Below, one piece after another: positions 1 through 32,000 of a stretch of DNA of 32,000 bases; position 1 is the stretch's first letter; the number at the start of each line of letters is the position of its first letter. The DNA is from Nostoc sp. Lineage in GTDB: Bacteria > Cyanobacteriota > Cyanobacteriia > Cyanobacteriales > Nostocaceae. Location of the stretch: positions 16,022 to 48,021 of the forward strand of contig NZ_JBALFV010000125.1 in NCBI RefSeq assembly GCF_036916735.1. The letters are read 5' to 3'. Both the position numbers and the translations under genes were made by a program. The notes under the pieces were generated by a model that had not been told where the DNA came from, did no database searches, and saw only the letters and a list, made by a program, of their open reading frames with translations.

Positions 1-562
1 GCAACCTGAAGCTGAATTATCTCGTCGGGCGATCACTTGTTTTTAAACTCATCTCACAAAATCGTATTGCTCGAATGTCTTGTTTGCAAGCCACAGCAGC
101 TACGCCAGTTTAGCGTTTCGTACAATTGATACCTGCTCACAAAACCAATTTCAGGAGAAATAGGTAGAAACAACTCTGAAATATTTATTGATAACTTTAA
201 ACAAATCCTGGAAGGCTATAAATAATTTATGATTTTTTTATAAATAATATTTATATATCAACTTATCAAAAACATTACATATTGAAAATCTTGATAATTA
301 TAGTAATAAAAGCTATTTACCAGATAAAATTCCATATATTTACTTACTAAATTTTAACAGAAAAATTCTCATAATAAATACGGAAAAGATATTATAAAAA
401 ATTTTCTGGTGCTGCTATCTTTGCAAACCTGGATTGTCAAGTCTGTTCATATACATTCTTTTTGATTAATCTAATTAATAGTTAGAGCAATAAATAATAT
501 TTTCTTGCTCAAAACCTAAAAAGCAAATTTTTGTATTTATTGATTTGGGAGAATAATTTACT

Positions 563-832
563 ATGTCTATAAACAAAAACCTGATAGGTGAAAATCAAGA
601 AGAATTGTTTGAAGTCTTATCAGATGAATGCTGCGAACAAATAATCGGAGGGAAAAGTTGGTGGAAGAAATTTACAAAAACAGTTGAGCATGCCACAATC
701 AAAACTTTGAATAATACAGGCAACGCAGTGACTCAGTACGGAGGCATGTCAGCACTTGGAGTTTATACAGCAGGTGAGCTAGCTTTAGAAGCTACTGGAA
801 TAGTCGGAAATAACCAAATAGACGGAAATTAA
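563..832 (+). CDS. Small exported peptide precursor with double-glycine (GG) leader; candidate class II bacteriocin-like peptide
   Basis: 89-aa ORF with a GGGAGA Shine-Dalgarno about 8 nt before the ATG. The first 30 aa (MSINKNLIGENQEELFEVLSDECCEQIIGG) end in a GG cleavage-type motif with hydrophobic residues at -4, -12 and -15. The predicted 59-aa core starts cationic/amphipathic (KSWWKKFTK) and then becomes Gly/Ala-rich. Hairpins follow the stop. Confidence 0.6.
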   Translation: MSINKNLIGENQEELFEVLSDECCEQIIGGKSWWKKFTKTVEHATIKTLNNTGNAVTQYGGMSALGVYTAGELALEATGIVGNNQIDGN

Positions 833-899
833 ACTAAGAAAACTTAAACAACTTATTTACCTCATTTCTCAACTTTAGCTGAGAAATGCAATTACTTAA

Positions 900-937
900 G
901 CTCTGCCTCCTTGAAACAACTAAAGGCAGAGCTTTTT
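900..937 (+). terminator. Rho-independent terminator-like hairpin downstream of the GG-leader peptide gene
   Basis: GCTCTGCCT (900-908) pairs with AGGCAGAGC (924-932), a perfect 9-bp stem, followed by TTTTT (933-937). A second hairpin, CATTTCTC/GAGAAATG, lies at 863-888. Confidence 0.55.
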
Positions 938-1252
938 GCTTACTACACTTCAAAAATGACTCATGCACTTGATAGGTTTGATTCTAGCGATCGCTGGTAG
1001 TAGCATTTTTGGTAGCCAAAAAAGATAACAATATCCAGCACAATAGTCCAGTATGGGGCTGTAACCCCATACCAAATAGCGATTTTTCATCTTGCCTCTA
1101 GGGCAATACTTTTGGGTATAAAGTGCTAAAATGCCTATTGTATATACATTTTTGCAGTTTTTGCCTCCTTTGTTCAGATTTTGTGAGAAATACGAAAGAG
1201 GTGTTCGCTCCATTAACTTAAAAACAATCGCACAATTTTAGGAAAAATAACC

Positions 1253-1951
1253 ATGATTGATCTTTATTATTGGACAACTCCTAACGGTCATAAAATTACG
1301 ATCTTTTTAGAAGAAGTCGGTTTGGAATATACCATAATTCCTGTGAATATTGGGGCTGGGGATCAATTTAAACCAGAATTTCTGAATATTTCTCCTAACA
1401 ATCGCATACCAGCGATCATTGACCACGAACCAGCTGATAGAGGTGTGCCGATTTCGGTATTTGAGTCTGGTGCAATTTTGTTATATTTGGCAGAAAAAAC
1501 TGGGAAATTAATCCCCCAAGATTTACGTAATCGCACTCAAGTTTTAGAATGGTTGTTCTGGCAAATGGCAGGACTGGGGCCAATGGCGGGACAAAATCAT
1601 CACTTTAGCGCCTACGCTCCCGAAAAAATAGAGTATGCAATTAACCGTTATGTGAATGAGACGGGACGCTTATATGCAGTGCTGAATAAGCAACTAGCAG
1701 ATAGAGAATTTGTGGCTGGCGATTATTCCATCGCCGATATTGCTGCATATCCCTGGATTGTGCCCTATGAGCGCCAAAGTCAGAATTTAGAGGATTTTCC
1801 TCACGTTAAGCGGTGGTTTGAGGCAATTAAAGCCCGTCCAGCAACAATTCGCGCTTACGAGAAAGCAGAAGCACTGAAAACTCAAGCGCTTGATCCAGAT
1901 AAGTCACGAGATTTGTTATTTAACCAGTCGGCGAAGACTATTCGACCTTGA
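1253..1951 (+). CDS. yfcG: Glutathione S-transferase, Nu-class (YfcG-like disulfide-bond reductase)
   Basis: 232 aa. The N-terminus MIDLYYWTTPNGHKITIFLEEVGL...QFKPEFLNISPNNRIPAIIDH...FESGAILLYLAEKTG...GPMAGQNHHF closely parallels E. coli YfcG as I recall it. Confidence 0.85.
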   Translation: MIDLYYWTTPNGHKITIFLEEVGLEYTIIPVNIGAGDQFKPEFLNISPNNRIPAIIDHEPADRGVPISVFESGAILLYLAEKTGKLIPQDLRNRTQVLEWLFWQMAGLGPMAGQNHHFSAYAPEKIEYAINRYVNETGRLYAVLNKQLADREFVAGDYSIADIAAYPWIVPYERQSQNLEDFPHVKRWFEAIKARPATIRAYEKAEALKTQALDPDKSRDLLFNQSAKTIRP

Positions 1952-2022
1952 GCCTAATGAAATTGTCTTGTCATTGTGGCGATCGCTAAGTTACCTCTAA
2001 CCCCAGATCATCTGTCGCAACT

Positions 2023-2568
2023 ATGAGCAACGATTTATCACTATCTTCCTTTCCTCAATTAGAAACAGAAAGGCTGCTTCTGCGTGAGACAACGTTGCAG
2101 GATGCTGAGGCTATCTTTGCTGTATTTTCCGATCCAAGGGTGACTCAGTTTCACAATCTTGATACTTTCACTTCTATTGAAGAGGCGATCGCACTCATTG
2201 TCCGTAGAGCCAAGCGGTTTGAGCGAGGAATAGGAATTCGCTGGGGAATTGCCCGTAAGCAAGACAACGTTATGATTGGTTCTTGTGGGTTTACGTGGAA
2301 CCCACAAGAACAGTCTGCTGAGATTGGTTATGAGCTTGCCAATACTTTTTGGAGACAAGGTATCATGACTGAGGCGGTGCATACCATCTTGCAATTTGGG
2401 TTTGAGAAAATGGGTTTGCGTTTCGTTGTTGCCCAAGTCATGCTGGACAACATAGCTTCTAAAAAGTTGCTTGAAAAGTTAGGTTTTCAGAGTCAGGGTG
2501 TACTGAAACAGTATGGCTTCTTCAAAGGGCAGTTTCACGATCTGGAGCAATTTGTGCTTAACAAATAA
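2023..2568 (+). CDS. GNAT family N-acetyltransferase (RimJ/RimL-like)
   Basis: 181 aa. ETERLLLRE...F..FSDPRVTQF at the N-terminus plus the acetyl-CoA binding-type segment WRQGIMTEAV...A.N..S..LLEKLGF. Confidence 0.8.
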   Translation: MSNDLSLSSFPQLETERLLLRETTLQDAEAIFAVFSDPRVTQFHNLDTFTSIEEAIALIVRRAKRFERGIGIRWGIARKQDNVMIGSCGFTWNPQEQSAEIGYELANTFWRQGIMTEAVHTILQFGFEKMGLRFVVAQVMLDNIASKKLLEKLGFQSQGVLKQYGFFKGQFHDLEQFVLNK

Positions 2569-2799
2569 AATTCGTTACTTACTTTTTAATTACCGATGAG
2601 CTTTAGTATCGCCTTGAAAGCTGCCTGGAAAAACGTAAGCGCATTATCTTGCTAGACACAGACAGAGTAAAAGAGGTTTTAATTATTAGAGAATAAAACC
2701 TATAATTTGTTAAAATTTGCATAAATAGCTAAAAATCAATAGATAAGACTATTGAGCCTAGCTCCAGAGAATTTATAAAACTTAAAAAGGAGAATCATC

Positions 2800-3294
2800 A
2801 TGAATTCATTGAAGATGTTCATTAATCCAGCAAAGATTTTTGCATTTGCTTTATCATTTCTTATATTCTGTTTTTCTACATCAGCGATACCTTCGGTAAG
2901 CTTCTCTACGAGACGCTTTGCGAACGCTAACGCAGCGCCAAGGACCCTCGCTACCTTAATTATCACAGAAAAAGCTCAAATTACTGAAGGAAAGTTCAGT
3001 ATCGACACAACTACACCAATTCCTTTGCCAGCTACAGCAGTTATTCGCTCTGCTAAACTTTTTTTACCAGTTGGTGAAACTGGAACAATTAATAAGATTA
3101 AAATTACTGGCCCAAATGGACTTGAATTTGGCTGTCAAGATATTAAGGTGAAGAACGGTGTTGATTTAATTAAAGCCTGTGGTGGCCCTGCTGTTTTAGA
3201 AGCAGGAGGAGCGATTACTTATGTAGCTGAAGGAAGTGGTTTTGCACCAGAACGTAACACCAAACTAACAGTTGTTTTATCAGATGATTTTTAA
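2800..3294 (+). CDS. Secreted hypothetical protein (N-terminal signal peptide)
   Basis: 164 aa. Strong AAGGAG Shine-Dalgarno before the ATG and a hydrophobic N-terminus (IFAFALSFLIFCFSTSA). I recognise no family. Confidence 0.65.
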   Translation: MNSLKMFINPAKIFAFALSFLIFCFSTSAIPSVSFSTRRFANANAAPRTLATLIITEKAQITEGKFSIDTTTPIPLPATAVIRSAKLFLPVGETGTINKIKITGPNGLEFGCQDIKVKNGVDLIKACGGPAVLEAGGAITYVAEGSGFAPERNTKLTVVLSDDF

Positions 3295-3350
3295 ACACCA
3301 CTTTCAATCGTAATTACAACAAATCTTCTGAATAAGTCGAACTAGCTTTT

Positions 3351-3406
3351 ATTCCAAGCACAAATTATCTGAATCAGCTTATGTTCTCAATATTTGTGCT
3401 TGGAAT
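3351..3406. terminator. Perfect 15-bp stem hairpin downstream of the 2800-3294 ORF
   Basis: ATTCCAAGCACAAAT (3351-3365) and ATTTGTGCTTGGAAT (3392-3406) are exact reverse complements with a 26-nt loop. No U-tract follows, so a terminator role is uncertain. Confidence 0.4.
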
Positions 3407-3586
3407 ACATTACTAAATAATTCATAACTCATAATTCATAAATTTCAGACCTATACAACGGTTCCTCTTAAATTTTTAATGAGCGTTGTTTTAAGAGGGT
3501 GGATAGTTCAGCATATCACACACTCTTGAAATTATAAATTACTAATTATGAATAAATTATGTTGACGCTATGTCAATACATTACTT

Positions 3587-4279
3587 ATGTTAATAATTTA
3601 TCGTGTAACACATTTCAATCTTGTCTTGATCGAATGGGTATTAATCGGCTGGTCAATTCGTCTGTGGCAGCAATCAACCAGTTTAGCAATGATTGTGTTG
3701 CCTATAGTGCTAGTGAGCATTAGTTATGACAATCTCATTCTTTTAATAGGAAGTCTGATTGGTGAAGGAGAGCTTTTGAAAACTCTCTCTATGCTGCGCT
3801 TTTTATTACATTATTTAGTTGTACCACTATTTATTGTAATTGGTGTTGAACTCGCTCACCGTGCTGGAGCTAATTGGGCTAATACAGTAGTCCGGGTTTT
3901 ATCTTGGGTAATTGCATTAGGACTTACAGCGATAGATGTTGCCACCCGCTATATAAGGCTGGAACTAGTTCCAATAGAGTTCGCAGGAATCCTACGTTAT
4001 CATGATGCCAACTTGAGCGGGCCGCCAATTATAACGATTGTAGTTAATCTGTTTGTCCTAGTAATTAGCATTGGTATTTGGTTCAGGCTAAAGTGGCCGT
4101 GGTTATTTGTAGCAACCTTGGTTTCCCTTATTGGTAATGCTATGCCCTCCTATGCAGTAGGTACGCTTCCTGGAAGCTGCTCTGAATTGGTAATGGCAAT
4201 AAGTTTGTTGTTAACTGAGGAGCGCACACAATTTTTTCTTGTTACTCAAGGAGAGACAACTTTTCTATCTAGTGACTAA
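3587..4279 (+). CDS. Hypothetical polytopic membrane protein
   Basis: 230-aa ORF with about 6-7 hydrophobic segments. No recognisable family. Confidence 0.55.
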   Translation: MLIIYRVTHFNLVLIEWVLIGWSIRLWQQSTSLAMIVLPIVLVSISYDNLILLIGSLIGEGELLKTLSMLRFLLHYLVVPLFIVIGVELAHRAGANWANTVVRVLSWVIALGLTAIDVATRYIRLELVPIEFAGILRYHDANLSGPPIITIVVNLFVLVISIGIWFRLKWPWLFVATLVSLIGNAMPSYAVGTLPGSCSELVMAISLLLTEERTQFFLVTQGETTFLSSD

Positions 4280-4754
4280 AAGGTAGATCCCACAACCCGC
4301 AATTTGAGTAACATAAGTACGCGTATACTCAAAAATATAATTATGCCAATTAAATCATTACATATCGTTATCATGAGCTTTTTGGTATTAACTAGGTAAG
4401 AAAAACCCAAACTATGTAAAAATTAATAGGAAAAATGCATTTACCAAGGTAATTTAAAATATGGACGCTCCTTTAAGGAGATTCTTGGCTGCTGGGCAAG
4501 ACCGAAGTTTGTTAAACTTTAAAAGATTACACTTACTAAAGAAAGTCAAAGACTAAACAGAAGTAATTAAGTTGGAATTAGCTGCTGTTAGAGAATAAAC
4601 TCACTTGAAGTATTTAAGCGAATCAGGTTTTGTGCATCAAGCAAACCTGGTCATACCTAATAAAGGATTGTTTGACCAGAAATAAAAAAGTACAGAGCAA
4701 GTAAATTTATTTATAGTTACTGAGCGTAGCCGAAGTATGAGCTTGGTAAATTTT

Positions 4755-4778
4755 TGAATGCGTGAATGCGTGAATGCG
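4755..4778. repeat. Tandem octamer repeat (TGAATGCG x3)
   Basis: Read directly: tgaatgcg tgaatgcg tgaatgcg, in the intergenic region upstream of the acyltransferase gene, next to other dispersed-repeat-like sequence (gaacgcgagtgcgtcccgtaggcaagggg). Confidence 0.8.
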
Positions 4779-4849
4779 TGACTTCCCCGAACGCGAGTGC
4801 GTCCCGTAGGCAAGGGGCTGACCTTTACCAATCCTGTTAGAATGCATTG

Positions 4850-5698
4850 ATGTCAAAAAAGCAATATCTCATAAACAAAAAACCCGGTTGGTCTTTGGAT
4901 GAGCGAGATCCAAAGTTCATCAAATCTCTGATGCCTCTATTTGGCTTTTTTTATGACTACTATTTCCGAGTTCAAACCAGTGGTTGGGATAATATTCCAC
5001 CCCAAGAAAAAGTCCTATTTGTCGGTTCGCATAATGGGGGACTCGCGGCCCCCGATATGACAATGATGATGTACGACTGGTTCCGACGATTTGGTGTCGA
5101 GCAACCCGTTTATGGTTTGATGCATCCTAAAGTTTGGCAGGTTAGCCCGCCACTAGCGCAACTGGTTGCTAAGGCTGGAGCAATCATGGCTCATCCGAAA
5201 ATGGCTTACGCGGCCTTGCGCTCTGGAGCGAGTGTGCTAGTTTATCCAGGTGGAGCCGAAGATATTTTCCGACCGCATTATTTACGTAACAAAATCTATT
5301 TTGTGGGGCGGCAAGGATTTATCAAGTTAGCATTGCGGGAAAATGTGCCGATTGTCCCTGTAATTTCCTGGGGCGCTCACGATACACTGATTGTACTGGC
5401 TGAGTGCTATAAAATTGTGCAACAACTCCATGAATGGGGGATGCCTTGGCTGTTGGGAATTGATCCGGAAGTTTTTCCTATCTATCTCGGACTGCCTTGG
5501 GGATTAGCAATTGGCCCGTTACCCAACATTCCATTACCTATGTCCATGTACACGCGGGTTTGCCCCCCAATTGTGTTTCAACGCTACGGTCGTGAAGCAG
5601 CCAGCGATCGCTACTATGTCAATGAATGTTATAAATTAGTTGTTAGTCAAATGCAGCAAGAGTTAGATGACTTAGTAAAGCTGGCTAGTAAGTCCTAA
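4850..5698 (+). CDS. Acyltransferase family protein (LPLAT/PlsC-DGAT2-like superfamily)
   Basis: The ORF track starts at TTG 4847; ATG at 4850 is the more likely start. Family-like segments are VLFVGSHNGG, VLVYPGGAEDIFR and GFIKLALRENVPIVPV. Substrate is unknown. Confidence 0.6.
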   Translation: MSKKQYLINKKPGWSLDERDPKFIKSLMPLFGFFYDYYFRVQTSGWDNIPPQEKVLFVGSHNGGLAAPDMTMMMYDWFRRFGVEQPVYGLMHPKVWQVSPPLAQLVAKAGAIMAHPKMAYAALRSGASVLVYPGGAEDIFRPHYLRNKIYFVGRQGFIKLALRENVPIVPVISWGAHDTLIVLAECYKIVQQLHEWGMPWLLGIDPEVFPIYLGLPWGLAIGPLPNIPLPMSMYTRVCPPIVFQRYGREAASDRYYVNECYKLVVSQMQQELDDLVKLASKS

Positions 5699-6001
5699 AG
5701 CTATTGAGTAAAATTAATAAGTTTAACTTCTAACCAGTTTGATTACAGACGAGTAAGGTCTACCTTGAAAACCGTAGTTTATTGGAATTAAGAGAGGTCA
5801 AAACTCAAACTATGACTGAAAAATCTAGTTTTAAAACAAAATGGATGTAGTTTAGACACATTTAATTGTATAGAATTTAATGACACAGCAGAATATAGAA
5901 TACAGAATTCAGGAGTAAAACACGCTTTATACCTGGGTAACAGACGAATCGTTGTGTACCTGACCAACTTTAAATCTGCCATAAGACAAGTAAAAACTTA
6001 A

Positions 6002-7339
6002 TTGAAGAAGTTTTATATGATTATGCTAAATGTTAATAATTATAGCAATCAGAAAAAAAATCAAATATTGTTAGGTCTTGCCATCATACTATCATTAATA
6101 TTGTGTGTTGAGTTAGCAATAAGAGCTTCTCATTTTCATCTTGAAGCTTTAGCTAATACCACAGGTCGATATTTACCTGATTTTTCTAAAACTATTGACA
6201 AAATCAGAGTAGGTATAGAATACCGTTGTTTAATTATTATATATATTTTGTGGTTAATAATAAACAAAAAAAGAGATATAAGGGATATAAGTTTTATAAA
6301 AATACTAAAAAATAGTTCATTATTTTTGCTAATTGCCTTCATAAGTTATCCAATAACCACTGATATTAATTTATATGTACATTATGGTTTAATGGATTTA
6401 AATGGAATTAATCCTTTTATTAATGCTGCAAGCACATTTACCTCAAAGTTGTCTCCATTTCTAATCTGGAAACAGACTTCAACTTATGGGCCTATATCTC
6501 AACTATTTTTTATGTTTTCCGCTATTTTTGTTGCAATTACTCCAATCTTGGGAATTTATATATTTAAATTAATATGTCTTTTATTCCATATATTAAATAG
6601 TTACTTAATATGGCAGCAGTTAAAAATATCTCCTCATAAAATTAAGATAACAATTGCATATTTAATTAACCCGTATTTGCTGTATTCTCAAGTTACAAAT
6701 GCACATATTGATGTATTAATTTCTACAGTTTTAATTATTTTAATAATATGCCTCAAAAACCATAATTATATAGCTACGATTATTACAGCATGGATTGGTT
6801 TTCTAATTAAAACATTACCAATTATTTGGTTACCTCTAATATTTGTTTATTTGATTAAGCAACAACATTGGAGAATTTTATTCAGTGGTATTCGTATATC
6901 TTTAGGTATAATTTTTGTCACTTGTATTACAGCTCTACCTACAGCCGATGCTTGGAAAAGCCTTTTAAATCCTGGGGTTGGAGAAATAGTAGGTGATTCG
7001 TTATATGCTTTGGTAAAGAGTTTACTAAATTTGAAAATTCTAAACTTTTCTCTAAGTCTCCAACATACTTTATACTCAATATTTAAACCTATAATATTTT
7101 CTATATTTGTAGTTTCTTATTTGATTATTCTGGTAAAACCATATTGGAAAAAAAATTATTCTGAAACTAATCTTAGTATACATTTAGGATGGGTTACTTT
7201 AATATTATTTATGTTTGCTGCTCCTTGGTATTGCTCTTGGTATTCCTCTGTGCTGCTGGCAGTCGTGGCTTTAAACATATATTCAAAAAGATTCGCAATT
7301 ACTAGCATCGCATTCTGCATTATAAGTTCTATTGCTTAG
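6002..7339 (+). CDS. Polytopic membrane protein, GT-C-fold glycosyltransferase-like (DUF2029/GT87-like); strongly AT-rich
   Basis: 445 aa with at least 10 predicted TM segments. The first loop, TTDINLYVHYGLMDLNGINPF...STYGPISQLFF, resembles the D..Y....G.NPY ... YPP..Q motif of GT-C mannosyltransferase-like families. Start is ambiguous (TTG 6002 or ATG 6017). Composition is rich in I/L/N/K/F/Y. Confidence 0.5.
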   Translation: MKKFYMIMLNVNNYSNQKKNQILLGLAIILSLILCVELAIRASHFHLEALANTTGRYLPDFSKTIDKIRVGIEYRCLIIIYILWLIINKKRDIRDISFIKILKNSSLFLLIAFISYPITTDINLYVHYGLMDLNGINPFINAASTFTSKLSPFLIWKQTSTYGPISQLFFMFSAIFVAITPILGIYIFKLICLLFHILNSYLIWQQLKISPHKIKITIAYLINPYLLYSQVTNAHIDVLISTVLIILIICLKNHNYIATIITAWIGFLIKTLPIIWLPLIFVYLIKQQHWRILFSGIRISLGIIFVTCITALPTADAWKSLLNPGVGEIVGDSLYALVKSLLNLKILNFSLSLQHTLYSIFKPIIFSIFVVSYLIILVKPYWKKNYSETNLSIHLGWVTLILFMFAAPWYCSWYSSVLLAVVALNIYSKRFAITSIAFCIISSIA

Positions 7340-7685
7340 ACGTAGTTTTTCACTCTCCCCTGTAAAACAAGAGTTTGCAGTGGTAAAAGTAGAGATGAAT
7401 ATGTATGCTAATTTGACATACTCCCCACCCAGAGGGTAGGGATTTTAAACTCAAACAGCAATTGTAGAGAAGTCCATTGCGTTAGCGTAGTGGGGCTTTG
7501 CTTTTAGCGTCTCCAAGAGTTGCCCATTGTGAATTGGTTTAACGTGGTTTGAATTAGTCCAATATTATTAGTTTTTTCGCTCAAAAGAGGCGATGTATGT
7601 AGCAAAAACTCTTTATCAAAGTGAGTAATCAGTAATTATGAGTTAGGAGTTTTAAATCTTTAATTCATAACTCCTAACTTCTTTG

Positions 7686-7946
7686 CTAGCCGCCGCTAAC
7701 TGGTGGAATCAGCACAACTTCATCCCCGTCTTGTAGTAGGGTATCCGGTTCGACAAATACTAGATTAATTCCAAAGCGGGTAACGTCACGCCATTGGGAG
7801 AGTTCGGGGTGTTCAGCTATGAGGCGATCGCATACTGTCTTGACTGGCATACTTTTAGGAAATTCCAGCACCAGTTCTGAAACCCTAAAGGCTTCTTGAT
7901 AAGCAGCGAATAATTTGACAGTAACGGTGATTGCAGATTTAGACAT
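7686..7946 (-). CDS. moaD: Molybdopterin synthase sulfur-carrier subunit MoaD (MoaD/ThiS ubiquitin-like fold)
   Basis: C-terminal ...DGDEVVLIPPVSGG ends in the diagnostic Gly-Gly. Size is about 86 aa if started at Met16 of the tracked ORF (MSKSAITVTVKLFAAY...). Confidence 0.8.
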   Translation of the reverse strand: MSKSAITVTVKLFAAYQEAFRVSELVLEFPKSMPVKTVCDRLIAEHPELSQWRDVTRFGINLVFVEPDTLLQDGDEVVLIPPVSGG

Positions 7947-8154
7947 ACAACATGCTTTGGCAGTACCAGCAAATAGTTTAATACTTGACAAGTACCCTAA
8001 ACTCTTGGGCTTAATTATACATTACGTTTATTTGATTATTGTAGATTGCTATTTTGCTATTTTTGAATAGATGCGCTACTAGGTTAGATGCTATTTATAT
8101 AACAAAAGGCAATCTTTCTATATGAAAAAAGCTATTTCGATTATTGCGGATATT

Positions 8155-8382
8155 TTATATATCCTTACAATCATTCGCATTCGGCTTAACTATAGACAAT
8201 AGAAAACGAGAACCTATTGCTCTTAAATCGTATGGTATTACATGAGTTGGTATATCAAAAATCCATCCTATACCTGCCCATGCAGTATTTTCCGAACGTT
8301 CCCAGGCTACTCTTGTGTATCCCCCATCCAAGTGAAAAATTACTTTTACAGTTTCTCTGGCTAACAGAAATATTTCATTCAT
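8155..8382 (-). CDS. Hypothetical small protein (weak support)
   Basis: 75-aa ORF with no recognisable motif and no clear Shine-Dalgarno. Confidence 0.25.
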   Translation of the reverse strand: MNEIFLLARETVKVIFHLDGGYTRVAWERSENTAWAGIGWIFDIPTHVIPYDLRAIGSRFLLSIVKPNANDCKDI

Positions 8383-8561
8383 TATAATTATTTTATTTCA
8401 ATGCTTTTTAGAGGGCGGGTTTTCCGTCCCACCCCATAATAATTACAAGCCAGATACCTATTACCTAGCAGCCAAATTCCGTAGGAAGTGTTGTTGCAAA
8501 GCTTCCTTAAAGCCGATCGCAGCAACTCGTTTTAACTTTTATTCACTGAATAATATGATTT

Positions 8562-9242
8562 TCATGAAACACTAGGATCATCAGCAGTTTTGATCTCTCG
8601 CAAAATTCGTTCGACTTGATTAACTTTTTCATTTCTATTCTGTTCTTTGAAAATTTTTAAAGCTTTTTCTAAAGAAGCTAGCGCCTCATCTTTTTTATTT
8701 GTTTGCAACAATGCCAGTGCAAAATTAGTCAATGCTTCGGCATAATTAGGATTAATTTCCAGAGCTTTTTTATATTCAGTAATGGCTTCTTCCCAACTGC
8801 TTTGGCTAGCGTAAACCATACCCATCCCATTGTAAGCTAGAGCATATTTCGGTTTGAGGCGAATCGCTTCTTTATAGGCGGTAATTGCTTCTTCTGATTT
8901 CTTTTGTTGAAAAAGCGTATTTCCTAGTTGAAAGTGTCCGAAGGCATCTTCTGGGAATTTTTTAATGAGTTTACGTAAATTTTCTTCTGCGCCTTTGAAG
9001 TCTCCTTGATTATATAAAGCATTGGCTTGTTGCAGGAGCTGCGATCGCTCTGATGTATCTGTACCTGAAGATTGTGCTATTTTTTGTGGTTGTCTATGTG
9101 CAGACTGTTCTAGCGAATGTAAAGAAACTTGTCCAGGAACCGCTAACACTAATGGTGATAGACTAATTACAGTTATGATACTCAGCGTCATGCCGCTAAA
9201 AGATTGAACAAATGCTGATTTGGATTTGCGCTTCACCTTCAT
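8562..9242 (-). CDS. Secreted tetratricopeptide-repeat (TPR) protein
   Basis: 226 aa. N-terminal signal-like segment MKVKRKSKS...LSIITVISLSPLVLA, followed by about four 34-aa TPR units (e.g. AEENLRKLIKKFPEDAFGHFQLGNTL, AITAYKEAIRLKPKYALAYNGMGMVY, AITEYKKALEINPNYAEALTNFA). Confidence 0.8.
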   Translation of the reverse strand: MKVKRKSKSAFVQSFSGMTLSIITVISLSPLVLAVPGQVSLHSLEQSAHRQPQKIAQSSGTDTSERSQLLQQANALYNQGDFKGAEENLRKLIKKFPEDAFGHFQLGNTLFQQKKSEEAITAYKEAIRLKPKYALAYNGMGMVYASQSSWEEAITEYKKALEINPNYAEALTNFALALLQTNKKDEALASLEKALKIFKEQNRNEKVNQVERILREIKTADDPSVS

Positions 9243-9312
9243 CGCCCTGAATGCCTCAATAACTTCCTATTCTTATAATAATGTGAAGATGCATTAGTAA
9301 GTCTGCAATACA

Positions 9313-9546
9313 TTAAGACACCTTCAAACGGTTATATTTTTTCATGTAACCTTTTCTTGTTGTCTTCACTTGTACAAAGAAATAAGGAACAGATTTACCA
9401 GCCCCTACCAACTCTACAATAAAATCAACATATTGCCATTTATCTCCTAAAAACTGCGGCTTGAAAATAGGGCCAGCATGAGAGTGAAATTCCGTCATTA
9501 ATACTGTAAAAATTGCTTCGCCTCTTTGCTTTAGTGCATCTCTCAT
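9313..9546 (-). CDS. DUF4365-like PD-(D/E)xK nuclease-domain fragment (probably truncated)
   Basis: 77 aa. GEAIF..L......DKWQYVDFIVEL.....YFFVQVKTT matches the D...D(F/G)..E......QVK(A/T)T core I associate with DUF4365. The ORF stops about 18 aa after the QVK motif, shorter than I would expect for the full domain. Confidence 0.4.
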   Translation of the reverse strand: MRDALKQRGEAIFTVLMTEFHSHAGPIFKPQFLGDKWQYVDFIVELVGAGKSVPYFFVQVKTTRKGYMKKYNRLKVS

Positions 9547-9680
9547 TTATAGACCTATTTTAATCGAGCCTGTTTAACAAAGGTAGGCTGTTTTGCCTGC
9601 CCTATATTATTAAGTATTGCTTTGTGTTAATTTGTTGTTAACAAACTCCTATTTTGAGAAGTTTGCATTGTTTATTGAAA

Positions 9681-9726
9681 GCGACTATCCCTCTCCACCC
9701 ACAAGGGAGTGGAGAGGGATAGTCGC
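9681..9726. repeat. Perfect 18-bp-stem palindromic element downstream of acs
   Basis: GCGACTATCCCTCTCCAC (9681-9698) and GTGGAGAGGGATAGTCGC (9709-9726) are exact reverse complements with a 10-nt loop. It is followed by GGGCATA tandem units and dispersed-repeat sequence up to about 9870. Confidence 0.8.
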
Positions 9727-9879
9727 CCCGTTGCTTGGGGCATAGGGCATAGGGCATTGGTAGGTTCTTCCCGATGCCCCATACTTCGACGCCGCCCCTC
9801 GGCTCCGCTCGGGCTGAACTCAGTACAAGTGTCCAATTCCCCATGCCCAAAAACTCCACATACAAGGAGATGGAGTTTT

Positions 9880-11853
9880 TTATACACTTTCCCGCAATTT
9901 ATCTAACACGCTTCTATCTTCTAATGTCGAAGTATCCCCAGATACCTCTTGCCCTGCGGCTAGATTCCGCAGCAAGCGCCGCATAATCTTACCTGATCGC
10001 GTTTTGGGCAAAGCGTCTGTAAAGCGGATTTCTCCCGGACGCGCGATCGCACCGATTTCTTTGACAACGTGCAGCTTGAGTTCTTTACTCAGTTCCTCAT
10101 TTGCCTGATAAGTACCTTCTAAAGTCACAAAAGCAACTACTTCTTCACCCTTAAGTTCATCGGGTTTACCTACTACCGCCGCTTCTGCAACTGCTGGATG
10201 CGAAACTAAAGCTGATTCTACTTCCATTGTACCAAGTCGGTGTCCTGATACATTAAGTACATCATCAACACGACCCATTACCCAGAAATAGCCGTCTTCA
10301 TCTTGTCTTGCACCATCACCAGCAAAGTAAATATAGTTACCATCTTTAGGAGGAATGTGTTCCCAGTAAGTGCGGCGGAAGCGTTCTGGATCGGCGTAGA
10401 CTGTCCGCATCATTCCTGGCCACGGATGACGCACTGCTAGATAACCGCCTTCTTTATTGGGTACAGTGTTTCCTTCTAAATCCACGACATCTGCAATAAT
10501 TCCAGGGAAGGGAAGAGTTGCTGAACCGGGTTTAGTGGGAATTGCCCCTGGTAGCGGTGTAATCATGATACCGCCGGTTTCCGTTTGCCACCAGGTATCC
10601 ACAATTGGACAGCGATCGCCACCAATTACTTTGTGATACCATATCCAAGCTTCCGGGTTAATCGGTTCGCCAACGGTTCCCAACAAACGCAACGAAGATA
10701 GATTTCGCGTGTTGGGATGTTGTTCGCCCATCTTAATAAATGCCCGAATTGCCGTAGGTGCAGTATAAAAAATATTAACACCGTATTTTTCAATCACATC
10801 CCATGTACAACCAGGATTAGAAGCGCGGGGCGCACCTTCATACATCACACTGGTTGCACCGTTGGAAAGGGGGCCGTAGACAATGTAGCTGTGTCCCGTA
10901 ATCCAACCTACATCTGCGGTACACCAATATACATCTGTGTCTTGCAGGTCGAATATCCACTTGGTGGTCATGTGGGTATACAAATTATAACCAGCAGTTG
11001 TATGCACTACGCCCTTCGGTTTGCCCGTGCTGCCAGAAGTGTAGAGAACAAACAGCATATCTTCGCTGTCCATTGGTTCGGCGGGACAATCTGCTGATAC
11101 TCCTTTTTGCAAATCATGCCACCAATGATCGCGTCCGCCTGACTGCATATAAGTTTCTTGTCCAGTGCGCTTGACAACTAGGACATTTTCTACACTGGGA
11201 ACAGCACCATCAGCTAAAGCTTTGTCTACCTGTTCCTTGAGAGGAACGATCGCATCTTTGCGCCAACCACCATCAGCCGTGATTACCAGTTTAGCTTGAG
11301 CATCAATTAAGCGATCGCGCAAAGCTTCGGCACTAAAACCACCAAATACCACACTGTGGGGTGCGCCAATTCTGGCACAGGCTAACATAGCGATCGCAGC
11401 TTCCGGAATCATCGGCATATAAATACCAACGCGATCGCCTTTTTGTACACCCAGTTGCTTCAATACATTGGCAAACTGACAAACTTCTCGGTGCAGTTGG
11501 GAATATGTCAGGGTACGGGAATCACCTGGTTCTCCTTCCCAAATCAAAGCTGCTTTATTTTTACGCCAGGTAGTGAGATGTCTGTCAAGGCAGTTGTAAG
11601 AAATATTAATCTTACCACCAACGAACCATTTAGCAAAAGGCGGTTGCCAGTCTAATACTGTATCCCATTTTTGGAACCATTCTAATTCTGTTGTCGCCAA
11701 ATCTGCCCAAAATTGCTGCGGATCGGCTTTGGCTTTGTCGTAGATACGCTGATAGTCATCTAAGCTTTGGATATGGGCGTTCTGCGAGAATTCTGAGCTA
11801 GGATGAAACAGCCGCTTCTCTTGTAGGATTGATTCTATAGTTGGTTGAGACAT
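9880..11853 (-). CDS. acs: Acetyl-coenzyme A synthetase (AMP-forming)
   Basis: 657 aa. Canonical Acs motifs are present: [54 protein letters not shown] and [12 protein letters not shown]. Confidence 0.97.
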
Positions 11854-12083
11854 GGTTAGTTATGAGTGCGATCACTATTGTTACTAAAAACTATTCTTAG
11901 CCCAGTTACGCTATACAATTTTTAGATTTTCGTTAAACTGGGTAGAAATTGCCGAGTTATTTAGTTTACATTCATTTTGATCTACCAAAAGCACGCGATC
12001 AAAAAATGTAAAGAGGTTTTACAACCTATCTACCGGGAATGTTGCAATATTGTAAATAGTCTTGACAAGCAAAGCCTGAAATT

Positions 12084-12728
12084 ATGACGCTCACCGTCGA
12101 AGCTAGCAGCCTATCTCTCAACGATGTTCATCGGTTTCTCAAACTAGAAGAACTTTCCAATGGTTCATTCACAGACTTTTTAAGTCTAGAACCACTCTTT
12201 GAGTTTGAACAGCAGGATTTATTACGAATCAGAAACGACTTCCGTCGTTATTTAAGCGCAGGTAAAATTTCTGAAGGGTTGGTTAAATTTATAACAATTG
12301 CACCATTAATGCGATTAGCTGGATTTTACGATGTGCCGATTCGGTTGACAATGGAAGATAGCATTGCGATCGCAGTTGAAGATGAAGACAGAAGAATTAC
12401 TGGACGGATGGATATTTTAGCAATAAATAATCCTCAAAGTAATATTGCGCCGCCATTTTTGGTTCTAGTAATTGAAACGAAAAATAGTTCGGTCAATGTG
12501 ATTGAGGGTTTACCTCAATTAATCACTTATGCTTTTAAAAGTTTAGAGCAACAACCATCAGTTTGGGGTTTGGTAACTAATGGACAGCTTTATCAATTTG
12601 TTTATCTAAGACATGACAATCGGTCAACTTATGAGTTAATGCCATTATTAAATTTGAGTCAATCTCCAGATGCAATTGAGTTATTGCAAGTTTTCAAAGC
12701 CATTTGTAAGTTACCAAATTTTCAGTAA
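12084..12728 (+). CDS. Restriction-endonuclease-like protein (type I restriction enzyme HsdR N-terminal-like PD-(D/E)xK domain, standalone)
   Basis: 214 aa. GRMDILAI...LVLVIETKNS...GLPQLITYA...GLVTNGQLYQFVYL fits the D...(E)xK...Q...Y...TNG pattern of HSDR_N-type domains. Confidence 0.6.
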   Translation: MTLTVEASSLSLNDVHRFLKLEELSNGSFTDFLSLEPLFEFEQQDLLRIRNDFRRYLSAGKISEGLVKFITIAPLMRLAGFYDVPIRLTMEDSIAIAVEDEDRRITGRMDILAINNPQSNIAPPFLVLVIETKNSSVNVIEGLPQLITYAFKSLEQQPSVWGLVTNGQLYQFVYLRHDNRSTYELMPLLNLSQSPDAIELLQVFKAICKLPNFQ

Positions 12729-12750
12729 ATAAATCGCAAAGCGATCGCTG

Positions 12751-13479
12751 ATGTCTGATCCTGCTACTTTAGAAATCATCTCTGATGGTATTTCAGAAGA
12801 CGAAGTTATTTTTCCTCCTGGCGATATACTGAGTGACGAACCACCTTTGGAAAGTGACCTGCACCGTGACCAAATCGATTTGCTGATTCGCATCCTCAAA
12901 TTATGGTGGCGAGATAGGCAAGATTTTTATGCTTCTGGCAATTTGACGATTTACTACAGTTTTAACCAGAAAAAATCAGAATATTTCCGCGGCCCAGACT
13001 TTCTTGTAGTTTTGGGAACCCAGAAAAAAGACCCTAAAAGTTGGGTAGTTTGGCAAGAAGACGGCAAATATCCTAACCTGATTGTGGAAATTTTGTCAAG
13101 TTCAACGACAGCAGTTGATAAAGGTTTAAAAAAACAAGTTTACCAAGATACCTTCCGTACACCAGATTATTTCTGGTTTGATCCTGTAACAATGGAACTT
13201 CAGGGATTTCATTTAGTTGATGGGAAGTATCAAGAAATTCAATCAACCACTGATGGACGTTTGTGGAGTCAACAGTTAGAACTTTATTTGGGAGTTTATG
13301 AAGGTAAATTAAGATTCTTCACTACTGAAAATCAATTAATACTATCATCAGAGGAATTGGTTGAACAAGAACGTTTACGTGCCGAACAGGCAGAAGAACG
13401 CGCCGAACGAGCAGAGCAAGAAATTGCTCGACTGCGGGAGGCTTTACGTTTACAGGGCATCGACCTAGAGAATATTTGA
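12751..13479 (+). CDS. Uma2 family endonuclease (DUF820) with C-terminal coiled-coil tail
   Basis: 242 aa. ESDLHRDQIDLL..., GPDFLVVLG, YPNLIVEILSSSTTAVDKGLKKQVYQD..TPDYFWFDP are the characteristic Uma2 (PF05685) motifs. The C-terminus EQERLRAEQAEERAERAEQEIARLREAL is typical of cyanobacterial members. Confidence 0.85.
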   Translation: MSDPATLEIISDGISEDEVIFPPGDILSDEPPLESDLHRDQIDLLIRILKLWWRDRQDFYASGNLTIYYSFNQKKSEYFRGPDFLVVLGTQKKDPKSWVVWQEDGKYPNLIVEILSSSTTAVDKGLKKQVYQDTFRTPDYFWFDPVTMELQGFHLVDGKYQEIQSTTDGRLWSQQLELYLGVYEGKLRFFTTENQLILSSEELVEQERLRAEQAEERAERAEQEIARLREALRLQGIDLENI

Positions 13480-13571
13480 TGACATCAGGAAATGAACTAA
13501 AGACATTTTCAAGTTAAAATCTAGTTATCAATGTGTAAAAAAAGCGTAATCTTCTGAAAGTAGGGCATCAT

Positions 13572-14261
13572 TTGCAAGCAACAGAAATTAAGGATCAGCT
13601 AAAGTCCCTTATCGAGCAAGCCTCCTCGATAGATCATAATTTAGCGAGAAGATTAGATGAAATCAATCGTTGGGTAAAAGACATCAAGCCAGGTTCTCTG
13701 ACTGCAAAACCTTTTGTCATTGCCTTTCTCTTAGAAGTAATTACGGATTCGACAATTTGGCTGATAATCAAATCCTTACCTTCAGAAGAAGAACAAAAAG
13801 CAAAATTCGAGATGATGACGCCGATTGAGAGATATTGGTATGGTTATCTATTTCCCAGATGGTTTAATGCAAGTGACTCCAAGTTTTATATTTGGAAGCA
13901 AAAATTGATGGCAGGCGAATTTAATCAAGTAGATGATGATATTATTAAATTAATAGCTCAAGATATTGTTCAGCGAGAAGGTAGTTTTTGGCAGCGTTAT
14001 ATAGCCGACCTTTCTATGGCAACAGATTTAATTGTTAGTCGTAACAATCAACCACTGTGTATTCAAATTACCAGTGTTAGTGAAGAACTTAATCACCAAA
14101 AGTACGAAGCTTGGCAAAATACACTGCGATCGTGGGAAATCGAGAGGGGGCTGTTCTTAAGTTACAATCCTAAGGATGCTAATTTTGTCAACCAATTAGT
14201 CAACGTGGCCCTGTATAACAGTGATTACCTTTCTGGTGGCAAATATTTAAAATTTTCGTGA
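13572..14261 (+). CDS. Hypothetical protein
   Basis: 229-aa ORF starting at TTG, with no in-frame ATG near the 5' end. Same strand and close spacing to neighbours. One HIP1 variant inside. No recognised family. Confidence 0.5.
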   Translation: MQATEIKDQLKSLIEQASSIDHNLARRLDEINRWVKDIKPGSLTAKPFVIAFLLEVITDSTIWLIIKSLPSEEEQKAKFEMMTPIERYWYGYLFPRWFNASDSKFYIWKQKLMAGEFNQVDDDIIKLIAQDIVQREGSFWQRYIADLSMATDLIVSRNNQPLCIQITSVSEELNHQKYEAWQNTLRSWEIERGLFLSYNPKDANFVNQLVNVALYNSDYLSGGKYLKFS

Positions 14262-14329
14262 ACTTTTCAGGAATTTGATATTTCAGATTTGTGTCTAGCC
14301 TATATACCTACGTGCTAATTAAAGCTTTT

Positions 14330-14770
14330 ATGGTTAATAAAAGAGAAACTCACTGCAACAATCAAGTAGATACATTTGCTGAAGCTTTAGCGACGGCGCG
14401 ACAAATGCAGCAGAACTGGCTTACTTATGGGATTGATTTTGTCAATATTTACGTTGAAGATGTCGAGGGAAACTGGCTAGAAACGTGGGGACATGATGAA
14501 ATATTAGGTAATTTTCAATTAGATACTATTAAAGAATTTTTGGTAAGTAATGATAGTGTAGCTGTTAGGGTAAGACAGCATTTAGGAGAGCGATCGCTGT
14601 TTGATTTTGCAGTAAAATTAGATGAATCTTGGAGAATTTCTGAGTTAGATGACAGGCTATCTGCTGTAAAAAATCTGCTAGCTGGTGAAGGAAATAGTGT
14701 TAATACAGATGATATCAGGTTATTGGATTTAGCAAATACTCTGGTAGGAAAGTTGGCAGAGATTTTATGA
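14330..14770 (+). CDS. Hypothetical protein
   Basis: The tracked ORF starts at GTG 14291; the first ATG (MVNKRETH...) is at 14330. It begins 29-68 nt after the previous ORF. Contains a HIP1 site (14590 region). No recognised family. Confidence 0.5.
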   Translation: MVNKRETHCNNQVDTFAEALATARQMQQNWLTYGIDFVNIYVEDVEGNWLETWGHDEILGNFQLDTIKEFLVSNDSVAVRVRQHLGERSLFDFAVKLDESWRISELDDRLSAVKNLLAGEGNSVNTDDIRLLDLANTLVGKLAEIL

Positions 14771-14876
14771 AATTTGGAATTGCGTAGTGGTAGATTAAAT
14801 TTTAAACTCAAGGGTTTTTATATTTTATTTGGTTGTGATTGGGTGGTATATAGACGATGGTTTTTGCAGACGAGCT

Positions 14877-15128
14877 TTAATAATCTTTGAGATGTGCAAT
14901 CTTTATCACTGTTAGTAGTAAGGGTTGCTCCTGAATCTGGTAAATAATGCGGTATTTACCCAAACGAACCTTATACAAGCGTTCGGTGTCCTTCAATAAG
15001 TGAGCGGCTTCTGGACGTGGATTTAATGCTAGTTCCTCTAACTTTTGTGCTAATTGTTGCTGCATTACTGAGTCTAATTCTGTAAGTTTTTGAACAGATG
15101 AAGGTGTCAATGCTACTTGGTAGCTCAT
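14877..15128 (-). CDS. Type II toxin-antitoxin system RelE/ParE family toxin
   Basis: 83 aa. ...LYKVRLGKYRIIYQIQEQPLLLTVIKIAHLKDY is the characteristic C-terminal core of PF05016-type toxins. Its start overlaps the upstream antitoxin stop by 4 nt (ATGA). Confidence 0.85.
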   Translation of the reverse strand: MSYQVALTPSSVQKLTELDSVMQQQLAQKLEELALNPRPEAAHLLKDTERLYKVRLGKYRIIYQIQEQPLLLTVIKIAHLKDY

Positions 15129-15394
15129 ATCCCTAACTCCCTTTTAATTTCTTCAAAGGGTGTTGTCCCCAGCCCTGCAATTTCCTCTAATACTATATAA
15201 GCATCTCTTACATCAGCCTCATCTAACCTTGCTTCAATCAGCTCATGCATCTGCTCTGTTGAGGTAATTTCAGTTCCTGGCTCTTCTCTAAGTTTGTCCG
15301 TTAATGCATGAAAAGCTTCTTGATCGTCTCGATGTTCCAACACATAAGCTCTTAACTCTTGTCTGGTCATTGCTTGAAAATTTGCCTTAGTCAT
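15125..15394 (-). CDS. Putative cognate antitoxin (two-part: N-terminal MT.QELRAYVLEHRDDQEAF module plus C-terminal acidic toxin-binding-like tail)
   Basis: 89 aa. Position immediately upstream of, and translationally coupled to, the RelE/ParE toxin. The acidic C-terminal segment DEADVRDAYIVLEEIAG...FEEIKRELGI resembles antitoxin partners of cyanobacterial RelE/ParE toxins. Confidence 0.65.
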   Translation of the reverse strand: MTKANFQAMTRQELRAYVLEHRDDQEAFHALTDKLREEPGTEITSTEQMHELIEARLDEADVRDAYIVLEEIAGLGTTPFEEIKRELGI

Positions 15395-15483
15395 AAATAT
15401 CTTACCCTCCCATTTAGCAATATTTCTATTTCAAAGCTTTGTCCAGCCAGAATGTAAATGCGTGTTGTCCGTTCATCTAACCT

Positions 15484-15500
15484 TACCAATTAAATTGGTA
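15484..15500. promoter_or_regulatory. Perfect 17-bp palindrome upstream of the RelE/ParE operon (candidate operator)
   Basis: TACCAATT-A-AATTGGTA read directly, 90-106 nt upstream of the antitoxin start on the minus strand. Confidence 0.3.
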
Positions 15501-15689
15501 GGTACATCTGAGTTAAATCCTGACACACCTTAAATAATTCAATTCCTTGTTCATTAGTTGGTTTCATTCAGGATCATTAACAAGTTAAATTGTCATAAAT
15601 TGCTTGCAGACGCTATTTACTTTGTTTTATTTCAAGTATACACGTAGAGACTAGATAAAAATATTACACACTTGAACCAATTGTGACTA

Positions 15690-16026
15690 ACATTTAAGCA
15701 TTTCTTGCAAATGTTAAAGCAAGAGTTACTCAGGTTGAAGCATGTATAAGAAAGGCTTAAGTTTTTCTGAAAAGATTAAATACTTTCTTATAAATGTTGA
15801 AGCAAGAGTTACTCAGGTTGAAGCATGTATAAGAAAGATTTAAGTATTTCTTACAAAGATTAAATACTTTCTTATAAATGTTGAAGCAAGAGTTACTCAG
15901 GTTGAAGCATGTATAAGAAAGGTTTAAGTATTTCTAACAAAGATTAAATATTTTCTTATAAATGTTGAAGCAATAGTTACTCAGGTTGAAACTTTGGTTA
16001 ATAACGTTGAAAGTTTTTTGTTAAAG
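15690..16026. repeat. Tandem array of about four copies of an 84-bp unit built from four 21-bp sub-units (21-bp phasing)
   Basis: GTT(G/A)AAG starts at 15713, 15734, 15796, 15817, 15880, 15901, 15964, 15985 and 16006 (spacings 21, 62, 21, 63, 21, 63, 21, 21). Unit 15796-15879 = gttgaagcaagagttactcag | gttgaagcatgtataagaaag | atttaagtatttcttacaaag | attaaatactttcttataaat. It ends about 110 nt upstream of the 16136 ORF. Confidence 0.9.
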
Positions 16027-16135
16027 GGTACACCCGACTTTCACCAGGGAAACTGGTTAGCCTCTATCTCTCTTCCATGTAAACATCTGTTATTGTATGC
16101 ATCAGTTAGGATGTTGCCAGATAAGGTAGGATATT

Positions 16136-16552
16136 TTGGAAGCAATTACAGCTAGTGCGATCGCAACCCTCGTTTTTAACAAAGCATTTGAGACAACTAT
16201 CGAGAAATTCACTGAAGCAGCCCTGGTTAAAATTGCTGAGTTGCGAAAGAAGATTTGGGAGAAGTTAAAAGGAAATTCTCAAGCCGCAACTGCCTTCGTT
16301 GAGGCTGACAAAGGCTCGAAACCAGATGTAGACAAGGTTGCTGCTTACTTGCAGAGAATTTTACGTGACGAACCGGAGTTTGCTAAAGAAGTACAAACAC
16401 TGGCTCGTGAAATTCAGGCTGGTAAGATAGTAGACAATAGCAATATGACTCAAATCAACCATGACAATGCCAAAGGATGGCAAACTAAAGTTGAGGGTGG
16501 AACAGTTTATCAAGGCGAGATTAACATTCATCATGCACCCCCCAATTCTTGA
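16136..16552 (+). CDS. Small helical effector-like protein (Bell-domain-like) with C-terminal amyloid-signalling-type motif shared with the downstream NLR
   Basis: 138 aa with a TTG start preceded by AAGGTAGGA. The N-terminus is hydrophobic/helical (MEAITASAIATLVFNKAFETTIEKF...). C-terminal residues 107-132, INHDNAKGWQTKVEGGTVYQGEINIH, repeat at the N-terminus of the next ORF. The stop lies 11 nt before the next start. Confidence 0.7.
   Translation: MEAITASAIATLVFNKAFETTIEKFTEAALVKIAELRKKIWEKLKGNSQAATAFVEADKGSKPDVDKVAAYLQRILRDEPEFAKEVQTLAREIQAGKIVDNSNMTQINHDNAKGWQTKVEGGTVYQGEINIHHAPPNS
16454..16531 (+). other. C-terminal copy of the shared ~26-aa motif (candidate bacterial amyloid signalling sequence)
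   Basis: INHDNAKGWQTKVEGGTVYQGEINIH versus SNQDNAKGWQTQVEGGTAYVGDISIY in the next gene: 18 of 26 positions identical by my count. Confidence 0.7.
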
Positions 16553-16563
16553 ATTGAGCCATC

Positions 16564-19500
16564 ATGAACCAAAGCAACCAGGATAATGCCAAGGGATGGC
16601 AAACTCAGGTTGAGGGTGGAACAGCTTATGTCGGCGATATTAGTATCTACAATTCCCCTACTAGGCAGTTACACTCATCTCCTCCAAATAATATTCCTTA
16701 TCGGGGTGTCGCCAACTTTGTCGGGCGGGATGAGAAACTTGCCCAAGTGCATGAAAAGTTGCTGCAAAACGACAACGCAGCAATTTTGGCTGTGACTGGT
16801 ATGGGGGGAATCGGTAAAACTGAACTGGCGACACAATACGCACAGCGCTACAAAGTCAATTATCCTGGTGGGCTTTGCTGGTTAGATGCCAGAAAACTAG
16901 ATTTAGCAGCAGAGATTGTCGAGTTTGCTAAGTTTTACATGAAACTGGAAGTACCGCAAACCTTATTGACTTCCCAGGAACAAGCAAAATGGTGCTGGCA
17001 TAATTGGCAACCACAAACAGGACTAGTCTTGGTAGTATTGGACAATGTTGACGATGTAACTAACTGGAAAAATTCTCACCAAGTACTGCCAACAGATAAC
17101 CGCTTTCGTATATTGATGACAACTCGGTTGCGAAATCTCGGTTCAACAGTTCAACAGATAACTTTGGATGAACTCTCATCAAACGATGCTTTGAAATTGT
17201 TGACAGCTTTGTTGGGTGAGAATGATCGGCGAGTGCAACGGGAACCACAAACGGCAGCAAATTTATGTAAATGGCTGGGATATCTGCCTTTAGGTTTGCA
17301 ATTAGTCGGCGCGTATTTGGCAGAAGATCCAAATTTGTCTTTGACAGAGATTTTACAGCGATTGCCAGCCCAGCAACAATCTCAATTGGAAGCCGTATTT
17401 GAATTAAGCTGGCAACAACTCGATTATATGACAAAGTATGTCGGTGAGTTGTTGAGTTTATTTGCCTCAGATATGATTCCTTGGCAAATAGTTGAATCTG
17501 TCAGTCAGCAGCTAAATTGGGCAAAGGCAGATGTTGACGAGGCGAGAAAGCAACTTTATCAGCGTCATTTAATTCAAAGCGTAGCAGAAAGAGAAAGTTG
17601 CTATAAAATTCATCCTTTAATTAGGGAGTTTTTGCAGGGGAAATTAGTAGGGTTAAACACAGCCGATGACCTCAAAAAAGCCTTTGCCGCAGCATTAGTA
17701 GAAATTGCTCAGAAAATACCTGAATCTCTCACCCTTGAGGATATCAAATCAGTGCAGCTGGCAATTCCACACTTGACTGAGGTGGCACAAAATCTGATTG
17801 ATGTTGTGGAGGATGAAAATTTATTTTGGGTTTTCACTGGCTTGGGCAGATTTTATCAAGGACAGGGTTTGTATACCCTAGCAGCACCTTGGTATGAGCA
17901 AGGATTATCAACGGTGCAAACCCGTTTGGGAGAGGAACATCGCCATGTTGCCACCAGCCTGAACAACCTGGCATTACTCTACAATTCTCAAGGACGCTAC
18001 GACCAAGCCGAACCCCTGTTTCTGCAAGCTTTAGAACTGAGAAAACGCCTGCTGGGAGATGCACATCCCGATGTTGCCGCCAGCCTGAACAACCTGGCAT
18101 TACTCTACAATTCTCAAGGACGCTACGACCAAGCCGAACCCCTGTTTCTGCAAGCTTTAGAACTGAGTAAACGCCTGCTGGGAGAGGAACATCGCCATGT
18201 TGCCACCAGCCTGAACAACCTGGCATCACTCTACAATTCTCAAGGACGCTACGACCAAGCCGAACCCCTGTTTCTGCAAGCTTTAGAACTGAGAAAACGC
18301 CTGCTGGGAGATGCACATCCCGATGTTGCCGCCAGCCTGAACAACCTGGCAAATCTCTACGATTTTCAAGGACGCTACGACCAAGCCGAACCCCTGTTTC
18401 TGCAAGCTTTAGAACTTTATAAACGCCTGCTGGGAGAAGCACATCCCGATGTTGCCACCAGCCTGAACTTGCTGGCAAATCTCTACAATTCTCAAGGACG
18501 CTACGACCAAGCCGAACCCCTGTTGCTGCAAGCTTTAGAACTTTATAAACGCCTGCTGGGAGATGCACATCCCGATGTTGCCGCCAGCCTGAACAACCTG
18601 GCAAATCTCTACGATTTTCAAGGACGCTACGACCAAGCCGAACCCCTGTTTCTGCAAGCTTTAGAACTTTATAAACGCCTGCTGGGAGAAGCACATCCCG
18701 ATGTTGCCACCAGCCTGAACTTGCTGGCAAATCTCTACAATTCTCAAGGACGCTACGACCAAGCCGAACCCCTGTTGCTGCAAGCTTTAGAACTGAGTAA
18801 ACGCCTGCTGGGAGAAGAAAATCCCTCAGTTGCCACCAGCCTGAACAACCTGGCATCACTCTACTATTCTCAAGGACGCTACGACCAAGCCGAACCCCTG
18901 TTTCTGCAAGCTTTAGAACTTTATAAACGCCTGCTGGGAGAAGCACATCCCCATGTTGCCACCAGCCTGAGCAACCTGGCAAATCTCTACAATTCTCAAG
19001 GACGCTACGACCAAGCCGAACCCCTGTATCTGCAAGCTTTAGAACTTTATAAACGCCTGCTGGGAGAAGAACATCCCGATTTTGCCATCAGCCTGAACAA
19101 CCTGGCATTACTCTACAATTCTCAAGGACGCTACGACCAAGCCGAACCCCTGTATCTGCAAGCTTTAGAACTGAGTAAACGCCTGCTGGGAGAAGCACAT
19201 CCCCATGTTGCCAGCAGCCTGAACAACTTGGCATTACTCTACGATTCTCAAGGACGCTACGACCAAGCCGAACCCCTGTTACTGCAAGCTTTAGAACTGA
19301 GAAAACGCCTGCTGGGAGAAGCACATCCCGATTTTGCCACTAGCCTGAACAACCTGGCATTACTCTACAATTCTCAAGGACGCTACGACCAAGCTGAACC
19401 CCTGTATCTGCAAGCTTTAGAACTTAATAAACGCCTGCTGGGAGATGCACATCCCGATTTTGCCACCAGCCTGAACAACCTGGCATTACTCTACAAATCT

Positions 19501-19827
19501 CAAGGACGCTACGACCAAGCCGAACCCCTGTATCTGCAAGCTTTAGAACTGAGTAAACGCCTGCTGGGAGAAGCACATCCCTCTGTTGCCACCAGCCTGA
19601 ACAACCTGGCATTACTCTACGATTCTCAAGGACGCTACGACCAAGCCGAACCCCTGTTTCTGCAAGCTTTAGAAATTCGTCAGCAGGTGTTTGGGGTGAA
19701 TCATCCCAATACGGTTACTGTTCGGCAAAATCTGGAAAATCTTCAAGCTCAAAAGAGTGCTAACCGTAAAGTTAAAAATAATACTAATAATTCCTTGTGG
19801 AAGAAGTTTTTAGGGTTATTTGAGTGA
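16564..19827 (+). CDS. NLR-like STAND NTPase: N-terminal ~30-aa signalling motif + NB-ARC domain + 14 near-identical 42-aa TPR repeats
   Basis: 1087 aa. NB-ARC motifs: P-loop GMGGIGKT (aa 79-86, nt 16798-16821), Walker B LVLVVLDNVDD (aa 154-164), RILMTTR (aa 182-188), GLPL-type LPLGLQLVG (aa 241-249). The C-terminal half is TPR_10/TPR_12-type (kinesin-light-chain-like) repeats. No enzymatic N-terminal effector domain; only the short motif is present. Confidence 0.9.
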   Translation: MNQSNQDNAKGWQTQVEGGTAYVGDISIYNSPTRQLHSSPPNNIPYRGVANFVGRDEKLAQVHEKLLQNDNAAILAVTGMGGIGKTELATQYAQRYKVNYPGGLCWLDARKLDLAAEIVEFAKFYMKLEVPQTLLTSQEQAKWCWHNWQPQTGLVLVVLDNVDDVTNWKNSHQVLPTDNRFRILMTTRLRNLGSTVQQITLDELSSNDALKLLTALLGENDRRVQREPQTAANLCKWLGYLPLGLQLVGAYLAEDPNLSLTEILQRLPAQQQSQLEAVFELSWQQLDYMTKYVGELLSLFASDMIPWQIVESVSQQLNWAKADVDEARKQLYQRHLIQSVAERESCYKIHPLIREFLQGKLVGLNTADDLKKAFAAALVEIAQKIPESLTLEDIKSVQLAIPHLTEVAQNLIDVVEDENLFWVFTGLGRFYQGQGLYTLAAPWYEQGLSTVQTRLGEEHRHVATSLNNLALLYNSQGRYDQAEPLFLQALELRKRLLGDAHPDVAASLNNLALLYNSQGRYDQAEPLFLQALELSKRLLGEEHRHVATSLNNLASLYNSQGRYDQAEPLFLQALELRKRLLGDAHPDVAASLNNLANLYDFQGRYDQAEPLFLQALELYKRLLGEAHPDVATSLNLLANLYNSQGRYDQAEPLLLQALELYKRLLGDAHPDVAASLNNLANLYDFQGRYDQAEPLFLQALELYKRLLGEAHPDVATSLNLLANLYNSQGRYDQAEPLLLQALELSKRLLGEENPSVATSLNNLASLYYSQGRYDQAEPLFLQALELYKRLLGEAHPHVATSLSNLANLYNSQGRYDQAEPLYLQALELYKRLLGEEHPDFAISLNNLALLYNSQGRYDQAEPLYLQALELSKRLLGEAHPHVASSLNNLALLYDSQGRYDQAEPLLLQALELRKRLLGEAHPDFATSLNNLALLYNSQGRYDQAEPLYLQALELNKRLLGDAHPDFATSLNNLALLYKSQGRYDQAEPLYLQALELSKRLLGEAHPSVATSLNNLALLYDSQGRYDQAEPLFLQALEIRQQVFGVNHPNTVTVRQNLENLQAQKSANRKVKNNTNNSLWKKFLGLFE
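16573..16650 (+). other. N-terminal copy of the shared ~26-aa motif on the NLR
   Basis: SNQDNAKGWQTQVEGGTAYVGDISIY (aa 4-29), matching the C-terminus of the upstream ORF. Confidence 0.7.
17926..19689 (+). repeat. Fourteen tandem 126-bp (42-aa) coding repeats, near-identical at nucleotide level
   Basis: Consensus LGEAHPDVATSLNNLALLYNSQGRYDQAEPLFLQALELxKRL. The first unit starts at L455 (nt 17926) and the 14th ends at nt 19689. Includes a perfect ~248-bp tandem duplicate (18295-18542 = 18547-18794). Confidence 0.95.
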
Positions 19828-20197
19828 AGCAAAAGTTGTAATCGCCAAAATATCTTCAGATTCTAAATCGTTATAATCTTTCAATATTTATTCAGTACTC
19901 ATACCAGAACTGAGCAGTTCCAAAATAAATTCAACTGGATAACGAAGTCCTCGAATACAGGGTTTACCGTGGCAGATTTCTGGATTATGAGTAATGCGTT
20001 GTAGAAGGGGAGCATCTCACTTTTTTGCATGTCATTGCGAGCGAAGCGAAGCAACCGCAAAATCCTCCAACTCAAAGCGAGTCCTGCGATTGCTTCGTCG
20101 TTCCTCCTCTCTACGAGACGCTACTCGCGAACGCAATAACAATTTTTCATTAAAAAATGAAAACTGGGATGCACTCTTCTAGAAGTGTGTCATTCAT
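19816..20197 (-). pseudogene. DUF433-family (antitoxin-like) gene disrupted by a MITE insertion and by an in-frame TAA
   Basis: Minus-strand translation of 20003-19816 gives [62 protein letters not shown], with the internal stop at 19888-19890. Removing 20004-20179 plus one TA joins ATG(20197) AAT GAC ACA CTT C-TA CAA..., giving [14 protein letters not shown]... The last 12 nt overlap the NLR 3' end convergently. Confidence 0.75.
20004..20179. mobile_element. 176-bp MITE-like element with imperfect terminal inverted repeats, flanked by TA/TA
   Basis: The left end GAAGGGGAGCATCTCAC and the reverse complement of the right end GAAGAGTGCATCCCAG are similar. TA sits at 20002-20003 and 20180-20181. 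An internal imperfect hairpin pairs CGAAGCAACCGCA with TGCGATTGCTTCG, and the element carries the Nostoc-type motifs GTCATTGCGAGCGAAGCGAAGCAA and CTCTACGAGACGCT. It interrupts an otherwise restorable ORF. Confidence 0.7.
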
Positions 20198-20368
20198 CAA
20201 GAAATATTCATAAATTATGACGATATTTTTGTTCTCATATTTTAATTCTAAATACCAAATAACGACAGCAGAAAAGTAATTGTAGCTACAAATAAATACT
20301 TTTTACTTTTAATTTATTTTTGATTTAGGGTATTTACAAGTATAAAAATATACTTTAATATATAAATA

Positions 20369-20412
20369 AGAAAGGCGATCGCCCTCTGCCAAGAAACTGC
20401 GATCGCCTTTCT
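20369..20412. repeat. 14-bp-stem hairpin built on two HIP1 sites
   Basis: AGAAAGGCGATCGC (20369-20382) and GCGATCGCCTTTCT (20399-20412) are exact reverse complements with a 16-nt loop, about 30 nt upstream of the 20442 ORF. Confidence 0.7.
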
Positions 20413-20441
20413 ATAAACCCCCATTCTGGGAGACAATTACA

Positions 20442-20738
20442 ATGATGGCACAAGTACAAAAGTTTGTAAAAAATCACAAGTTCGCCCAATTAGAATTACA
20501 ACAGTACTTAGAGGGCGAATTAAATACACCCATCCTGAATCAATCTTCTGAAAATCAATTACCGAAAAGAGAACCGATTAAACATCTATTAATAGGTTCT
20601 CCAAAAGCAGTTACTAGCACAATTCACTATCTGCAAGTGATTGGCTACGCCAGCATCGGCGATTGGAGTCCGCTATTACCAACCGCCAACCCAGGCGAGG
20701 TAATGAGTATTTTAATCCGTCAGATTTTAATGCAATAG
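20442..20738 (+). CDS. Hypothetical small protein
   Basis: 98-aa ORF with GGGAGA about 9 nt before the ATG, followed by a GC-rich hairpin. No recognised family. Confidence 0.55.
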   Translation: MMAQVQKFVKNHKFAQLELQQYLEGELNTPILNQSSENQLPKREPIKHLLIGSPKAVTSTIHYLQVIGYASIGDWSPLLPTANPGEVMSILIRQILMQ

Positions 20739-20751
20739 GACATATCAAGAT

Positions 20752-20780
20752 GGTGCGTTGTCGCAAGGGCGCAACGCACC
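20752..20780 (+). terminator. GC-rich stem-loop after the 20442-20738 ORF
   Basis: GGTGCGTTG(T)CGC - AAGG - GCGCAACGCACC: a 12-bp stem with one bulge, starting 14 nt after the stop. No U-tract, so it may instead be a dispersed palindromic repeat. Confidence 0.4.
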
Positions 20781-20841
20781 CTACTTGAACTTCATCTGTC
20801 CTAGGGGTTTAGCAATGTGTTAAACCCAAAAAGCAGTGATT

Positions 20842-21135
20842 TTAATCAGAGAATAGCGCCTCTAAATCGCGGTAGTCACTTACTATCCGCACAACTTCAA
20901 TCCCCTCTGCAATTTGGCGATAAAATATCAAATAATCATCAACTGGAAAGCTTCGTAACGCAGGTAAAAGTTCATCCCGTCTGCGTCCCATACTAGGAAA
21001 CTGTGCTAAAGTATCCAACTTTTGAGTGATGATTGTGAATAATCTATCTGCAATATCTGGATTTCCAGCAAATAGGTAATCGTTAATTTATTGTAAGTCT
21101 TCGGTAGCTTGAAGCGATAGAAAATATAAACTCAT
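20842..21135 (-). pseudogene. parE: ParE family toxin gene inactivated by a premature TAA at codon 16
   Basis: Minus-strand translation: MSLYFLSLQATEDLQ*INDYLFAGNPDIADRLFTIITQKLDTLAQFPSMGRRRDELLPALRSFPVDDYLIFYRQIAEGIEVVRIVSDYRDLEALFSD*. The stop is at 21088-21090. The ATG overlaps the parD stop (TAATG). 294 nt = 98 codons in a single frame. Confidence 0.8.
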
Positions 21136-21404
21136 TATTGTGCCTGAGTCTTTCTCAAAGCTTGGTTCTTTTGACGCAGTTGCTCGATTACTTCTTTACC
21201 GTCGAGTCGTTCTTGGCGATCAAGTTGCTCAACCCCAATCATAATTTCTCTTTGCAGTTCCTCAAACCGACCCTTGTAAATACGTTCCCGTTCCTCCAAC
21301 AGCCTAACACCTGCAAGAATCACTTCCTCTGATGAGGTGTACTTACCGCTTACAACTTGACTTTGAATGAACTGCTCAAGCTCGGTAGTTAAGGAAATAT
21401 TCAT
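21135..21404 (-). CDS. parD: ParD-type (ribbon-helix-helix) type II antitoxin
   Basis: 89 aa. MNISLTTELEQFIQSQVVSGKYTSSEEVILAGVRLLEERE is the characteristic ParD/CC2985-family N-terminus. Located immediately upstream of the parE remnant. Confidence 0.85.
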   Translation of the reverse strand: MNISLTTELEQFIQSQVVSGKYTSSEEVILAGVRLLEERERIYKGRFEELQREIMIGVEQLDRQERLDGKEVIEQLRQKNQALRKTQAQ

Positions 21405-21676
21405 AAACTATTACCATATTTTTGTTCTCATATTCTAATTTTAGATGCGAACTGACAGCAGTCCATTGCGATCGCCTGAAGCTAAATGTTAAAACTTTTG
21501 GTGTATTGACTTATACGCAAATTACCCCACTTGCAGGGCGATCGCATCCATTCAACCCTCTTCAAAATCCACCACAACCACGTTAAGCTGGATCAGAGTG
21601 GCAATTTATTGCGCTTTTTAATATGAAAATCTCTGTTCTTGTCAAAATTTAATTTTTTCTGCTTGAGAACACCGGA

Positions 21677-22399
21677 ATGCTAGACCGAATTTTTGATTAC
21701 CTCGACTTTCATTTCAGCATTGAAGCCCCTATAGTTCTGCTGATCCTGGTGCTTTTAGAGGCGCTCTTATCTGCCGACAATGCGATCGCTCTGGCTGCGA
21801 TCGCTAGGGGGCTGGAAGACGAAGAACTTGAGCGTAAAGGACTCAACTTTGGTTTAGTCGTTGCTTATGTGCTGCGAATCACCCTGATTCTCACTGCCAC
21901 TTGGGTGCAACAATTCTGGCAATTTGAATTATTGGGTGCTGCTTATCTGCTGTGGTTGGTATTCCAACACTTTACCTCTCAACAAAGTGAAGACGATCAC
22001 TATCACGGACCGCGTTTTAATTCATTGTTGCAAGCGATACCTGTGATTGCCTTTACAGATTTGGCATTTTCTTTAGATAGCGTGACAACAGCGATCGCAG
22101 TTTCTCAAGAAAAATGGCTAGTGCTGACGGGTGCAACAATTGGTATTATTACGCTGCGATTCATGGCAGGATTGTTTATTCGTTGGCTAGACGAATATGA
22201 AAACCTAGAAGACGCAGGCTATGTAACTGTAGCGTTGGTAGGCTTGCGCTTGTTATTGAAAGTGGTAAACGATAGTTTAGTTCCACCAGAATGGATCATG
22301 ATTGCTGCCATCTTCCTAATTTTAGGCTGGGGATTTTCCAAGCGTGTTGGTACTGAATTACCCCAAGTAGAACCAGAGAAGAGCGAAGTCTCGAAGTAA
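21677..22399 (+). CDS. terC: TerC family integral membrane protein
   Basis: 240 aa. EALLSADNAIALAAIARGL and the second half-repeat DLAFSLDSVTTAIAVS are the duplicated TerC (PF03741) signature segments. Multi-pass hydrophobic profile. Confidence 0.85.
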   Translation: MLDRIFDYLDFHFSIEAPIVLLILVLLEALLSADNAIALAAIARGLEDEELERKGLNFGLVVAYVLRITLILTATWVQQFWQFELLGAAYLLWLVFQHFTSQQSEDDHYHGPRFNSLLQAIPVIAFTDLAFSLDSVTTAIAVSQEKWLVLTGATIGIITLRFMAGLFIRWLDEYENLEDAGYVTVALVGLRLLLKVVNDSLVPPEWIMIAAIFLILGWGFSKRVGTELPQVEPEKSEVSK

Positions 22400-22481
22400 G
22401 TGAAAAGTTACGAGTTAGGAGTGAGAAGTTAGGAGTGAGGAGTTAAGAGTTATTATTTATGAATTTTTAACTCCTAACTTT

Positions 22482-22511
22482 TGTACAGACGCGATTAATC
22501 GCGTCTCTACT
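22482..22511. repeat. 30-bp dispersed palindromic element, copy A (3' side of ndk)
   Basis: TGTACAGACGCGATTAATCGCGTCTCTACT contains the perfect 20-bp palindrome AGACGCGATTAATCGCGTCT. An identical copy lies at 23074-23103. Flanked by CTCCTAA-type STRR units. Confidence 0.9.
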
Positions 22512-22523
22512 CCTAACTCTCCA

Positions 22524-22973
22524 TTACTCGTGCAACCAAGGTGTTAAGTGTGGTTGCCAATTTACTAATTCTTCATCCTTAAACCATAGGGCTATTTCCC
22601 GTTGCGCGGTTTCTTGAGCATCAGAACCGTGGATTAAGTTGCGACCAATATCTAGGCCAAAATCGCCGCGAATCGTTCCTGGCTCTGATGTTAAAGGGTT
22701 CGTCGCACCAATAATCTTTCTCGCAGATGCAACAACACCATCACCTTCCCATACCATCGCTACCACTGGGCTAGAAGTGATAAATTCGACTAGACCAGCA
22801 AAAAAGGGACGTTCTCGGTGAACATCATAGTGTTGTTCAGCCAATTCTCGACTGACTTTCAGAAACTTTAAACCAACTAGGGTAAAACCTTTAGTTTCAA
22901 AGCGACGGATAATTTCCCCCACTAATCCCCGTTGTACTCCATCTGGCTTAATTGCTAAGAATGTGCGTTCCAA
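22524..22973 (-). CDS. ndk: Nucleoside diphosphate kinase
   Basis: (M)[21 protein letters not shown]...NLIHGSD...LWF. The tracked ORF starts at TTG 22985; the conserved MERTF N-terminus corresponds to TTG 22973 (149 aa). Confidence 0.95.
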
Positions 22974-23073
22974 AGTTATCTCCAAAAACTTAATGAATTT
23001 TTTATTTTGTCAATTGTCCTTTGTCATCCTCTATCTTGAGTCTAAGGGTTTTGCACTAATGACCAATGACCAA

Positions 23074-23103
23074 TGTACAGACGCGATTAATCGCGTCTCT
23101 ACT
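23074..23103. repeat. 30-bp dispersed palindromic element, copy B (5' side of ndk)
   Basis: Identical to 22482-22511 in the same orientation. Adjacent to TGACCAA (STRR2-type) heptamers at about 23058-23075. Confidence 0.9.
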
Positions 23104-23229
23104 GACTAATGACATACGACTCTTGACCAATCAGAGTTTATCTCAGAAGTTATCATTGGGTGCATATACGTTCCCAAATGAATGCGTTAAATTGTTAATT
23201 CGTGGGTGAAAAACAGAGGCTAGGAAGAA

Positions 23230-25245
23230 ATGGGTGTTGATCCAACTGCTACATCTGACGAGGTGGTACAAGTACCGTCCAATGGACACAAAGAAGTGAA
23301 AAATCATAAGCAAAAAAAACTGTTATCACCTAGTCCTACCACAGGAGATTTACCTCGCTCTTGGAAAATTGAGGATAGCGAAGCCTTATACAGGATTGAA
23401 GGTTGGGGACAACCTTATTTTTCCATTAGCGCTGCCGGACACATTACCGTGGCACCTAAAGGCGATCGCGGGGGATCTCTTGACTTGTTTGAATTGGTCA
23501 ACGCCATGAAACAGCGCAACTTGGGACTTCCTATGTTGATTCGCTTTTCCGATATTTTGGAAGACCGGATTGAACGGTTAAATGCTTGTTTTGCTAAAGC
23601 GATCGCCCGCTATAATTACCCTGGTGTCTACCGTGGTGTGTTTCCCGTAAAATGCAATCAAGAACGGCATTTGATTGAGGATTTAGTGAAATTTGGCAAG
23701 CCCCATCAATTTGGTTTAGAAGCCGGTTCCAAGCCAGAATTAATGATTGCTCTAGCTGTCTTGGATACACCAGGAGCATTGTTAGTTTGCAACGGCTACA
23801 AAGACCGAGAATACATCGAAACGGCAATGCTAGCCCAAAGACTAGGGCAAACACCAATTATCGTTTTAGAACAGATTGAAGAAGTTGATTTGGTGATTGA
23901 TGCCAATCGCCAGTTAGGTATTAAGCCAATATTAGGTGTTCGTGCTAAACTCAGTACCCAAGGCATGGGACGTTGGGGAACCTCTAGTGGCGATCGCGCT
24001 AAATTTGGTTTGACAATGCCTGAAGTAATCGAGGCTGTTGACAAGTTACGGGAAGCTAACCTACTCGATTCTTTGCAGTTGATGCACTTCCATATCGGCT
24101 CACAAATCTCTGCCATTAATGTAATTAAAGATGCTATCCAAGAAGCCAGCCGCATCTATGTAGAATTGGCAATGCTGGGAGCGGATATGAAATACCTTGA
24201 TGTTGGTGGCGGCTTGGGCGTAGATTATGATGGCTCCCAAACCAACTTCTATGCATCGAAAAATTACAACATGCAGAACTATGCTAACGACATCGTGGCA
24301 GAGTTAAAAGATACCTGTGCCGAGCGGCAGATTTCCGTACCAACACTGATTAGCGAAAGTGGACGAGCGATCGCTTCCCATCAGTCAGTGCTGATTTTTG
24401 ATGTTCTCAGTACTAGTGATGTCCCCCTCGATATACCAGAACCTCCGCAAGAGGGAGAATCCCCAATTATTAATTACCTTTGGGAAAGCTTCCAATCCAT
24501 CAACCAAGAGAATTACCAAGAGTTGTACCACGACGCTGCACAATTCAAAGAAGAAGCGATCAGCAGGTTCAACTTAGGAATTTTACGCCTCAGAGAACGA
24601 GCCAAAGCCGAACGCCTCTATTGGGCTTGTTGTCAGAAAATTCTCAAGATAACTAGACAGCAAGAATACGTACCCGATGAACTGGAAGACCTAGAACAAA
24701 TTATGGCTTCCATCTACTACGTGAATATGTCAGTGTTTCAATCAGCACCAGATTGCTGGGCGATCGATCAGCTATTCCCAATCATGCCAATCCACCGCTT
24801 AGATGAAGAACCAACACGGCGGGGAATTTTAGCAGACCTCACCTGTGATAGTGATGGTAAAATCGACCGCTTTATAGACCTGCGCGATGTCAAATCGGTT
24901 TTAGAGTTACACTCTTACAAGCCCGGAGAACCCTATTATTTGGGGATGTTCTTGAATGGAGCTTACCAAGAAATCATGGGCAATTTGCACAACCTATTTG
25001 GCGACACCAACGCCGTTCACATCCAATTAACCCCCAAAGGCTACCAGATTGAACACGTTGTCAAAGGTGACACCATGAGCGAAGTGGTAAGCTACGTCCA
25101 GTATGACTCTGAAGATATGGTGGAAAACATTCGCCAGCGTTGCGAGAAAGCATTAGAAGAAAAGCGCATCACCCTAGCAGAATCTCAGCGACTGCTACAA
25201 ACCTACGAACAGAGTCTCAGAAGATATACGTACTTAAATAGTTAG
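23230..25245 (+). CDS. speA: Biosynthetic arginine decarboxylase
   Basis: 671 aa. W..EDSEALYRIEGWG.PYFSI...G, PVKCNQ, the PLP-fold segment FHIGSQI, and the C-terminal pattern typical of SpeA. Confidence 0.95.
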   Translation: MGVDPTATSDEVVQVPSNGHKEVKNHKQKKLLSPSPTTGDLPRSWKIEDSEALYRIEGWGQPYFSISAAGHITVAPKGDRGGSLDLFELVNAMKQRNLGLPMLIRFSDILEDRIERLNACFAKAIARYNYPGVYRGVFPVKCNQERHLIEDLVKFGKPHQFGLEAGSKPELMIALAVLDTPGALLVCNGYKDREYIETAMLAQRLGQTPIIVLEQIEEVDLVIDANRQLGIKPILGVRAKLSTQGMGRWGTSSGDRAKFGLTMPEVIEAVDKLREANLLDSLQLMHFHIGSQISAINVIKDAIQEASRIYVELAMLGADMKYLDVGGGLGVDYDGSQTNFYASKNYNMQNYANDIVAELKDTCAERQISVPTLISESGRAIASHQSVLIFDVLSTSDVPLDIPEPPQEGESPIINYLWESFQSINQENYQELYHDAAQFKEEAISRFNLGILRLRERAKAERLYWACCQKILKITRQQEYVPDELEDLEQIMASIYYVNMSVFQSAPDCWAIDQLFPIMPIHRLDEEPTRRGILADLTCDSDGKIDRFIDLRDVKSVLELHSYKPGEPYYLGMFLNGAYQEIMGNLHNLFGDTNAVHIQLTPKGYQIEHVVKGDTMSEVVSYVQYDSEDMVENIRQRCEKALEEKRITLAESQRLLQTYEQSLRRYTYLNS

Positions 25246-25357
25246 GAGTTAGGAGTGAAGAGTTACGAATAATGTTAAGAGTTAGAAGTGAAGAGGAAAA
25301 CACAAACTTCTAACTCCTAACTCCTAACTCCTAACTCCAAACTTCTAACTCCTAACT
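25241..25357. repeat. STRR region: TTAGGAG units followed by inverted CTCCTAA units between convergent genes
   Basis: gttaggagttaggagtgaag... then ...cttctaactcctaactcctaactcctaactccaaacttctaactcctaac. It starts within the speA stop codon and ends at the stop of the minus-strand gene. Confidence 0.85.
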
Positions 25358-26527
25358 TTAACTTGCGTTTGTCCCCAACAATTCCTCTATAGCTTGTAAC
25401 TCAAGAGGGGTATGTAATGGCGGGGTCTGACGGGCATCGGTAATCAGCCAGTCTAAAGCAGCTGCTTGAACATCTATTGCAGCGCCAGTTTTATCCACGC
25501 AATAACGTCCAAACACCAGCTTATCGACTAAACGCACTCCTGGCCCCAACCGCGACCATTCAAAAATCACGCTGTTTTCTACTGTTGCGCCATTACATAT
25601 CCAACAATTAGGGCCAATCATCGCTGGACCGATAATTTTAGCTCCGTCTTCTATTCTCGTCATCCCGCCAATGTAAACTGGGCCTGTAATATCAACTTTG
25701 TCCCAATTTACGGCAACATTTAAGCCAGTGTAGATGCCAGGGGCGACTTCATGACCAGGAATTTGCACGTTCTTGATTTCACCTAGCAATACACCGCGAA
25801 TCGCCCGCCAATAGTCTGGTACTTTACCAATATCTACCCATTCAAAATCCATAGGAATGGCGTAGAAGGGAGCCTTAATTTCTACCAATTTGGGAAACAA
25901 TTGGCCACCAATATCATATTCGACACTAGAAGGGATATAGTTAAACACTTCTGGCTCAAAGATGTAAATACCTGTGTTGATGTTGGTGCTGAGGGCTTCT
26001 TCAGTTGAAGGTTTTTCTTGGAAAGCTTTGACACGACCCTCTTCGTCAGTTACCACCACACCGTAGCTAGAAACTTCTTCCTTGGGGACAGATTTCGTAA
26101 TAATAGTAGCGATCGACCCTTTAGCTCTATGCCATTTAACCGCCGCAGTTAAATCCAAATCAATTAAAGCATCACCGCACAATACCACAAAGGTATCATC
26201 AAAAAAGGGCGAGAAGTCTTGGATGCGGCGCATCCCTCCAGCTGAACCTATTGCTTCGCCTTCGAGTTTACCGTTGTCATCAATTTTGCCTTCAAAGGAA
26301 TAGGCAATTTGCACCCCAAACCTCTGACCATCACGAAAATAGTTTTCTATTTCCTCAGCCAAATGACTAACGTTGACCATAATTTGGTCAAATCCATGTT
26401 GGCGTAACAATTCCAACAAGAACTCCATCACTGGCTTTTGCAGGATGGGAATCATTGGTTTGGGAATTGTATAGGTAATCGGACGCACGCGAGTACCCTT
26501 GCCAGCCGCGAGAATCATCGCTTTCAT
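25358..26527 (-). CDS. NDP-sugar pyrophosphorylase (sugar-1-phosphate nucleotidyltransferase, GMPP/GlgC-like) with C-terminal left-handed beta-helix
   Basis: 389 aa. MKAMILAAGKGTRVRPITYTIPKPMIPI is the nucleotidyltransferase G-x-G-T-R loop. The C-terminal hexapeptide-repeat-like region is IGGMTRIEDGAKIIGPAMIGPNCWICNGATVENSVI. Confidence 0.85.
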   Translation of the reverse strand: MKAMILAAGKGTRVRPITYTIPKPMIPILQKPVMEFLLELLRQHGFDQIMVNVSHLAEEIENYFRDGQRFGVQIAYSFEGKIDDNGKLEGEAIGSAGGMRRIQDFSPFFDDTFVVLCGDALIDLDLTAAVKWHRAKGSIATIITKSVPKEEVSSYGVVVTDEEGRVKAFQEKPSTEEALSTNINTGIYIFEPEVFNYIPSSVEYDIGGQLFPKLVEIKAPFYAIPMDFEWVDIGKVPDYWRAIRGVLLGEIKNVQIPGHEVAPGIYTGLNVAVNWDKVDITGPVYIGGMTRIEDGAKIIGPAMIGPNCWICNGATVENSVIFEWSRLGPGVRLVDKLVFGRYCVDKTGAAIDVQAAALDWLITDARQTPPLHTPLELQAIEELLGTNAS

Positions 26528-26757
26528 AAAAATTTATTCCTCAACCACAAGCCAGTTTACTTTTATCGAGTGATACTTAATCATCAGTTTTTATTTCTGC
26601 TCTAAGTTATCCCTTAAACAGGAATAACAGGAATTTAGTGGTTATTGCAACCATAAGTATACTTAGATGACAAGCGATCGCTTATCTTTTCAATTTACTC
26701 GGATTTTGGACTGAATCAAAAATCTGTAAATTATCTGTAAAGCTATTTATTAGTTTA

Positions 26758-27588
26758 TTAGTTCATTGACTCCTCAAAAGGTTTGCCAGTCTTAGCTGAA
26801 TCTATAAGTAGCCGAACTTTGATCTCATGGTAGAACTCCTCTTGAAATAGCTCTACTTTGGATTGAGCCGAGAGCAACAGCAGTGCCCAGAAAACGCTAA
26901 CTAAATGACTGTGTTTAGAATCATGTCCAGACCCACTTTGTTTGAGATGCTTTGTCTGAGTCCACAACTCTACAAGTTGTTCTAGATTCAACCAATTTTG
27001 TTCTAAATTTAGCTCCCTTGCCCACACATTCAACACCTGTTCTAGTTCCCCAGCTACTTCCGTCAGATTTTCCTGGTGAGCTAACTCCAGCGCCTGCCGC
27101 ATACTTTGGACACTAGGCAGACGTTTGGGACGGATAGGTTTGCTGACTTTTTCTACAAGTTTTAGGTGGTTTGCCATAATCTGCAATTGCTTAATTAACT
27201 CTTGCAGAGTTACCCGACGCTTTGGTGGCGGCATTGCCGATGGACGACGACGCAATTGTCGTTCTAATGGTAGACGATGACCCTGATGTAATATTCCGTC
27301 TTCATCTTCTAATAGGGCATCATCTACTACATCATCCTGGACATCTCCTACTGTTGACAATTGCATCAAGGTATTTGCCTTGAATAATACCAACATTGAT
27401 GCTGACAAAAATGCCTGTCCAGATTGAGATAAGTCTGATTCATAACCTCTTCCTATTTCCTCCGGTGCCATCAGTTCTAAGTAACGGTCAATCACCTCAA
27501 TCACTTGGACATCCCAAGGGTCAATTTCTCCCTGTTGGGCTTGGTAAATCAAGAGTGTGATTGTTTCTAATAGCTCGGAAGCTTCCAT
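26758..27588 (-). CDS. scpA: Segregation and condensation protein A (kleisin)
   Basis: 276 aa. LIYQAQQGEIDPWDVQVIEVIDRYL at the N-terminus and a C-terminal winged-helix-like FWALLLLSAQSKVELFQEE are typical of ScpA. Confidence 0.75.
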   Translation of the reverse strand: MEASELLETITLLIYQAQQGEIDPWDVQVIEVIDRYLELMAPEEIGRGYESDLSQSGQAFLSASMLVLFKANTLMQLSTVGDVQDDVVDDALLEDEDGILHQGHRLPLERQLRRRPSAMPPPKRRVTLQELIKQLQIMANHLKLVEKVSKPIRPKRLPSVQSMRQALELAHQENLTEVAGELEQVLNVWARELNLEQNWLNLEQLVELWTQTKHLKQSGSGHDSKHSHLVSVFWALLLLSAQSKVELFQEEFYHEIKVRLLIDSAKTGKPFEESMN

Positions 27589-27886
27589 TAATAGGTTCTA
27601 AGTTAATTAATGACAGGAATTGCCTGTTGGCAGTATTCCCTGAAATTTGTAATCAATCACCATTGTGAATTGTGAGATCAGATTGTGCAACCTTGGGCAT
27701 TGGGCACTTGTACTGCCCTTCTCTTCTTAGGCTGCGCCCTAAGCGTAGCTGTGCCGCAGGCTTTACGACTATGCTCAGGAACCGCGACTTGTGCCAAGCG
27801 GACTTGTACTGAGTGTAGTCGAAGTAAGTCGAAGTATTGGGAATTGGGAAAGAGAAGGCAAAAGGTATGAGGCAGAAGTTCTAAAA

Positions 27887-27932
27887 TTTTTGAATTTTGA
27901 ATTTTGAATTTTGAATTTTGAATTTTGAATTG
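27887..27932. repeat. Heptamer tandem repeat (GAATTTT/TTTGAAT, about 6 copies)
   Basis: tttttgaattttgaattttgaattttgaattttgaattttgaattga read directly. It sits between scpA and the AI-2E permease gene, next to a dispersed-repeat block at 27685-27850. Confidence 0.9.
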
Positions 27933-27958
27933 ATTTCTCCCCCTGCCCCTTTGCCATC

Positions 27959-29053
27959 TTAATCGAGGGGTGGATCATGAGGAATAGTGACAGTTGATAC
28001 AAAGTTACTAGGCTTGCCGCTCTTGATCGCATCGAAAGTTCCTTTGATAGTACCAGCAATGGGAACAGCAACAAGTGTCCCCAACAATCCAGCAATCTCA
28101 AATCCCATCAAAATAGCTACGAAAATCCAGATAGGGTTCAGCCCGATAAAGTTGCCGAGTAACCTGGGAGCTAACAAGTTATCTTTAACCTGCTGCATGA
28201 GAATTGCCGCTATGGCAACTTGAACTGCCAACCACCAATTTTGCAGCAGTACTAAAATAGTCACTAGACCAATGCCGAGAGATGCTCCAATAAAAGGAAT
28301 AAGTTCCGAGATCCCGATCAATATGGCAAACAACAGGGCAAAGGGCAACTTCATCACTAAGAAAATTGGCGTCAGGGTTAGCACCATGAACAGTCCTAGC
28401 AACAACTGGCTAAGGAAGAAGTTCTGAAAATTGAGGCGCAAGGATGCAGTAAGAGGATCTGCAATATTAGAGGGCAAAATATTGACTAGACCATACCAGA
28501 CGCGATCGCCATATAAAAGCATATAAAATGCAAGCACGATTACTAACACTACGTCAAGTAATCCTGAGAGCAGTGTTCCAGCAAATCCCACTGCACCAGA
28601 AGCTAGTTGTTGTACCAGATTCTGAATGTTGGCATTGATTTGACTGCTCACAACTCTCAAATCAATTGGCAAACGTCGTTGTTTTGCCAGCATCTCAAAC
28701 TGCTTTAAGTTCGCTTGACTGGCGCCTAACCAATCAGGGATATTATTTAACAGTTGAACTGTTTGATCAATGATTAATGGCACTAGAGTGACGCCCAGAA
28801 TCACCAACAGGGTTAATGTTGCAAGTAAAACTATGATCACTGCCTGAGTGCGCGTGATCCGGGCACGTTCAAAGAACTTAACTGGGTAATTTAGTAGAAA
28901 AGCCAGAATCGCTGCAATGATCAAGACGGTAATGGGATGCTGAAAATAGCGAAAAAGAACAGACAGCAGCCAGATATTGAGAGCGATAATCGGGCCGCTT
29001 AGACCATAAATTAACAGGCGTTGAAGGGAGGCTGAACGGCGCATCTTATGCAA
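27959..29053 (-). CDS. AI-2E family transporter (PerM/UPF0118 permease)
   Basis: 364 aa with about 8 TM segments. The conserved C-terminal pattern ELIPFIGASLG...NLLAPRLLG...GLNPIWIFVAILMG..IAGLLG.LVAVPIAG is typical of PF01594. Confidence 0.85.
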   Translation of the reverse strand: MHKMRRSASLQRLLIYGLSGPIIALNIWLLSVLFRYFQHPITVLIIAAILAFLLNYPVKFFERARITRTQAVIIVLLATLTLLVILGVTLVPLIIDQTVQLLNNIPDWLGASQANLKQFEMLAKQRRLPIDLRVVSSQINANIQNLVQQLASGAVGFAGTLLSGLLDVVLVIVLAFYMLLYGDRVWYGLVNILPSNIADPLTASLRLNFQNFFLSQLLLGLFMVLTLTPIFLVMKLPFALLFAILIGISELIPFIGASLGIGLVTILVLLQNWWLAVQVAIAAILMQQVKDNLLAPRLLGNFIGLNPIWIFVAILMGFEIAGLLGTLVAVPIAGTIKGTFDAIKSGKPSNFVSTVTIPHDPPLD

Positions 29054-29118
29054 CCTATTTTAGATATTTTTAACAAAGACATGTATAAGCGTATCTGATA
29101 ACCAGGAAGTAAATCAAA

Positions 29119-29763
29119 ATGGACAAAACCATAGCTGACCTTCGCAAAGACTACACCTTGGAAGGTTTAAGCGAACTTGAAATTGACCTCAATCCGTTTA
29201 TCCAATTTAAAAAATGGTTCGATCAGGCACTAGCAGCGCAACTCCCAGAGCCCAATGCCATGACCATTGCCACTGCCACACCAGACGGTAAGCCCTCAGC
29301 CAGAATGGTGTTACTCAAGGATTTTGATGAACGGGGCTTTGCTTTCTTTACCAACTACAACAGTCACAAAGGACAAGAACTGGCAGAAAATCCCCAAGGG
29401 GCTTTAGTGTTCTGGTGGGCAGAACTGGAACGTCAAGTGCGGATTTCGGGGTATGTAGAGAAAGTTTCCGAAACTGAGTCCGACCAGTATTTTCACAGTC
29501 GCCCTGCTAACAGTCGCCTGGGTGCGTGGATATCTAATCAAAGCGAGGTGATAGAAAGCCGAGAAGTTCTTGAGCGACGTTTGCAGGAGTTTAAAAGCAA
29601 ATATGAAAATGAGAAGATTCCCCGACCGCCTCATTGGGGAGGCTTACGAGTGATCCCCACAGAAATTGAGTTTTGGCAAGGCCGCCCCAGTCGTCTCCAC
29701 GATCGCTTACTCTATAGCCGTTTAGATAATGACACTTGGAAAATAGAGCGGTTGTCACCGTGA
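29119..29763 (+). CDS. pdxH: Pyridoxamine 5'-phosphate oxidase
   Basis: 214 aa. LRKDYT...L.E......P...F..W...A.....EPNAMT.AT....[28 protein letters not shown].....F.W..LERQVRI.G...K.....S..YF.SRP..S..GAW.S.QS......R..L...WGG.R..P...EFWQGR.SRLHDR is the full PdxH signature. Confidence 0.95.
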
Positions 29764-29769
29764 AAAAGA

Positions 29770-29797
29770 GGCAGGGGGCAGGGGGCAGAGGGAGGGA
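29770..29797. repeat. GGCAGGG-type STRR units with a complementary CCTGCCTCTT segment about 150 nt downstream
   Basis: ggcagggggcagggggcagagggaggg. AAGAGGCAGG (about 29766-29775) is complementary to CCTGCCTCTT (about 29939-29948), bracketing the convergent intergenic region. Confidence 0.7.
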
Positions 29798-29966
29798 AAG
29801 TCGTAGTGAAGTCCAGAAATTGGATAATTTATTTTTTGGAGTTCCCTTAACTGGCAATCTTAAACCAGAGGTAGGCGAGCAGGGAGAAGAGGACAAGGGG
29901 AAAGATTTGTTACAAGTTCTCTGTTACCTCTTCTCCTCCTGCCTCTTCATTGAACAGATGAATACT

Positions 29967-30764
29967 CTACTGTTCTTGAGCAGTAGCTGCTTTAGGAGGG
30001 AACTCAATTCTGGGATCTGGCATGAAATTGTATCTCAAGTACAATCCTCCCCAGACAAACAAGATAATTAACAATGCACCAATACCAATGGAACTGGGAA
30101 GCCAGAAAACAGCTTCTATATGGTTTAGCTCACCAGGGTGGAGTTTCCACACTAATCGATTGCCATTTTTTTCTGGCTCTATTGCAGTTTCAGTTAGTTG
30201 AATATTTTTGGCTCCCCAAGGAGTCTTCAAGCTAAATTCCAAGTCGAGAATTGAACCAGCATTAGCCAAGACGTTACCTTTGCTGGCAATTAAGGATAGT
30301 GATCGCAAATCCAAATCATAAATTAACCGATTTCGGACTAAAAGTAAAAAATTGTTCTGCTCCAAGAGTACATTTGATTCAATTTTCGGCAGTTCTGAGT
30401 CAGATTGCTTTCCCACTGACTCAGAGGGTTGATTCGCACGGGAGTTAAAAAATTCGTTAAACTTCTCTTGTAATTCCCTACCACTACTAAAAGGAATTGT
30501 GACAATGATTTCTTCTTGAGAAACTCGCTGTGTTTTACCTTCTAGTTGACGGGCGCGGCGTTCTATGCTTTTTAACCATTCGTACACAGAATCGCCACTA
30601 AAACTAGTTAGCCGCTCTCCCAACCTAATATGCTGTACTAGTTCGCCACTATTTGAGTTGTCAAAATTAAGCCCTACATCGTACTTCACACAGCCAGTCA
30701 GTAGCAGGGATGTTAACAGCACTAGCCAGAGAATAAGATTTCGCATGGGAAAGACGCGGTTCAT
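29967..30764 (-). CDS. Conserved cyanobacterial lipoprotein-like membrane protein (DUF3153-like)
   Basis: Lipobox LLLTGC after a hydrophobic leader (MRNLILWLVLLTSLLLTGC) and a C-terminal TM segment (IGIGALLIILFVWGGLYL). The tracked ORF extends to 30848, but internal Met29 (30764) or Met35 (30746) give a canonical signal peptide. Confidence 0.6.
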   Translation of the reverse strand: MNRVFPMRNLILWLVLLTSLLLTGCVKYDVGLNFDNSNSGELVQHIRLGERLTSFSGDSVYEWLKSIERRARQLEGKTQRVSQEEIIVTIPFSSGRELQEKFNEFFNSRANQPSESVGKQSDSELPKIESNVLLEQNNFLLLVRNRLIYDLDLRSLSLIASKGNVLANAGSILDLEFSLKTPWGAKNIQLTETAIEPEKNGNRLVWKLHPGELNHIEAVFWLPSSIGIGALLIILFVWGGLYLRYNFMPDPRIEFPPKAATAQEQ

Positions 30765-31258
30765 TCGATTTCTACCATTCAGTGTCAATAAAAACCTAAA
30801 TGGTCTGATTAACCACAATAAAATCTGTCCGAAAATGGAAGAATTCATAACTATAAGTCTCTCTAAAAGTCAAACTTTTTAACCAATCTTGACTCTTACC
30901 TCAACACAAGGCAATCTGGTTTAAAGGTTTCCACACCAGTTTCTATAATTTTGGGAAAGTTGGCAATAGACTGGTAAAGTTCATTCAATATCTACAAATT
31001 GGCAAAAGGTAGTATAATTTTATGGAATATTTATTTAAATTTGAAAAACTATTTTTCCAAAGATTACATCAATCACTTATACTAATAATATTTTACTTTG
31101 TCGTTTTTAGATTAAAAGATTTGAATAATAACTAACGCGATGTACAAAAATTTAGTTCTATCACAAGACATCGAAGTGTAGTTGCAAACTAAACAGACGA
31201 TTTAAGCATACACAAAAAGCTATATTCATTATAAGTTATTTCAGGGGTTAACTCTGTA

Positions 31259-32000
31259 ATGCAATCACGTAATTCATCAAATTTACGACAAAAAGCTGTT
31301 AAAGGAGTATTTTGGTCTGCTCTAGACAGTTGGGGACGTCAAGTTATTGCCCTCGGTATTTTTTTCATACTGGCACGCTTGCTAGGCCCAGAAACTTTTG
31401 GTCTAGTTGCTCTATCCACCATATTTTTGAATTTTTTGCAAATTTTTCTTGACCAAGGTCTGTCCCAAGCAATTGTACAACGTCAAGATATAGAAAAAGA
31501 ACATTTAGATACTGCCTTTTGGACTAATTTAGGAGTCAGTGGACTGACAGCAATATTAAGTATTGCTTGTGCTGGATTGATTGGTGATTTATTCAAAGAG
31601 CCACAGATTACACCAATAATCCGCTATTTATCTCTAGGCTTTCTAATCAGTGGTTTTAGTAGTGTTCAAGAAGCAATTTTTCAACGAAAACTAGCTTTCA
31701 AATCCCTTGCCATACGCTCATTGATAGCAGTAATTCTTGGCGGAACAGTAGGCGTAACTATGGCATTTATGGGATTTGGAGTTTGGAGCCTTGTCGGTCA
31801 GCAATTAACCAATAGCTTTGCACAAGTTTTAGTACTTTGGTGGGTAAGTGACTGGCGTCCAGGATTCAAATTTTCGCCACAACACTTCAAAGAACTATTT
31901 GCCTTTGGAGTAAATGTAATGGGGATGAATTTATTTAACTTTTTAAACCGCCGTTCTGACGATTTTTTAATCGGTTATTTCCTGGGTTCTACTGCATTAG
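31259..32000 (+). CDS. Polysaccharide biosynthesis protein / Wzx-like flippase (MOP superfamily), 5' partial (runs off window)
   Basis: Open frame from ATG 31259 to the window end: MQSRNSSNLRQKAVKGVFWSALDSWGRQVIALGIFFILARLLGPETFGLVALSTIFLNFLQIFLDQGLSQAIVQRQD.... This is the typical N-terminus of lipopolysaccharide/exopolysaccharide flippases. It is absent from the ORF track because it has no stop in the window. Confidence 0.8.
   Translation, partial: MQSRNSSNLRQKAVKGVFWSALDSWGRQVIALGIFFILARLLGPETFGLVALSTIFLNFLQIFLDQGLSQAIVQRQDIEKEHLDTAFWTNLGVSGLTAILSIACAGLIGDLFKEPQITPIIRYLSLGFLISGFSSVQEAIFQRKLAFKSLAIRSLIAVILGGTVGVTMAFMGFGVWSLVGQQLTNSFAQVLVLWWVSDWRPGFKFSPQHFKELFAFGVNVMGMNLFNFLNRRSDDFLIGYFLGSTAL

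What the first reader, a model, noticed from the sequence alone, without database searches (positions are those of the whole stretch)
15690..16026. 21-bp-phased, 84-bp tandem array immediately upstream of the NLR module
About four head-to-tail copies of an 84-bp unit are present, each made of four 21-bp sub-units. Two sub-units start with GTTGAAGCA and two are of the form ATT(T)AA(G)TA(T/C)TTCTTA. GTT(G/A)AAG starts at 15713, 15734, 15796, 15817, 15880, 15901, 15964, 15985 and 16006, so the motif keeps a 21-bp register (two helical turns) for more than 300 bp. Within each unit TATAAGAAAG and CTTTCTTATA are perfect inverted repeats about 30 nt apart. A TTACAA-N16-TATAAA promoter-like pair sits just before each GTTGAAG. 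There are no unique spacers, so this is not a CRISPR array. Possible roles: (i) phased binding sites for a regulator of the downstream cell-death operon; (ii) a tandem promoter/sRNA array analogous to the NsiR1 repeats upstream of hetF in Anabaena; (iii) iteron-like remnants of a mobile replicon that delivered the island. None of the annotated features explains it.
Basis: seen in the sequence. Interest (0 to 1): 0.65.

Follow-up and report, generated by a model that had tools for sequence, protein, structure and literature searches.

The report
Locus-specific 84-bp minisatellite upstream of NLR operon
The repeat is real: it is an AT-rich, non-coding tandem array found at only one chromosomal spot in a small group of Nostoc strains, it changes copy number from strain to strain and drifts at about the neutral rate, and so it looks like an ordinary minisatellite rather than an RNA gene array, a plasmid remnant or a proven regulatory platform.

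Summary
The array is confirmed. It has three full 83/84-bp units plus degenerate partial units at both edges (15669-16026), and each unit is built from four related 21-bp sub-repeats. It lies 110 bp upstream of a Bell-like/NB-ARC-TPR (BASS-type NLR) gene pair.

Homologous arrays turned up only at this syntenic site, in nine related Nostoc assemblies, with 2-5.8 units. Three other close relatives have none. Four assemblies keep the array even though the NLR operon has been replaced by ZorABC or deleted. Paralogous Bell-NLR loci have no array.

Units are more alike within an array (0.83-0.94) than between arrays (0.76-0.89). The between-array value equals identity at 4-fold degenerate sites of flanking genes (0.80-0.86), which indicates near-neutral, concerted evolution.

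Negative results:
- All reading frames are closed, and the mini-ORF shows no coding signature.
- No Rfam family matches, and there is no DIF1 motif or terminator.
- Hairpin stability is not conserved.
- The claimed TTACAA-N16-TATAAA pair is exact only once.
- There is no plasmid or phage match, no rep/par gene and no notable curvature.
- Invariant columns do not single out a 21-bp motif (p about 0.08).

Best reading is a lineage-specific higher-order minisatellite (VNTR) in the operon's upstream region, with at most a modulatory effect on transcription. A phased protein-binding role is not excluded. Interest is low to moderate.

The parts
15669..15710 (.). Degenerate left edge of the array: an A-like sub-repeat (cacttgaaccaattgtgacta) followed by a C sub-repeat (acatttaagcatttcttgcaa).
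   Evidence: Phased 21-mer listing. Partial profile hit at 15669-15718. It matches the C-to-A junction seen in L069 and L123.
15711..15793 (.). Unit 1 (83 bp), sub-repeats A-B-C-D. One base is missing in C/D.
15794..15877 (.). Unit 2 (84 bp), sub-repeats A-B-C-D. It holds the only exact TTACAA-N16-TATAAA pair (15851-15878, whose last base lies in unit 3).
15878..15961 (.). Unit 3 (84 bp), sub-repeats A-B-C-D. The second arm of the inverted repeat has one mismatch.
15962..16026 (.). Terminal partial unit A-B'-X (atgttgaagcaatagttactc / aggttgaaactttggttaata / acgttgaaagttttttgttaa). This non-homogenised right edge is alignable in all orthologs, although L132 and L133 lack one 21-mer of it.
   Evidence: (81-92% identity).
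16007..16034 (+). Candidate promoter at the array/unique junction: TTGAAA (core of the last sub-repeat), N16, TACACC. Orthologs L069, L121 and L123 read TACACT. In the window the final T is missing, so the site is weak here.
   Evidence: The tool called this site in L123 at 2870-2897. The other sequences were read. Inference only.
16081..16135 (+). Most conserved non-coding block, reading as promoter or 5'UTR. It contains an extended -10-like TGTTATTGT at 16088-16096 and AAGGTAGGA just before the TTG start codon.
   Evidence: 87-95% identical across loci, against about 0.81 at 4-fold sites. It is retained in L139, which has no array.
16136..16552 (+). 138-aa Bell-like effector gene. Its C-terminal motif is repeated at the N-terminus of the NLR.
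16564..19827 (+). NB-ARC + TPR (NLR-type) gene, 1087 aa.
   Evidence: NB-ARC 3.3e-20; TPR_12 3.5e-255.
14877..15567 (-). ParE / DUF6887 / DUF6888 module on the left of the array. The DUF6888 reading frame is interrupted by a stop codon in the window. The module is present in some orthologous loci only, so it is not part of the array's conserved context.

Best explanation
The array is a lineage-specific, non-coding, AT-rich higher-order minisatellite (VNTR). A 21-bp segment was duplicated to 42 bp and then 84 bp. The 84-bp unit has since been amplified, contracted and homogenised by replication slippage or unequal recombination in the upstream region of a Bell-NLR operon.

The sequence itself evolves at about the neutral rate. 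The array is not an RNA gene array, a coding remnant, a dispersed mobile repeat or a replicon remnant.

If it has any effect, it most likely acts in cis and depends on dosage or spacing. It changes the amount of AT-rich DNA, and the number of -35-like TTGAAG/TTGAAA hexamers, directly upstream of the operon's promoter region, and so may modulate transcription.

Shown: the anatomy, single-locus distribution, copy-number polymorphism, concerted near-neutral evolution, and persistence or loss independent of the operon. Inferred: the slippage mechanism and any effect on transcription.
For: - Structure: 3.5 copies at 94% identity, with hierarchical 21/42/84-bp periodicity and degenerate edges.
- Single locus: a degenerate D-A junction pattern found 4 stretches in 241 million metagenome records, all at the same syntenic site. 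It found none in viral contigs. A unit profile hits nothing else in the window or in any fetched flank.
- Copy number by TRF: window 3.5, L069 2.8, L123 3.8, L130 2.3, L132 5.8, L133 3.3, L141 2.6. L121 has about 2 units. L136, L138 and L139 have none, although their o229 protein is 94-97% identical to the window's.
- Several length changes are whole sub-repeats: a 63-bp unit in L069, and a 21-bp deletion in the terminal part of L132 and L133.
- Concerted evolution: within-array unit identity is 0.83-0.94; between the window and other arrays it is 0.76-0.89. Lineage-specific variants fill all units of an array, for example AGGTTGAAG/GCAAGAG in the window against ACGTT/GCAATTG elsewhere.
- Rate: 4-fold-site identity of flanking genes is 0.80-0.86, the same range as the array. 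The adjacent promoter/5'UTR block is 0.87-0.95.
- Independence from the operon: L130/L131, L132, L133 and L141 keep 2-5.8 units although the Bell gene is truncated and the NLR is replaced by ZorA1/B1/C1 or deleted. Four paralogous Bell-family loci, three with an adjacent NB-ARC/TPR gene (L125, L127, L134, L135), have no tandem array.
- Negative tests for other kinds of element.
Against: - All five loci with an intact NLR operon carry at least a partial array, against four of seven without it. That would fit a function tied to the operon, although it is not significant (hypergeometric p about 0.16) and the loci are not independent.
- The array has persisted, with its 21-bp register largely intact, across lineages about 20% diverged at silent sites.
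- The core ATAAGAAA/TTTCTTAT inverted repeat is almost invariant across the 20 units (five of its eight pairs never vary; four units depart at one pair each).
- The last sub-repeat supplies a -35-like hexamer of a candidate promoter.
- No expression or binding data exist, so a regulatory role cannot be ruled out.
Confidence: 0.55

Rival explanations
1. The 21-bp sub-repeats are phased binding sites, about 16 on one face of the helix. A trans-acting DNA-binding or nucleoid-associated protein would bind them to silence or activate the Bell-NLR cell-death operon, with copy number setting the threshold.
For: - The 21-bp register holds over about 340 bp.
- TT.AA is retained in every sub-repeat type.
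- The array sits immediately upstream of the candidate promoter(s), and its last repeat provides a -35-like TTGAAA.
- All five intact-operon loci have it.
- AT content is 72% against 60% for the window.
Against: - Invariant columns are not significantly concentrated on shared 21-mer positions (p = 0.07-0.09).
- Overall divergence equals the silent-site rate.
- Register-breaking indels are tolerated: -1 bp in the window and in L130, +4 bp in L121.
- No regulator gene co-varies with the array.
- The array persists, and is even longest, where the operon is gone (L132).
- Paralogous Bell-NLR loci lack any array.
- The motif occurs nowhere else in the window.
Confidence: 0.2
2. Each unit is a small transcription unit or promoter, giving an NsiR1-like tandem sRNA array or tandem promoters that read into the operon.
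For: - It is a tandem direct-repeat array upstream of a gene in a Nostocales genome, with central copies near-identical and peripheral copies diverged, as in NsiR1 (PMC9045159).
- Window units fold better than shuffles on both strands (z -2.3 to -3.5).
- A TAnnnT-type hexamer (TATTTT/TACTTT) is present in D of most units (reading).
- A few G-U-compatible changes occur on the + strand.
Against: - No Rfam family matches at E <= 10.
- No DIF1 TCCGGA motif is present.
- No sigma-70-like or terminator-like site falls in the array in the window, L132 or L123.
- The TTACAA-N16-TATAAA pair is exact once, and reads TTGTGA/TTATGA in L069.
- The alifold consensus is only -3.3 kcal/mol, with a single compensatory event.
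- Orthologous units fold no better than shuffles.
- Structure-breaking changes are about as frequent as wobble-preserving ones.
Confidence: 0.1
3. The array is mainly a recombinogenic or fragile sequence at the border of a defence-gene hotspot, and it promotes deletion and exchange of the downstream cargo (NLR, Zorya or empty). This is not exclusive of the best explanation.
For: - The site between o159 and o89/TerC carries different cargo in close relatives.
- Two of three array-affecting deletions have a breakpoint at or inside the array edge: L139 at its 3' end, and L141 inside the last A sub-repeat.
Against: - The NLR-to-Zorya replacement shares one breakpoint inside the Bell gene, next to a MITE-like element, not in the array.
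- The number of events is very small.
- No recombinase or att-like features were seen.
Confidence: 0.08
4. The array is an iteron- or centromere-like remnant of a plasmid or other mobile replicon that delivered the island.
For: It has 21-bp direct repeats with about two helical turns of spacing. It has an inverted repeat inside a longer unit, as in F sopC (established knowledge).
Against: - There is no rep, par, integrase or transposase gene in the window around it.
- Flanks are housekeeping genes (acs, ndk, arginine decarboxylase, TerC), syntenic in a 7.2-Mb record, apparently a chromosome.
- blastn finds no match in 72,556 plasmids or 50,697 phage records.
- The pattern finds no viral contig.
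Confidence: 0.03

Closest known systems
Bacterial intergenic minisatellites / VNTR loci (e.g. MIRU-VNTR loci of Mycobacterium tuberculosis; established knowledge)
   Same: - Head-to-tail non-coding units of tens of bp in an intergenic region.
- Copy number differs between close strains.
- Units are homogenised within an array and edges are degenerate.
- Assemblies break inside it (L129).
   Different: MIRUs are a dispersed family at tens of loci, and some carry short coupled ORFs. This unit was found at one locus only, has a 21/42/84-bp hierarchical structure, and shows no coding signature.
NsiR1 tandem sRNA array upstream of hetF in Nostoc sp. PCC 7120 (PMC9045159)
   Same: Tandem direct repeats upstream of a gene in a heterocystous cyanobacterium. 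Inner copies are identical or nearly so, and outer copies are diverged.
   Different: NsiR1 has 12 copies of an sRNA of about 60 nt, each with its own DIF1-containing promoter. Here there is no DIF1 motif, no Rfam match, no terminator, no conserved promoter hexamers and no conserved stable fold.
Plasmid iterons and partition centromere arrays (e.g. 17-22-bp iterons; F sopC 43-bp repeats with internal inverted repeats; established knowledge)
   Same: Direct repeats keep a register of about two helical turns, and the longer unit contains an inverted repeat.
   Different: There is no adjacent rep or par gene, the site is chromosomal and syntenic, no plasmid matches, and the sequence evolves neutrally.
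Higher-order repeat organisation of satellite DNA (concept from eukaryotic alpha-satellites; established knowledge)
   Same: Diverged monomers (A, B, C, D at 57-76% identity) form a higher-order unit, and that unit is what gets amplified and homogenised (within-array 83-94%).
   Different: The scale is a few copies and about 340 bp, in a bacterial intergenic region. This is an analogy of evolutionary mechanism only.

Membership tests
Bacterial intergenic minisatellite (VNTR) | Head-to-tail repeats with a unit of roughly 10-100 bp, non-coding | tested here: met
   Period 84, 3.5 copies, 94%. Every frame on both strands carries at least 7 stop codons. The mini-ORF has variable columns 8/5/8 at codon positions 1/2/3.
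Bacterial intergenic minisatellite (VNTR) | Copy number polymorphic among related strains at the same locus | tested here: met
   0 units (L136, L138, L139), then about 2 (L121), 2.3, 2.6, 2.8, 3.3, 3.5, 3.8 and 5.8 units at the syntenic site.
Bacterial intergenic minisatellite (VNTR) | Concerted evolution: units more alike within than between arrays; degenerate edge copies | tested here: met
   Within-array identity 0.83-0.94; window against other arrays 0.76-0.89. Edge sub-repeats are degenerate.
NsiR1-type tandem sRNA array | Each repeat has its own promoter with the DIF1 motif (TCCGGA) | tested here: not met
   TCCGGA occurs only at 5464 and 11402 in the window, with none in the array. No sigma-70-like site falls in the array.
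NsiR1-type tandem sRNA array | Sequence/structure match to a described RNA family; conserved stable fold with a terminator | tested here: not met
   No Rfam family at E <= 10 in 14500-17000. Zero terminator-like sites. Alifold gives -3.3 kcal/mol. Orthologous units have z +0.2 and +0.5.
NsiR1-type tandem sRNA array | Discrete transcripts of about 60 nt from each unit | not testable with these tools
   No transcriptome data for this strain were available.
Plasmid iterons / partition centromere | Short direct repeats in helical register | tested here: met
   Lag-21 self-identity 0.58 against 0.29 background.
Plasmid iterons / partition centromere | Adjacent rep or par gene; location on a plasmid or other replicon | tested here: not met
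   Neighbours are ParE/DUF6887, Bell, NLR, Uma2, acs, TerC, ndk and speA. The site is syntenic in a 7.2-Mb record, apparently a chromosome. No PLSDB or phage match.
CRISPR array | Repeats separated by unique spacers; cas genes nearby | tested here: not met
   Units are contiguous with no spacers. No cas-type domains appeared among the neighbours scanned.
Dispersed repeat family (MITE / REP / MIRU-like) | Copies at many unrelated loci of the genome | tested here: not met
   All 4 metagenome hits and every profile hit lie at the one syntenic locus.
Intrinsically curved upstream DNA | A/T tracts phased at about 10.5 bp; strongly curved predicted path | tested here: not met
   AA/TT Fourier power at 10.5 bp is 0.1. 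The end-to-end/contour ratio of 0.74 ranks 75th of 634 segments (wedge angles recalled from memory, so approximate).
Cyanobacterial STRR repeats | Tandem heptamer units | tested here: not met
   The unit is 84/21 bp. True heptamer arrays lie elsewhere in the window (22406, 25240-25357, 27888).

The most novel reading that the evidence does not exclude
The array is a copy-number-tunable loading platform. About 16 phased 21-bp sites, each carrying a -35-like TTGAAG/TTGAAA core, would be bound cooperatively by a trans-acting protein (or would sequester RNA polymerase). That binding would set the basal expression, and hence the firing threshold, of an amyloid-signalling Bell-NLR cell-death operon. 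Strains with 0 to 6 units would then form a natural allelic series.
Probability: 0.12. Interest if true: 0.55.

Novelty: new member of a known kind. Interest (0 to 1): 0.25.

Why it matters
As it stands, this finding matters only modestly.
- It documents a clean example of a hierarchical (21/42/84 bp) single-locus minisatellite in a cyanobacterial chromosome, evolving in concert at the silent-site rate.
- It explains assembly breaks at this locus.
- It could serve as a strain-typing marker for this Nostoc clade.

If the minority reading were true, it would be a rare case of repeat-number control of a bacterial NLR/amyloid-signalling death operon. Natural alleles with 0, 2, 3 and about 6 units would make that directly testable.

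The comparative work also shows that this site is a defence-gene hotspot where a Bell-NLR pair and a ZorABC module replace each other.

Tried and rejected
1. The first collection scan, GTTGAAGCA-N12-GTTGAAGCA on genome contigs, was too loose. Only L069 was a true homologue.

2. A 12-codon mini-ORF (MLKQELLRLKHV) sits in each unit. It is open in 14 of 20 units, but variable columns are spread 8/5/8 over codon positions and there is no Shine-Dalgarno sequence. Rejected as coding.

3. A heptad or coiled-coil pseudogene origin (21 bp = 7 codons): every frame on both strands carries at least 7 stop codons in the window, and the two other full-length arrays tested also have stops in every frame.

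4. An 11-nt inverted repeat flanks the intergenic region (15598-15608 and 16137-16147). The left arm belongs to the conserved 3' flank of o159 and is also present in the empty site L136. The right arm is not conserved (9/12 in L069). Treated as chance.

5. Intrinsic curvature: not notable.

6. NtcA (GTA-N8-TAC), IHF, DnaA-box and Tn7/CAST-end resemblances were considered by eye. None fits, and none was pursued.

7. Structure covariation: the main stem is almost invariant, so it is uninformative. There is only one compensatory event, in a 4-bp inner helix.

8. Search for analogous arrays upstream of four paralogous Bell-family loci (three with an NLR gene): none found.

Full report
OBSERVATION

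The repeat exists as described. Tandem Repeats Finder gives 15701-15990 with period 84, 3.5 copies, 94% matches and score 503. It also gives a weaker 21-bp row.
- GTTGAAGCA occurs six times in 32 kb, all inside the array, against 0.42 expected.
- A 44-mer covering two sub-repeats recurs three times with at most one mismatch.
- Self-identity of the array is 0.58 at lag 21, 0.51 at lag 42 and 0.52 at lag 63, against 0.29 +/- 0.05 at other lags. Within one consensus unit it is 0.61 against 0.29.

So the sub-structure of four 21-mers is real.

I label the sub-repeats as follows:
- A = atgttgaagcaagagttactc
- B = aggttgaagcatgtataagaa
- C = aggtttaagtatttcttacaa
- D = agattaaatactttcttataa

The window reads a'-C | ABCD | ABCD | ABCD | A-B'-X from 15669 to 16026.

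- Unit 1 is 83 bp.
- The last two listed motifs, at 15985 and 16006, read GTTGAAA.
- The inverted repeat is perfect in two of the three units.
- The exact TTACAA-N16-TATAAA pair occurs once, not before each GTTGAAG.

ANATOMY AND CONTEXT

The array has 27.6% G+C, against 40.3% for the window. Every frame on both strands carries at least 7 stop codons.

It lies in a 741-bp gap.
- On the left, on the minus strand, is a ParE / DUF6887 / DUF6888 module (14877-15567). Its DUF6888 frame carries a stop codon.
- On the right is a 138-aa gene (16136-16552) followed by an NB-ARC + TPR gene (16564-19827).

The C-terminus of the 138-aa protein (NAKGWQTKVEGGTVYQGEINIH) is repeated at the N-terminus of the NLR (NAKGWQTQVEGGTAYVGDISIY). 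That is the Bell/BASS amyloid-signalling arrangement described in bioRxiv 10.1101/2020.01.06.895854.

Further out are housekeeping genes: acetyl-CoA synthetase, TerC, nucleoside diphosphate kinase and arginine decarboxylase. There is also a Uma2 gene. There is no rep, par, integrase or transposase gene.

COMPARATIVE EVIDENCE

Homologous arrays were found only at the same syntenic site, in nine related Nostoc assemblies including the window.

How they were found:
- Through the 138-aa protein's orthologs (about 80% identity): L069 (Nostoc sp. ChiVER01), L121/L122, L123/L124 and L129, whose contig breaks inside the array.
- Through a degenerate D-A junction pattern scanned over 241 million metagenome records: four stretches, L130, L131, L132 and L133, all syntenic. 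The same pattern found no viral contig.
- Through the conserved upstream core gene o229: L141 (Nostoc sp. UIC 10890, a 7.2-Mb record) with 2.6 units.

Three close relatives (o229 94-97% identical) have no array:
- L136 is an empty site.
- L138 has the ParE/DUF6887/DUF6888 module plus Zorya.
- L139 keeps the promoter block and the start of the Bell gene, but the array has been replaced by other sequence.

Copy numbers by TRF are 2.3 (L130), 2.6 (L141), 2.8 (L069), 3.3 (L133), 3.5 (window), 3.8 (L123) and 5.8 (L132). L121 has about 2 units.

A unit profile (nhmmer) hits nothing else in the 32-kb window or in any fetched flank. Four paralogous Bell-family loci at about 60% protein identity, three of them with an adjacent NB-ARC/TPR gene (L125, L127, L134, L135), have no tandem array upstream. 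blastn of the array finds nothing in PLSDB plasmids or in the phage collection.

INDEPENDENCE FROM THE OPERON

In L130/L131, L132, L133 and L139 the Bell gene is cut roughly 30-95 nt after its start, next to a MITE-like element. The NLR is then absent.
- L130, L131, L138, L139 and L141 carry ZorA1/ZorB1/ZorC1 homologues instead.
- L133 is empty.

Yet L130/L131, L132, L133 and L141 keep 2-5.8 units, and L132 has the longest and a well-homogenised array (91% by TRF).

All five loci with an intact operon have the array, against four of seven without it. This is not significant (hypergeometric p about 0.16), and the loci are not phylogenetically independent.

EVOLUTIONARY RATE

Identity at 4-fold degenerate sites of flanking genes between the window and the other loci is 0.80-0.86.

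Mean unit identity between the window's array and the others is 0.76-0.89. Within arrays it is 0.83-0.94. The non-homogenised terminal part is 0.81-0.92 identical.

The block 16081-16135 is 0.87-0.95 identical and is retained even in the array-less L139. That pattern is what a functional promoter or 5'UTR would look like.

So the array evolves at about the silent-site rate, with concerted evolution. Variants such as AGGTTGAAG/GCAAGAG (window) against ACGTT/GCAATTG (other loci) fill all units of their arrays.

Length changes include whole sub-repeats: a 63-bp unit in L069, and a 21-bp deletion in L132 and L133. They also include register-breaking indels: -1 bp in the window and in L130, and +4 bp in L121. 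In one lineage group a 42-bp period is also visible (A resembles C at 76%), which points to a 21 -> 42 -> 84 history.

TESTS OF FUNCTIONAL READINGS

RNA
- No Rfam family matches at E <= 10.
- No terminator-like site is found in the window, L132 or L123.
- The alignment of 20 units gives a consensus fold of only -3.3 kcal/mol. Its main stem ATAAGAAA/TTTCTTAT is almost invariant (five of eight pairs never vary), so it carries almost no covariation signal. There is a single compensatory event, in a 4-bp inner helix. Structure-breaking changes are about as frequent as wobble-preserving ones.
- Window units fold better than shuffles on both strands (z -2.3 to -3.5), but units from L132 and L123 do not (z +0.2 and +0.5).

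Promoters
- No sigma-70-like site falls inside any of the three arrays scanned (window, L132, L123).
- There is no DIF1 motif.
- One candidate promoter sits at the array/unique junction: TTGAAA-N16-TACACT in L123, L069 and L121. It uses the core of the last sub-repeat as its -35. In the window the -10 reads TACACC (16007-34).
- A second candidate is the extended -10-like TGTTATTGT at 16088-16096.
- Both candidates are inferences.

Protein-binding motif
- 42 of 84 columns are invariant across 20 units.
- They are not significantly concentrated at the same 21-mer positions (permutation p = 0.07-0.09).

Curvature
- AA/TT power at 10.5 bp is negligible.
- A wedge-model path ranks the array 75th of 634 segments (the wedge parameters were recalled from memory).

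Coding
- The 12-codon ATG...TAA mini-ORF is open in 14 of 20 units.
- It shows no third-position excess of variation (8/5/8) and has no Shine-Dalgarno sequence.

INTERPRETATION

The simplest account that fits everything is a lineage-specific higher-order minisatellite. It is maintained and resized by slippage or unequal recombination in the upstream region of the Bell-NLR operon. Its sequence drifts neutrally, and it is gained, resized or lost without regard to what lies downstream (confidence 0.55). Any effect is most likely a cis, dosage or spacing effect on the adjacent promoter region.

Rivals:
- A phased binding platform for a trans-acting protein (0.20). This is not excluded, because binding proteins and expression could not be tested.
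- A tandem sRNA or promoter array (0.10).
- A recombinogenic hotspot border (0.08, not exclusive of the best explanation).
- An iteron or centromere remnant (0.03).

COMPARISON WITH KNOWN KINDS

The array meets the features of a bacterial intergenic VNTR: non-coding head-to-tail units, copy-number polymorphism and concerted evolution. It differs from MIRU-type families in being single-locus.

It fails the testable defining features of NsiR1-type arrays, iteron or centromere arrays, CRISPR arrays, dispersed repeat families, STRR repeats and curved upstream DNA (see the membership table).

I file it as a new member of a known kind.

LIMITS

- The genome-contig scan was truncated.
- The metagenome pattern requires a fairly conserved D-A junction, so very diverged or dispersed relatives could be missed.
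- No complete genome of the source strain could be scanned.
- Units and loci are not independent samples.
- No expression or binding data exist.

Noticed in passing
window 16136-16552 and 16564-16650: The C-terminus of the 138-aa protein (NAKGWQTKVEGGTVYQGEINIH) is nearly repeated at the N-terminus of the NB-ARC/TPR protein (NAKGWQTQVEGGTAYVGDISIY). This is a paired amyloid-signalling (BASS-type) motif, as in Bell-NLR gene pairs.
   Followed up: partly
window 14771-21134; loci L130, L131, L133, L136, L138, L139, L141: The interval between o159 and the ParD-like o89/TerC genes is a variable defence hotspot in close Nostoc relatives. It holds a Bell-NLR pair, ZorA1/ZorB1/ZorC1 (no ZorD seen), or nothing. 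A ParE/DUF6887/DUF6888 module is present or absent independently of that cargo.
   Followed up: partly
L130 ~6330-6560; L132; L133; L139 ~8540-8640: In NLR-less loci the Bell gene is cut roughly 30-95 nt after its start, next to a MITE-like element (GTAGCTGTAGGGTGTGTTACGGCTTCCGTAACGCACC...). The near-identical breakpoint suggests a single ancestral event.
   Followed up: no
window 15391-15567 (minus strand): The DUF6888 gene of the toxin-antitoxin-like module has an in-frame TAA where L123 has Tyr26, so it is probably a pseudogene in this strain.
   Followed up: yes
window 17927-19674: The TPR region of the NLR gene is itself a 126-bp tandem array (13.9 copies, 92%). Orthologous proteins range from 584 aa (L121) to 1087 aa, so repeat number varies inside the sensor domain too.
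   Followed up: no
window 22399-22452, 25240-25357, 27888-27931: Tandem heptamer arrays (AGTTAGG, AACTCCT, TTTTGAA) of the cyanobacterial STRR type sit in intergenic regions. A HIP1 site (GCGATCGC) lies at 16158.
   Followed up: no
L125 ~2912-2917; L127 ~2938-2943: Paralogous Bell-NLR loci in Calothrix carry TCCGGA, the DIF1 heterocyst-promoter motif, about 60-90 nt upstream of the Bell gene. In L127 it is followed 19 nt later by TATCAT. This may hint at cell-type-specific expression of some Bell-NLR modules.
   Followed up: no
window 15597-15620: The element AAATTGCTTGCAGACGCTATTTAC left of the array is conserved in L069, L121 and L123, and in diverged form in the empty site L136. It therefore belongs to the 3' flank of o159 rather than to the array or the NLR module. 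Its function is unknown.
   Followed up: partly
L133 2848-2933: A 40-bp segment of the promoter-proximal region just downstream of the array is duplicated (2.2 copies, 97%) in this NLR-less locus.
   Followed up: no
window 12084-12728: The conserved 214-aa gene upstream gives a weak PD-(D/E)xK nuclease hit in PADLOC (1.5e-9). Its neighbours o229 and o159 have no family match in Pfam or PADLOC, although o229 is conserved across Nostocales.
   Followed up: no

Follow-up and report, generated by a model that had tools for sequence, protein, structure and literature searches.

The window analysed here, a 32,000-nt stretch of a Nostoc sp. contig (NZ_JBALFV010000125.1, positions 16,022 to 48,021), carries two co-directional genes on its plus strand. 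ORF list and homologue comparison indicated ORF1 (16136-16552; 138 aa) to encode a Bell-domain effector with a C-terminal BASS9 motif, and ORF list and Pfam indicated ORF2 (16564-19827; 1087 aa) to encode an NLR-type receptor. The arrangement is as a preliminary description, made from the letters alone, had given it, down to the intergenic gap of 11 nt (16553-16563). Direct sequence reading placed a Shine-Dalgarno-like AAGGTAGGA (16123-16131, +) 4 nt upstream of the TTG start codon of ORF1, and an NCBI product of equal length (138 aa) and with the same start is listed as 'hypothetical protein V7L20_32080 [Nostoc sp.]'. The frame of ORF2 is open only from 16557, and ORF2 therefore lacks any start further upstream. 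Given the 11-nt gap, the two genes are probably co-transcribed; a scan for consensus promoters and terminators returned sites no more numerous than in shuffled sequence.

The globular Bell domain, as delimited by AlphaFold2, hydropathy and the N-termini of homologues, spans residues 1-100 of ORF1 (16136-16435, +) and begins with a hydrophobic first helix that starts MEAITASAIATLVF. Residues 1-13 average 1.57 on the Kyte-Doolittle hydropathy scale and the predicted helices begin at residue 6, in line with the hydrophobic, helical N-terminal region read earlier. Structure prediction of the 138-aa protein, proposed in the preliminary description as a check, yielded five main helices forming a bundle, with a kink in the first, followed by a disordered tail (59-sequence alignment; pLDDT 88.1 and pTM 0.79 for the domain; helices at residues 6-13, 15-18, 27-44, 48-58, 62-78 and 80-95). 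The hydrophobic first helix is predicted to be surrounded by the other four, and the tail, with pLDDT below 40 in the monomer model, has no predicted fixed structure.

ORF1 aligns over its full length with a Calothrix PCC 6303 protein (61% identity, E=4e-48) whose motif and residue numbering agree with the listed Bell-side entry AFZ02241.1 (Dyrka 2020 Table S2), and all of its 164 homologues are cyanobacterial where the source name gives the organism. Its N-terminus, MEAIT, compares with a family consensus of MEP[LI]T, derived from the N-termini of 166 representative clusters, and resembles the conserved 'MEPIS' region, an N-terminal region in which mutations abolished (Bab G11K) or affected (Avast2) defence. 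ORF1 bears the hallmarks of the family (a length of ~138 aa, an acidic second residue, a first helix that is hydrophobic, a helical bundle and a disordered tail), and its sequence places it in the Bell family. The same type of domain is fused straight to NB-ARC-TPR in other proteins (P0258, P0180), an all-in-one form that Dyrka et al. reported for Bell domains. ORF1 had no match in the PADLOC defence library. A Foldseek search with the Bell model returned no resembling solved structure, including HeLo, MLKL and Bab (best E=1.8), so that kinship of Bell to known pore-forming domains is drawn only from the N-terminal sequence signature.

ORF2 comprises, in order, the BASS9 motif, a 23-residue linker, an NB-ARC domain, a helical region, 14 TPR units and a 47-residue tail. 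The profile searches suggested in the preliminary description placed the NB-ARC ATPase domain (Pfam PF00931, E=3.3e-20) at residues 56-267 (16729-17364, +), and every string quoted there was found on the plus strand: the P-loop GMGGIGKT (residues 79-86; 16798-16821), the Walker B motif LVLVVLDNVDD (154-164; 17023-17055), RILMTTR (182-188; 17107-17127) and LPLGLQLVG (241-249; 17284-17310). The NB-ARC part also matches the sequences of solved AfsR (2.8e-14) and Apaf-1 (4e-4). Since the linker between motif and NB-ARC is just 23 residues long, ORF2 has no other N-terminal effector domain, as had been proposed. We classify ORF2 as a STAND NTPase of the NB-ARC/TPR type, and a second copy of the motif makes up its first 32 residues.

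The TPR units, each of 42 aa, occupy residues 453-1040 (17920-19683, +), with Pfam TPR_12 matching 14 stretches (E=3.5e-255) and TRF delimiting the array in the DNA to 17927-19674 (period 126, 13.9 copies, 92% matches). Mean identity between units is 91% for DNA and 84% for protein, with an overall pN/pS of 1.74. Variation is concentrated at about nine positions, the nine most variable columns having a pN of 0.33 and a pS of 0.12, as compared to 0.032 and 0.047 in the remaining columns. Variable columns with pN above pS were discussed as an NLR-repeat trait in Dyrka 2020, and the array is presumed to be the ligand sensor.

The effector-side copy of the shared motif (MTQINHDNAKGWQTKVEGGTVYQGEINIHHAP; ORF1 residues 104-135; 16445-16540, +) lies within the last ~35 residues of ORF1 and was delimited by BLASTP against the ORF2 N-terminus and by the bass_09/nlr_20 entries; the receptor-side copy (MNQSNQDNAKGWQTQVEGGTAYVGDISIYNSP; ORF2 residues 1-32; 16564-16659, +) was delimited by alignment to ORF1 and by its kept position in Nostoc. 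Pairwise BLASTP found 21/32 residues identical and 27/32 positive (E=1e-13), upholding the recurrence of the ORF1 C-terminal motif at the ORF2 N-terminus, and 13 of the 38 residues in the ORF1 tail (101-138) are G, N or Q. The motif class, left unnamed in the preliminary description, is BASS9, a published BASS family: the Bell-side motif of the window (MTQINHDNAKGWQTKVEGGTVYQ) shares 19 of 23 positions with an entry placed in that class by Dyrka et al. 2020. Supplementary Table 2 of that study assigns MTQINQDNAKGWQTKVDGGTAYI (Calothrix PCC 6303 AFZ02241.1/AFZ02242.1) to class bass_09, together with near-identical pairs from Microcystis, Pseudanabaena and Leptolyngbya. The BASS9 motif is predicted to form amyloid.

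At the DNA level, the two copies are identical at 69 of 87 nt, and of the 18 positions with identical amino acids, 15 share the codon too (7.5 expected, P=4e-4). Across 20 loci, the 57-nt motif core holds zero fixed differences between effector and receptor side and 17 polymorphic sites in common. This points to a gene-conversion signature, that is, sequence exchange between the two motif copies. Within the window itself, the copies differ at 11/32 positions, core included (VYQ vs AYV). Column conservation is 0.85-0.94 on the effector side, which is nearly invariant, versus 0.59-0.88 on the receptor side. Covariation of the two copies, which had been put forward as a check, proved weak, as within-pair motif identity in the Nostoc clade was 0.730 versus 0.720 upon shuffling (p=0.10).

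The pair itself is widely kept. The 73 Bell-BASS9 genes come from 72 loci in cyanobacteria; 55 of them are followed by a co-directional gene with detectable NB-ARC, 52 of these partners bear a recognisable motif copy, and several of the remaining Bell-BASS9 genes are partnered with motif-bearing NACHT-HEAT-TIR, NB-ARC or TPR-containing proteins. A motif-bearing STAND NTPase adjoins the Bell gene in about 70 loci across cyanobacteria, where the pairing is conserved. The pair is syntenic in 19 other Nostoc species-level genomes, with the 11-nt gap, the neighbours and the motif position retained; many of these genomes are named as metagenome bins, which we take to be lichen-associated. The 'TA- and nuclease-rich island' of the preliminary description held in part: the window contains two ParE-type loci and one Uma2 gene, and the small toxin-antitoxin genes near the pair vary between strains, but the pair is flanked by housekeeping genes (acs on one side; terC and ndk on the other) and occupies a stable syntenic chromosomal site, not obviously a mobile defence island.

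Upstream of the pair lies a non-coding tandem array (15701-15990, +; TRF period 84, 3.5 copies, 94% matches), the 3′ end of which is ~145 nt 5′ of the Bell gene. Each 84-nt unit consists of four 21-nt sub-repeats whose ends are GTTGAAGCA-like 9-mers. The array contains zero ORFs of at least 40 aa on either strand and has no Rfam match. A like array occupies the same position in ten orthologous loci, including some in which the ParE/DUF6887 region of the window finds no alignment, and may be regarded as a candidate regulatory element of the gene pair.

Taken together, the bass_09 motif, the Bell homology, the NB-ARC/TPR receptor and the conserved pairing bear out the BASS/Bell-type layout proposed at the outset, and we hold with good confidence that ORF1 and ORF2 are the two parts of a chromosomal Bell/NLR amyloid-signalling module of class BASS9 in Nostoc. 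The module type was already catalogued by Dyrka et al. 2020; added here are the gene-conversion signature, the TPR column variation and the upstream array. By analogy to fungal NWD2/HET-S, the BASS1/BASS3 prion assays and E. coli Bab/Agp (BASS11), the variable TPR array would recognise a ligand, upon which NB-ARC would oligomerise in a nucleotide-dependent manner, gathering several N-terminal motifs into a cross-beta nucleus. This nucleus would template the same fold in the Bell tail, and upon conversion the hydrophobic first helix of Bell would leave the sheath of helices around it, enter the membrane and kill the cell. In published work, prion and fibril formation was seen for BASS1 and BASS3, and the Bell-side copy was converted by the NLR-side one. 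Our literature search found no experimental study of BASS9 or of a cyanobacterial pair, matching the earlier statement that trigger, outcome and regulation are 'not established for any cyanobacterial example', and amyloid templating and membrane killing are for this reason inferred by analogy. Later work has demonstrated a biological role of Bell-type amyloid signalling in E. coli, where Bab/Agp acts in abortive infection (10.1101/2024.11.07.622273). Our guess at the most likely role in Nostoc is altruistic death of the infected filament cell.

An amyloid death switch might instead serve a purpose other than antiphage defence, such as developmental or stress death, kin/non-self filament recognition or control of lichen or plant symbiosis, a possibility that we consider real if clearly the less likely one. 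The pair is fixed and syntenic in the 19 other Nostoc genomes (between acs and terC/ndk) rather than patchy mobile cargo, many of these genomes are named as metagenome bins, Bell and NLR genes follow multicellular lineages, and the fungal analogue HET-S/NWD2 works in allorecognition. Against this, the sole tested bacterial Bell-type system mediates abortive infection, the adjoining toxin-antitoxin loci are strain-variable as in defence hotspots, and the TPR variation resembles diversifying recognition.

It is rather improbable that the shared motif is an ordinary stoichiometric docking peptide, engaging for instance by beta-strand pairing, with the NLR oligomer recruiting and clustering Bell and no self-propagating amyloid involved. 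The unstructured ORF1 tail in the monomer model would suit such a peptide, a near-invariant effector motif facing a drifting receptor side looks like a conserved peptide with variable partners, and of the families treated with amyloid-motif grammars in Dyrka et al. 2021, BASS9 was captured worst, at an average precision of 0.42-0.63. Yet the motif matches the tested prion- and fibril-forming BASS families in length, G/N/Q richness and position; the same logic depends on amyloid assembly in Bab/Agp; and the motif partners unrelated receptor classes (NB-ARC-TPR, NACHT-HEAT-TIR), which fits a self-contained homotypic module. That the motif repeat is a by-product of local 87-nt duplication or gene conversion with no signalling, and ORF1 an unrelated small helical protein, would accommodate a DNA direct repeat 119 nt apart with its excess of codon identity, but is strongly disfavoured and very unlikely because of the conservation data, the motif pair being kept across cyanobacterial orders, even at ~45% identity and 150-190 nt from the stop codon, with different receptor classes and with both copies in frame at the extreme termini.

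Read as a BASS9-class amyloid-signalling module, the pair is closest to the BASS9 pairs of Dyrka et al. 2020 (Calothrix sp. PCC 6303 AFZ02241.1/AFZ02242.1; Microcystis aeruginosa PCC 7806 CAO90856.1/CAO90857.1), with which it has in common the motif class, a like Bell effector (61% to Calothrix), an NB-ARC-type receptor and the collinear, close-spaced gene order. The window stems from another species, a Nostoc metagenome-assembled genome. Its receptor motif begins at residue 1, as in Calothrix, whereas it lies at residues 51-73 in Microcystis and Pseudanabaena, and the motif copies are far more alike in its Nostoc clade (73% vs about 45%), where DNA-level exchange is suggested.

Bab/Agp (BASS11; Ibarlosa et al. 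2024 preprint) likewise consists of a small helical effector, whose N-terminal helix is conserved and hydrophobic and whose C-terminus bears an amyloid motif, and a large adjoining TPR-containing partner carrying the same motif N-terminally. It is the only bacterial Bell-type system with a shown role, namely abortive infection that depends on amyloid and is accompanied by membrane alterations. Comparison of ORF1 with Bab gave no match in sequence or fold. The systems differ in receptor (TPR-GreA/B-C-PIN vs NB-ARC-TPR), motif (BASS11 vs BASS9), effector (a shorter 'Babybell' of 109 aa vs 138 aa) and setting (a prophage defence hotspot vs a syntenic chromosomal locus). In fungal NWD2/HET-S (HRAM motif, HeLo domain), an NLR with an N-terminal motif and highly similar repeats is encoded beside a pore-forming effector bearing the motif C-terminally; Bell and HeLo had no detectable sequence or Foldseek similarity, HET-S carries two motif pseudo-repeats where ORF1 has one copy, and the fungal receptor is NACHT/WD rather than NB-ARC/TPR. 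Finally, the all-in-one antiphage STAND NTPases of the 'MEPIS' type (Avast2, bNACHT02/11/23) combine a repeat sensor with an N-terminal helical killing domain of similar N-terminal signature, a likeness extended by the relatives of the ORF1 domain fused to NB-ARC-TPR (P0258). Those are single proteins, whereas in the window effector and sensor are separate and joined by the shared motif alone.

The pair consists of ORF1, encoding a putative Bell effector of 138 aa from a TTG start (16136-16552, + strand), and ORF2, encoding an NB-ARC/TPR receptor of 1087 aa from an ATG start (16564-19827, + strand). Both reading frames, their collinear order and the 11-nt gap between them were exactly as the preliminary description had them. 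A Shine-Dalgarno-like AAGGTAGGA lies upstream of the ORF1 TTG. The same start is called independently in NCBI, where an identical 138-aa product is annotated as a hypothetical protein in a Nostoc sp. metagenome-assembled genome. The ORF2 frame opens just 7 nt ahead of its ATG and hence cannot extend further upstream. We rejected a fusion of the two products by frameshifting or readthrough on the same ground, and because the frames differ and both termini are conserved as termini. Consensus scans were uninformative for promoters (9 promoter-like sites versus 9.6 expected) and for terminators (1 terminator-like site versus 5.4 expected), and Rfam had no match anywhere in the window.

ORF1 matched no model significantly in Pfam, NCBIfam or PADLOC, with sub-threshold noise only (ApoLp-III, E=0.004; GpsB, E=0.02) and no match in the defence library; we therefore tested the features of a Bell protein singly. 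One of its homologues, P0005 of Calothrix sp. PCC 6303 (61% identity over the full length, E=3.9e-48), is identical at residues 104-126 to the sequence that Dyrka et al. 2020 give for AFZ02241.1 on the Bell side (Supplementary Table 2; 10.1101/2020.01.06.895854). The search returned 164 homologues, and all source names giving an organism were cyanobacterial. At 138 aa, ORF1 lies within the Bell size range (about 120-140 aa). Its N-terminus, MEAITASAIATLVF, begins with ME, thus showing the acidic residue at position 2 or 3 typical of Bell proteins, and is hydrophobic (mean hydropathy 1.57 over residues 1-13). The family consensus there, MEP[LI]T, resembles the 'MEPIS' region that is conserved among several antiphage NLRs as well as Bell, Hell and Bab (Ibarlosa et al., 10.1101/2024.11.07.622273). 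Within that region, the G11K mutation in Bab abolishes defence and mutations in Avast2 affect it (10.1101/2024.11.07.622273).

The helical N-terminal region that had been ascribed to the 138-aa protein was recovered by structure prediction: from a 59-sequence alignment, AlphaFold2 confidently modelled residues 1-100 (pLDDT 88, pTM 0.79) as a bundle of five helices at 6-18 (kinked), 27-44, 48-58, 62-78 and 80-95, the last four being longer. The full-length model scored lower overall (pLDDT 68), with the tail from residue 100 below 40, as would be expected of a region without structure in the monomer. Foldseek comparison of the full-length and residues 1-100 models with the PDB gave nothing below E=1.8, and we accordingly do not assert that the fold resembles HeLo, MLKL or Bab; any tie to these proteins would rest on the N-terminal signature and on analogy of architecture. 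When PDB sequences were searched with a profile of the family, only a designed repeat protein was found, via low-complexity matches. The authors of the Bab structure describe very low structural similarity between subfamilies (10.1101/2024.11.07.622273).

An exhaustive search with residues 1-100 yielded 166 representative clusters, most of them proteins of 125-155 aa with similar N-termini and varied G/N/Q-rich tails; a few are fusions, the domain being joined to NB-ARC and TPR in P0258 (957 aa) and to NB-ARC in P0180. This is the modular pattern that Dyrka et al. 2020 describe for Bell domains (10.1101/2020.01.06.895854). The homologous proteins P0179, P0251, P0252 and P0176 carry a Bell-like helical domain fused to GUN4, to a DUF900 alpha/beta hydrolase or to CHAT-TRADD_N-TIR, GUN4 being an unexpected partner for a death domain.

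ORF2 carries an NB-ARC domain at residues 56-267 (PF00931, E=3.3e-20, 72.8 bits against a curated cut-off of 23.5), and the four ATPase strings by which it had been recognized, comprising the P-loop, Walker B and downstream motifs, were all found in its translation; it also matches AfsR and Apaf-1 sequences of solved structures in the PDB. The linker between its N-terminal motif and NB-ARC spans just 23 residues, in line with the proposed lack of an N-terminal effector domain. The count of 14 TPR repeats likewise stood, with 14 units of 42 aa matching TPR_12 and TPR_10. These units form a 126-nt tandem repeat (92% matches) and are on average 84% identical in amino acids and 91% identical in DNA. 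Their differences cluster in about 9 of the 42 columns, where pN (0.33) exceeds pS (0.12; window 17920-19683), while in the remaining columns pN (0.032) is below pS (0.047) and the overall pN/pS is 1.74; the nine columns were selected post hoc, and conversion between units makes the estimate less straightforward. It agrees with the 'highly internally conserved, rapidly diversifying repeats' that Dyrka et al. 2020 discuss in NLRs of fungi and bacteria (10.1101/2020.01.06.895854). Unit number differs among the orthologous receptors of syntenic Nostoc loci, giving lengths between 585 and 1090 aa, a spread that could partly reflect repeat collapse in short-read metagenome assemblies. Minus-strand ORFs within the TPR array (17834-18982, 382 aa, and shorter ones up to 19612) have periodic translations and were discarded as repeat artefacts.

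The proposed sharing of a terminal motif between the two products was confirmed by alignment of ORF1 residues 104-135 with ORF2 residues 1-32 (21/32 identities, E=1e-13); over the aligned motif the two copies are 66-73% identical. Dyrka et al. 2020 (10.1101/2020.01.06.895854, Supplementary Table 2) list a class of bacterial amyloid signalling sequence (BASS), bass_09, with member motif nlr_20 pairs, among them MTQINQDNAKGWQTKVDGGTAYI / MKQENKDNAKGWQTEANNSNVYN from Calothrix PCC 6303 and MIQNNSDNAKGWQTKVEGGTAYI / LVQINKGDAKGFQTLVTGGIANI from Microcystis PCC 7806. The effector-side motif in the window, MTQINHDNAKGWQTKVEGGTVYQ, matches the Calothrix entry at 19 of 23 positions, and since only four differ, the motif is on sequence grounds assigned to BASS9. 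The placements of this motif and of its receptor-side counterpart, MNQSNQDNAKGWQTQVEGGTAYV, fit the definition of the class, namely a Bell C-terminus and an NB-ARC or NACHT N-terminus encoded within 5 kb. As a family, BASS9 is known from sequence analysis alone: the 2020 preprint reports assays of BASS1 and BASS3 (10.1101/2020.01.06.895854), a later paper on amyloid-motif grammar handled BASS9 computationally, and a text search for 'BASS9' returned nothing experimental, tests in the literature searched covering BASS1, BASS3 and BASS11 only.

To assess conservation of the pair, we scanned one genome per prokaryotic species with BASS9-only query sequences, a design that biases the set towards BASS9 carriers; of the 75 loci returned, all those with organism-naming titles were cyanobacterial. 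Fifty-five of 73 Bell-BASS9 genes (72 loci) were followed by a same-strand gene with a detectable NB-ARC, and 52 of these 55 downstream genes had a recognizable N-terminal motif copy. Several other Bell-BASS9 genes were partnered with a motif-bearing NACHT-HEAT-TIR protein, an upstream NB-ARC protein or a TPR-containing protein. The pairing with both NB-ARC and NACHT-HEAT-TIR receptors means that one effector family serves at least two sensor classes. The NACHT-HEAT-TIR receptors, encoded in the loci L047 (6430-10266), L054 (3877-7773) and L041 (3331-7158) of Leptolyngbya-like and other non-heterocystous genomes, measure about 1280 aa and combine a divergent BASS9 copy with NACHT, HEAT and a C-terminal TIR. 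In Anabaena minutissima FACHB-250 (locus L023, 5997-7058), two tandem Bell-BASS9 genes precede one NB-ARC receptor gene.

Nineteen Nostoc genomes retain the pair with an identical 11-nt gap and in the same gene neighbourhood, at 85-93% DNA identity. Acetyl-CoA synthetase (9880-11853) flanks it on one side, and terC, ndk and arginine decarboxylase flank it on the opposite side. The small genes around it vary between genomes. The preliminary description had placed the pair in a TA- and nuclease-rich island. An island of the defence type is a partly apt description, since core genes here enclose what looks like a variable hotspot. The pair itself, however, is as judged by synteny a fixed resident of this Nostoc clade, and 'nuclease-rich' comes down to one Uma2 gene (12751-13479), because the ORFs at 12084, 13572, 14291 and 20442 have no significant Pfam match and are not Uma2 paralogues. 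The first of these, a 214-aa ORF adjoining the Uma2 gene (12084-12728, + strand), may nevertheless encode a PD-(D/E)xK nuclease: it contains GRMDIL ... VIETK, which is D...E-x-K-like, and matches HSDR_N very weakly (E=0.23). As to toxin-antitoxin genes, a ParE-family toxin (83 aa) and a DUF6887 protein (89 aa), overlapping by 4 nt (14877-15394, - strand), probably form such a pair; the alignment to the window spans this region in only some syntenic Nostoc loci. On the other side, a 58-aa ParE remnant matching profile positions 36-85 of 89 (20842-21018, - strand) adjoins an intact ParD antitoxin gene (21135-21404, - strand). Bordered by a 68-nt direct repeat (20201-20268 and 21394-21461, 82% identical), this region looks like a decayed toxin-antitoxin insertion.

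Upstream of ORF1 lies a non-coding tandem array of 3.5 copies of an 84-nt unit (15701-15990, + strand; 94% matches), which ends about 145 nt 5′ of the Bell start codon. Each unit consists of four 21-nt sub-repeats, and it is these sub-repeats that end in a GTTGAAGCA / GTTTAAGTA / GATTAAATA-like 9-mer. Ten orthologous Nostoc loci have a similar array at this position, including some that do not align with the window in the ParE/DUF6887 region, and the motif pattern is almost absent elsewhere in the fetched loci. The array may provide phased protein-binding sites controlling the pair.

Covariation of the two motif copies, whose absence the preliminary description had named as refuting its reading, gave a mixed result: within-pair identity was 0.549 versus 0.509 shuffled across all pairs (p=1e-4, confounded by shared ancestry), 0.445 versus 0.429 across non-Nostoc pairs (p=0.004) and 0.730 versus 0.720 within the Nostoc clade (p=0.10). 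Across orders, the motif is nearly invariant on the effector side but drifts on that of the receptor. The DNA of the Nostoc clade shows a clearer pattern. In the window the copies form a direct repeat (16445-16531 and 16564-16650) with 69 of 87 nt identical and the two motif copies 119 nt apart. They use the same codon at 15 of 18 positions in the window (7.5 expected from codon usage, P=4e-4) and at 292 of 387 across 20 Nostoc loci (164 expected). The haplotypes GTT-TAT-CAA and GCT-TAT-GTC each occur on both the effector and the receptor side; in one locus (L072) the two copies share an identical synonymous ACT, and in another (L010) the effector copy holds the receptor-type QVK. Over a 57-nt motif core of the 20 syntenic Nostoc loci, 17 polymorphic sites are common to the two sides and no fixed difference separates them, and the distance within a locus is lower than after shuffling (7.05 versus 7.75, p=0.03). 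We read this pattern as gene conversion acting between the direct repeats and keeping the copies matched. Since the loci are related and some third-position sharing could also arise by recurrent mutation, we regard it as suggestive rather than proven. A broader proposal, which we hold only tentatively and consider somewhat unlikely as a whole, is that the Nostoc copies are kept compatible by repeated conversion between the 87-nt repeats, without independent compensatory substitutions, and that the locus has its own conserved upstream control element in the phased 21-nt array. If both parts hold, the locus would reveal how a template/substrate amyloid pair retains specificity and would offer an entry point for understanding how a module of such lethality is silenced.

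The preliminary description was right in its interpretation of the gene pair. Work published in 2020 already covered its architecture, motif class and proposed mechanism, with the class already recorded for Nostocaceae, and the locus, which comes from a metagenome-assembled genome rather than a cultured strain, leaves the overall picture unchanged. Its additions are modest: the conversion signature, the pattern of TPR variation and, upstream of ORF1, the conserved 84/21-nt array. It is a clean example with 19 syntenic orthologues for comparison, and could help in picking a strain of Nostoc or Calothrix that grows in culture and can be used for gene knockouts, challenge with cyanophages and seeding with peptides.

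Sequence and structure analysis establishes how the pair is built, which families its parts belong to and how widely it is conserved. By analogy with characterized pairs, we infer that a ligand would trigger oligomerization of ORF2, whose clustered N-termini would nucleate a cross-beta fold; this nucleus would template the ORF1 tail, freeing the hydrophobic first helix of ORF1 to damage the membrane. Prion and fibril assays on BASS1 and BASS3 reported in the 2020 preprint have the Bell side converted by the NLR side (10.1101/2020.01.06.895854), and in the E. coli BASS11 system Bab/Agp, abortive infection is abolished by beta-breaker and helix-1 mutations (10.1101/2024.11.07.622273). As for its role in Nostoc, the module may serve antiphage defence, which we favour, though not strongly, over developmental death or inter-filament recognition. 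In Bab/Agp, the receptor combines TPR, GreA/B-C and PIN with BASS11, whereas the pair in the window combines NB-ARC and TPR with BASS9, and ORF2 had no GreA/B-C or PIN match among the best 25 of 35 Pfam families. The pair would thus work like Bab/Agp, yet is not a member of that system. Fungal NWD2/HET-S offers a further analogy for the proposed mechanism. In bacteria, Bell/NLR amyloid-signalling pairs correspond to HET-S/NWD2 of fungi and to RHIM necroptosis signalling of animals.

What the first reader, a model, noticed from the sequence alone, without database searches (positions are those of the whole stretch)
16454..16650. Duplicated ~26-aa motif straddling the gene boundary (18/26 identical)
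Effector aa 107-132 read INHDNAKGWQTKVEGGTVYQGEINIH. NLR aa 4-29 read SNQDNAKGWQTQVEGGTAYVGDISIY. Identical positions form N.DNAKGWQT.VEGGT.Y.G.I.I. The pattern of N/Q/G-rich turns (DNAKG, EGG) between short alternating hydrophobic/polar stretches (WQTKV, TVYQGEINI) is what a beta-arch amyloid signalling motif would look like. Conservation at the protein level exceeds what two otherwise unrelated proteins would show. The differences fall mainly at alternating positions. No other region of the two proteins is similar.
Basis: seen in the sequence. Interest (0 to 1): 0.75.

Follow-up and report, generated by a model that had tools for sequence, protein, structure and literature searches.

The report
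Amyloid-signalling motif pair (BASS9) in Nostoc
A small helical "executioner" protein and the adjacent NLR-type sensor ATPase of a Nostoc cyanobacterium share a short motif; it is a new example of the published BASS9 bacterial amyloid-signalling family, through which the sensor is thought to switch on the executioner.

Summary
The motif is BASS9 (sub-motif nlr_20) of Dyrka et al. 2020, listed there for Calothrix, Microcystis, Pseudanabaena and Leptolyngbya. The 138-aa protein belongs to their Bell family (61% identical to the Calothrix PCC 6303 member). The partner is an NB-ARC protein with about 14 TPR repeats, 11 nt downstream.

The motif is rare (77 clusters among 1.84 billion representatives) and position-specific. 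It sits at C-termini of small effectors and N-termini of P-loop NTPases. In 56 of 68 evaluable loci the next collinear gene carries the partner copy. Four syntenic Nostoc loci keep both copies. The Bell-side copy is far more constrained (pN/pS 0.05) than the NLR-side copy (0.55).

Amyloid templating itself is inferred; BASS9 was not tested in the papers I read.

Verdict: a new member of a known kind, modest interest.

Side finding outside the window: 17 sister loci carry one motif copy, a conserved UGA-plus-hairpin element and an in-frame NLR with no usable start codon. This suggests programmed stop-codon readthrough.

The parts
16123..16131 (+). Shine-Dalgarno-like AAGGTAGGA, 4 nt upstream of the TTG start of the effector gene
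   Evidence: The sequence and the TTG start are conserved in all five orthologous Nostoc loci.
16136..16552 (+). Effector gene: 138-aa Bell-family protein with a C-terminal BASS9 motif. The exact protein is annotated as hypothetical V7L20_32080 in a Nostoc sp. MAG.
   Evidence: ORF. 100% match to P0001, plus 164 cyanobacterial homologues. 61% identical (E 4e-48) to P0005, whose residues 104-126 equal the Bell-side segment of AFZ02241.1 in Table S2 of Dyrka 2020. No Pfam, NCBIfam or PADLOC family.
16136..16435 (+). Bell-like helical domain (aa 1-100). The N-terminus reads M-E-A-I-T-A-S-A-I-A-T-L: a hydrophobic helix with an acidic residue at position 2.
   Evidence: AlphaFold2 on a 46-sequence alignment gives helices 6-13, 15-18, 27-44, 48-58, 62-78 and 80-95, with pLDDT 70-88. 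The N-terminal signature fits the description of Bell/HeLo/MLKL N-termini in Dyrka 2020.
16445..16540 (+). Effector-side BASS9 motif (aa 104-135, MTQINHDNAKGWQTKVEGGTVYQGEINIHHAP).
   Evidence: BLASTP. pLDDT below 50, hence disordered in the monomer model. Nearly invariant across 56 loci. pN/pS 0.05 among five orthologues.
16553..16563 (+). 11-nt spacer between the effector stop (TGA 16550-16552) and the NLR start (ATG 16564). The NLR is in a different reading frame (frame offset 2 relative to the effector).
   Evidence: The median spacer in 56 BASS9 pairs is 12 nt. The junction has no predicted structure (-0.7 kcal/mol). Model R1 finds no recoding element in the window.
16564..19827 (+). NLR-type sensor gene: 1087 aa, made of an N-terminal BASS9 motif, an NB-ARC domain and a TPR array
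   Evidence: Pfam NB-ARC at aa 56-267 (E 3e-20) and TPR_12/TPR_10 in 14-15 units (E 1e-255 and 1e-211).
16564..16659 (+). NLR-side BASS9 motif (aa 1-32, MNQSNQDNAKGWQTQVEGGTAYVGDISIYNSP).
   Evidence: BLASTP. Retained in orthologues L001-L004 but faster evolving, with pN/pS 0.55.
16729..17364 (+). NB-ARC nucleotide-binding oligomerisation domain (aa 56-267)
   Evidence: Pfam PF00931, 72.8 bits.
17927..19674 (+). Highly internally conserved TPR-coding repeat array (126-bp unit, 13.9 copies, 92% matches): the presumed ligand-sensing domain
   Evidence: Tandem Repeats Finder. Orthologous NLRs are only 615 (from the ATG homologous to the window's start; 620 from an upstream TTG), 624 and 710 aa, against 1087 aa here.

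Best explanation
This is a two-gene Bell/BASS9-NLR amyloid-signalling module of the kind described by Dyrka et al. 2020.

Proposed working:
1. The two genes are co-transcribed. The 11-nt spacer suggests they are also translationally coupled.
2. The NB-ARC/TPR protein rests as a monomer.
3. When its variable TPR array binds a cue (a phage or other non-self signal, identity unknown), the NB-ARC domain oligomerises.
4. Oligomerisation brings the N-terminal BASS9 segments together, so that they adopt a cross-beta (beta-arch) fold.
5. That fold templates the disordered C-terminal BASS9 tail of the 138-aa Bell protein.
6. Conversion of the tail releases the hydrophobic N-terminal helix of the Bell bundle, which damages the membrane and kills or arrests the cell (abortive infection or programmed cell death).

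Shown here: gene architecture, domain content, family membership, rarity and positional specificity of the motif, retention of both copies, and selection on them.

Inferred from relatives (BASS1, BASS3, BASS11, fungal HET-S/NWD2): amyloid formation, templating, membrane attack and a defence role.
For: Architecture: a 138-aa protein with a helical domain and a disordered tail, followed by an NB-ARC protein with 14-15 TPR units. The genes are collinear and 11 nt apart.

Motif identity: 21/32, E 1e-12.

Family assignment:
- The same motif is listed as bass_09/nlr_20 for Calothrix PCC 6303, Microcystis, Pseudanabaena and Leptolyngbya in Table S2 of Dyrka 2020.
- The Calothrix Bell protein is a 61%-identical homologue.

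Specificity:
- Only 77 of 1.84e9 representative clusters match the motif.
- They are Bell-like small proteins with the motif within about 10 residues of the C-terminus, P-loop proteins with it in the first 60 or so residues, or fusions in which it lies between an effector domain (Bell, PNP_UDP) and NB-ARC, NACHT, TIR/SEFIR or CHAT.

Pairing:
- In 56 of 68 evaluable loci, the first 90 aa of the next collinear gene match the Bell tail above 99.9% of shuffles.
- 43 of 47 downstream ORFs that are long enough have a P-loop.
- The median spacer is 12 nt.

Conservation:
- Four syntenic Nostoc loci keep both copies.
- pN/pS is 0.05 for the Bell-side motif, 0.30 for the Bell helices and 0.55 for the NLR-side motif.
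- Cognate pairs are slightly more alike than non-cognate pairs (0.478 vs 0.457; 6 of 10000 permutations reach the observed value). The VYQG variant appears on both sides in the sister Nostoc loci only.

Modularity: the same Bell domain carries other C-terminal motifs in other genomes.

Mechanistic precedent: BASS1 and BASS3 form prions and fibrils, and the NLR-side motif converts the Bell-side one. The E. coli Bab/Agp (BASS11) pair is an abortive-infection system that works by amyloid signalling.
Against: - No experiment on BASS9 was found in the papers read; only BASS1, BASS3 and BASS11 were tested.
- ArchCandy and the published pHMMs could not be run.
- The Bell model has no significant structural match in the PDB (best E 2.1) and no sequence match to a solved Bell-like structure. 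The pore-forming or executioner role is therefore inferred from family membership and the N-terminal signature.
- The pair is not recognised by PADLOC.
- The trigger is unknown.
- The NLR-side copy is only loosely constrained (pN/pS 0.55).
- In the window the NLR-side copy has drifted from its partner at two positions where its sister loci match (AYVG vs VYQG).
Confidence: 0.8

Rival explanations
1. The shared segment is a non-amyloid docking motif. The effector tail and the NLR N-terminus form a stoichiometric heterodimer, or the tail binds the NLR through beta-strand addition. Signalling would then go through ordinary protein-protein binding, not prion-like templating.
For: The amyloid state of BASS9 has not been shown. 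The monomer model gives no structure for the tail. The NLR-side copy tolerates many substitutions, which a simple binding interface might also allow.
Against: Homotypic identity of two short N/Q/G-rich segments, one strictly C-terminal and one strictly N-terminal, is the hallmark of the fungal and bacterial amyloid pairs. In those pairs, fibrils and cross-seeding were demonstrated. Identical residues alternate with variable ones in the second half of the motif, as expected for stacked beta-strands. The same motif sits between very different domains: PNP_UDP, TIR/SEFIR, CHAT, NACHT and NB-ARC. That argues for a self-contained assembly module rather than a tailored interface.
Confidence: 0.12
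2. The similarity is a neutral by-product of a recent local duplication or gene conversion of about 100 bp across the gene boundary, with no function of its own.
For: The two copies are direct repeats 119 bp apart. At identical residues they use the same codon in 15 of 19 cases (0.79), against a family median of about 0.53. This points to recent DNA exchange in this Nostoc clade.
Against: The pairing recurs in 56 of 68 loci across Nostocales, Microcystis, Pseudanabaena, Leptolyngbya and Acaryochloris, often with low codon identity. The Bell-side copy is under very strong purifying selection (pN/pS 0.05). The motif is restricted to the termini of immune-type proteins. Gene conversion would be a way of keeping the copies compatible, not an alternative to function.
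Confidence: 0.03
3. The motif is a shared sorting, processing or degradation signal (for example a membrane-targeting or protease-recognition tag) that both proteins carry independently.
For: It is short, terminal and conserved. The effector has no annotated function.
Against: One copy is C-terminal and the other N-terminal, which is unusual for a targeting signal. In fusion proteins the motif is internal, between two cytoplasmic domains. It has no signal-peptide-like hydrophobic stretch. The cognate-pair covariation is not expected for a generic tag.
Confidence: 0.03

Closest known systems
BASS9 (sub-motif nlr_20) Bell/NLR gene pairs of cyanobacteria, e.g. Calothrix sp. PCC 6303 AFZ02241.1/AFZ02242.1 and Microcystis aeruginosa PCC 7806 CAO90856.1/CAO90857.1 (Dyrka et al. 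2020, Table S2)
   Same: Same motif (MTQ.N.DNAKGWQTKVEGGTAYI). Same Bell-family effector of about 138 aa (61% identity to the Calothrix protein). Same NB-ARC/TPR partner, same collinear orientation, and a short spacer: 11 nt here, 15-31 nt in the listed pairs.
   Different: This pair is more self-similar than most: 19/27 in the common register, against about 13/27 typically. It is also more similar at codon level. The NLR-side motif sits at the very N-terminus, as in 17 of 56 pairs; in Microcystis-type partners it follows a helical extension of about 50 aa. The Bell side carries the clade-specific variant VYQG in place of AYIG.
Fungal HET-S / NWD2 (HRAM motif) and HELLP/PNT1 (PP motif) amyloid signalling pairs
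   Same: Same logic: an adjacent NLR and a helical cell-death effector share a motif of about 21-25 aa, at the N-terminus of the NLR and the C-terminus of the effector. The effector N-terminus is a hydrophobic helix. The NLR repeats are highly internally conserved.
   Different: No sequence homology of motif or effector domain. HET-S carries two pseudo-repeats of its motif, whereas the window's effector carries one copy. Different kingdom.
E. coli Bab/Agp abortive-infection system (BASS11; Ibarlosa et al. 2024 preprint)
   Same: A small Bell-related helical effector with a C-terminal amyloid motif, and an adjacent large sensor with the same motif at its N-terminus. That system was shown experimentally to act by amyloid signalling leading to cell death.
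   Different: The sensor there is TPR-GreA/B-C-PIN, not an NB-ARC NLR. The motif family differs (BASS11). That system lies in a prophage defence hotspot; the window's pair lies in a chromosomal variable island between the acetyl-CoA synthetase and TerC genes.
Mammalian RHIM (RIPK1/RIPK3) necrosome amyloid and bacterial BASS3
   Same: A short functional amyloid motif mediates hetero-oligomeric signalling towards regulated cell death.
   Different: BASS9 lacks the G-phi-Q-phi-G RHIM/PP/BASS3 core signature. It is a different motif family.

Membership tests
Bell/BASS-NLR amyloid signalling gene pair (Dyrka et al. 2020) | Effector is a protein of about 120-140 aa with an N-terminal all-helical Bell domain, whose first helix is hydrophobic with an acidic residue at position 2-3 | tested here: met
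   138 aa. N-terminus MEAITASAIATL, with E at position 2. The AF2 model is helical over residues 6-95, pLDDT 70-88. 61% identical (E 4e-48) to P0005, whose residues 104-126 equal those of AFZ02241.1 in the published Bell set. There is no Pfam model for Bell, so this rests on homology to a listed member.
Bell/BASS-NLR amyloid signalling gene pair (Dyrka et al. 2020) | The same motif of about 20-25 aa lies at the C-terminus of the effector and the N-terminus of the NLR | tested here: met
   Effector 104-135 against NLR 1-32: 21/32 identical, E 1e-12, with no other similarity.
Bell/BASS-NLR amyloid signalling gene pair (Dyrka et al. 2020) | Partner has NLR architecture (NB-ARC or NACHT plus TPR or WD repeats) | tested here: met
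   PF00931 NB-ARC at aa 56-267. TPR_12 and TPR_10 in 14-15 units.
Bell/BASS-NLR amyloid signalling gene pair (Dyrka et al. 2020) | Genes are adjacent, collinear, and separated by a very short spacer or an overlap | tested here: met
   Same strand, 11-nt spacer. The published set is 91% collinear, and 57% have a spacer of 10 bp or less.
BASS9 motif family (nlr_20) | Match to the BASS9 signature | tested here: met
   The published pHMM was not available. As a proxy, the Bell-side segment MTQINHDNAKGWQTKVEGGTVYQ is 19/23 identical to the listed BASS9 instance MTQNNSDNAKGWQTKVEGGTAYI. The Calothrix BASS9 pair was recovered as a homologous locus.
BASS9 motif family (nlr_20) | Restricted to cyanobacteria | tested here: met
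   All named homologues are cyanobacterial: Nostoc, Calothrix, Anabaena, Microcystis, Leptolyngbya, Scytonema, Acaryochloris.
Functional amyloid / prion-forming signalling motif | Forms cross-beta fibrils, and the NLR-side copy templates the effector-side copy | not testable with these tools
   No experiment on BASS9 was found. BASS1, BASS3 and BASS11 were shown to do so.
Functional amyloid / prion-forming signalling motif | Beta-arch propensity (ArchCandy) and N/Q/G/V/I-rich, P/L-poor composition | tested here: inconclusive
   ArchCandy was not available. The composition fits: the motif core contains no P or L and is rich in N, Q, G, V and I. Identical and variable residues alternate over positions 17-26. 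The AF2 monomer model leaves residues 103-138 disordered, as expected for the soluble state but not diagnostic.
Pore-forming / membrane-targeting cell-death domains (HeLo, MLKL, RPW8/CC) | Structural similarity of the effector's helical bundle | tested here: not met
   Foldseek against the PDB gave a best E of 2.1. The NRG1.1 CC-R domain appears only at E 3.5 with TM 0.19-0.24. The profile search against PDB sequences gave nothing relevant. Resemblance to these domains is therefore not demonstrated here.
Known anti-phage defence systems (PADLOC-DB v2) | Match of the proteins to a defence-system model | tested here: not met
   No hit for the effector. The NLR gives only generic TPR hits.

The most novel reading that the evidence does not exclude
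The duplicated motif in the window may be one of two interchangeable solutions to the same problem.

The alternative arrangement, seen at the syntenic ACS-TerC locus of Kalymmatonema and Scytonema and in 15 other cyanobacterial loci (including plasmid gamma of the model strain Nostoc/Anabaena PCC 7120), looks like this:
- There is only ONE motif copy, on the effector.
- The effector gene ends in UGA (UAG once), inside a conserved element of about 45 nt with a small covarying hairpin.
- The NLR ORF follows in the same frame and has no usable start codon.

The reading is that programmed stop-codon readthrough makes a minor effector-motif-NLR fusion that acts as the sensor, while normal termination makes the free effector. 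If so, the NLR-side copy in the window is the hard-wired equivalent of a recoding event. Amyloid-signalling modules would then switch between a two-copy form and a readthrough form.

For the window itself, the less dramatic novel element is concerted evolution (gene conversion) of the two copies.
Probability: 0.55. Interest if true: 0.8.

Novelty: new member of a known kind. Interest (0 to 1): 0.33.

Why it matters
For the window itself, the result is mainly annotation. Two "hypothetical / TPR" genes of a Nostoc MAG can be named as a BASS9 Bell-NLR amyloid-signalling (probable cell-suicide or defence) module.

The quantitative data add a little to what is published:
- The effector-side motif is about ten times more constrained than the NLR-side one.
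- The motif is extremely rare and position-specific across 1.84 billion protein clusters.
- In this clade the two copies show signs of DNA-level homogenisation.

The side observation could matter more. If the in-frame UGA-hairpin element in sister loci is a real readthrough signal, it would be a rare case of programmed recoding in bacterial chromosomal and plasmid genes. It would also explain how NLRs without their own motif are coupled to effectors. It is directly testable in Nostoc PCC 7120.

Tried and rejected
- Pfam, NCBIfam and PADLOC give no family for the effector. The weak ApoLp-III, GpsB and DUF hits are far below their cut-offs and were ignored.
- Foldseek of the AF2 model against the PDB and a profile search of PDB sequences gave nothing significant. 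The "Circular tendon repeat protein" hit at E 2e-6 has no stretch that passes on its own and is a designed repeat protein, so I treat it as compositional.
- A 35-aa and then a 41-aa motif query to the search for homologous proteins failed: too short, then no shared words. That cost one search. The exhaustive representative search replaced it.
- The genome-contig scan with the single protein returned only 4 close loci.
- A null distribution built from reverse-strand ORFs of the same loci was contaminated by real motif-bearing genes. It was replaced by shuffles.
- Selenocysteine was considered for the in-frame UGA and rejected as the first choice. One locus uses UAG, no Rfam SECIS or other family matches, and there is no redox context.
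- Reinitiation at a canonical start was considered and rejected for most loci, because the first ATG/GTG/TTG often lies at or after conserved NB-ARC residues or inside the P-loop.
- The modest excess of same-frame gene pairs among ordinary BASS9 pairs (27/8/21) is not phylogenetically independent, and I draw nothing from it.
- An RNA-level role for the repeat in the window was considered. The copies are direct repeats, not inverted, and the junction is unstructured.
Full report
**1. The observation.**
The window contains two collinear ORFs on the + strand. One spans 16136..16552 (138 aa, TTG start). The other spans 16564..19827 (1087 aa) and begins 11 nt after the first one's stop.

BLASTP extends the match to effector 104-135 against NLR 1-32: 21/32 identical, 27/32 positive, E = 1e-12. 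It finds nothing else between the proteins.

The local alignment score is 122. The maximum was 58 in 1000 shuffles of the effector and 51 in 5000 tail/head shuffles. No third copy exists in any frame of the window. In the second half of the motif, the differences fall strictly on alternate positions (18, 20, 22, 24, 26).

**2. What the two genes are.**
The large protein has an NB-ARC domain (aa 56-267, E 3e-20) followed by 14-15 TPR_12/TPR_10 units. This is a bacterial NLR/STAND architecture.

The small protein matches no Pfam, NCBIfam or PADLOC model. It is identical to a hypothetical protein of a Nostoc sp. MAG and has 164 homologues, all cyanobacterial where a source names them.

An AlphaFold2 model built on 46 homologues gives a helical domain over residues 6-95 (pLDDT 70-88). 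The tail from residue 103 is disordered (pLDDT below 50) and contains the motif. The N-terminus, MEAITASAIATL, is a hydrophobic helix with an acidic residue at position 2.

The TTG start and an AAGGTAGGA ribosome-binding site are conserved in five orthologous loci.

**3. Comparison with the literature.**
Dyrka et al. (bioRxiv 10.1101/2020.01.06.895854) described Bell-domain effectors and adjacent NLRs that share "bacterial amyloid signalling sequences" (BASS1-10). Their supplementary Table S2 lists this very motif as bass_09, sub-motif nlr_20. Examples are MTQINQDNAKGWQTKVDGGTAYI / MKQENKDNAKGWQTEANNSNVYN in Calothrix sp. PCC 6303 (AFZ02241.1/AFZ02242.1), with further pairs in Microcystis, Pseudanabaena and Leptolyngbya.

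My homologue P0005 comes from Calothrix PCC 6303 and is 61% identical to the window's effector. Its residues 104-126 carry that exact segment. Its neighbour is the listed NB-ARC/TPR partner. The window's pair is therefore a member of a published family.

In that preprint only BASS1 and BASS3 were tested experimentally. A later preprint showed that the related E. coli Bab/Agp pair (BASS11) is an abortive-infection system acting through amyloid signalling.

**4.

(a) Specificity. I searched a profile of the two window copies against 1.84 billion representative proteins. It found only 77 clusters at E <= 1e-3. They fall into these groups:
- small Bell-like proteins with the motif within about 10 residues of the C-terminus;
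- proteins with the motif in the first 60 or so residues, followed by a P-loop;
- proteins of about 310 aa that end in the motif. The one of these scanned with Pfam (P0133) matched no family, but longer relatives with the motif at the same position begin with a PNP_UDP domain;
- single polypeptides in which the motif lies between an effector domain and an immune-type module. Examples are Bell-BASS9-NB-ARC-TPR, Bell-BASS9-CHAT-TRADD_N-TIR, PNP_UDP-BASS9-SEFIR/TIR and PNP_UDP-BASS9-NACHT.
- two low-scoring multi-stretch matches that look spurious.

The motif is therefore not generic low-complexity sequence.

(b) Pairing. I assembled 76 unique loci encoding a Bell-BASS9 protein. In 68 of them a collinear ORF follows. 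In 56 of those 68, the first 90 residues of that ORF match the Bell tail above 99.9% of shuffles, and at least three of the 12 negatives are visibly weak true matches. Of 47 downstream ORFs readable for at least 220 aa, 43 have a P-loop. The median spacer is 12 nt. The NLR-side motif is either at the very N-terminus (17 pairs, as in the window) or follows a helical extension of about 50 aa (39 pairs).

(c) Orthologues. Four Nostoc genomes carry the syntenic locus, with the same upstream Uma2 gene and unknown genes and the same downstream TerC gene. All four keep both motif copies.

(d) Selection. Pooled over the ten pairwise comparisons of the five orthologues, pN/pS is:

| Region | pN/pS |
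|---|---|
| Bell-side motif | 0.05 |
| Bell helical domain | 0.30 |
| NLR-side motif | 0.55 |
| NLR linker | 0.29 |
| NB-ARC | 0.40 |

The same asymmetry appears family-wide. Bell-side positions are 80-100% conserved. On the NLR side only the Q.N..NAKG[WFY]QT.V.GG.A.IG skeleton persists.

**5. Extra features of this particular pair.**
In the common 27-residue register the window's pair shares 19 positions, whereas a typical BASS9 pair shares about 13. At identical residues the two copies use the same codon in 15 of 19 cases (0.79). This is among the highest values, against a family median of about 0.53.

The sister Nostoc loci carry the clade-specific variant VYQG on both sides, where the family has AYIG. 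Cognate pairs are slightly but significantly more alike than non-cognate ones (0.478 vs 0.457; 6 of 10000 permutations reach this, not corrected for phylogeny). Together these points suggest occasional DNA-level homogenisation (gene conversion) between the copies, which lie 119 bp apart. That is an inference.

The TPR-coding region is a 126-bp repeat in 13.9 copies with 92% matches. Orthologous NLRs are 615-710 aa instead of 1087 aa. This is the repeat-number variation known for highly internally conserved NLR repeats.

**6. Mechanism.**
The best-supported explanation is the published model: ligand-induced NB-ARC oligomerisation nucleates a cross-beta fold of the N-terminal motifs; that fold templates the effector's tail and activates the Bell domain as a cell-death executioner.

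- Shown here: architecture, family membership, motif specificity, retention and selection.
- Inferred from relatives: amyloid formation, templating, membrane attack, and a role in defence or programmed cell death.

The helical domain has no significant structural neighbour in the PDB. Resemblance to HeLo, MLKL or CC domains is therefore not demonstrated by my data.

Rival readings are less well supported, for the reasons given in their entries. They are a non-amyloid docking motif, a neutral duplication remnant, and a shared sorting tag.

**7. Context.**
The pair lies in a variable stretch between an acetyl-CoA synthetase gene (9880-11853) and a TerC gene (21677-22399). That stretch also holds a Uma2 endonuclease-like gene, a ParE-like toxin with a DUF6887 partner, and a ParD-like antitoxin. 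The rest of the window is ordinary chromosomal housekeeping.

**8. Side finding outside the window.**
The first two loci I inspected whose Bell homologues carry other C-terminal motifs (L011 and L012) both showed an unexpected arrangement. The effector ORF ends in TGA. The NLR ORF follows in the same frame and is open from the stop codon. It has no motif copy of its own.

A conserved element begins at the stop: UGA CUR SAG YCG YCC G-(8-nt loop)-CGG RYA AAG UUA AAU CCC CC. A covariance model and a BLAST search raised the count to 17 distinct instances:
- Nostoc PCC 7120 plasmid gamma;
- Kalymmatonema and Scytonema, at the locus syntenic with the window;
- Iphinoe and Brasilonema;
- Nostoc UHCC 0870 and Nostoc C057;
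- Nostocales HT-58-2;
- seven Acaryochloris plasmid sites;
- two metagenomic loci, both with BASS9(-like) Bell tails. One (L019) carries a typical BASS9 tail; the other (L040) carries a variant tail and UAG instead of UGA.

All 17 are in frame. The downstream frame stays open for up to 1481 codons. It is 115 codons or more in 16 of the 17; the 17th runs off the end of the retrieved stretch after 11 codons.

The first canonical start codon often lies at or after conserved NB-ARC residues. In five Acaryochloris sites it is the methionine inside the P-loop. RefSeq annotates ATT, ATC, ATA or CTG starts.

The upstream effector is Bell-like or, in one case, an alpha/beta hydrolase. The motif types vary and include a BASS7-like one. 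The peptide encoded just after the stop is homologous to the linker that follows the NLR-side motif in two-gene pairs.

The 5-bp hairpin starts 8 nt after the stop. It is paired in 98.8% of cells and has one fully compensatory pair (C:G in 9 sequences, U:A in 8) that arises through non-synonymous changes in two codons. Its thermodynamic stability is modest, with z-scores of -0.5 to -2.1.

No Rfam family matches. The element is absent from the window. The two papers I checked on these systems, by term search of the main text (Dyrka et al. 2020; Kaur et al. 2021), do not mention readthrough or in-frame stops, and two full-text searches of the held library turned up no report of it.

The most economical reading is programmed stop-codon readthrough, giving a minor effector-motif-NLR fusion alongside the free effector. 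This is not proven, and it concerns relatives, not the window.

**9. Verdict.**
It is a new member of a known, published kind (BASS9 Bell/NLR amyloid signalling pair). Interest is modest for the window itself. The readthrough-type sister loci deserve separate follow-up.

Noticed in passing
L097:5415-5462 (Nostoc PCC 7120 plasmid gamma), L012:4430-4477, L093:3430-3477, L094:3415, L096:3418, L099:749, L100:3915, L101:3002 and 6010, L102-L105:3002, L106:2155, L107:2994, L019:3400, L040:671: A conserved element of about 45 nt begins at the effector's stop codon (UGA in 16 loci, UAG in one) and has a 5-bp hairpin 8 nt downstream. In all 17 loci the NLR ORF follows in the same frame, lacks its own motif copy, and has no canonical start before conserved residues; in five Acaryochloris sites the first ATG is inside the P-loop. 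This looks like programmed stop-codon readthrough producing an effector-motif-NLR fusion. It has no Rfam match and is not mentioned in the papers checked. It is absent from the window.
   Followed up: partly
window 17927-19674: The TPR-coding region is a 126-bp tandem repeat in 13.9 copies with 92% matches. Orthologous NLRs in sister Nostoc genomes are only 615-710 aa, against 1087 aa here. This is repeat-number variation of highly internally conserved NLR repeats, a feature known from fungal and bacterial NLRs.
   Followed up: partly
window 16445-16540 vs 16564-16659, with L001-L004: The two motif copies are under asymmetric constraint: pN/pS is 0.05 on the effector side and 0.55 on the NLR side. 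Family-wide, the effector side is 80-100% conserved per position, while the NLR side keeps only a skeleton.
   Followed up: yes
window 16445-16659; L001-L004, L051, L052, L056: In this Nostoc clade and one other, the two copies use the same codon at 65-89% of identical residues, against a family median of about 53%. The clade-specific VYQG variant occurs on both sides in the sister loci. Both points suggest gene conversion between the copies. In the window itself the NLR side reads AYVG, so it has since diverged from its partner.
   Followed up: partly
P0145, P0149, P0151, P0153, P0155, P0197, P0158, P0130, P0154, P0195: The BASS9 motif also occurs inside single polypeptides, between an effector-type domain and an immune-type module: PNP_UDP-BASS9-SEFIR/TIR (one of these, P0149, also carries a C-terminal FGE-sulfatase domain), PNP_UDP-BASS9-NACHT, Bell-BASS9-CHAT-TRADD_N-TIR and Bell-BASS9-NB-ARC-TPR. 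It also occurs at the C-terminus of proteins of about 310 aa; the one scanned (P0133) matched no Pfam family.
   Followed up: partly
L010, L015, L022, L024, L030, L047, L072 and others: In 39 of 56 BASS9 pairs the NLR-side motif is preceded by a conserved, probably helical N-terminal extension of about 50 aa (for example MSDLITQLCQL..AEILQ..PQADL). The window has the short form, with the motif at residue 1. The function of the extension is unknown.
   Followed up: no
L082, L088, L090, L091: Some Bell-BASS9 genes are followed, 51 nt downstream, by a 131-aa ORF (VCMDVRISFEGATTEDDSYHLKNL...) that has no motif and no P-loop. These are possible orphan effectors or a different partner type.
   Followed up: no
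window 12751-13479, 14877-15394, 20842-21404; compare L012 and L093: The Bell/NLR pair sits in a variable island between the acetyl-CoA synthetase gene (9880-11853) and the TerC gene (21677-22399). The island also holds a Uma2 endonuclease-like gene, a ParE-like toxin with a DUF6887 partner, and a ParD-like antitoxin. The same ACS...TerC slot in Kalymmatonema and Scytonema holds a readthrough-type Bell/NLR module with a different motif.
   Followed up: partly
56 BASS9 pairs: The downstream NLR gene is in the same reading frame as the effector gene in 27 pairs, against 8 and 21 for the other two frames. In 17 of the 27 there is no stop between the effector's stop codon and the NLR start. The counts are not corrected for relatedness, so their significance is unclear.
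   Followed up: no
L009:1-3469 (minus strand): A second NB-ARC protein (1359 aa; besides NB-ARC only weak or faint Pfam matches, to APAF1_C and to TPR families) is encoded divergently, next to the Bell/NLR pair of Scytonematopsis. Reverse-strand ORFs of several loci contained motif-like N-termini, which contaminated my first null distribution. This hints at clustered or divergent NLR genes.
   Followed up: no

Follow-up and report, generated by a model that had tools for sequence, protein, structure and literature searches.

The array of 14 near-identical TPR units in the analysed window (the whole stretch of 32,000 nucleotides of Nostoc DNA) is most likely the ligand-sensing domain of a cyanobacterial NLR-like STAND ATPase of the HIC class. 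The 126-nt units would be kept about 91% identical by unequal recombination and gene conversion, which would also alter how many units there are and how they are arranged. Diversity would be maintained at a small set of residues along the concave groove, on the exposed face of helix A and the adjoining helix-B end and loop, and each array would therefore represent a different combination from a limited alphabet of groove residues. The array is a clear new example of what has been reported before in NLRs of fungi and bacteria, and it introduces no new mechanism; high-internal-conservation repeats in cyanobacterial NLRs have already been noted in print. The sequence-only reading had compared the array with the hypervariable sensors of fungal NLRs. 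This analogy was apt, and published work has already carried it over to bacteria. The coordinates of all features are given in Table 1.

Table 1. Features of the locus (positions within the window)
Feature	Position	Strand	Basis or remarks
Bell-like effector gene, 138 aa, TTG start	16136..16552	+	ORF, homologues, AlphaFold2 model
Effector-side copy of the shared ~24-aa motif (DNAKGWQTKVEGGTVYQGEINIHH), putative amyloid signalling sequence	16463..16534	+	
NLR-like STAND gene, 1087 aa: N-terminal motif, NB-ARC, helical linker, TPR array, cap	16564..19827	+	ORF and Pfam
NLR-side copy of the shared motif (DNAKGWQTQVEGGTAYVGDISIYN, aa 7-30)	16582..16653	+	
NB-ARC nucleotide-binding/oligomerisation domain	16729..17364	+	PF00931, aa 56-267
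Degenerate first TPR (aa 413-454), before the near-identical units	17800..17925	+	Two helices, residues 2-21 and 25-43 of the AlphaFold2 model
14 near-identical 42-aa TPR units (42PR, KLC-type)	17926..19689	+	Hypervariable unit positions 4, 7, 10, 14, 17, 20, (21), 32, 39
C-terminal cap: diverged half-repeat (FGVNHPNTVTVRQNLENLQ...) and basic tail	19690..19824	+	Kept in orthologues with complete gene

The NLR-like gene and its repeat array

The NB-ARC domain was identified by a PF00931 match of 72.8 bits (cut-off 23.5, E = 3.3e-20). The P-loop GMGGIGKT, the Walker B motif LVVLDNVDD, and the TTR and GLPLGL-type motifs were readable in the translation, and both P-loop and Walker B were intact. 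The repeat region was covered by 14 TPR_10/TPR_12 stretches (TPR_12, E = 3.5e-255; TPR_10, E = 7.4e-211). Both elements of an NLR-like STAND architecture were present, an NB-ARC domain above the gathering threshold and a C-terminal TPR repeat domain. Homologues of the protein, 989 in total, were found mostly in filamentous cyanobacteria.

Tandem Repeats Finder placed the array at 17927-19674 with a period of 126, 13.9 copies, 92% matches, 0% indels and a score of 2852. Translation in the frame of the ORF yielded exactly 14 indel-free units of 126 nt (42 aa) from position 17926 onwards, with a degenerate cap unit directly after them. The fourteen near-identical units proposed in the sequence-only reading were thereby confirmed. 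Pairwise comparison of the 14 units resulted in a mean nucleotide identity of 91.1% (range 85.7-100%) and a mean amino-acid identity of 83.9%. The internal similarity (Psim, T-REKS-style) was 0.893, which lies above the threshold of 0.70 used for the HIC class of NLR repeats (units about 80-100% identical). In the AlphaFold2 model, the whole TPR domain comprised 15 repeats plus a cap, with the degenerate TPR located before the array and the cap helix after it.

In 18 Nostoc genomes, the locus was found in syntenic position on the chromosome, between acs on one side and terC/ndk/speA on the other. Fifteen syntenic arrays were compared, which had 2-14 units each; none of their units was identical to a unit of the window, the best reaching 96%. 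This comparison is at species level; the window and most of the orthologues stem from metagenome-assembled or short-read genomes, and since several contigs break within the array, some of them may show a wrong number or order of units. The repeat sets of orthologues were thus found to differ, as expected for a rapidly evolving array. Synonymous diversity (pS) among the units was 0.058, compared with 0.12-0.16 between orthologous NOD regions. Units 3 and 5 were identical (100%), and the pairs 0/2 and 4/6 were 98% identical. Of 210 site pairs, 68 failed the four-gamete test, which puts Rm at 4 or more, and the combinations of variants among units were mosaic. Low synonymous diversity together with mosaic variants fits concerted evolution with shuffling; with the range of unit numbers added, the earlier proposal of concerted evolution by repeat shuffling was supported. 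Across genomes, each amino-acid state at the hypervariable positions was encoded by essentially one codon (at position 17, for example, Leu by TTA in 20 of 21 and Gly by GGA in 14 of 14 cases).

Variable positions, selection and the predicted groove

In the comparison of the 14 units, substitutions were present at unit positions 3 (E/D), 4 (A/E), 6 (P/R), 7 (D/H/S), 8 (V/F), 10 (T/A/S/I), 14 (N/L), 17 (L/N/S), 20 (N/D/Y/K), 21 (S/F), 32 (F/Y/L) and 39 (Y/R/S/N). Every substitution listed in the sequence-only reading was recovered; singletons at positions 5 and 13 had been missed, as had the end of the last unit, which reads EIRQQV instead of ELxKRL. At the amino-acid level, positions 22-31 and 33-37 were invariant in 14 of 14 units. 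The 36 segregating nucleotide sites occupied 21 codons, compared with 26.8 expected if they were scattered (P = 0.00075). Several codons, such as those at positions 14 (AAC/TTG) and 17 (TTA/TCA/AAT), differed at two or three bases, and the neighbouring codons were unchanged. Both the 15 syntenic Nostoc arrays and a set of 59 cyanobacterial homologues at greater distance varied at the same positions as the window array. Among the 82 unique units of the former, entropy was at least 1 bit at positions 4, 7, 10, 14, 17, 20, 32 and 39; within proteins of the latter, variability was highest at positions 7, 10, 17, 20 and 39 (0.55-0.74), followed by 21 and 32.

Over the whole array, pN/pS was 1.72 (bootstrap interval 0.85-3.77, which includes 1). 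At the seven hypervariable positions, which were defined independently from the distant homologues, the value was 3.04, versus 0.86 at the other 35 positions; these ratios were obtained by pairwise counting, which ignores recombination and the non-independence of units. Between orthologues, the NOD region (aa 1-454) had a pN/pS of 0.32-0.45. Positive diversifying selection at few array positions is thereby indicated but not formally proven: synonymous variation was below non-synonymous variation, as had been anticipated, but for the array as a whole the interval does not separate the ratio from 1.

The AlphaFold2 model of the TPR domain (pLDDT 89.6) was a helix-turn-helix solenoid with helix A at unit positions 6-21 and helix B at 25-42. 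TPR domains possess a concave groove that is lined by helices A. On the exposed face of helix A, seven of eight positions varied in at least two units, and on that of helix B not one of ten did so (Fisher, about 2.5e-4); the exposed polar helix-B positions 26, 27, 29, 30, 33, 34, 37, 40 and 41 were invariant in all 14 units. The closest local fold match was KLC1-TPR in complex with JIP1/TorsinA peptide (42% identity; TM 0.78 at an rmsd of about 3.6 A), and the KLC TPR domain was also the closest solved structure by sequence (E = 2e-57). The peptide contacts of KLC1 were transferred to unit numbering via the KLC1 I209 anchor and mapped to positions 10, 13, 14, 17, 18, 20, 21, 25 and 39, which include five of the eight most variable positions (10, 14, 17, 20 and 39; P = 0.006). 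Exceptions were position 8 (V/F/I), directed towards the core, and position 32 (F/Y/L), located on the helix-B face with small packing alanines; both probably face the packing core, and the changes at both were conservative. The hypervariable positions line the predicted ligand-binding (concave) groove, an assignment based on helix periodicity and homology to KLC1 rather than on measured solvent accessibility or coordinates. This agrees with the location on the concave face proposed earlier, since the variable positions were neither evenly scattered nor mostly in the packing core.

The upstream gene and the proposed signalling route

The upstream gene, with its motif shared between the C-terminus of one protein and the N-terminus of the other, had not been noted in the sequence-only reading. 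In the encoded 138-aa protein, the N-terminal helix (MEAITASAIATLVF) is hydrophobic and carries Glu at residue 2. Its AlphaFold2 model contained helices at residues 6-95, forming a helical bundle, and a disordered tail (aa 100-138, pLDDT below 50) carrying the shared motif. Among 164 cyanobacterial homologues of 129-187 aa, the N-terminus and the C-terminal motif were conserved. The two genes lie on the same strand, and the TTG start, the length of 138 aa and the 11-nt gap to the NLR gene were conserved in 18 Nostoc loci. Neither a Pfam match nor a significant PDB fold match was obtained for the Bell-like protein, the Bell HMM being absent from the libraries searched, and the pair was not recognised by PADLOC as a known defence system.

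The effector-side and NLR-side motifs were identical at 17 of 24 residues in the window and at 12-20 of 24 in the 18 orthologous loci. The effector-side motif is rich in G, N, Q, V and I and contains neither P nor L, and is therefore consistent with the published description of BASS; the motif strings themselves were not found in the literature examined. Collinear genes with an 11-nt spacer and a motif of at least 15 aa common to the effector C-terminus and the NLR N-terminus, both characteristic of Bell/BASS pairs, were present. The Bell-like gene with the shared motif probably explains how the NLR receptor signals. By analogy to NWD2/HET-S of Podospora and Bab/Agp of E. coli, ligand binding in the TPR groove would release the NB-ARC switch. 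The NLR would then oligomerise and bring its N-terminal motifs of about 24 aa together into an amyloid fold, which would template its counterpart of identical type at the C-terminal end of the co-transcribed Bell-like protein. The N-terminal hydrophobic helix of the latter would finally attack the membrane and kill the cell. We infer ligand binding, oligomerisation, amyloid templating and membrane attack from these systems; the trigger may be a phage, another mobile element or non-self filaments.

A more far-reaching reading takes the array as a combinatorial recognition code, in which an inherited one-codon groove alphabet is re-dealt among 2-14 cassettes by intragenic recombination and the receptor differs per lineage or even per filament or cell. 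This is considered unlikely. If true, a multicellular bacterium would be diversifying an immune sensor by recombination in a quasi-adaptive manner; for prokaryotic HIC TPR arrays, the literature examined contained no site-level mapping of such a code onto the ligand groove.

Other explanations of the array were weighed against a sensor function. Concerted evolution with relaxed constraint only, in which unequal crossing-over would homogenise the units and the variable positions would be those tolerating any residue, with neither selection for diversity nor a recognition surface, is rather unlikely. It would accommodate the whole-array pN/pS interval, the mostly solvent-exposed location of the variable positions and the many states that are single-step NAT codons. 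However, the equally exposed polar face of helix B is invariant in the 14 units and the helix-A face varies, pN/pS of about 3 at independently chosen positions lies above the neutral value of 1, and the alternative codons at positions 14 and 17 are two or three bases apart between unchanged flanking codons. The same positions also vary in the 59 distant homologues and match the KLC1 ligand contacts. Targeted hypermutation of the repeats by a diversity-generating retroelement (DGR) or a similar enzymatic mutator was largely refuted and appears extremely improbable. Neither a reverse transcriptase nor a template repeat was detected in the window or in the orthologous loci, and extra unit copies were absent. 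Putative sensors in multicellular bacteria are known from published work to be diversified by DGRs, and the consensus at positions 14, 17 and 20 consists of Asn (AAY) codons, which are typical DGR targets; but A was the majority base at 11 of 36 variable sites, compared with 28% A overall, which indicates no adenine bias, and non-A bases were changed at positions 7, 10, 32 and 39. Furthermore, variant states were shared codon-for-codon between genomes, which argues for inheritance and against de novo mutation.

An assembly artefact, in which metagenomic reads of several strains or paralogues were joined into a chimaera with unreal unit diversity, number and order, is very unlikely: the frame is intact across 14 units without any indel, the unit type and its variable positions recur independently in 15 Nostoc loci and 59 other proteins, some of them on megabase-scale contigs, and about 11 differences in 126 bases separate the units, which suffices to place all but units 3-6 uniquely. 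On the other side, the same Bell protein is on record for a Nostoc MAG, a short-read contig of identical sequence ends 16 codons into the first unit, six orthologous contigs end within the array, two contain runs of N and one has a frameshift. A housekeeping role has a similarly small probability; the protein would then be a scaffold or a MalT/AfsR-like regulatory STAND protein that uses its TPR array to bind an unchanging partner in the cell and takes no part in conflict. A constant partner would favour neither a groove differing in every species nor 2-14 units, and the pairing with a Bell-like protein via a shared terminal motif also speaks against it. Most of the NLR gene is deleted in one genome (L019), and the pN/pS of the NOD region is high for a housekeeping gene. 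The syntenic chromosomal setting in 18 Nostoc genomes, away from any obvious mobile island, and the lack of a defence family assigned by PADLOC would be compatible with housekeeping.

Relation to known systems

NLR-like proteins are abundant in filamentous cyanobacteria, and no trigger is known for any of them. The putative ligand-sensing array described here belongs to a single Bell-NLR pair that is syntenic across Nostoc and thus offers a tractable entry point. Between genomes, almost all differences in the sensor concern the number of units and about eight groove positions in each unit, a small residue set for testing specificity and a natural allele series for challenge with cyanophages or non-self filaments.

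Fungal HIC NLRs with NB-ARC and 42-aa TPR units are represented by Pa_2_10340, PaPnt1 and HET-Z of Podospora anserina (Dyrka et al. 2014; PMC4986451; PMC13449251). They share with the Nostoc protein the order of NB-ARC and 42-residue TPR units, an internal identity above 80%, repeat-number polymorphism with signs of repeat shuffling, and few hypervariable positions on the concave side, mapped for the fungal proteins on a KLC2-based model. In contrast, the Nostoc gene is bacterial and part of an operon-like pair, and it was compared among species-level, mostly short-read orthologues, whereas the fungal comparison used strains with long reads. The HIC pattern of concerted evolution and diversification is hereby extended from fungi to a prokaryote at site resolution, with variable positions that match the peptide-binding positions of kinesin light chain. 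The KLC1/KLC2 TPR domains (PDB 6FUZ, 6FV0, 7AI4) have the same 42-residue repeat with the signature LNNLA...Y..QG.Y..AEPL...AL.I and bind peptide ligands in the concave groove, through residues equivalent to the contact positions mapped above. KLC, however, has six diverged repeats of fixed specificity and no NTPase domain, unlike the Nostoc protein with its 14 near-identical repeats, variable groove residues and STAND ATPase.

Bacterial NLRs possess WD or TPR repeats with 80-90% internal identity, and amyloid signalling gene pairs of the Bell/BASS-NLR type have been described (Dyrka et al. 2020, bioRxiv 10.1101/2020.01.06.895854). The Nostoc locus has in common with such pairs a small collinear gene for an effector of 120-140 aa immediately upstream of an NB-ARC/TPR gene, a hydrophobic helix at the effector N-terminus whose residue 2 or 3 is acidic, a G/N/Q/V/I-rich motif of about 25 aa at the effector C-terminus and the NLR N-terminus, and a host among the Nostocaceae. 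Its motif was likened to BASS by composition and placement, without assignment to BASS1-10, and its amyloid nature is putative. A related pair that was shown to function in phage defence is the abortive-infection system Bab/Agp of E. coli (bioRxiv 10.1101/2024.11.07.622273). It likewise consists of two adjacent genes; its TPR-containing sensor activates a small Bell-related, membrane-targeting protein via a terminal amyloid motif common to both, a route that is putative for the Nostoc pair. In contrast to the Nostoc receptor, the Agp sensor has the architecture TPR-GreA/B-C-PIN and no NB-ARC, the Agp/Bab motif belongs to a different family (BASS11), and Bab is shorter (109 aa). Bab/Agp is located in a prophage defence island, whereas the Nostoc pair occupies a conserved chromosomal site.

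The NLR gene and its repeat array

The predicted NLR protein carries an NB-ARC domain at residues 56-267 (Pfam, E = 3.3e-20) and, C-terminal to it, 14 TPR_10/TPR_12 repeats; both the P-loop GMGGIGKT and the Walker B motif LVVLDNVDD were intact in the translation. An exact-identity look-up of the full protein gave no match. The nearest homologues were all from Nostoc (83-94% identity across the non-repeat 454 aa), and remoter ones were found in other filamentous cyanobacteria. The surroundings are ordinary chromosome, with acs, terC, ndk, the arginine decarboxylase gene, scpA and small toxin-antitoxin modules. The segment 14781-15784 was unaligned in many orthologous Nostoc loci; the ParE/DUF6887 module is thus present in some genomes only. 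Intergenic heptamer and octamer tandem repeats, of which four were recorded in the window, are common in heterocystous cyanobacteria.

Features of the window by position
Feature	Position	Strand	Remarks
Short tandem repeats	4755-4781; 22399-22452; 25305-25357; 27888-27931		heptamers/octamers, intergenic
TPR protein, 226 aa	8562-9242	-	canonical 34-residue TPRs, ordinary divergence
PD-(D/E)xK / Uma2-type putative endonucleases	12084-12728; 12751-13479		adjoining small genes, ~3 kb upstream of the NLR pair
ORFs following the Uma2-type genes	13572-14261; 14291-14770		no family match
ParE-family toxin and DUF6887 gene pair	14877-15394	-
84-bp tandem repeat	15701-15990		3.5 copies, 94% matches, intergenic, ~150 bp upstream of the Bell-like gene
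Bell-like gene, 138 aa	16136-16552	+	TTG start, 11 nt upstream of the NLR gene
NLR gene, 1087 aa	16564-19827	+	NB-ARC and TPR array
Antisense ORF, 382 aa	17834-18982	-	across nine units, itself periodic
Fourteen TPR units	17926-19689	+	42 aa / 126 nt each
Array in Tandem Repeats Finder	17927-19674		period 126, 13.9 copies, 92% matches, zero indels
ParD-type antitoxin	21135-21404	-	lone, on the far side of the NLR pair from the ParE/DUF6887 genes

A single array was reported by Tandem Repeats Finder. The count of fourteen units and the boundaries given by the sequence-only reading were exact, as 14 consecutive 42-aa units lie in frame within the NLR gene. Identity between units averaged 91% at the DNA level (range 86-100%) and 84% at the protein level, with a T-REKS-type array similarity coefficient of 0.893. 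All substitutions named in that reading were found in the translated units, and the clustering described there was borne out: 36 variable nucleotide sites fell in 21 codons, compared with 26.8 expected by chance (P = 0.00075). The amino acids at unit positions 22-31 and 33-37 were constant across the array. Codons differing in all three bases occurred at position 14 (AAC/TTG) and position 17 (TTA/AAT), and their adjoining codons were invariant. The antisense ORF is best attributed to the stop-free repeat frame, rather than to a gene. The near-identical 42-residue units contrast with the 34-residue TPRs encoded elsewhere in the window.

Position of the variable residues

In the confident AlphaFold2 model of residues 413-1087 (pLDDT 89.6, pTM 0.84), each unit has helix A at positions 6-21 and helix B at 25-42; positions 22-24 and 2-5 are loops. 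When helix A is drawn as a helical wheel, the conserved packing residues A9, L12, L15/A16 and Y19 lie on one side, and positions 6, 7, 10, 13, 14, 17, 20 and 21 make up the face opposite to them. Seven of these eight positions varied in two or more units; the ten positions on the exposed and largely charged side of helix B did not. Exposure by itself therefore cannot account for the pattern. The concave groove of TPR domains is lined by the A helices.

Among solved structures, TPR domains of kinesin light chain were closest by sequence (E = 2e-57), and the best local fold match of the model was kinesin light chain 1 (KLC1) in complex with a JIP1 or TorsinA peptide (TM 0.78, rmsd ~3.6 Å, 42% identity). 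With KLC1 Ile209 anchored to position 2 of the 42-residue repeat, the published contacts (R266, N259/301/343, N302/344/386, V305, L347, L348, K309, N351, Y313, R327 and K340) mapped to unit positions 10, 13, 14, 17, 18, 20, 21, 25 and 39, with agreement of all residue identities. This set includes five of the eight most variable unit positions (10, 14, 17, 20 and 39; hypergeometric P = 0.006). Position 13, the backbone-binding Asn in KLC, is conserved in this array too. The expectation that variability would lie on the concave face was thus upheld by wheel and homology for the helix-A face and the KLC1 contacts, but not for positions 8 (V/F/I) and 32 (F/Y/L), which are probably core-facing exceptions with conservative changes.

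Selection and turnover of the units

Ratios of pN to pS were estimated by counting methods. An excess of non-synonymous variation, as the sequence-only reading had proposed, was seen in the point estimate for the window units (1.72), but the bootstrap interval (0.85-3.77) spans 1. At seven positions, chosen from distant homologues and hence independent of the window, the ratio was 3.04, compared with 0.86 at the other 35. Between orthologues, the non-repeat N-terminal (NOD) region gave 0.32-0.45.

Synonymous diversity among the window units (0.058) was less than half of the orthologous NOD synonymous divergence (0.12-0.16). All orthologues carry arrays all the same, so homogenisation of the units postdates the separation of the species. 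Units 3 and 5 have the same sequence, and identity is 98% in the pairs 0/2 and 4/6, which indicates two-unit duplications. The four-gamete test was failed by 68 of 210 informative site pairs, corresponding to at least four recombination events. Up to 15 genomes used essentially a single codon for each amino-acid state at the hypervariable positions, which argues for the reshuffling of an inherited alphabet of variants rather than fresh mutation. A diversity-generating retroelement had been suggested by Asn AAY codons at hypervariable positions; it was largely ruled out, because the variable sites lack adenine bias, no template copy was found in the window or in 22 loci, and the window holds no reverse transcriptase. 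A blastn search with the unit consensus, covering the window and those 22 loci, revealed no silent donor cassettes beyond the gene itself.

A scan of species-representative genomes yielded 19 Nostoc loci with conserved acs-to-speA synteny and arrays of 2-14 copies of the window's unit type. Repeat sets differed as anticipated, with no unit identical to any window unit (best 96%) in this comparison between species, mostly of MAGs or short-read assemblies. Among 82 unique pooled units, positions 4, 7, 10, 14, 17, 20, 32 and 39 showed an entropy of 1 bit or more. Within-protein variability was highest at 7, 10, 17, 20 and 39, followed by 21 and 32, in 59 remoter NB-ARC-TPR proteins with NOD-region identities of 47-62%. 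Adjacent units were at least 80% identical in 72 of 120 NLR homologues among the matches listed.

Six contigs with orthologous loci (L002, L003, L006, L014, L017 and L022) stop within the array or where it begins, so short-read assemblers break there and database proteins of the family are often truncated ('partial'). A 2-kb Logan contig encoding the identical Bell protein breaks at the first unit. For domains of high internal conservation (HIC), published work cautions that long reads are required. In L019 (Nostoc sp. CCCryo 231-06; locus 55-1456) the equivalent of window 17192-19636 is absent and the flanks are retained; this deletion fuses the middle of NB-ARC to the last unit and destroys the NLR gene. 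In L018 (locus 9483-10221) the frame stops in the third unit (549 aa) and unit-like DNA continues, the early stop being a frameshift, pseudogene or assembly error. In L005 (locus 9483-10600) four identical units are preceded by four far more diverged ones.

In fungal HIC NB-ARC/TPR NLRs, the number of repeats is polymorphic and the concave face carries positively selected sites. Bacterial NLRs with WD and TPR repeats of 80-90% internal identity were suggested to diversify likewise (bioRxiv 10.1101/2020.01.06.895854), and a 2026 survey described HIC NLRs in bacteria, with indications for Cyanobacteria. As such repeats are already published for bacterial NLRs, the Nostoc array is a well-documented further example. 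The literature consulted contained no site-level variability map of such arrays, nor a match of one to the ligand contacts of KLC; this picture extends a known pattern and is no surprise.

The Bell-like gene and the candidate signalling motif

The Bell-like product has an N-terminal hydrophobic helix with Glu at position 2 and is predicted to be helical to residue 95 and disordered beyond. A 100% identical protein is on record from a Nostoc MAG, and the arrangement with the NLR gene is retained in 18 loci. The C-terminal DNAKGWQTKVEGGTVYQGEINIHH of the Bell-like protein and the N-terminal DNAKGWQTQVEGGTAYVGDISIYN of the NLR match at 17 of 24 positions. This layout matches published bacterial pairs of a Bell-domain protein and an NLR with an amyloid signalling sequence in common (bioRxiv 10.1101/2020.01.06.895854), and the pair is analogous to Bab/Agp, an experimentally characterised antiphage pair (bioRxiv 10.1101/2024.11.07.622273). 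By analogy with the Bell/NLR amyloid pairs, the NLR probably signals through the upstream Bell-like protein, and the putative pair would do so via the shared candidate amyloid motif. The two motif copies showed no locus-specific co-variation (same-locus identity 17.4/24, cross-locus 17.1/24). When the Bell-like model was searched against the PDB with Foldseek, no match had E < 2.7; Pfam returned only noise for 40 family members, and PADLOC gave only a generic TPR match at the locus. Neither an HMM nor a Pfam family nor a known fold backed the Bell assignment. The motif strings were not found in the papers searched, and the motif was not placed in a BASS family, the consensus logos of which are published as figures.

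In an alignment of the Bell-like family, homologues such as P0202, P0210, P0217, P0220, P0230 and P0233 combine the common N-terminal helical domain with quite different C-terminal motifs, e.g. VQNVYGGEAYQNND...PIFQG. Judged from this alignment, the signalling motif seems exchangeable on a constant effector domain.

Each unit of the 84-bp repeat upstream of the Bell-like gene holds two copies of GTTGAAGCA, and the array may represent a series of regulatory sites. Alignments to orthologous loci begin at differing points within this repeat, so its copy number is probably variable.
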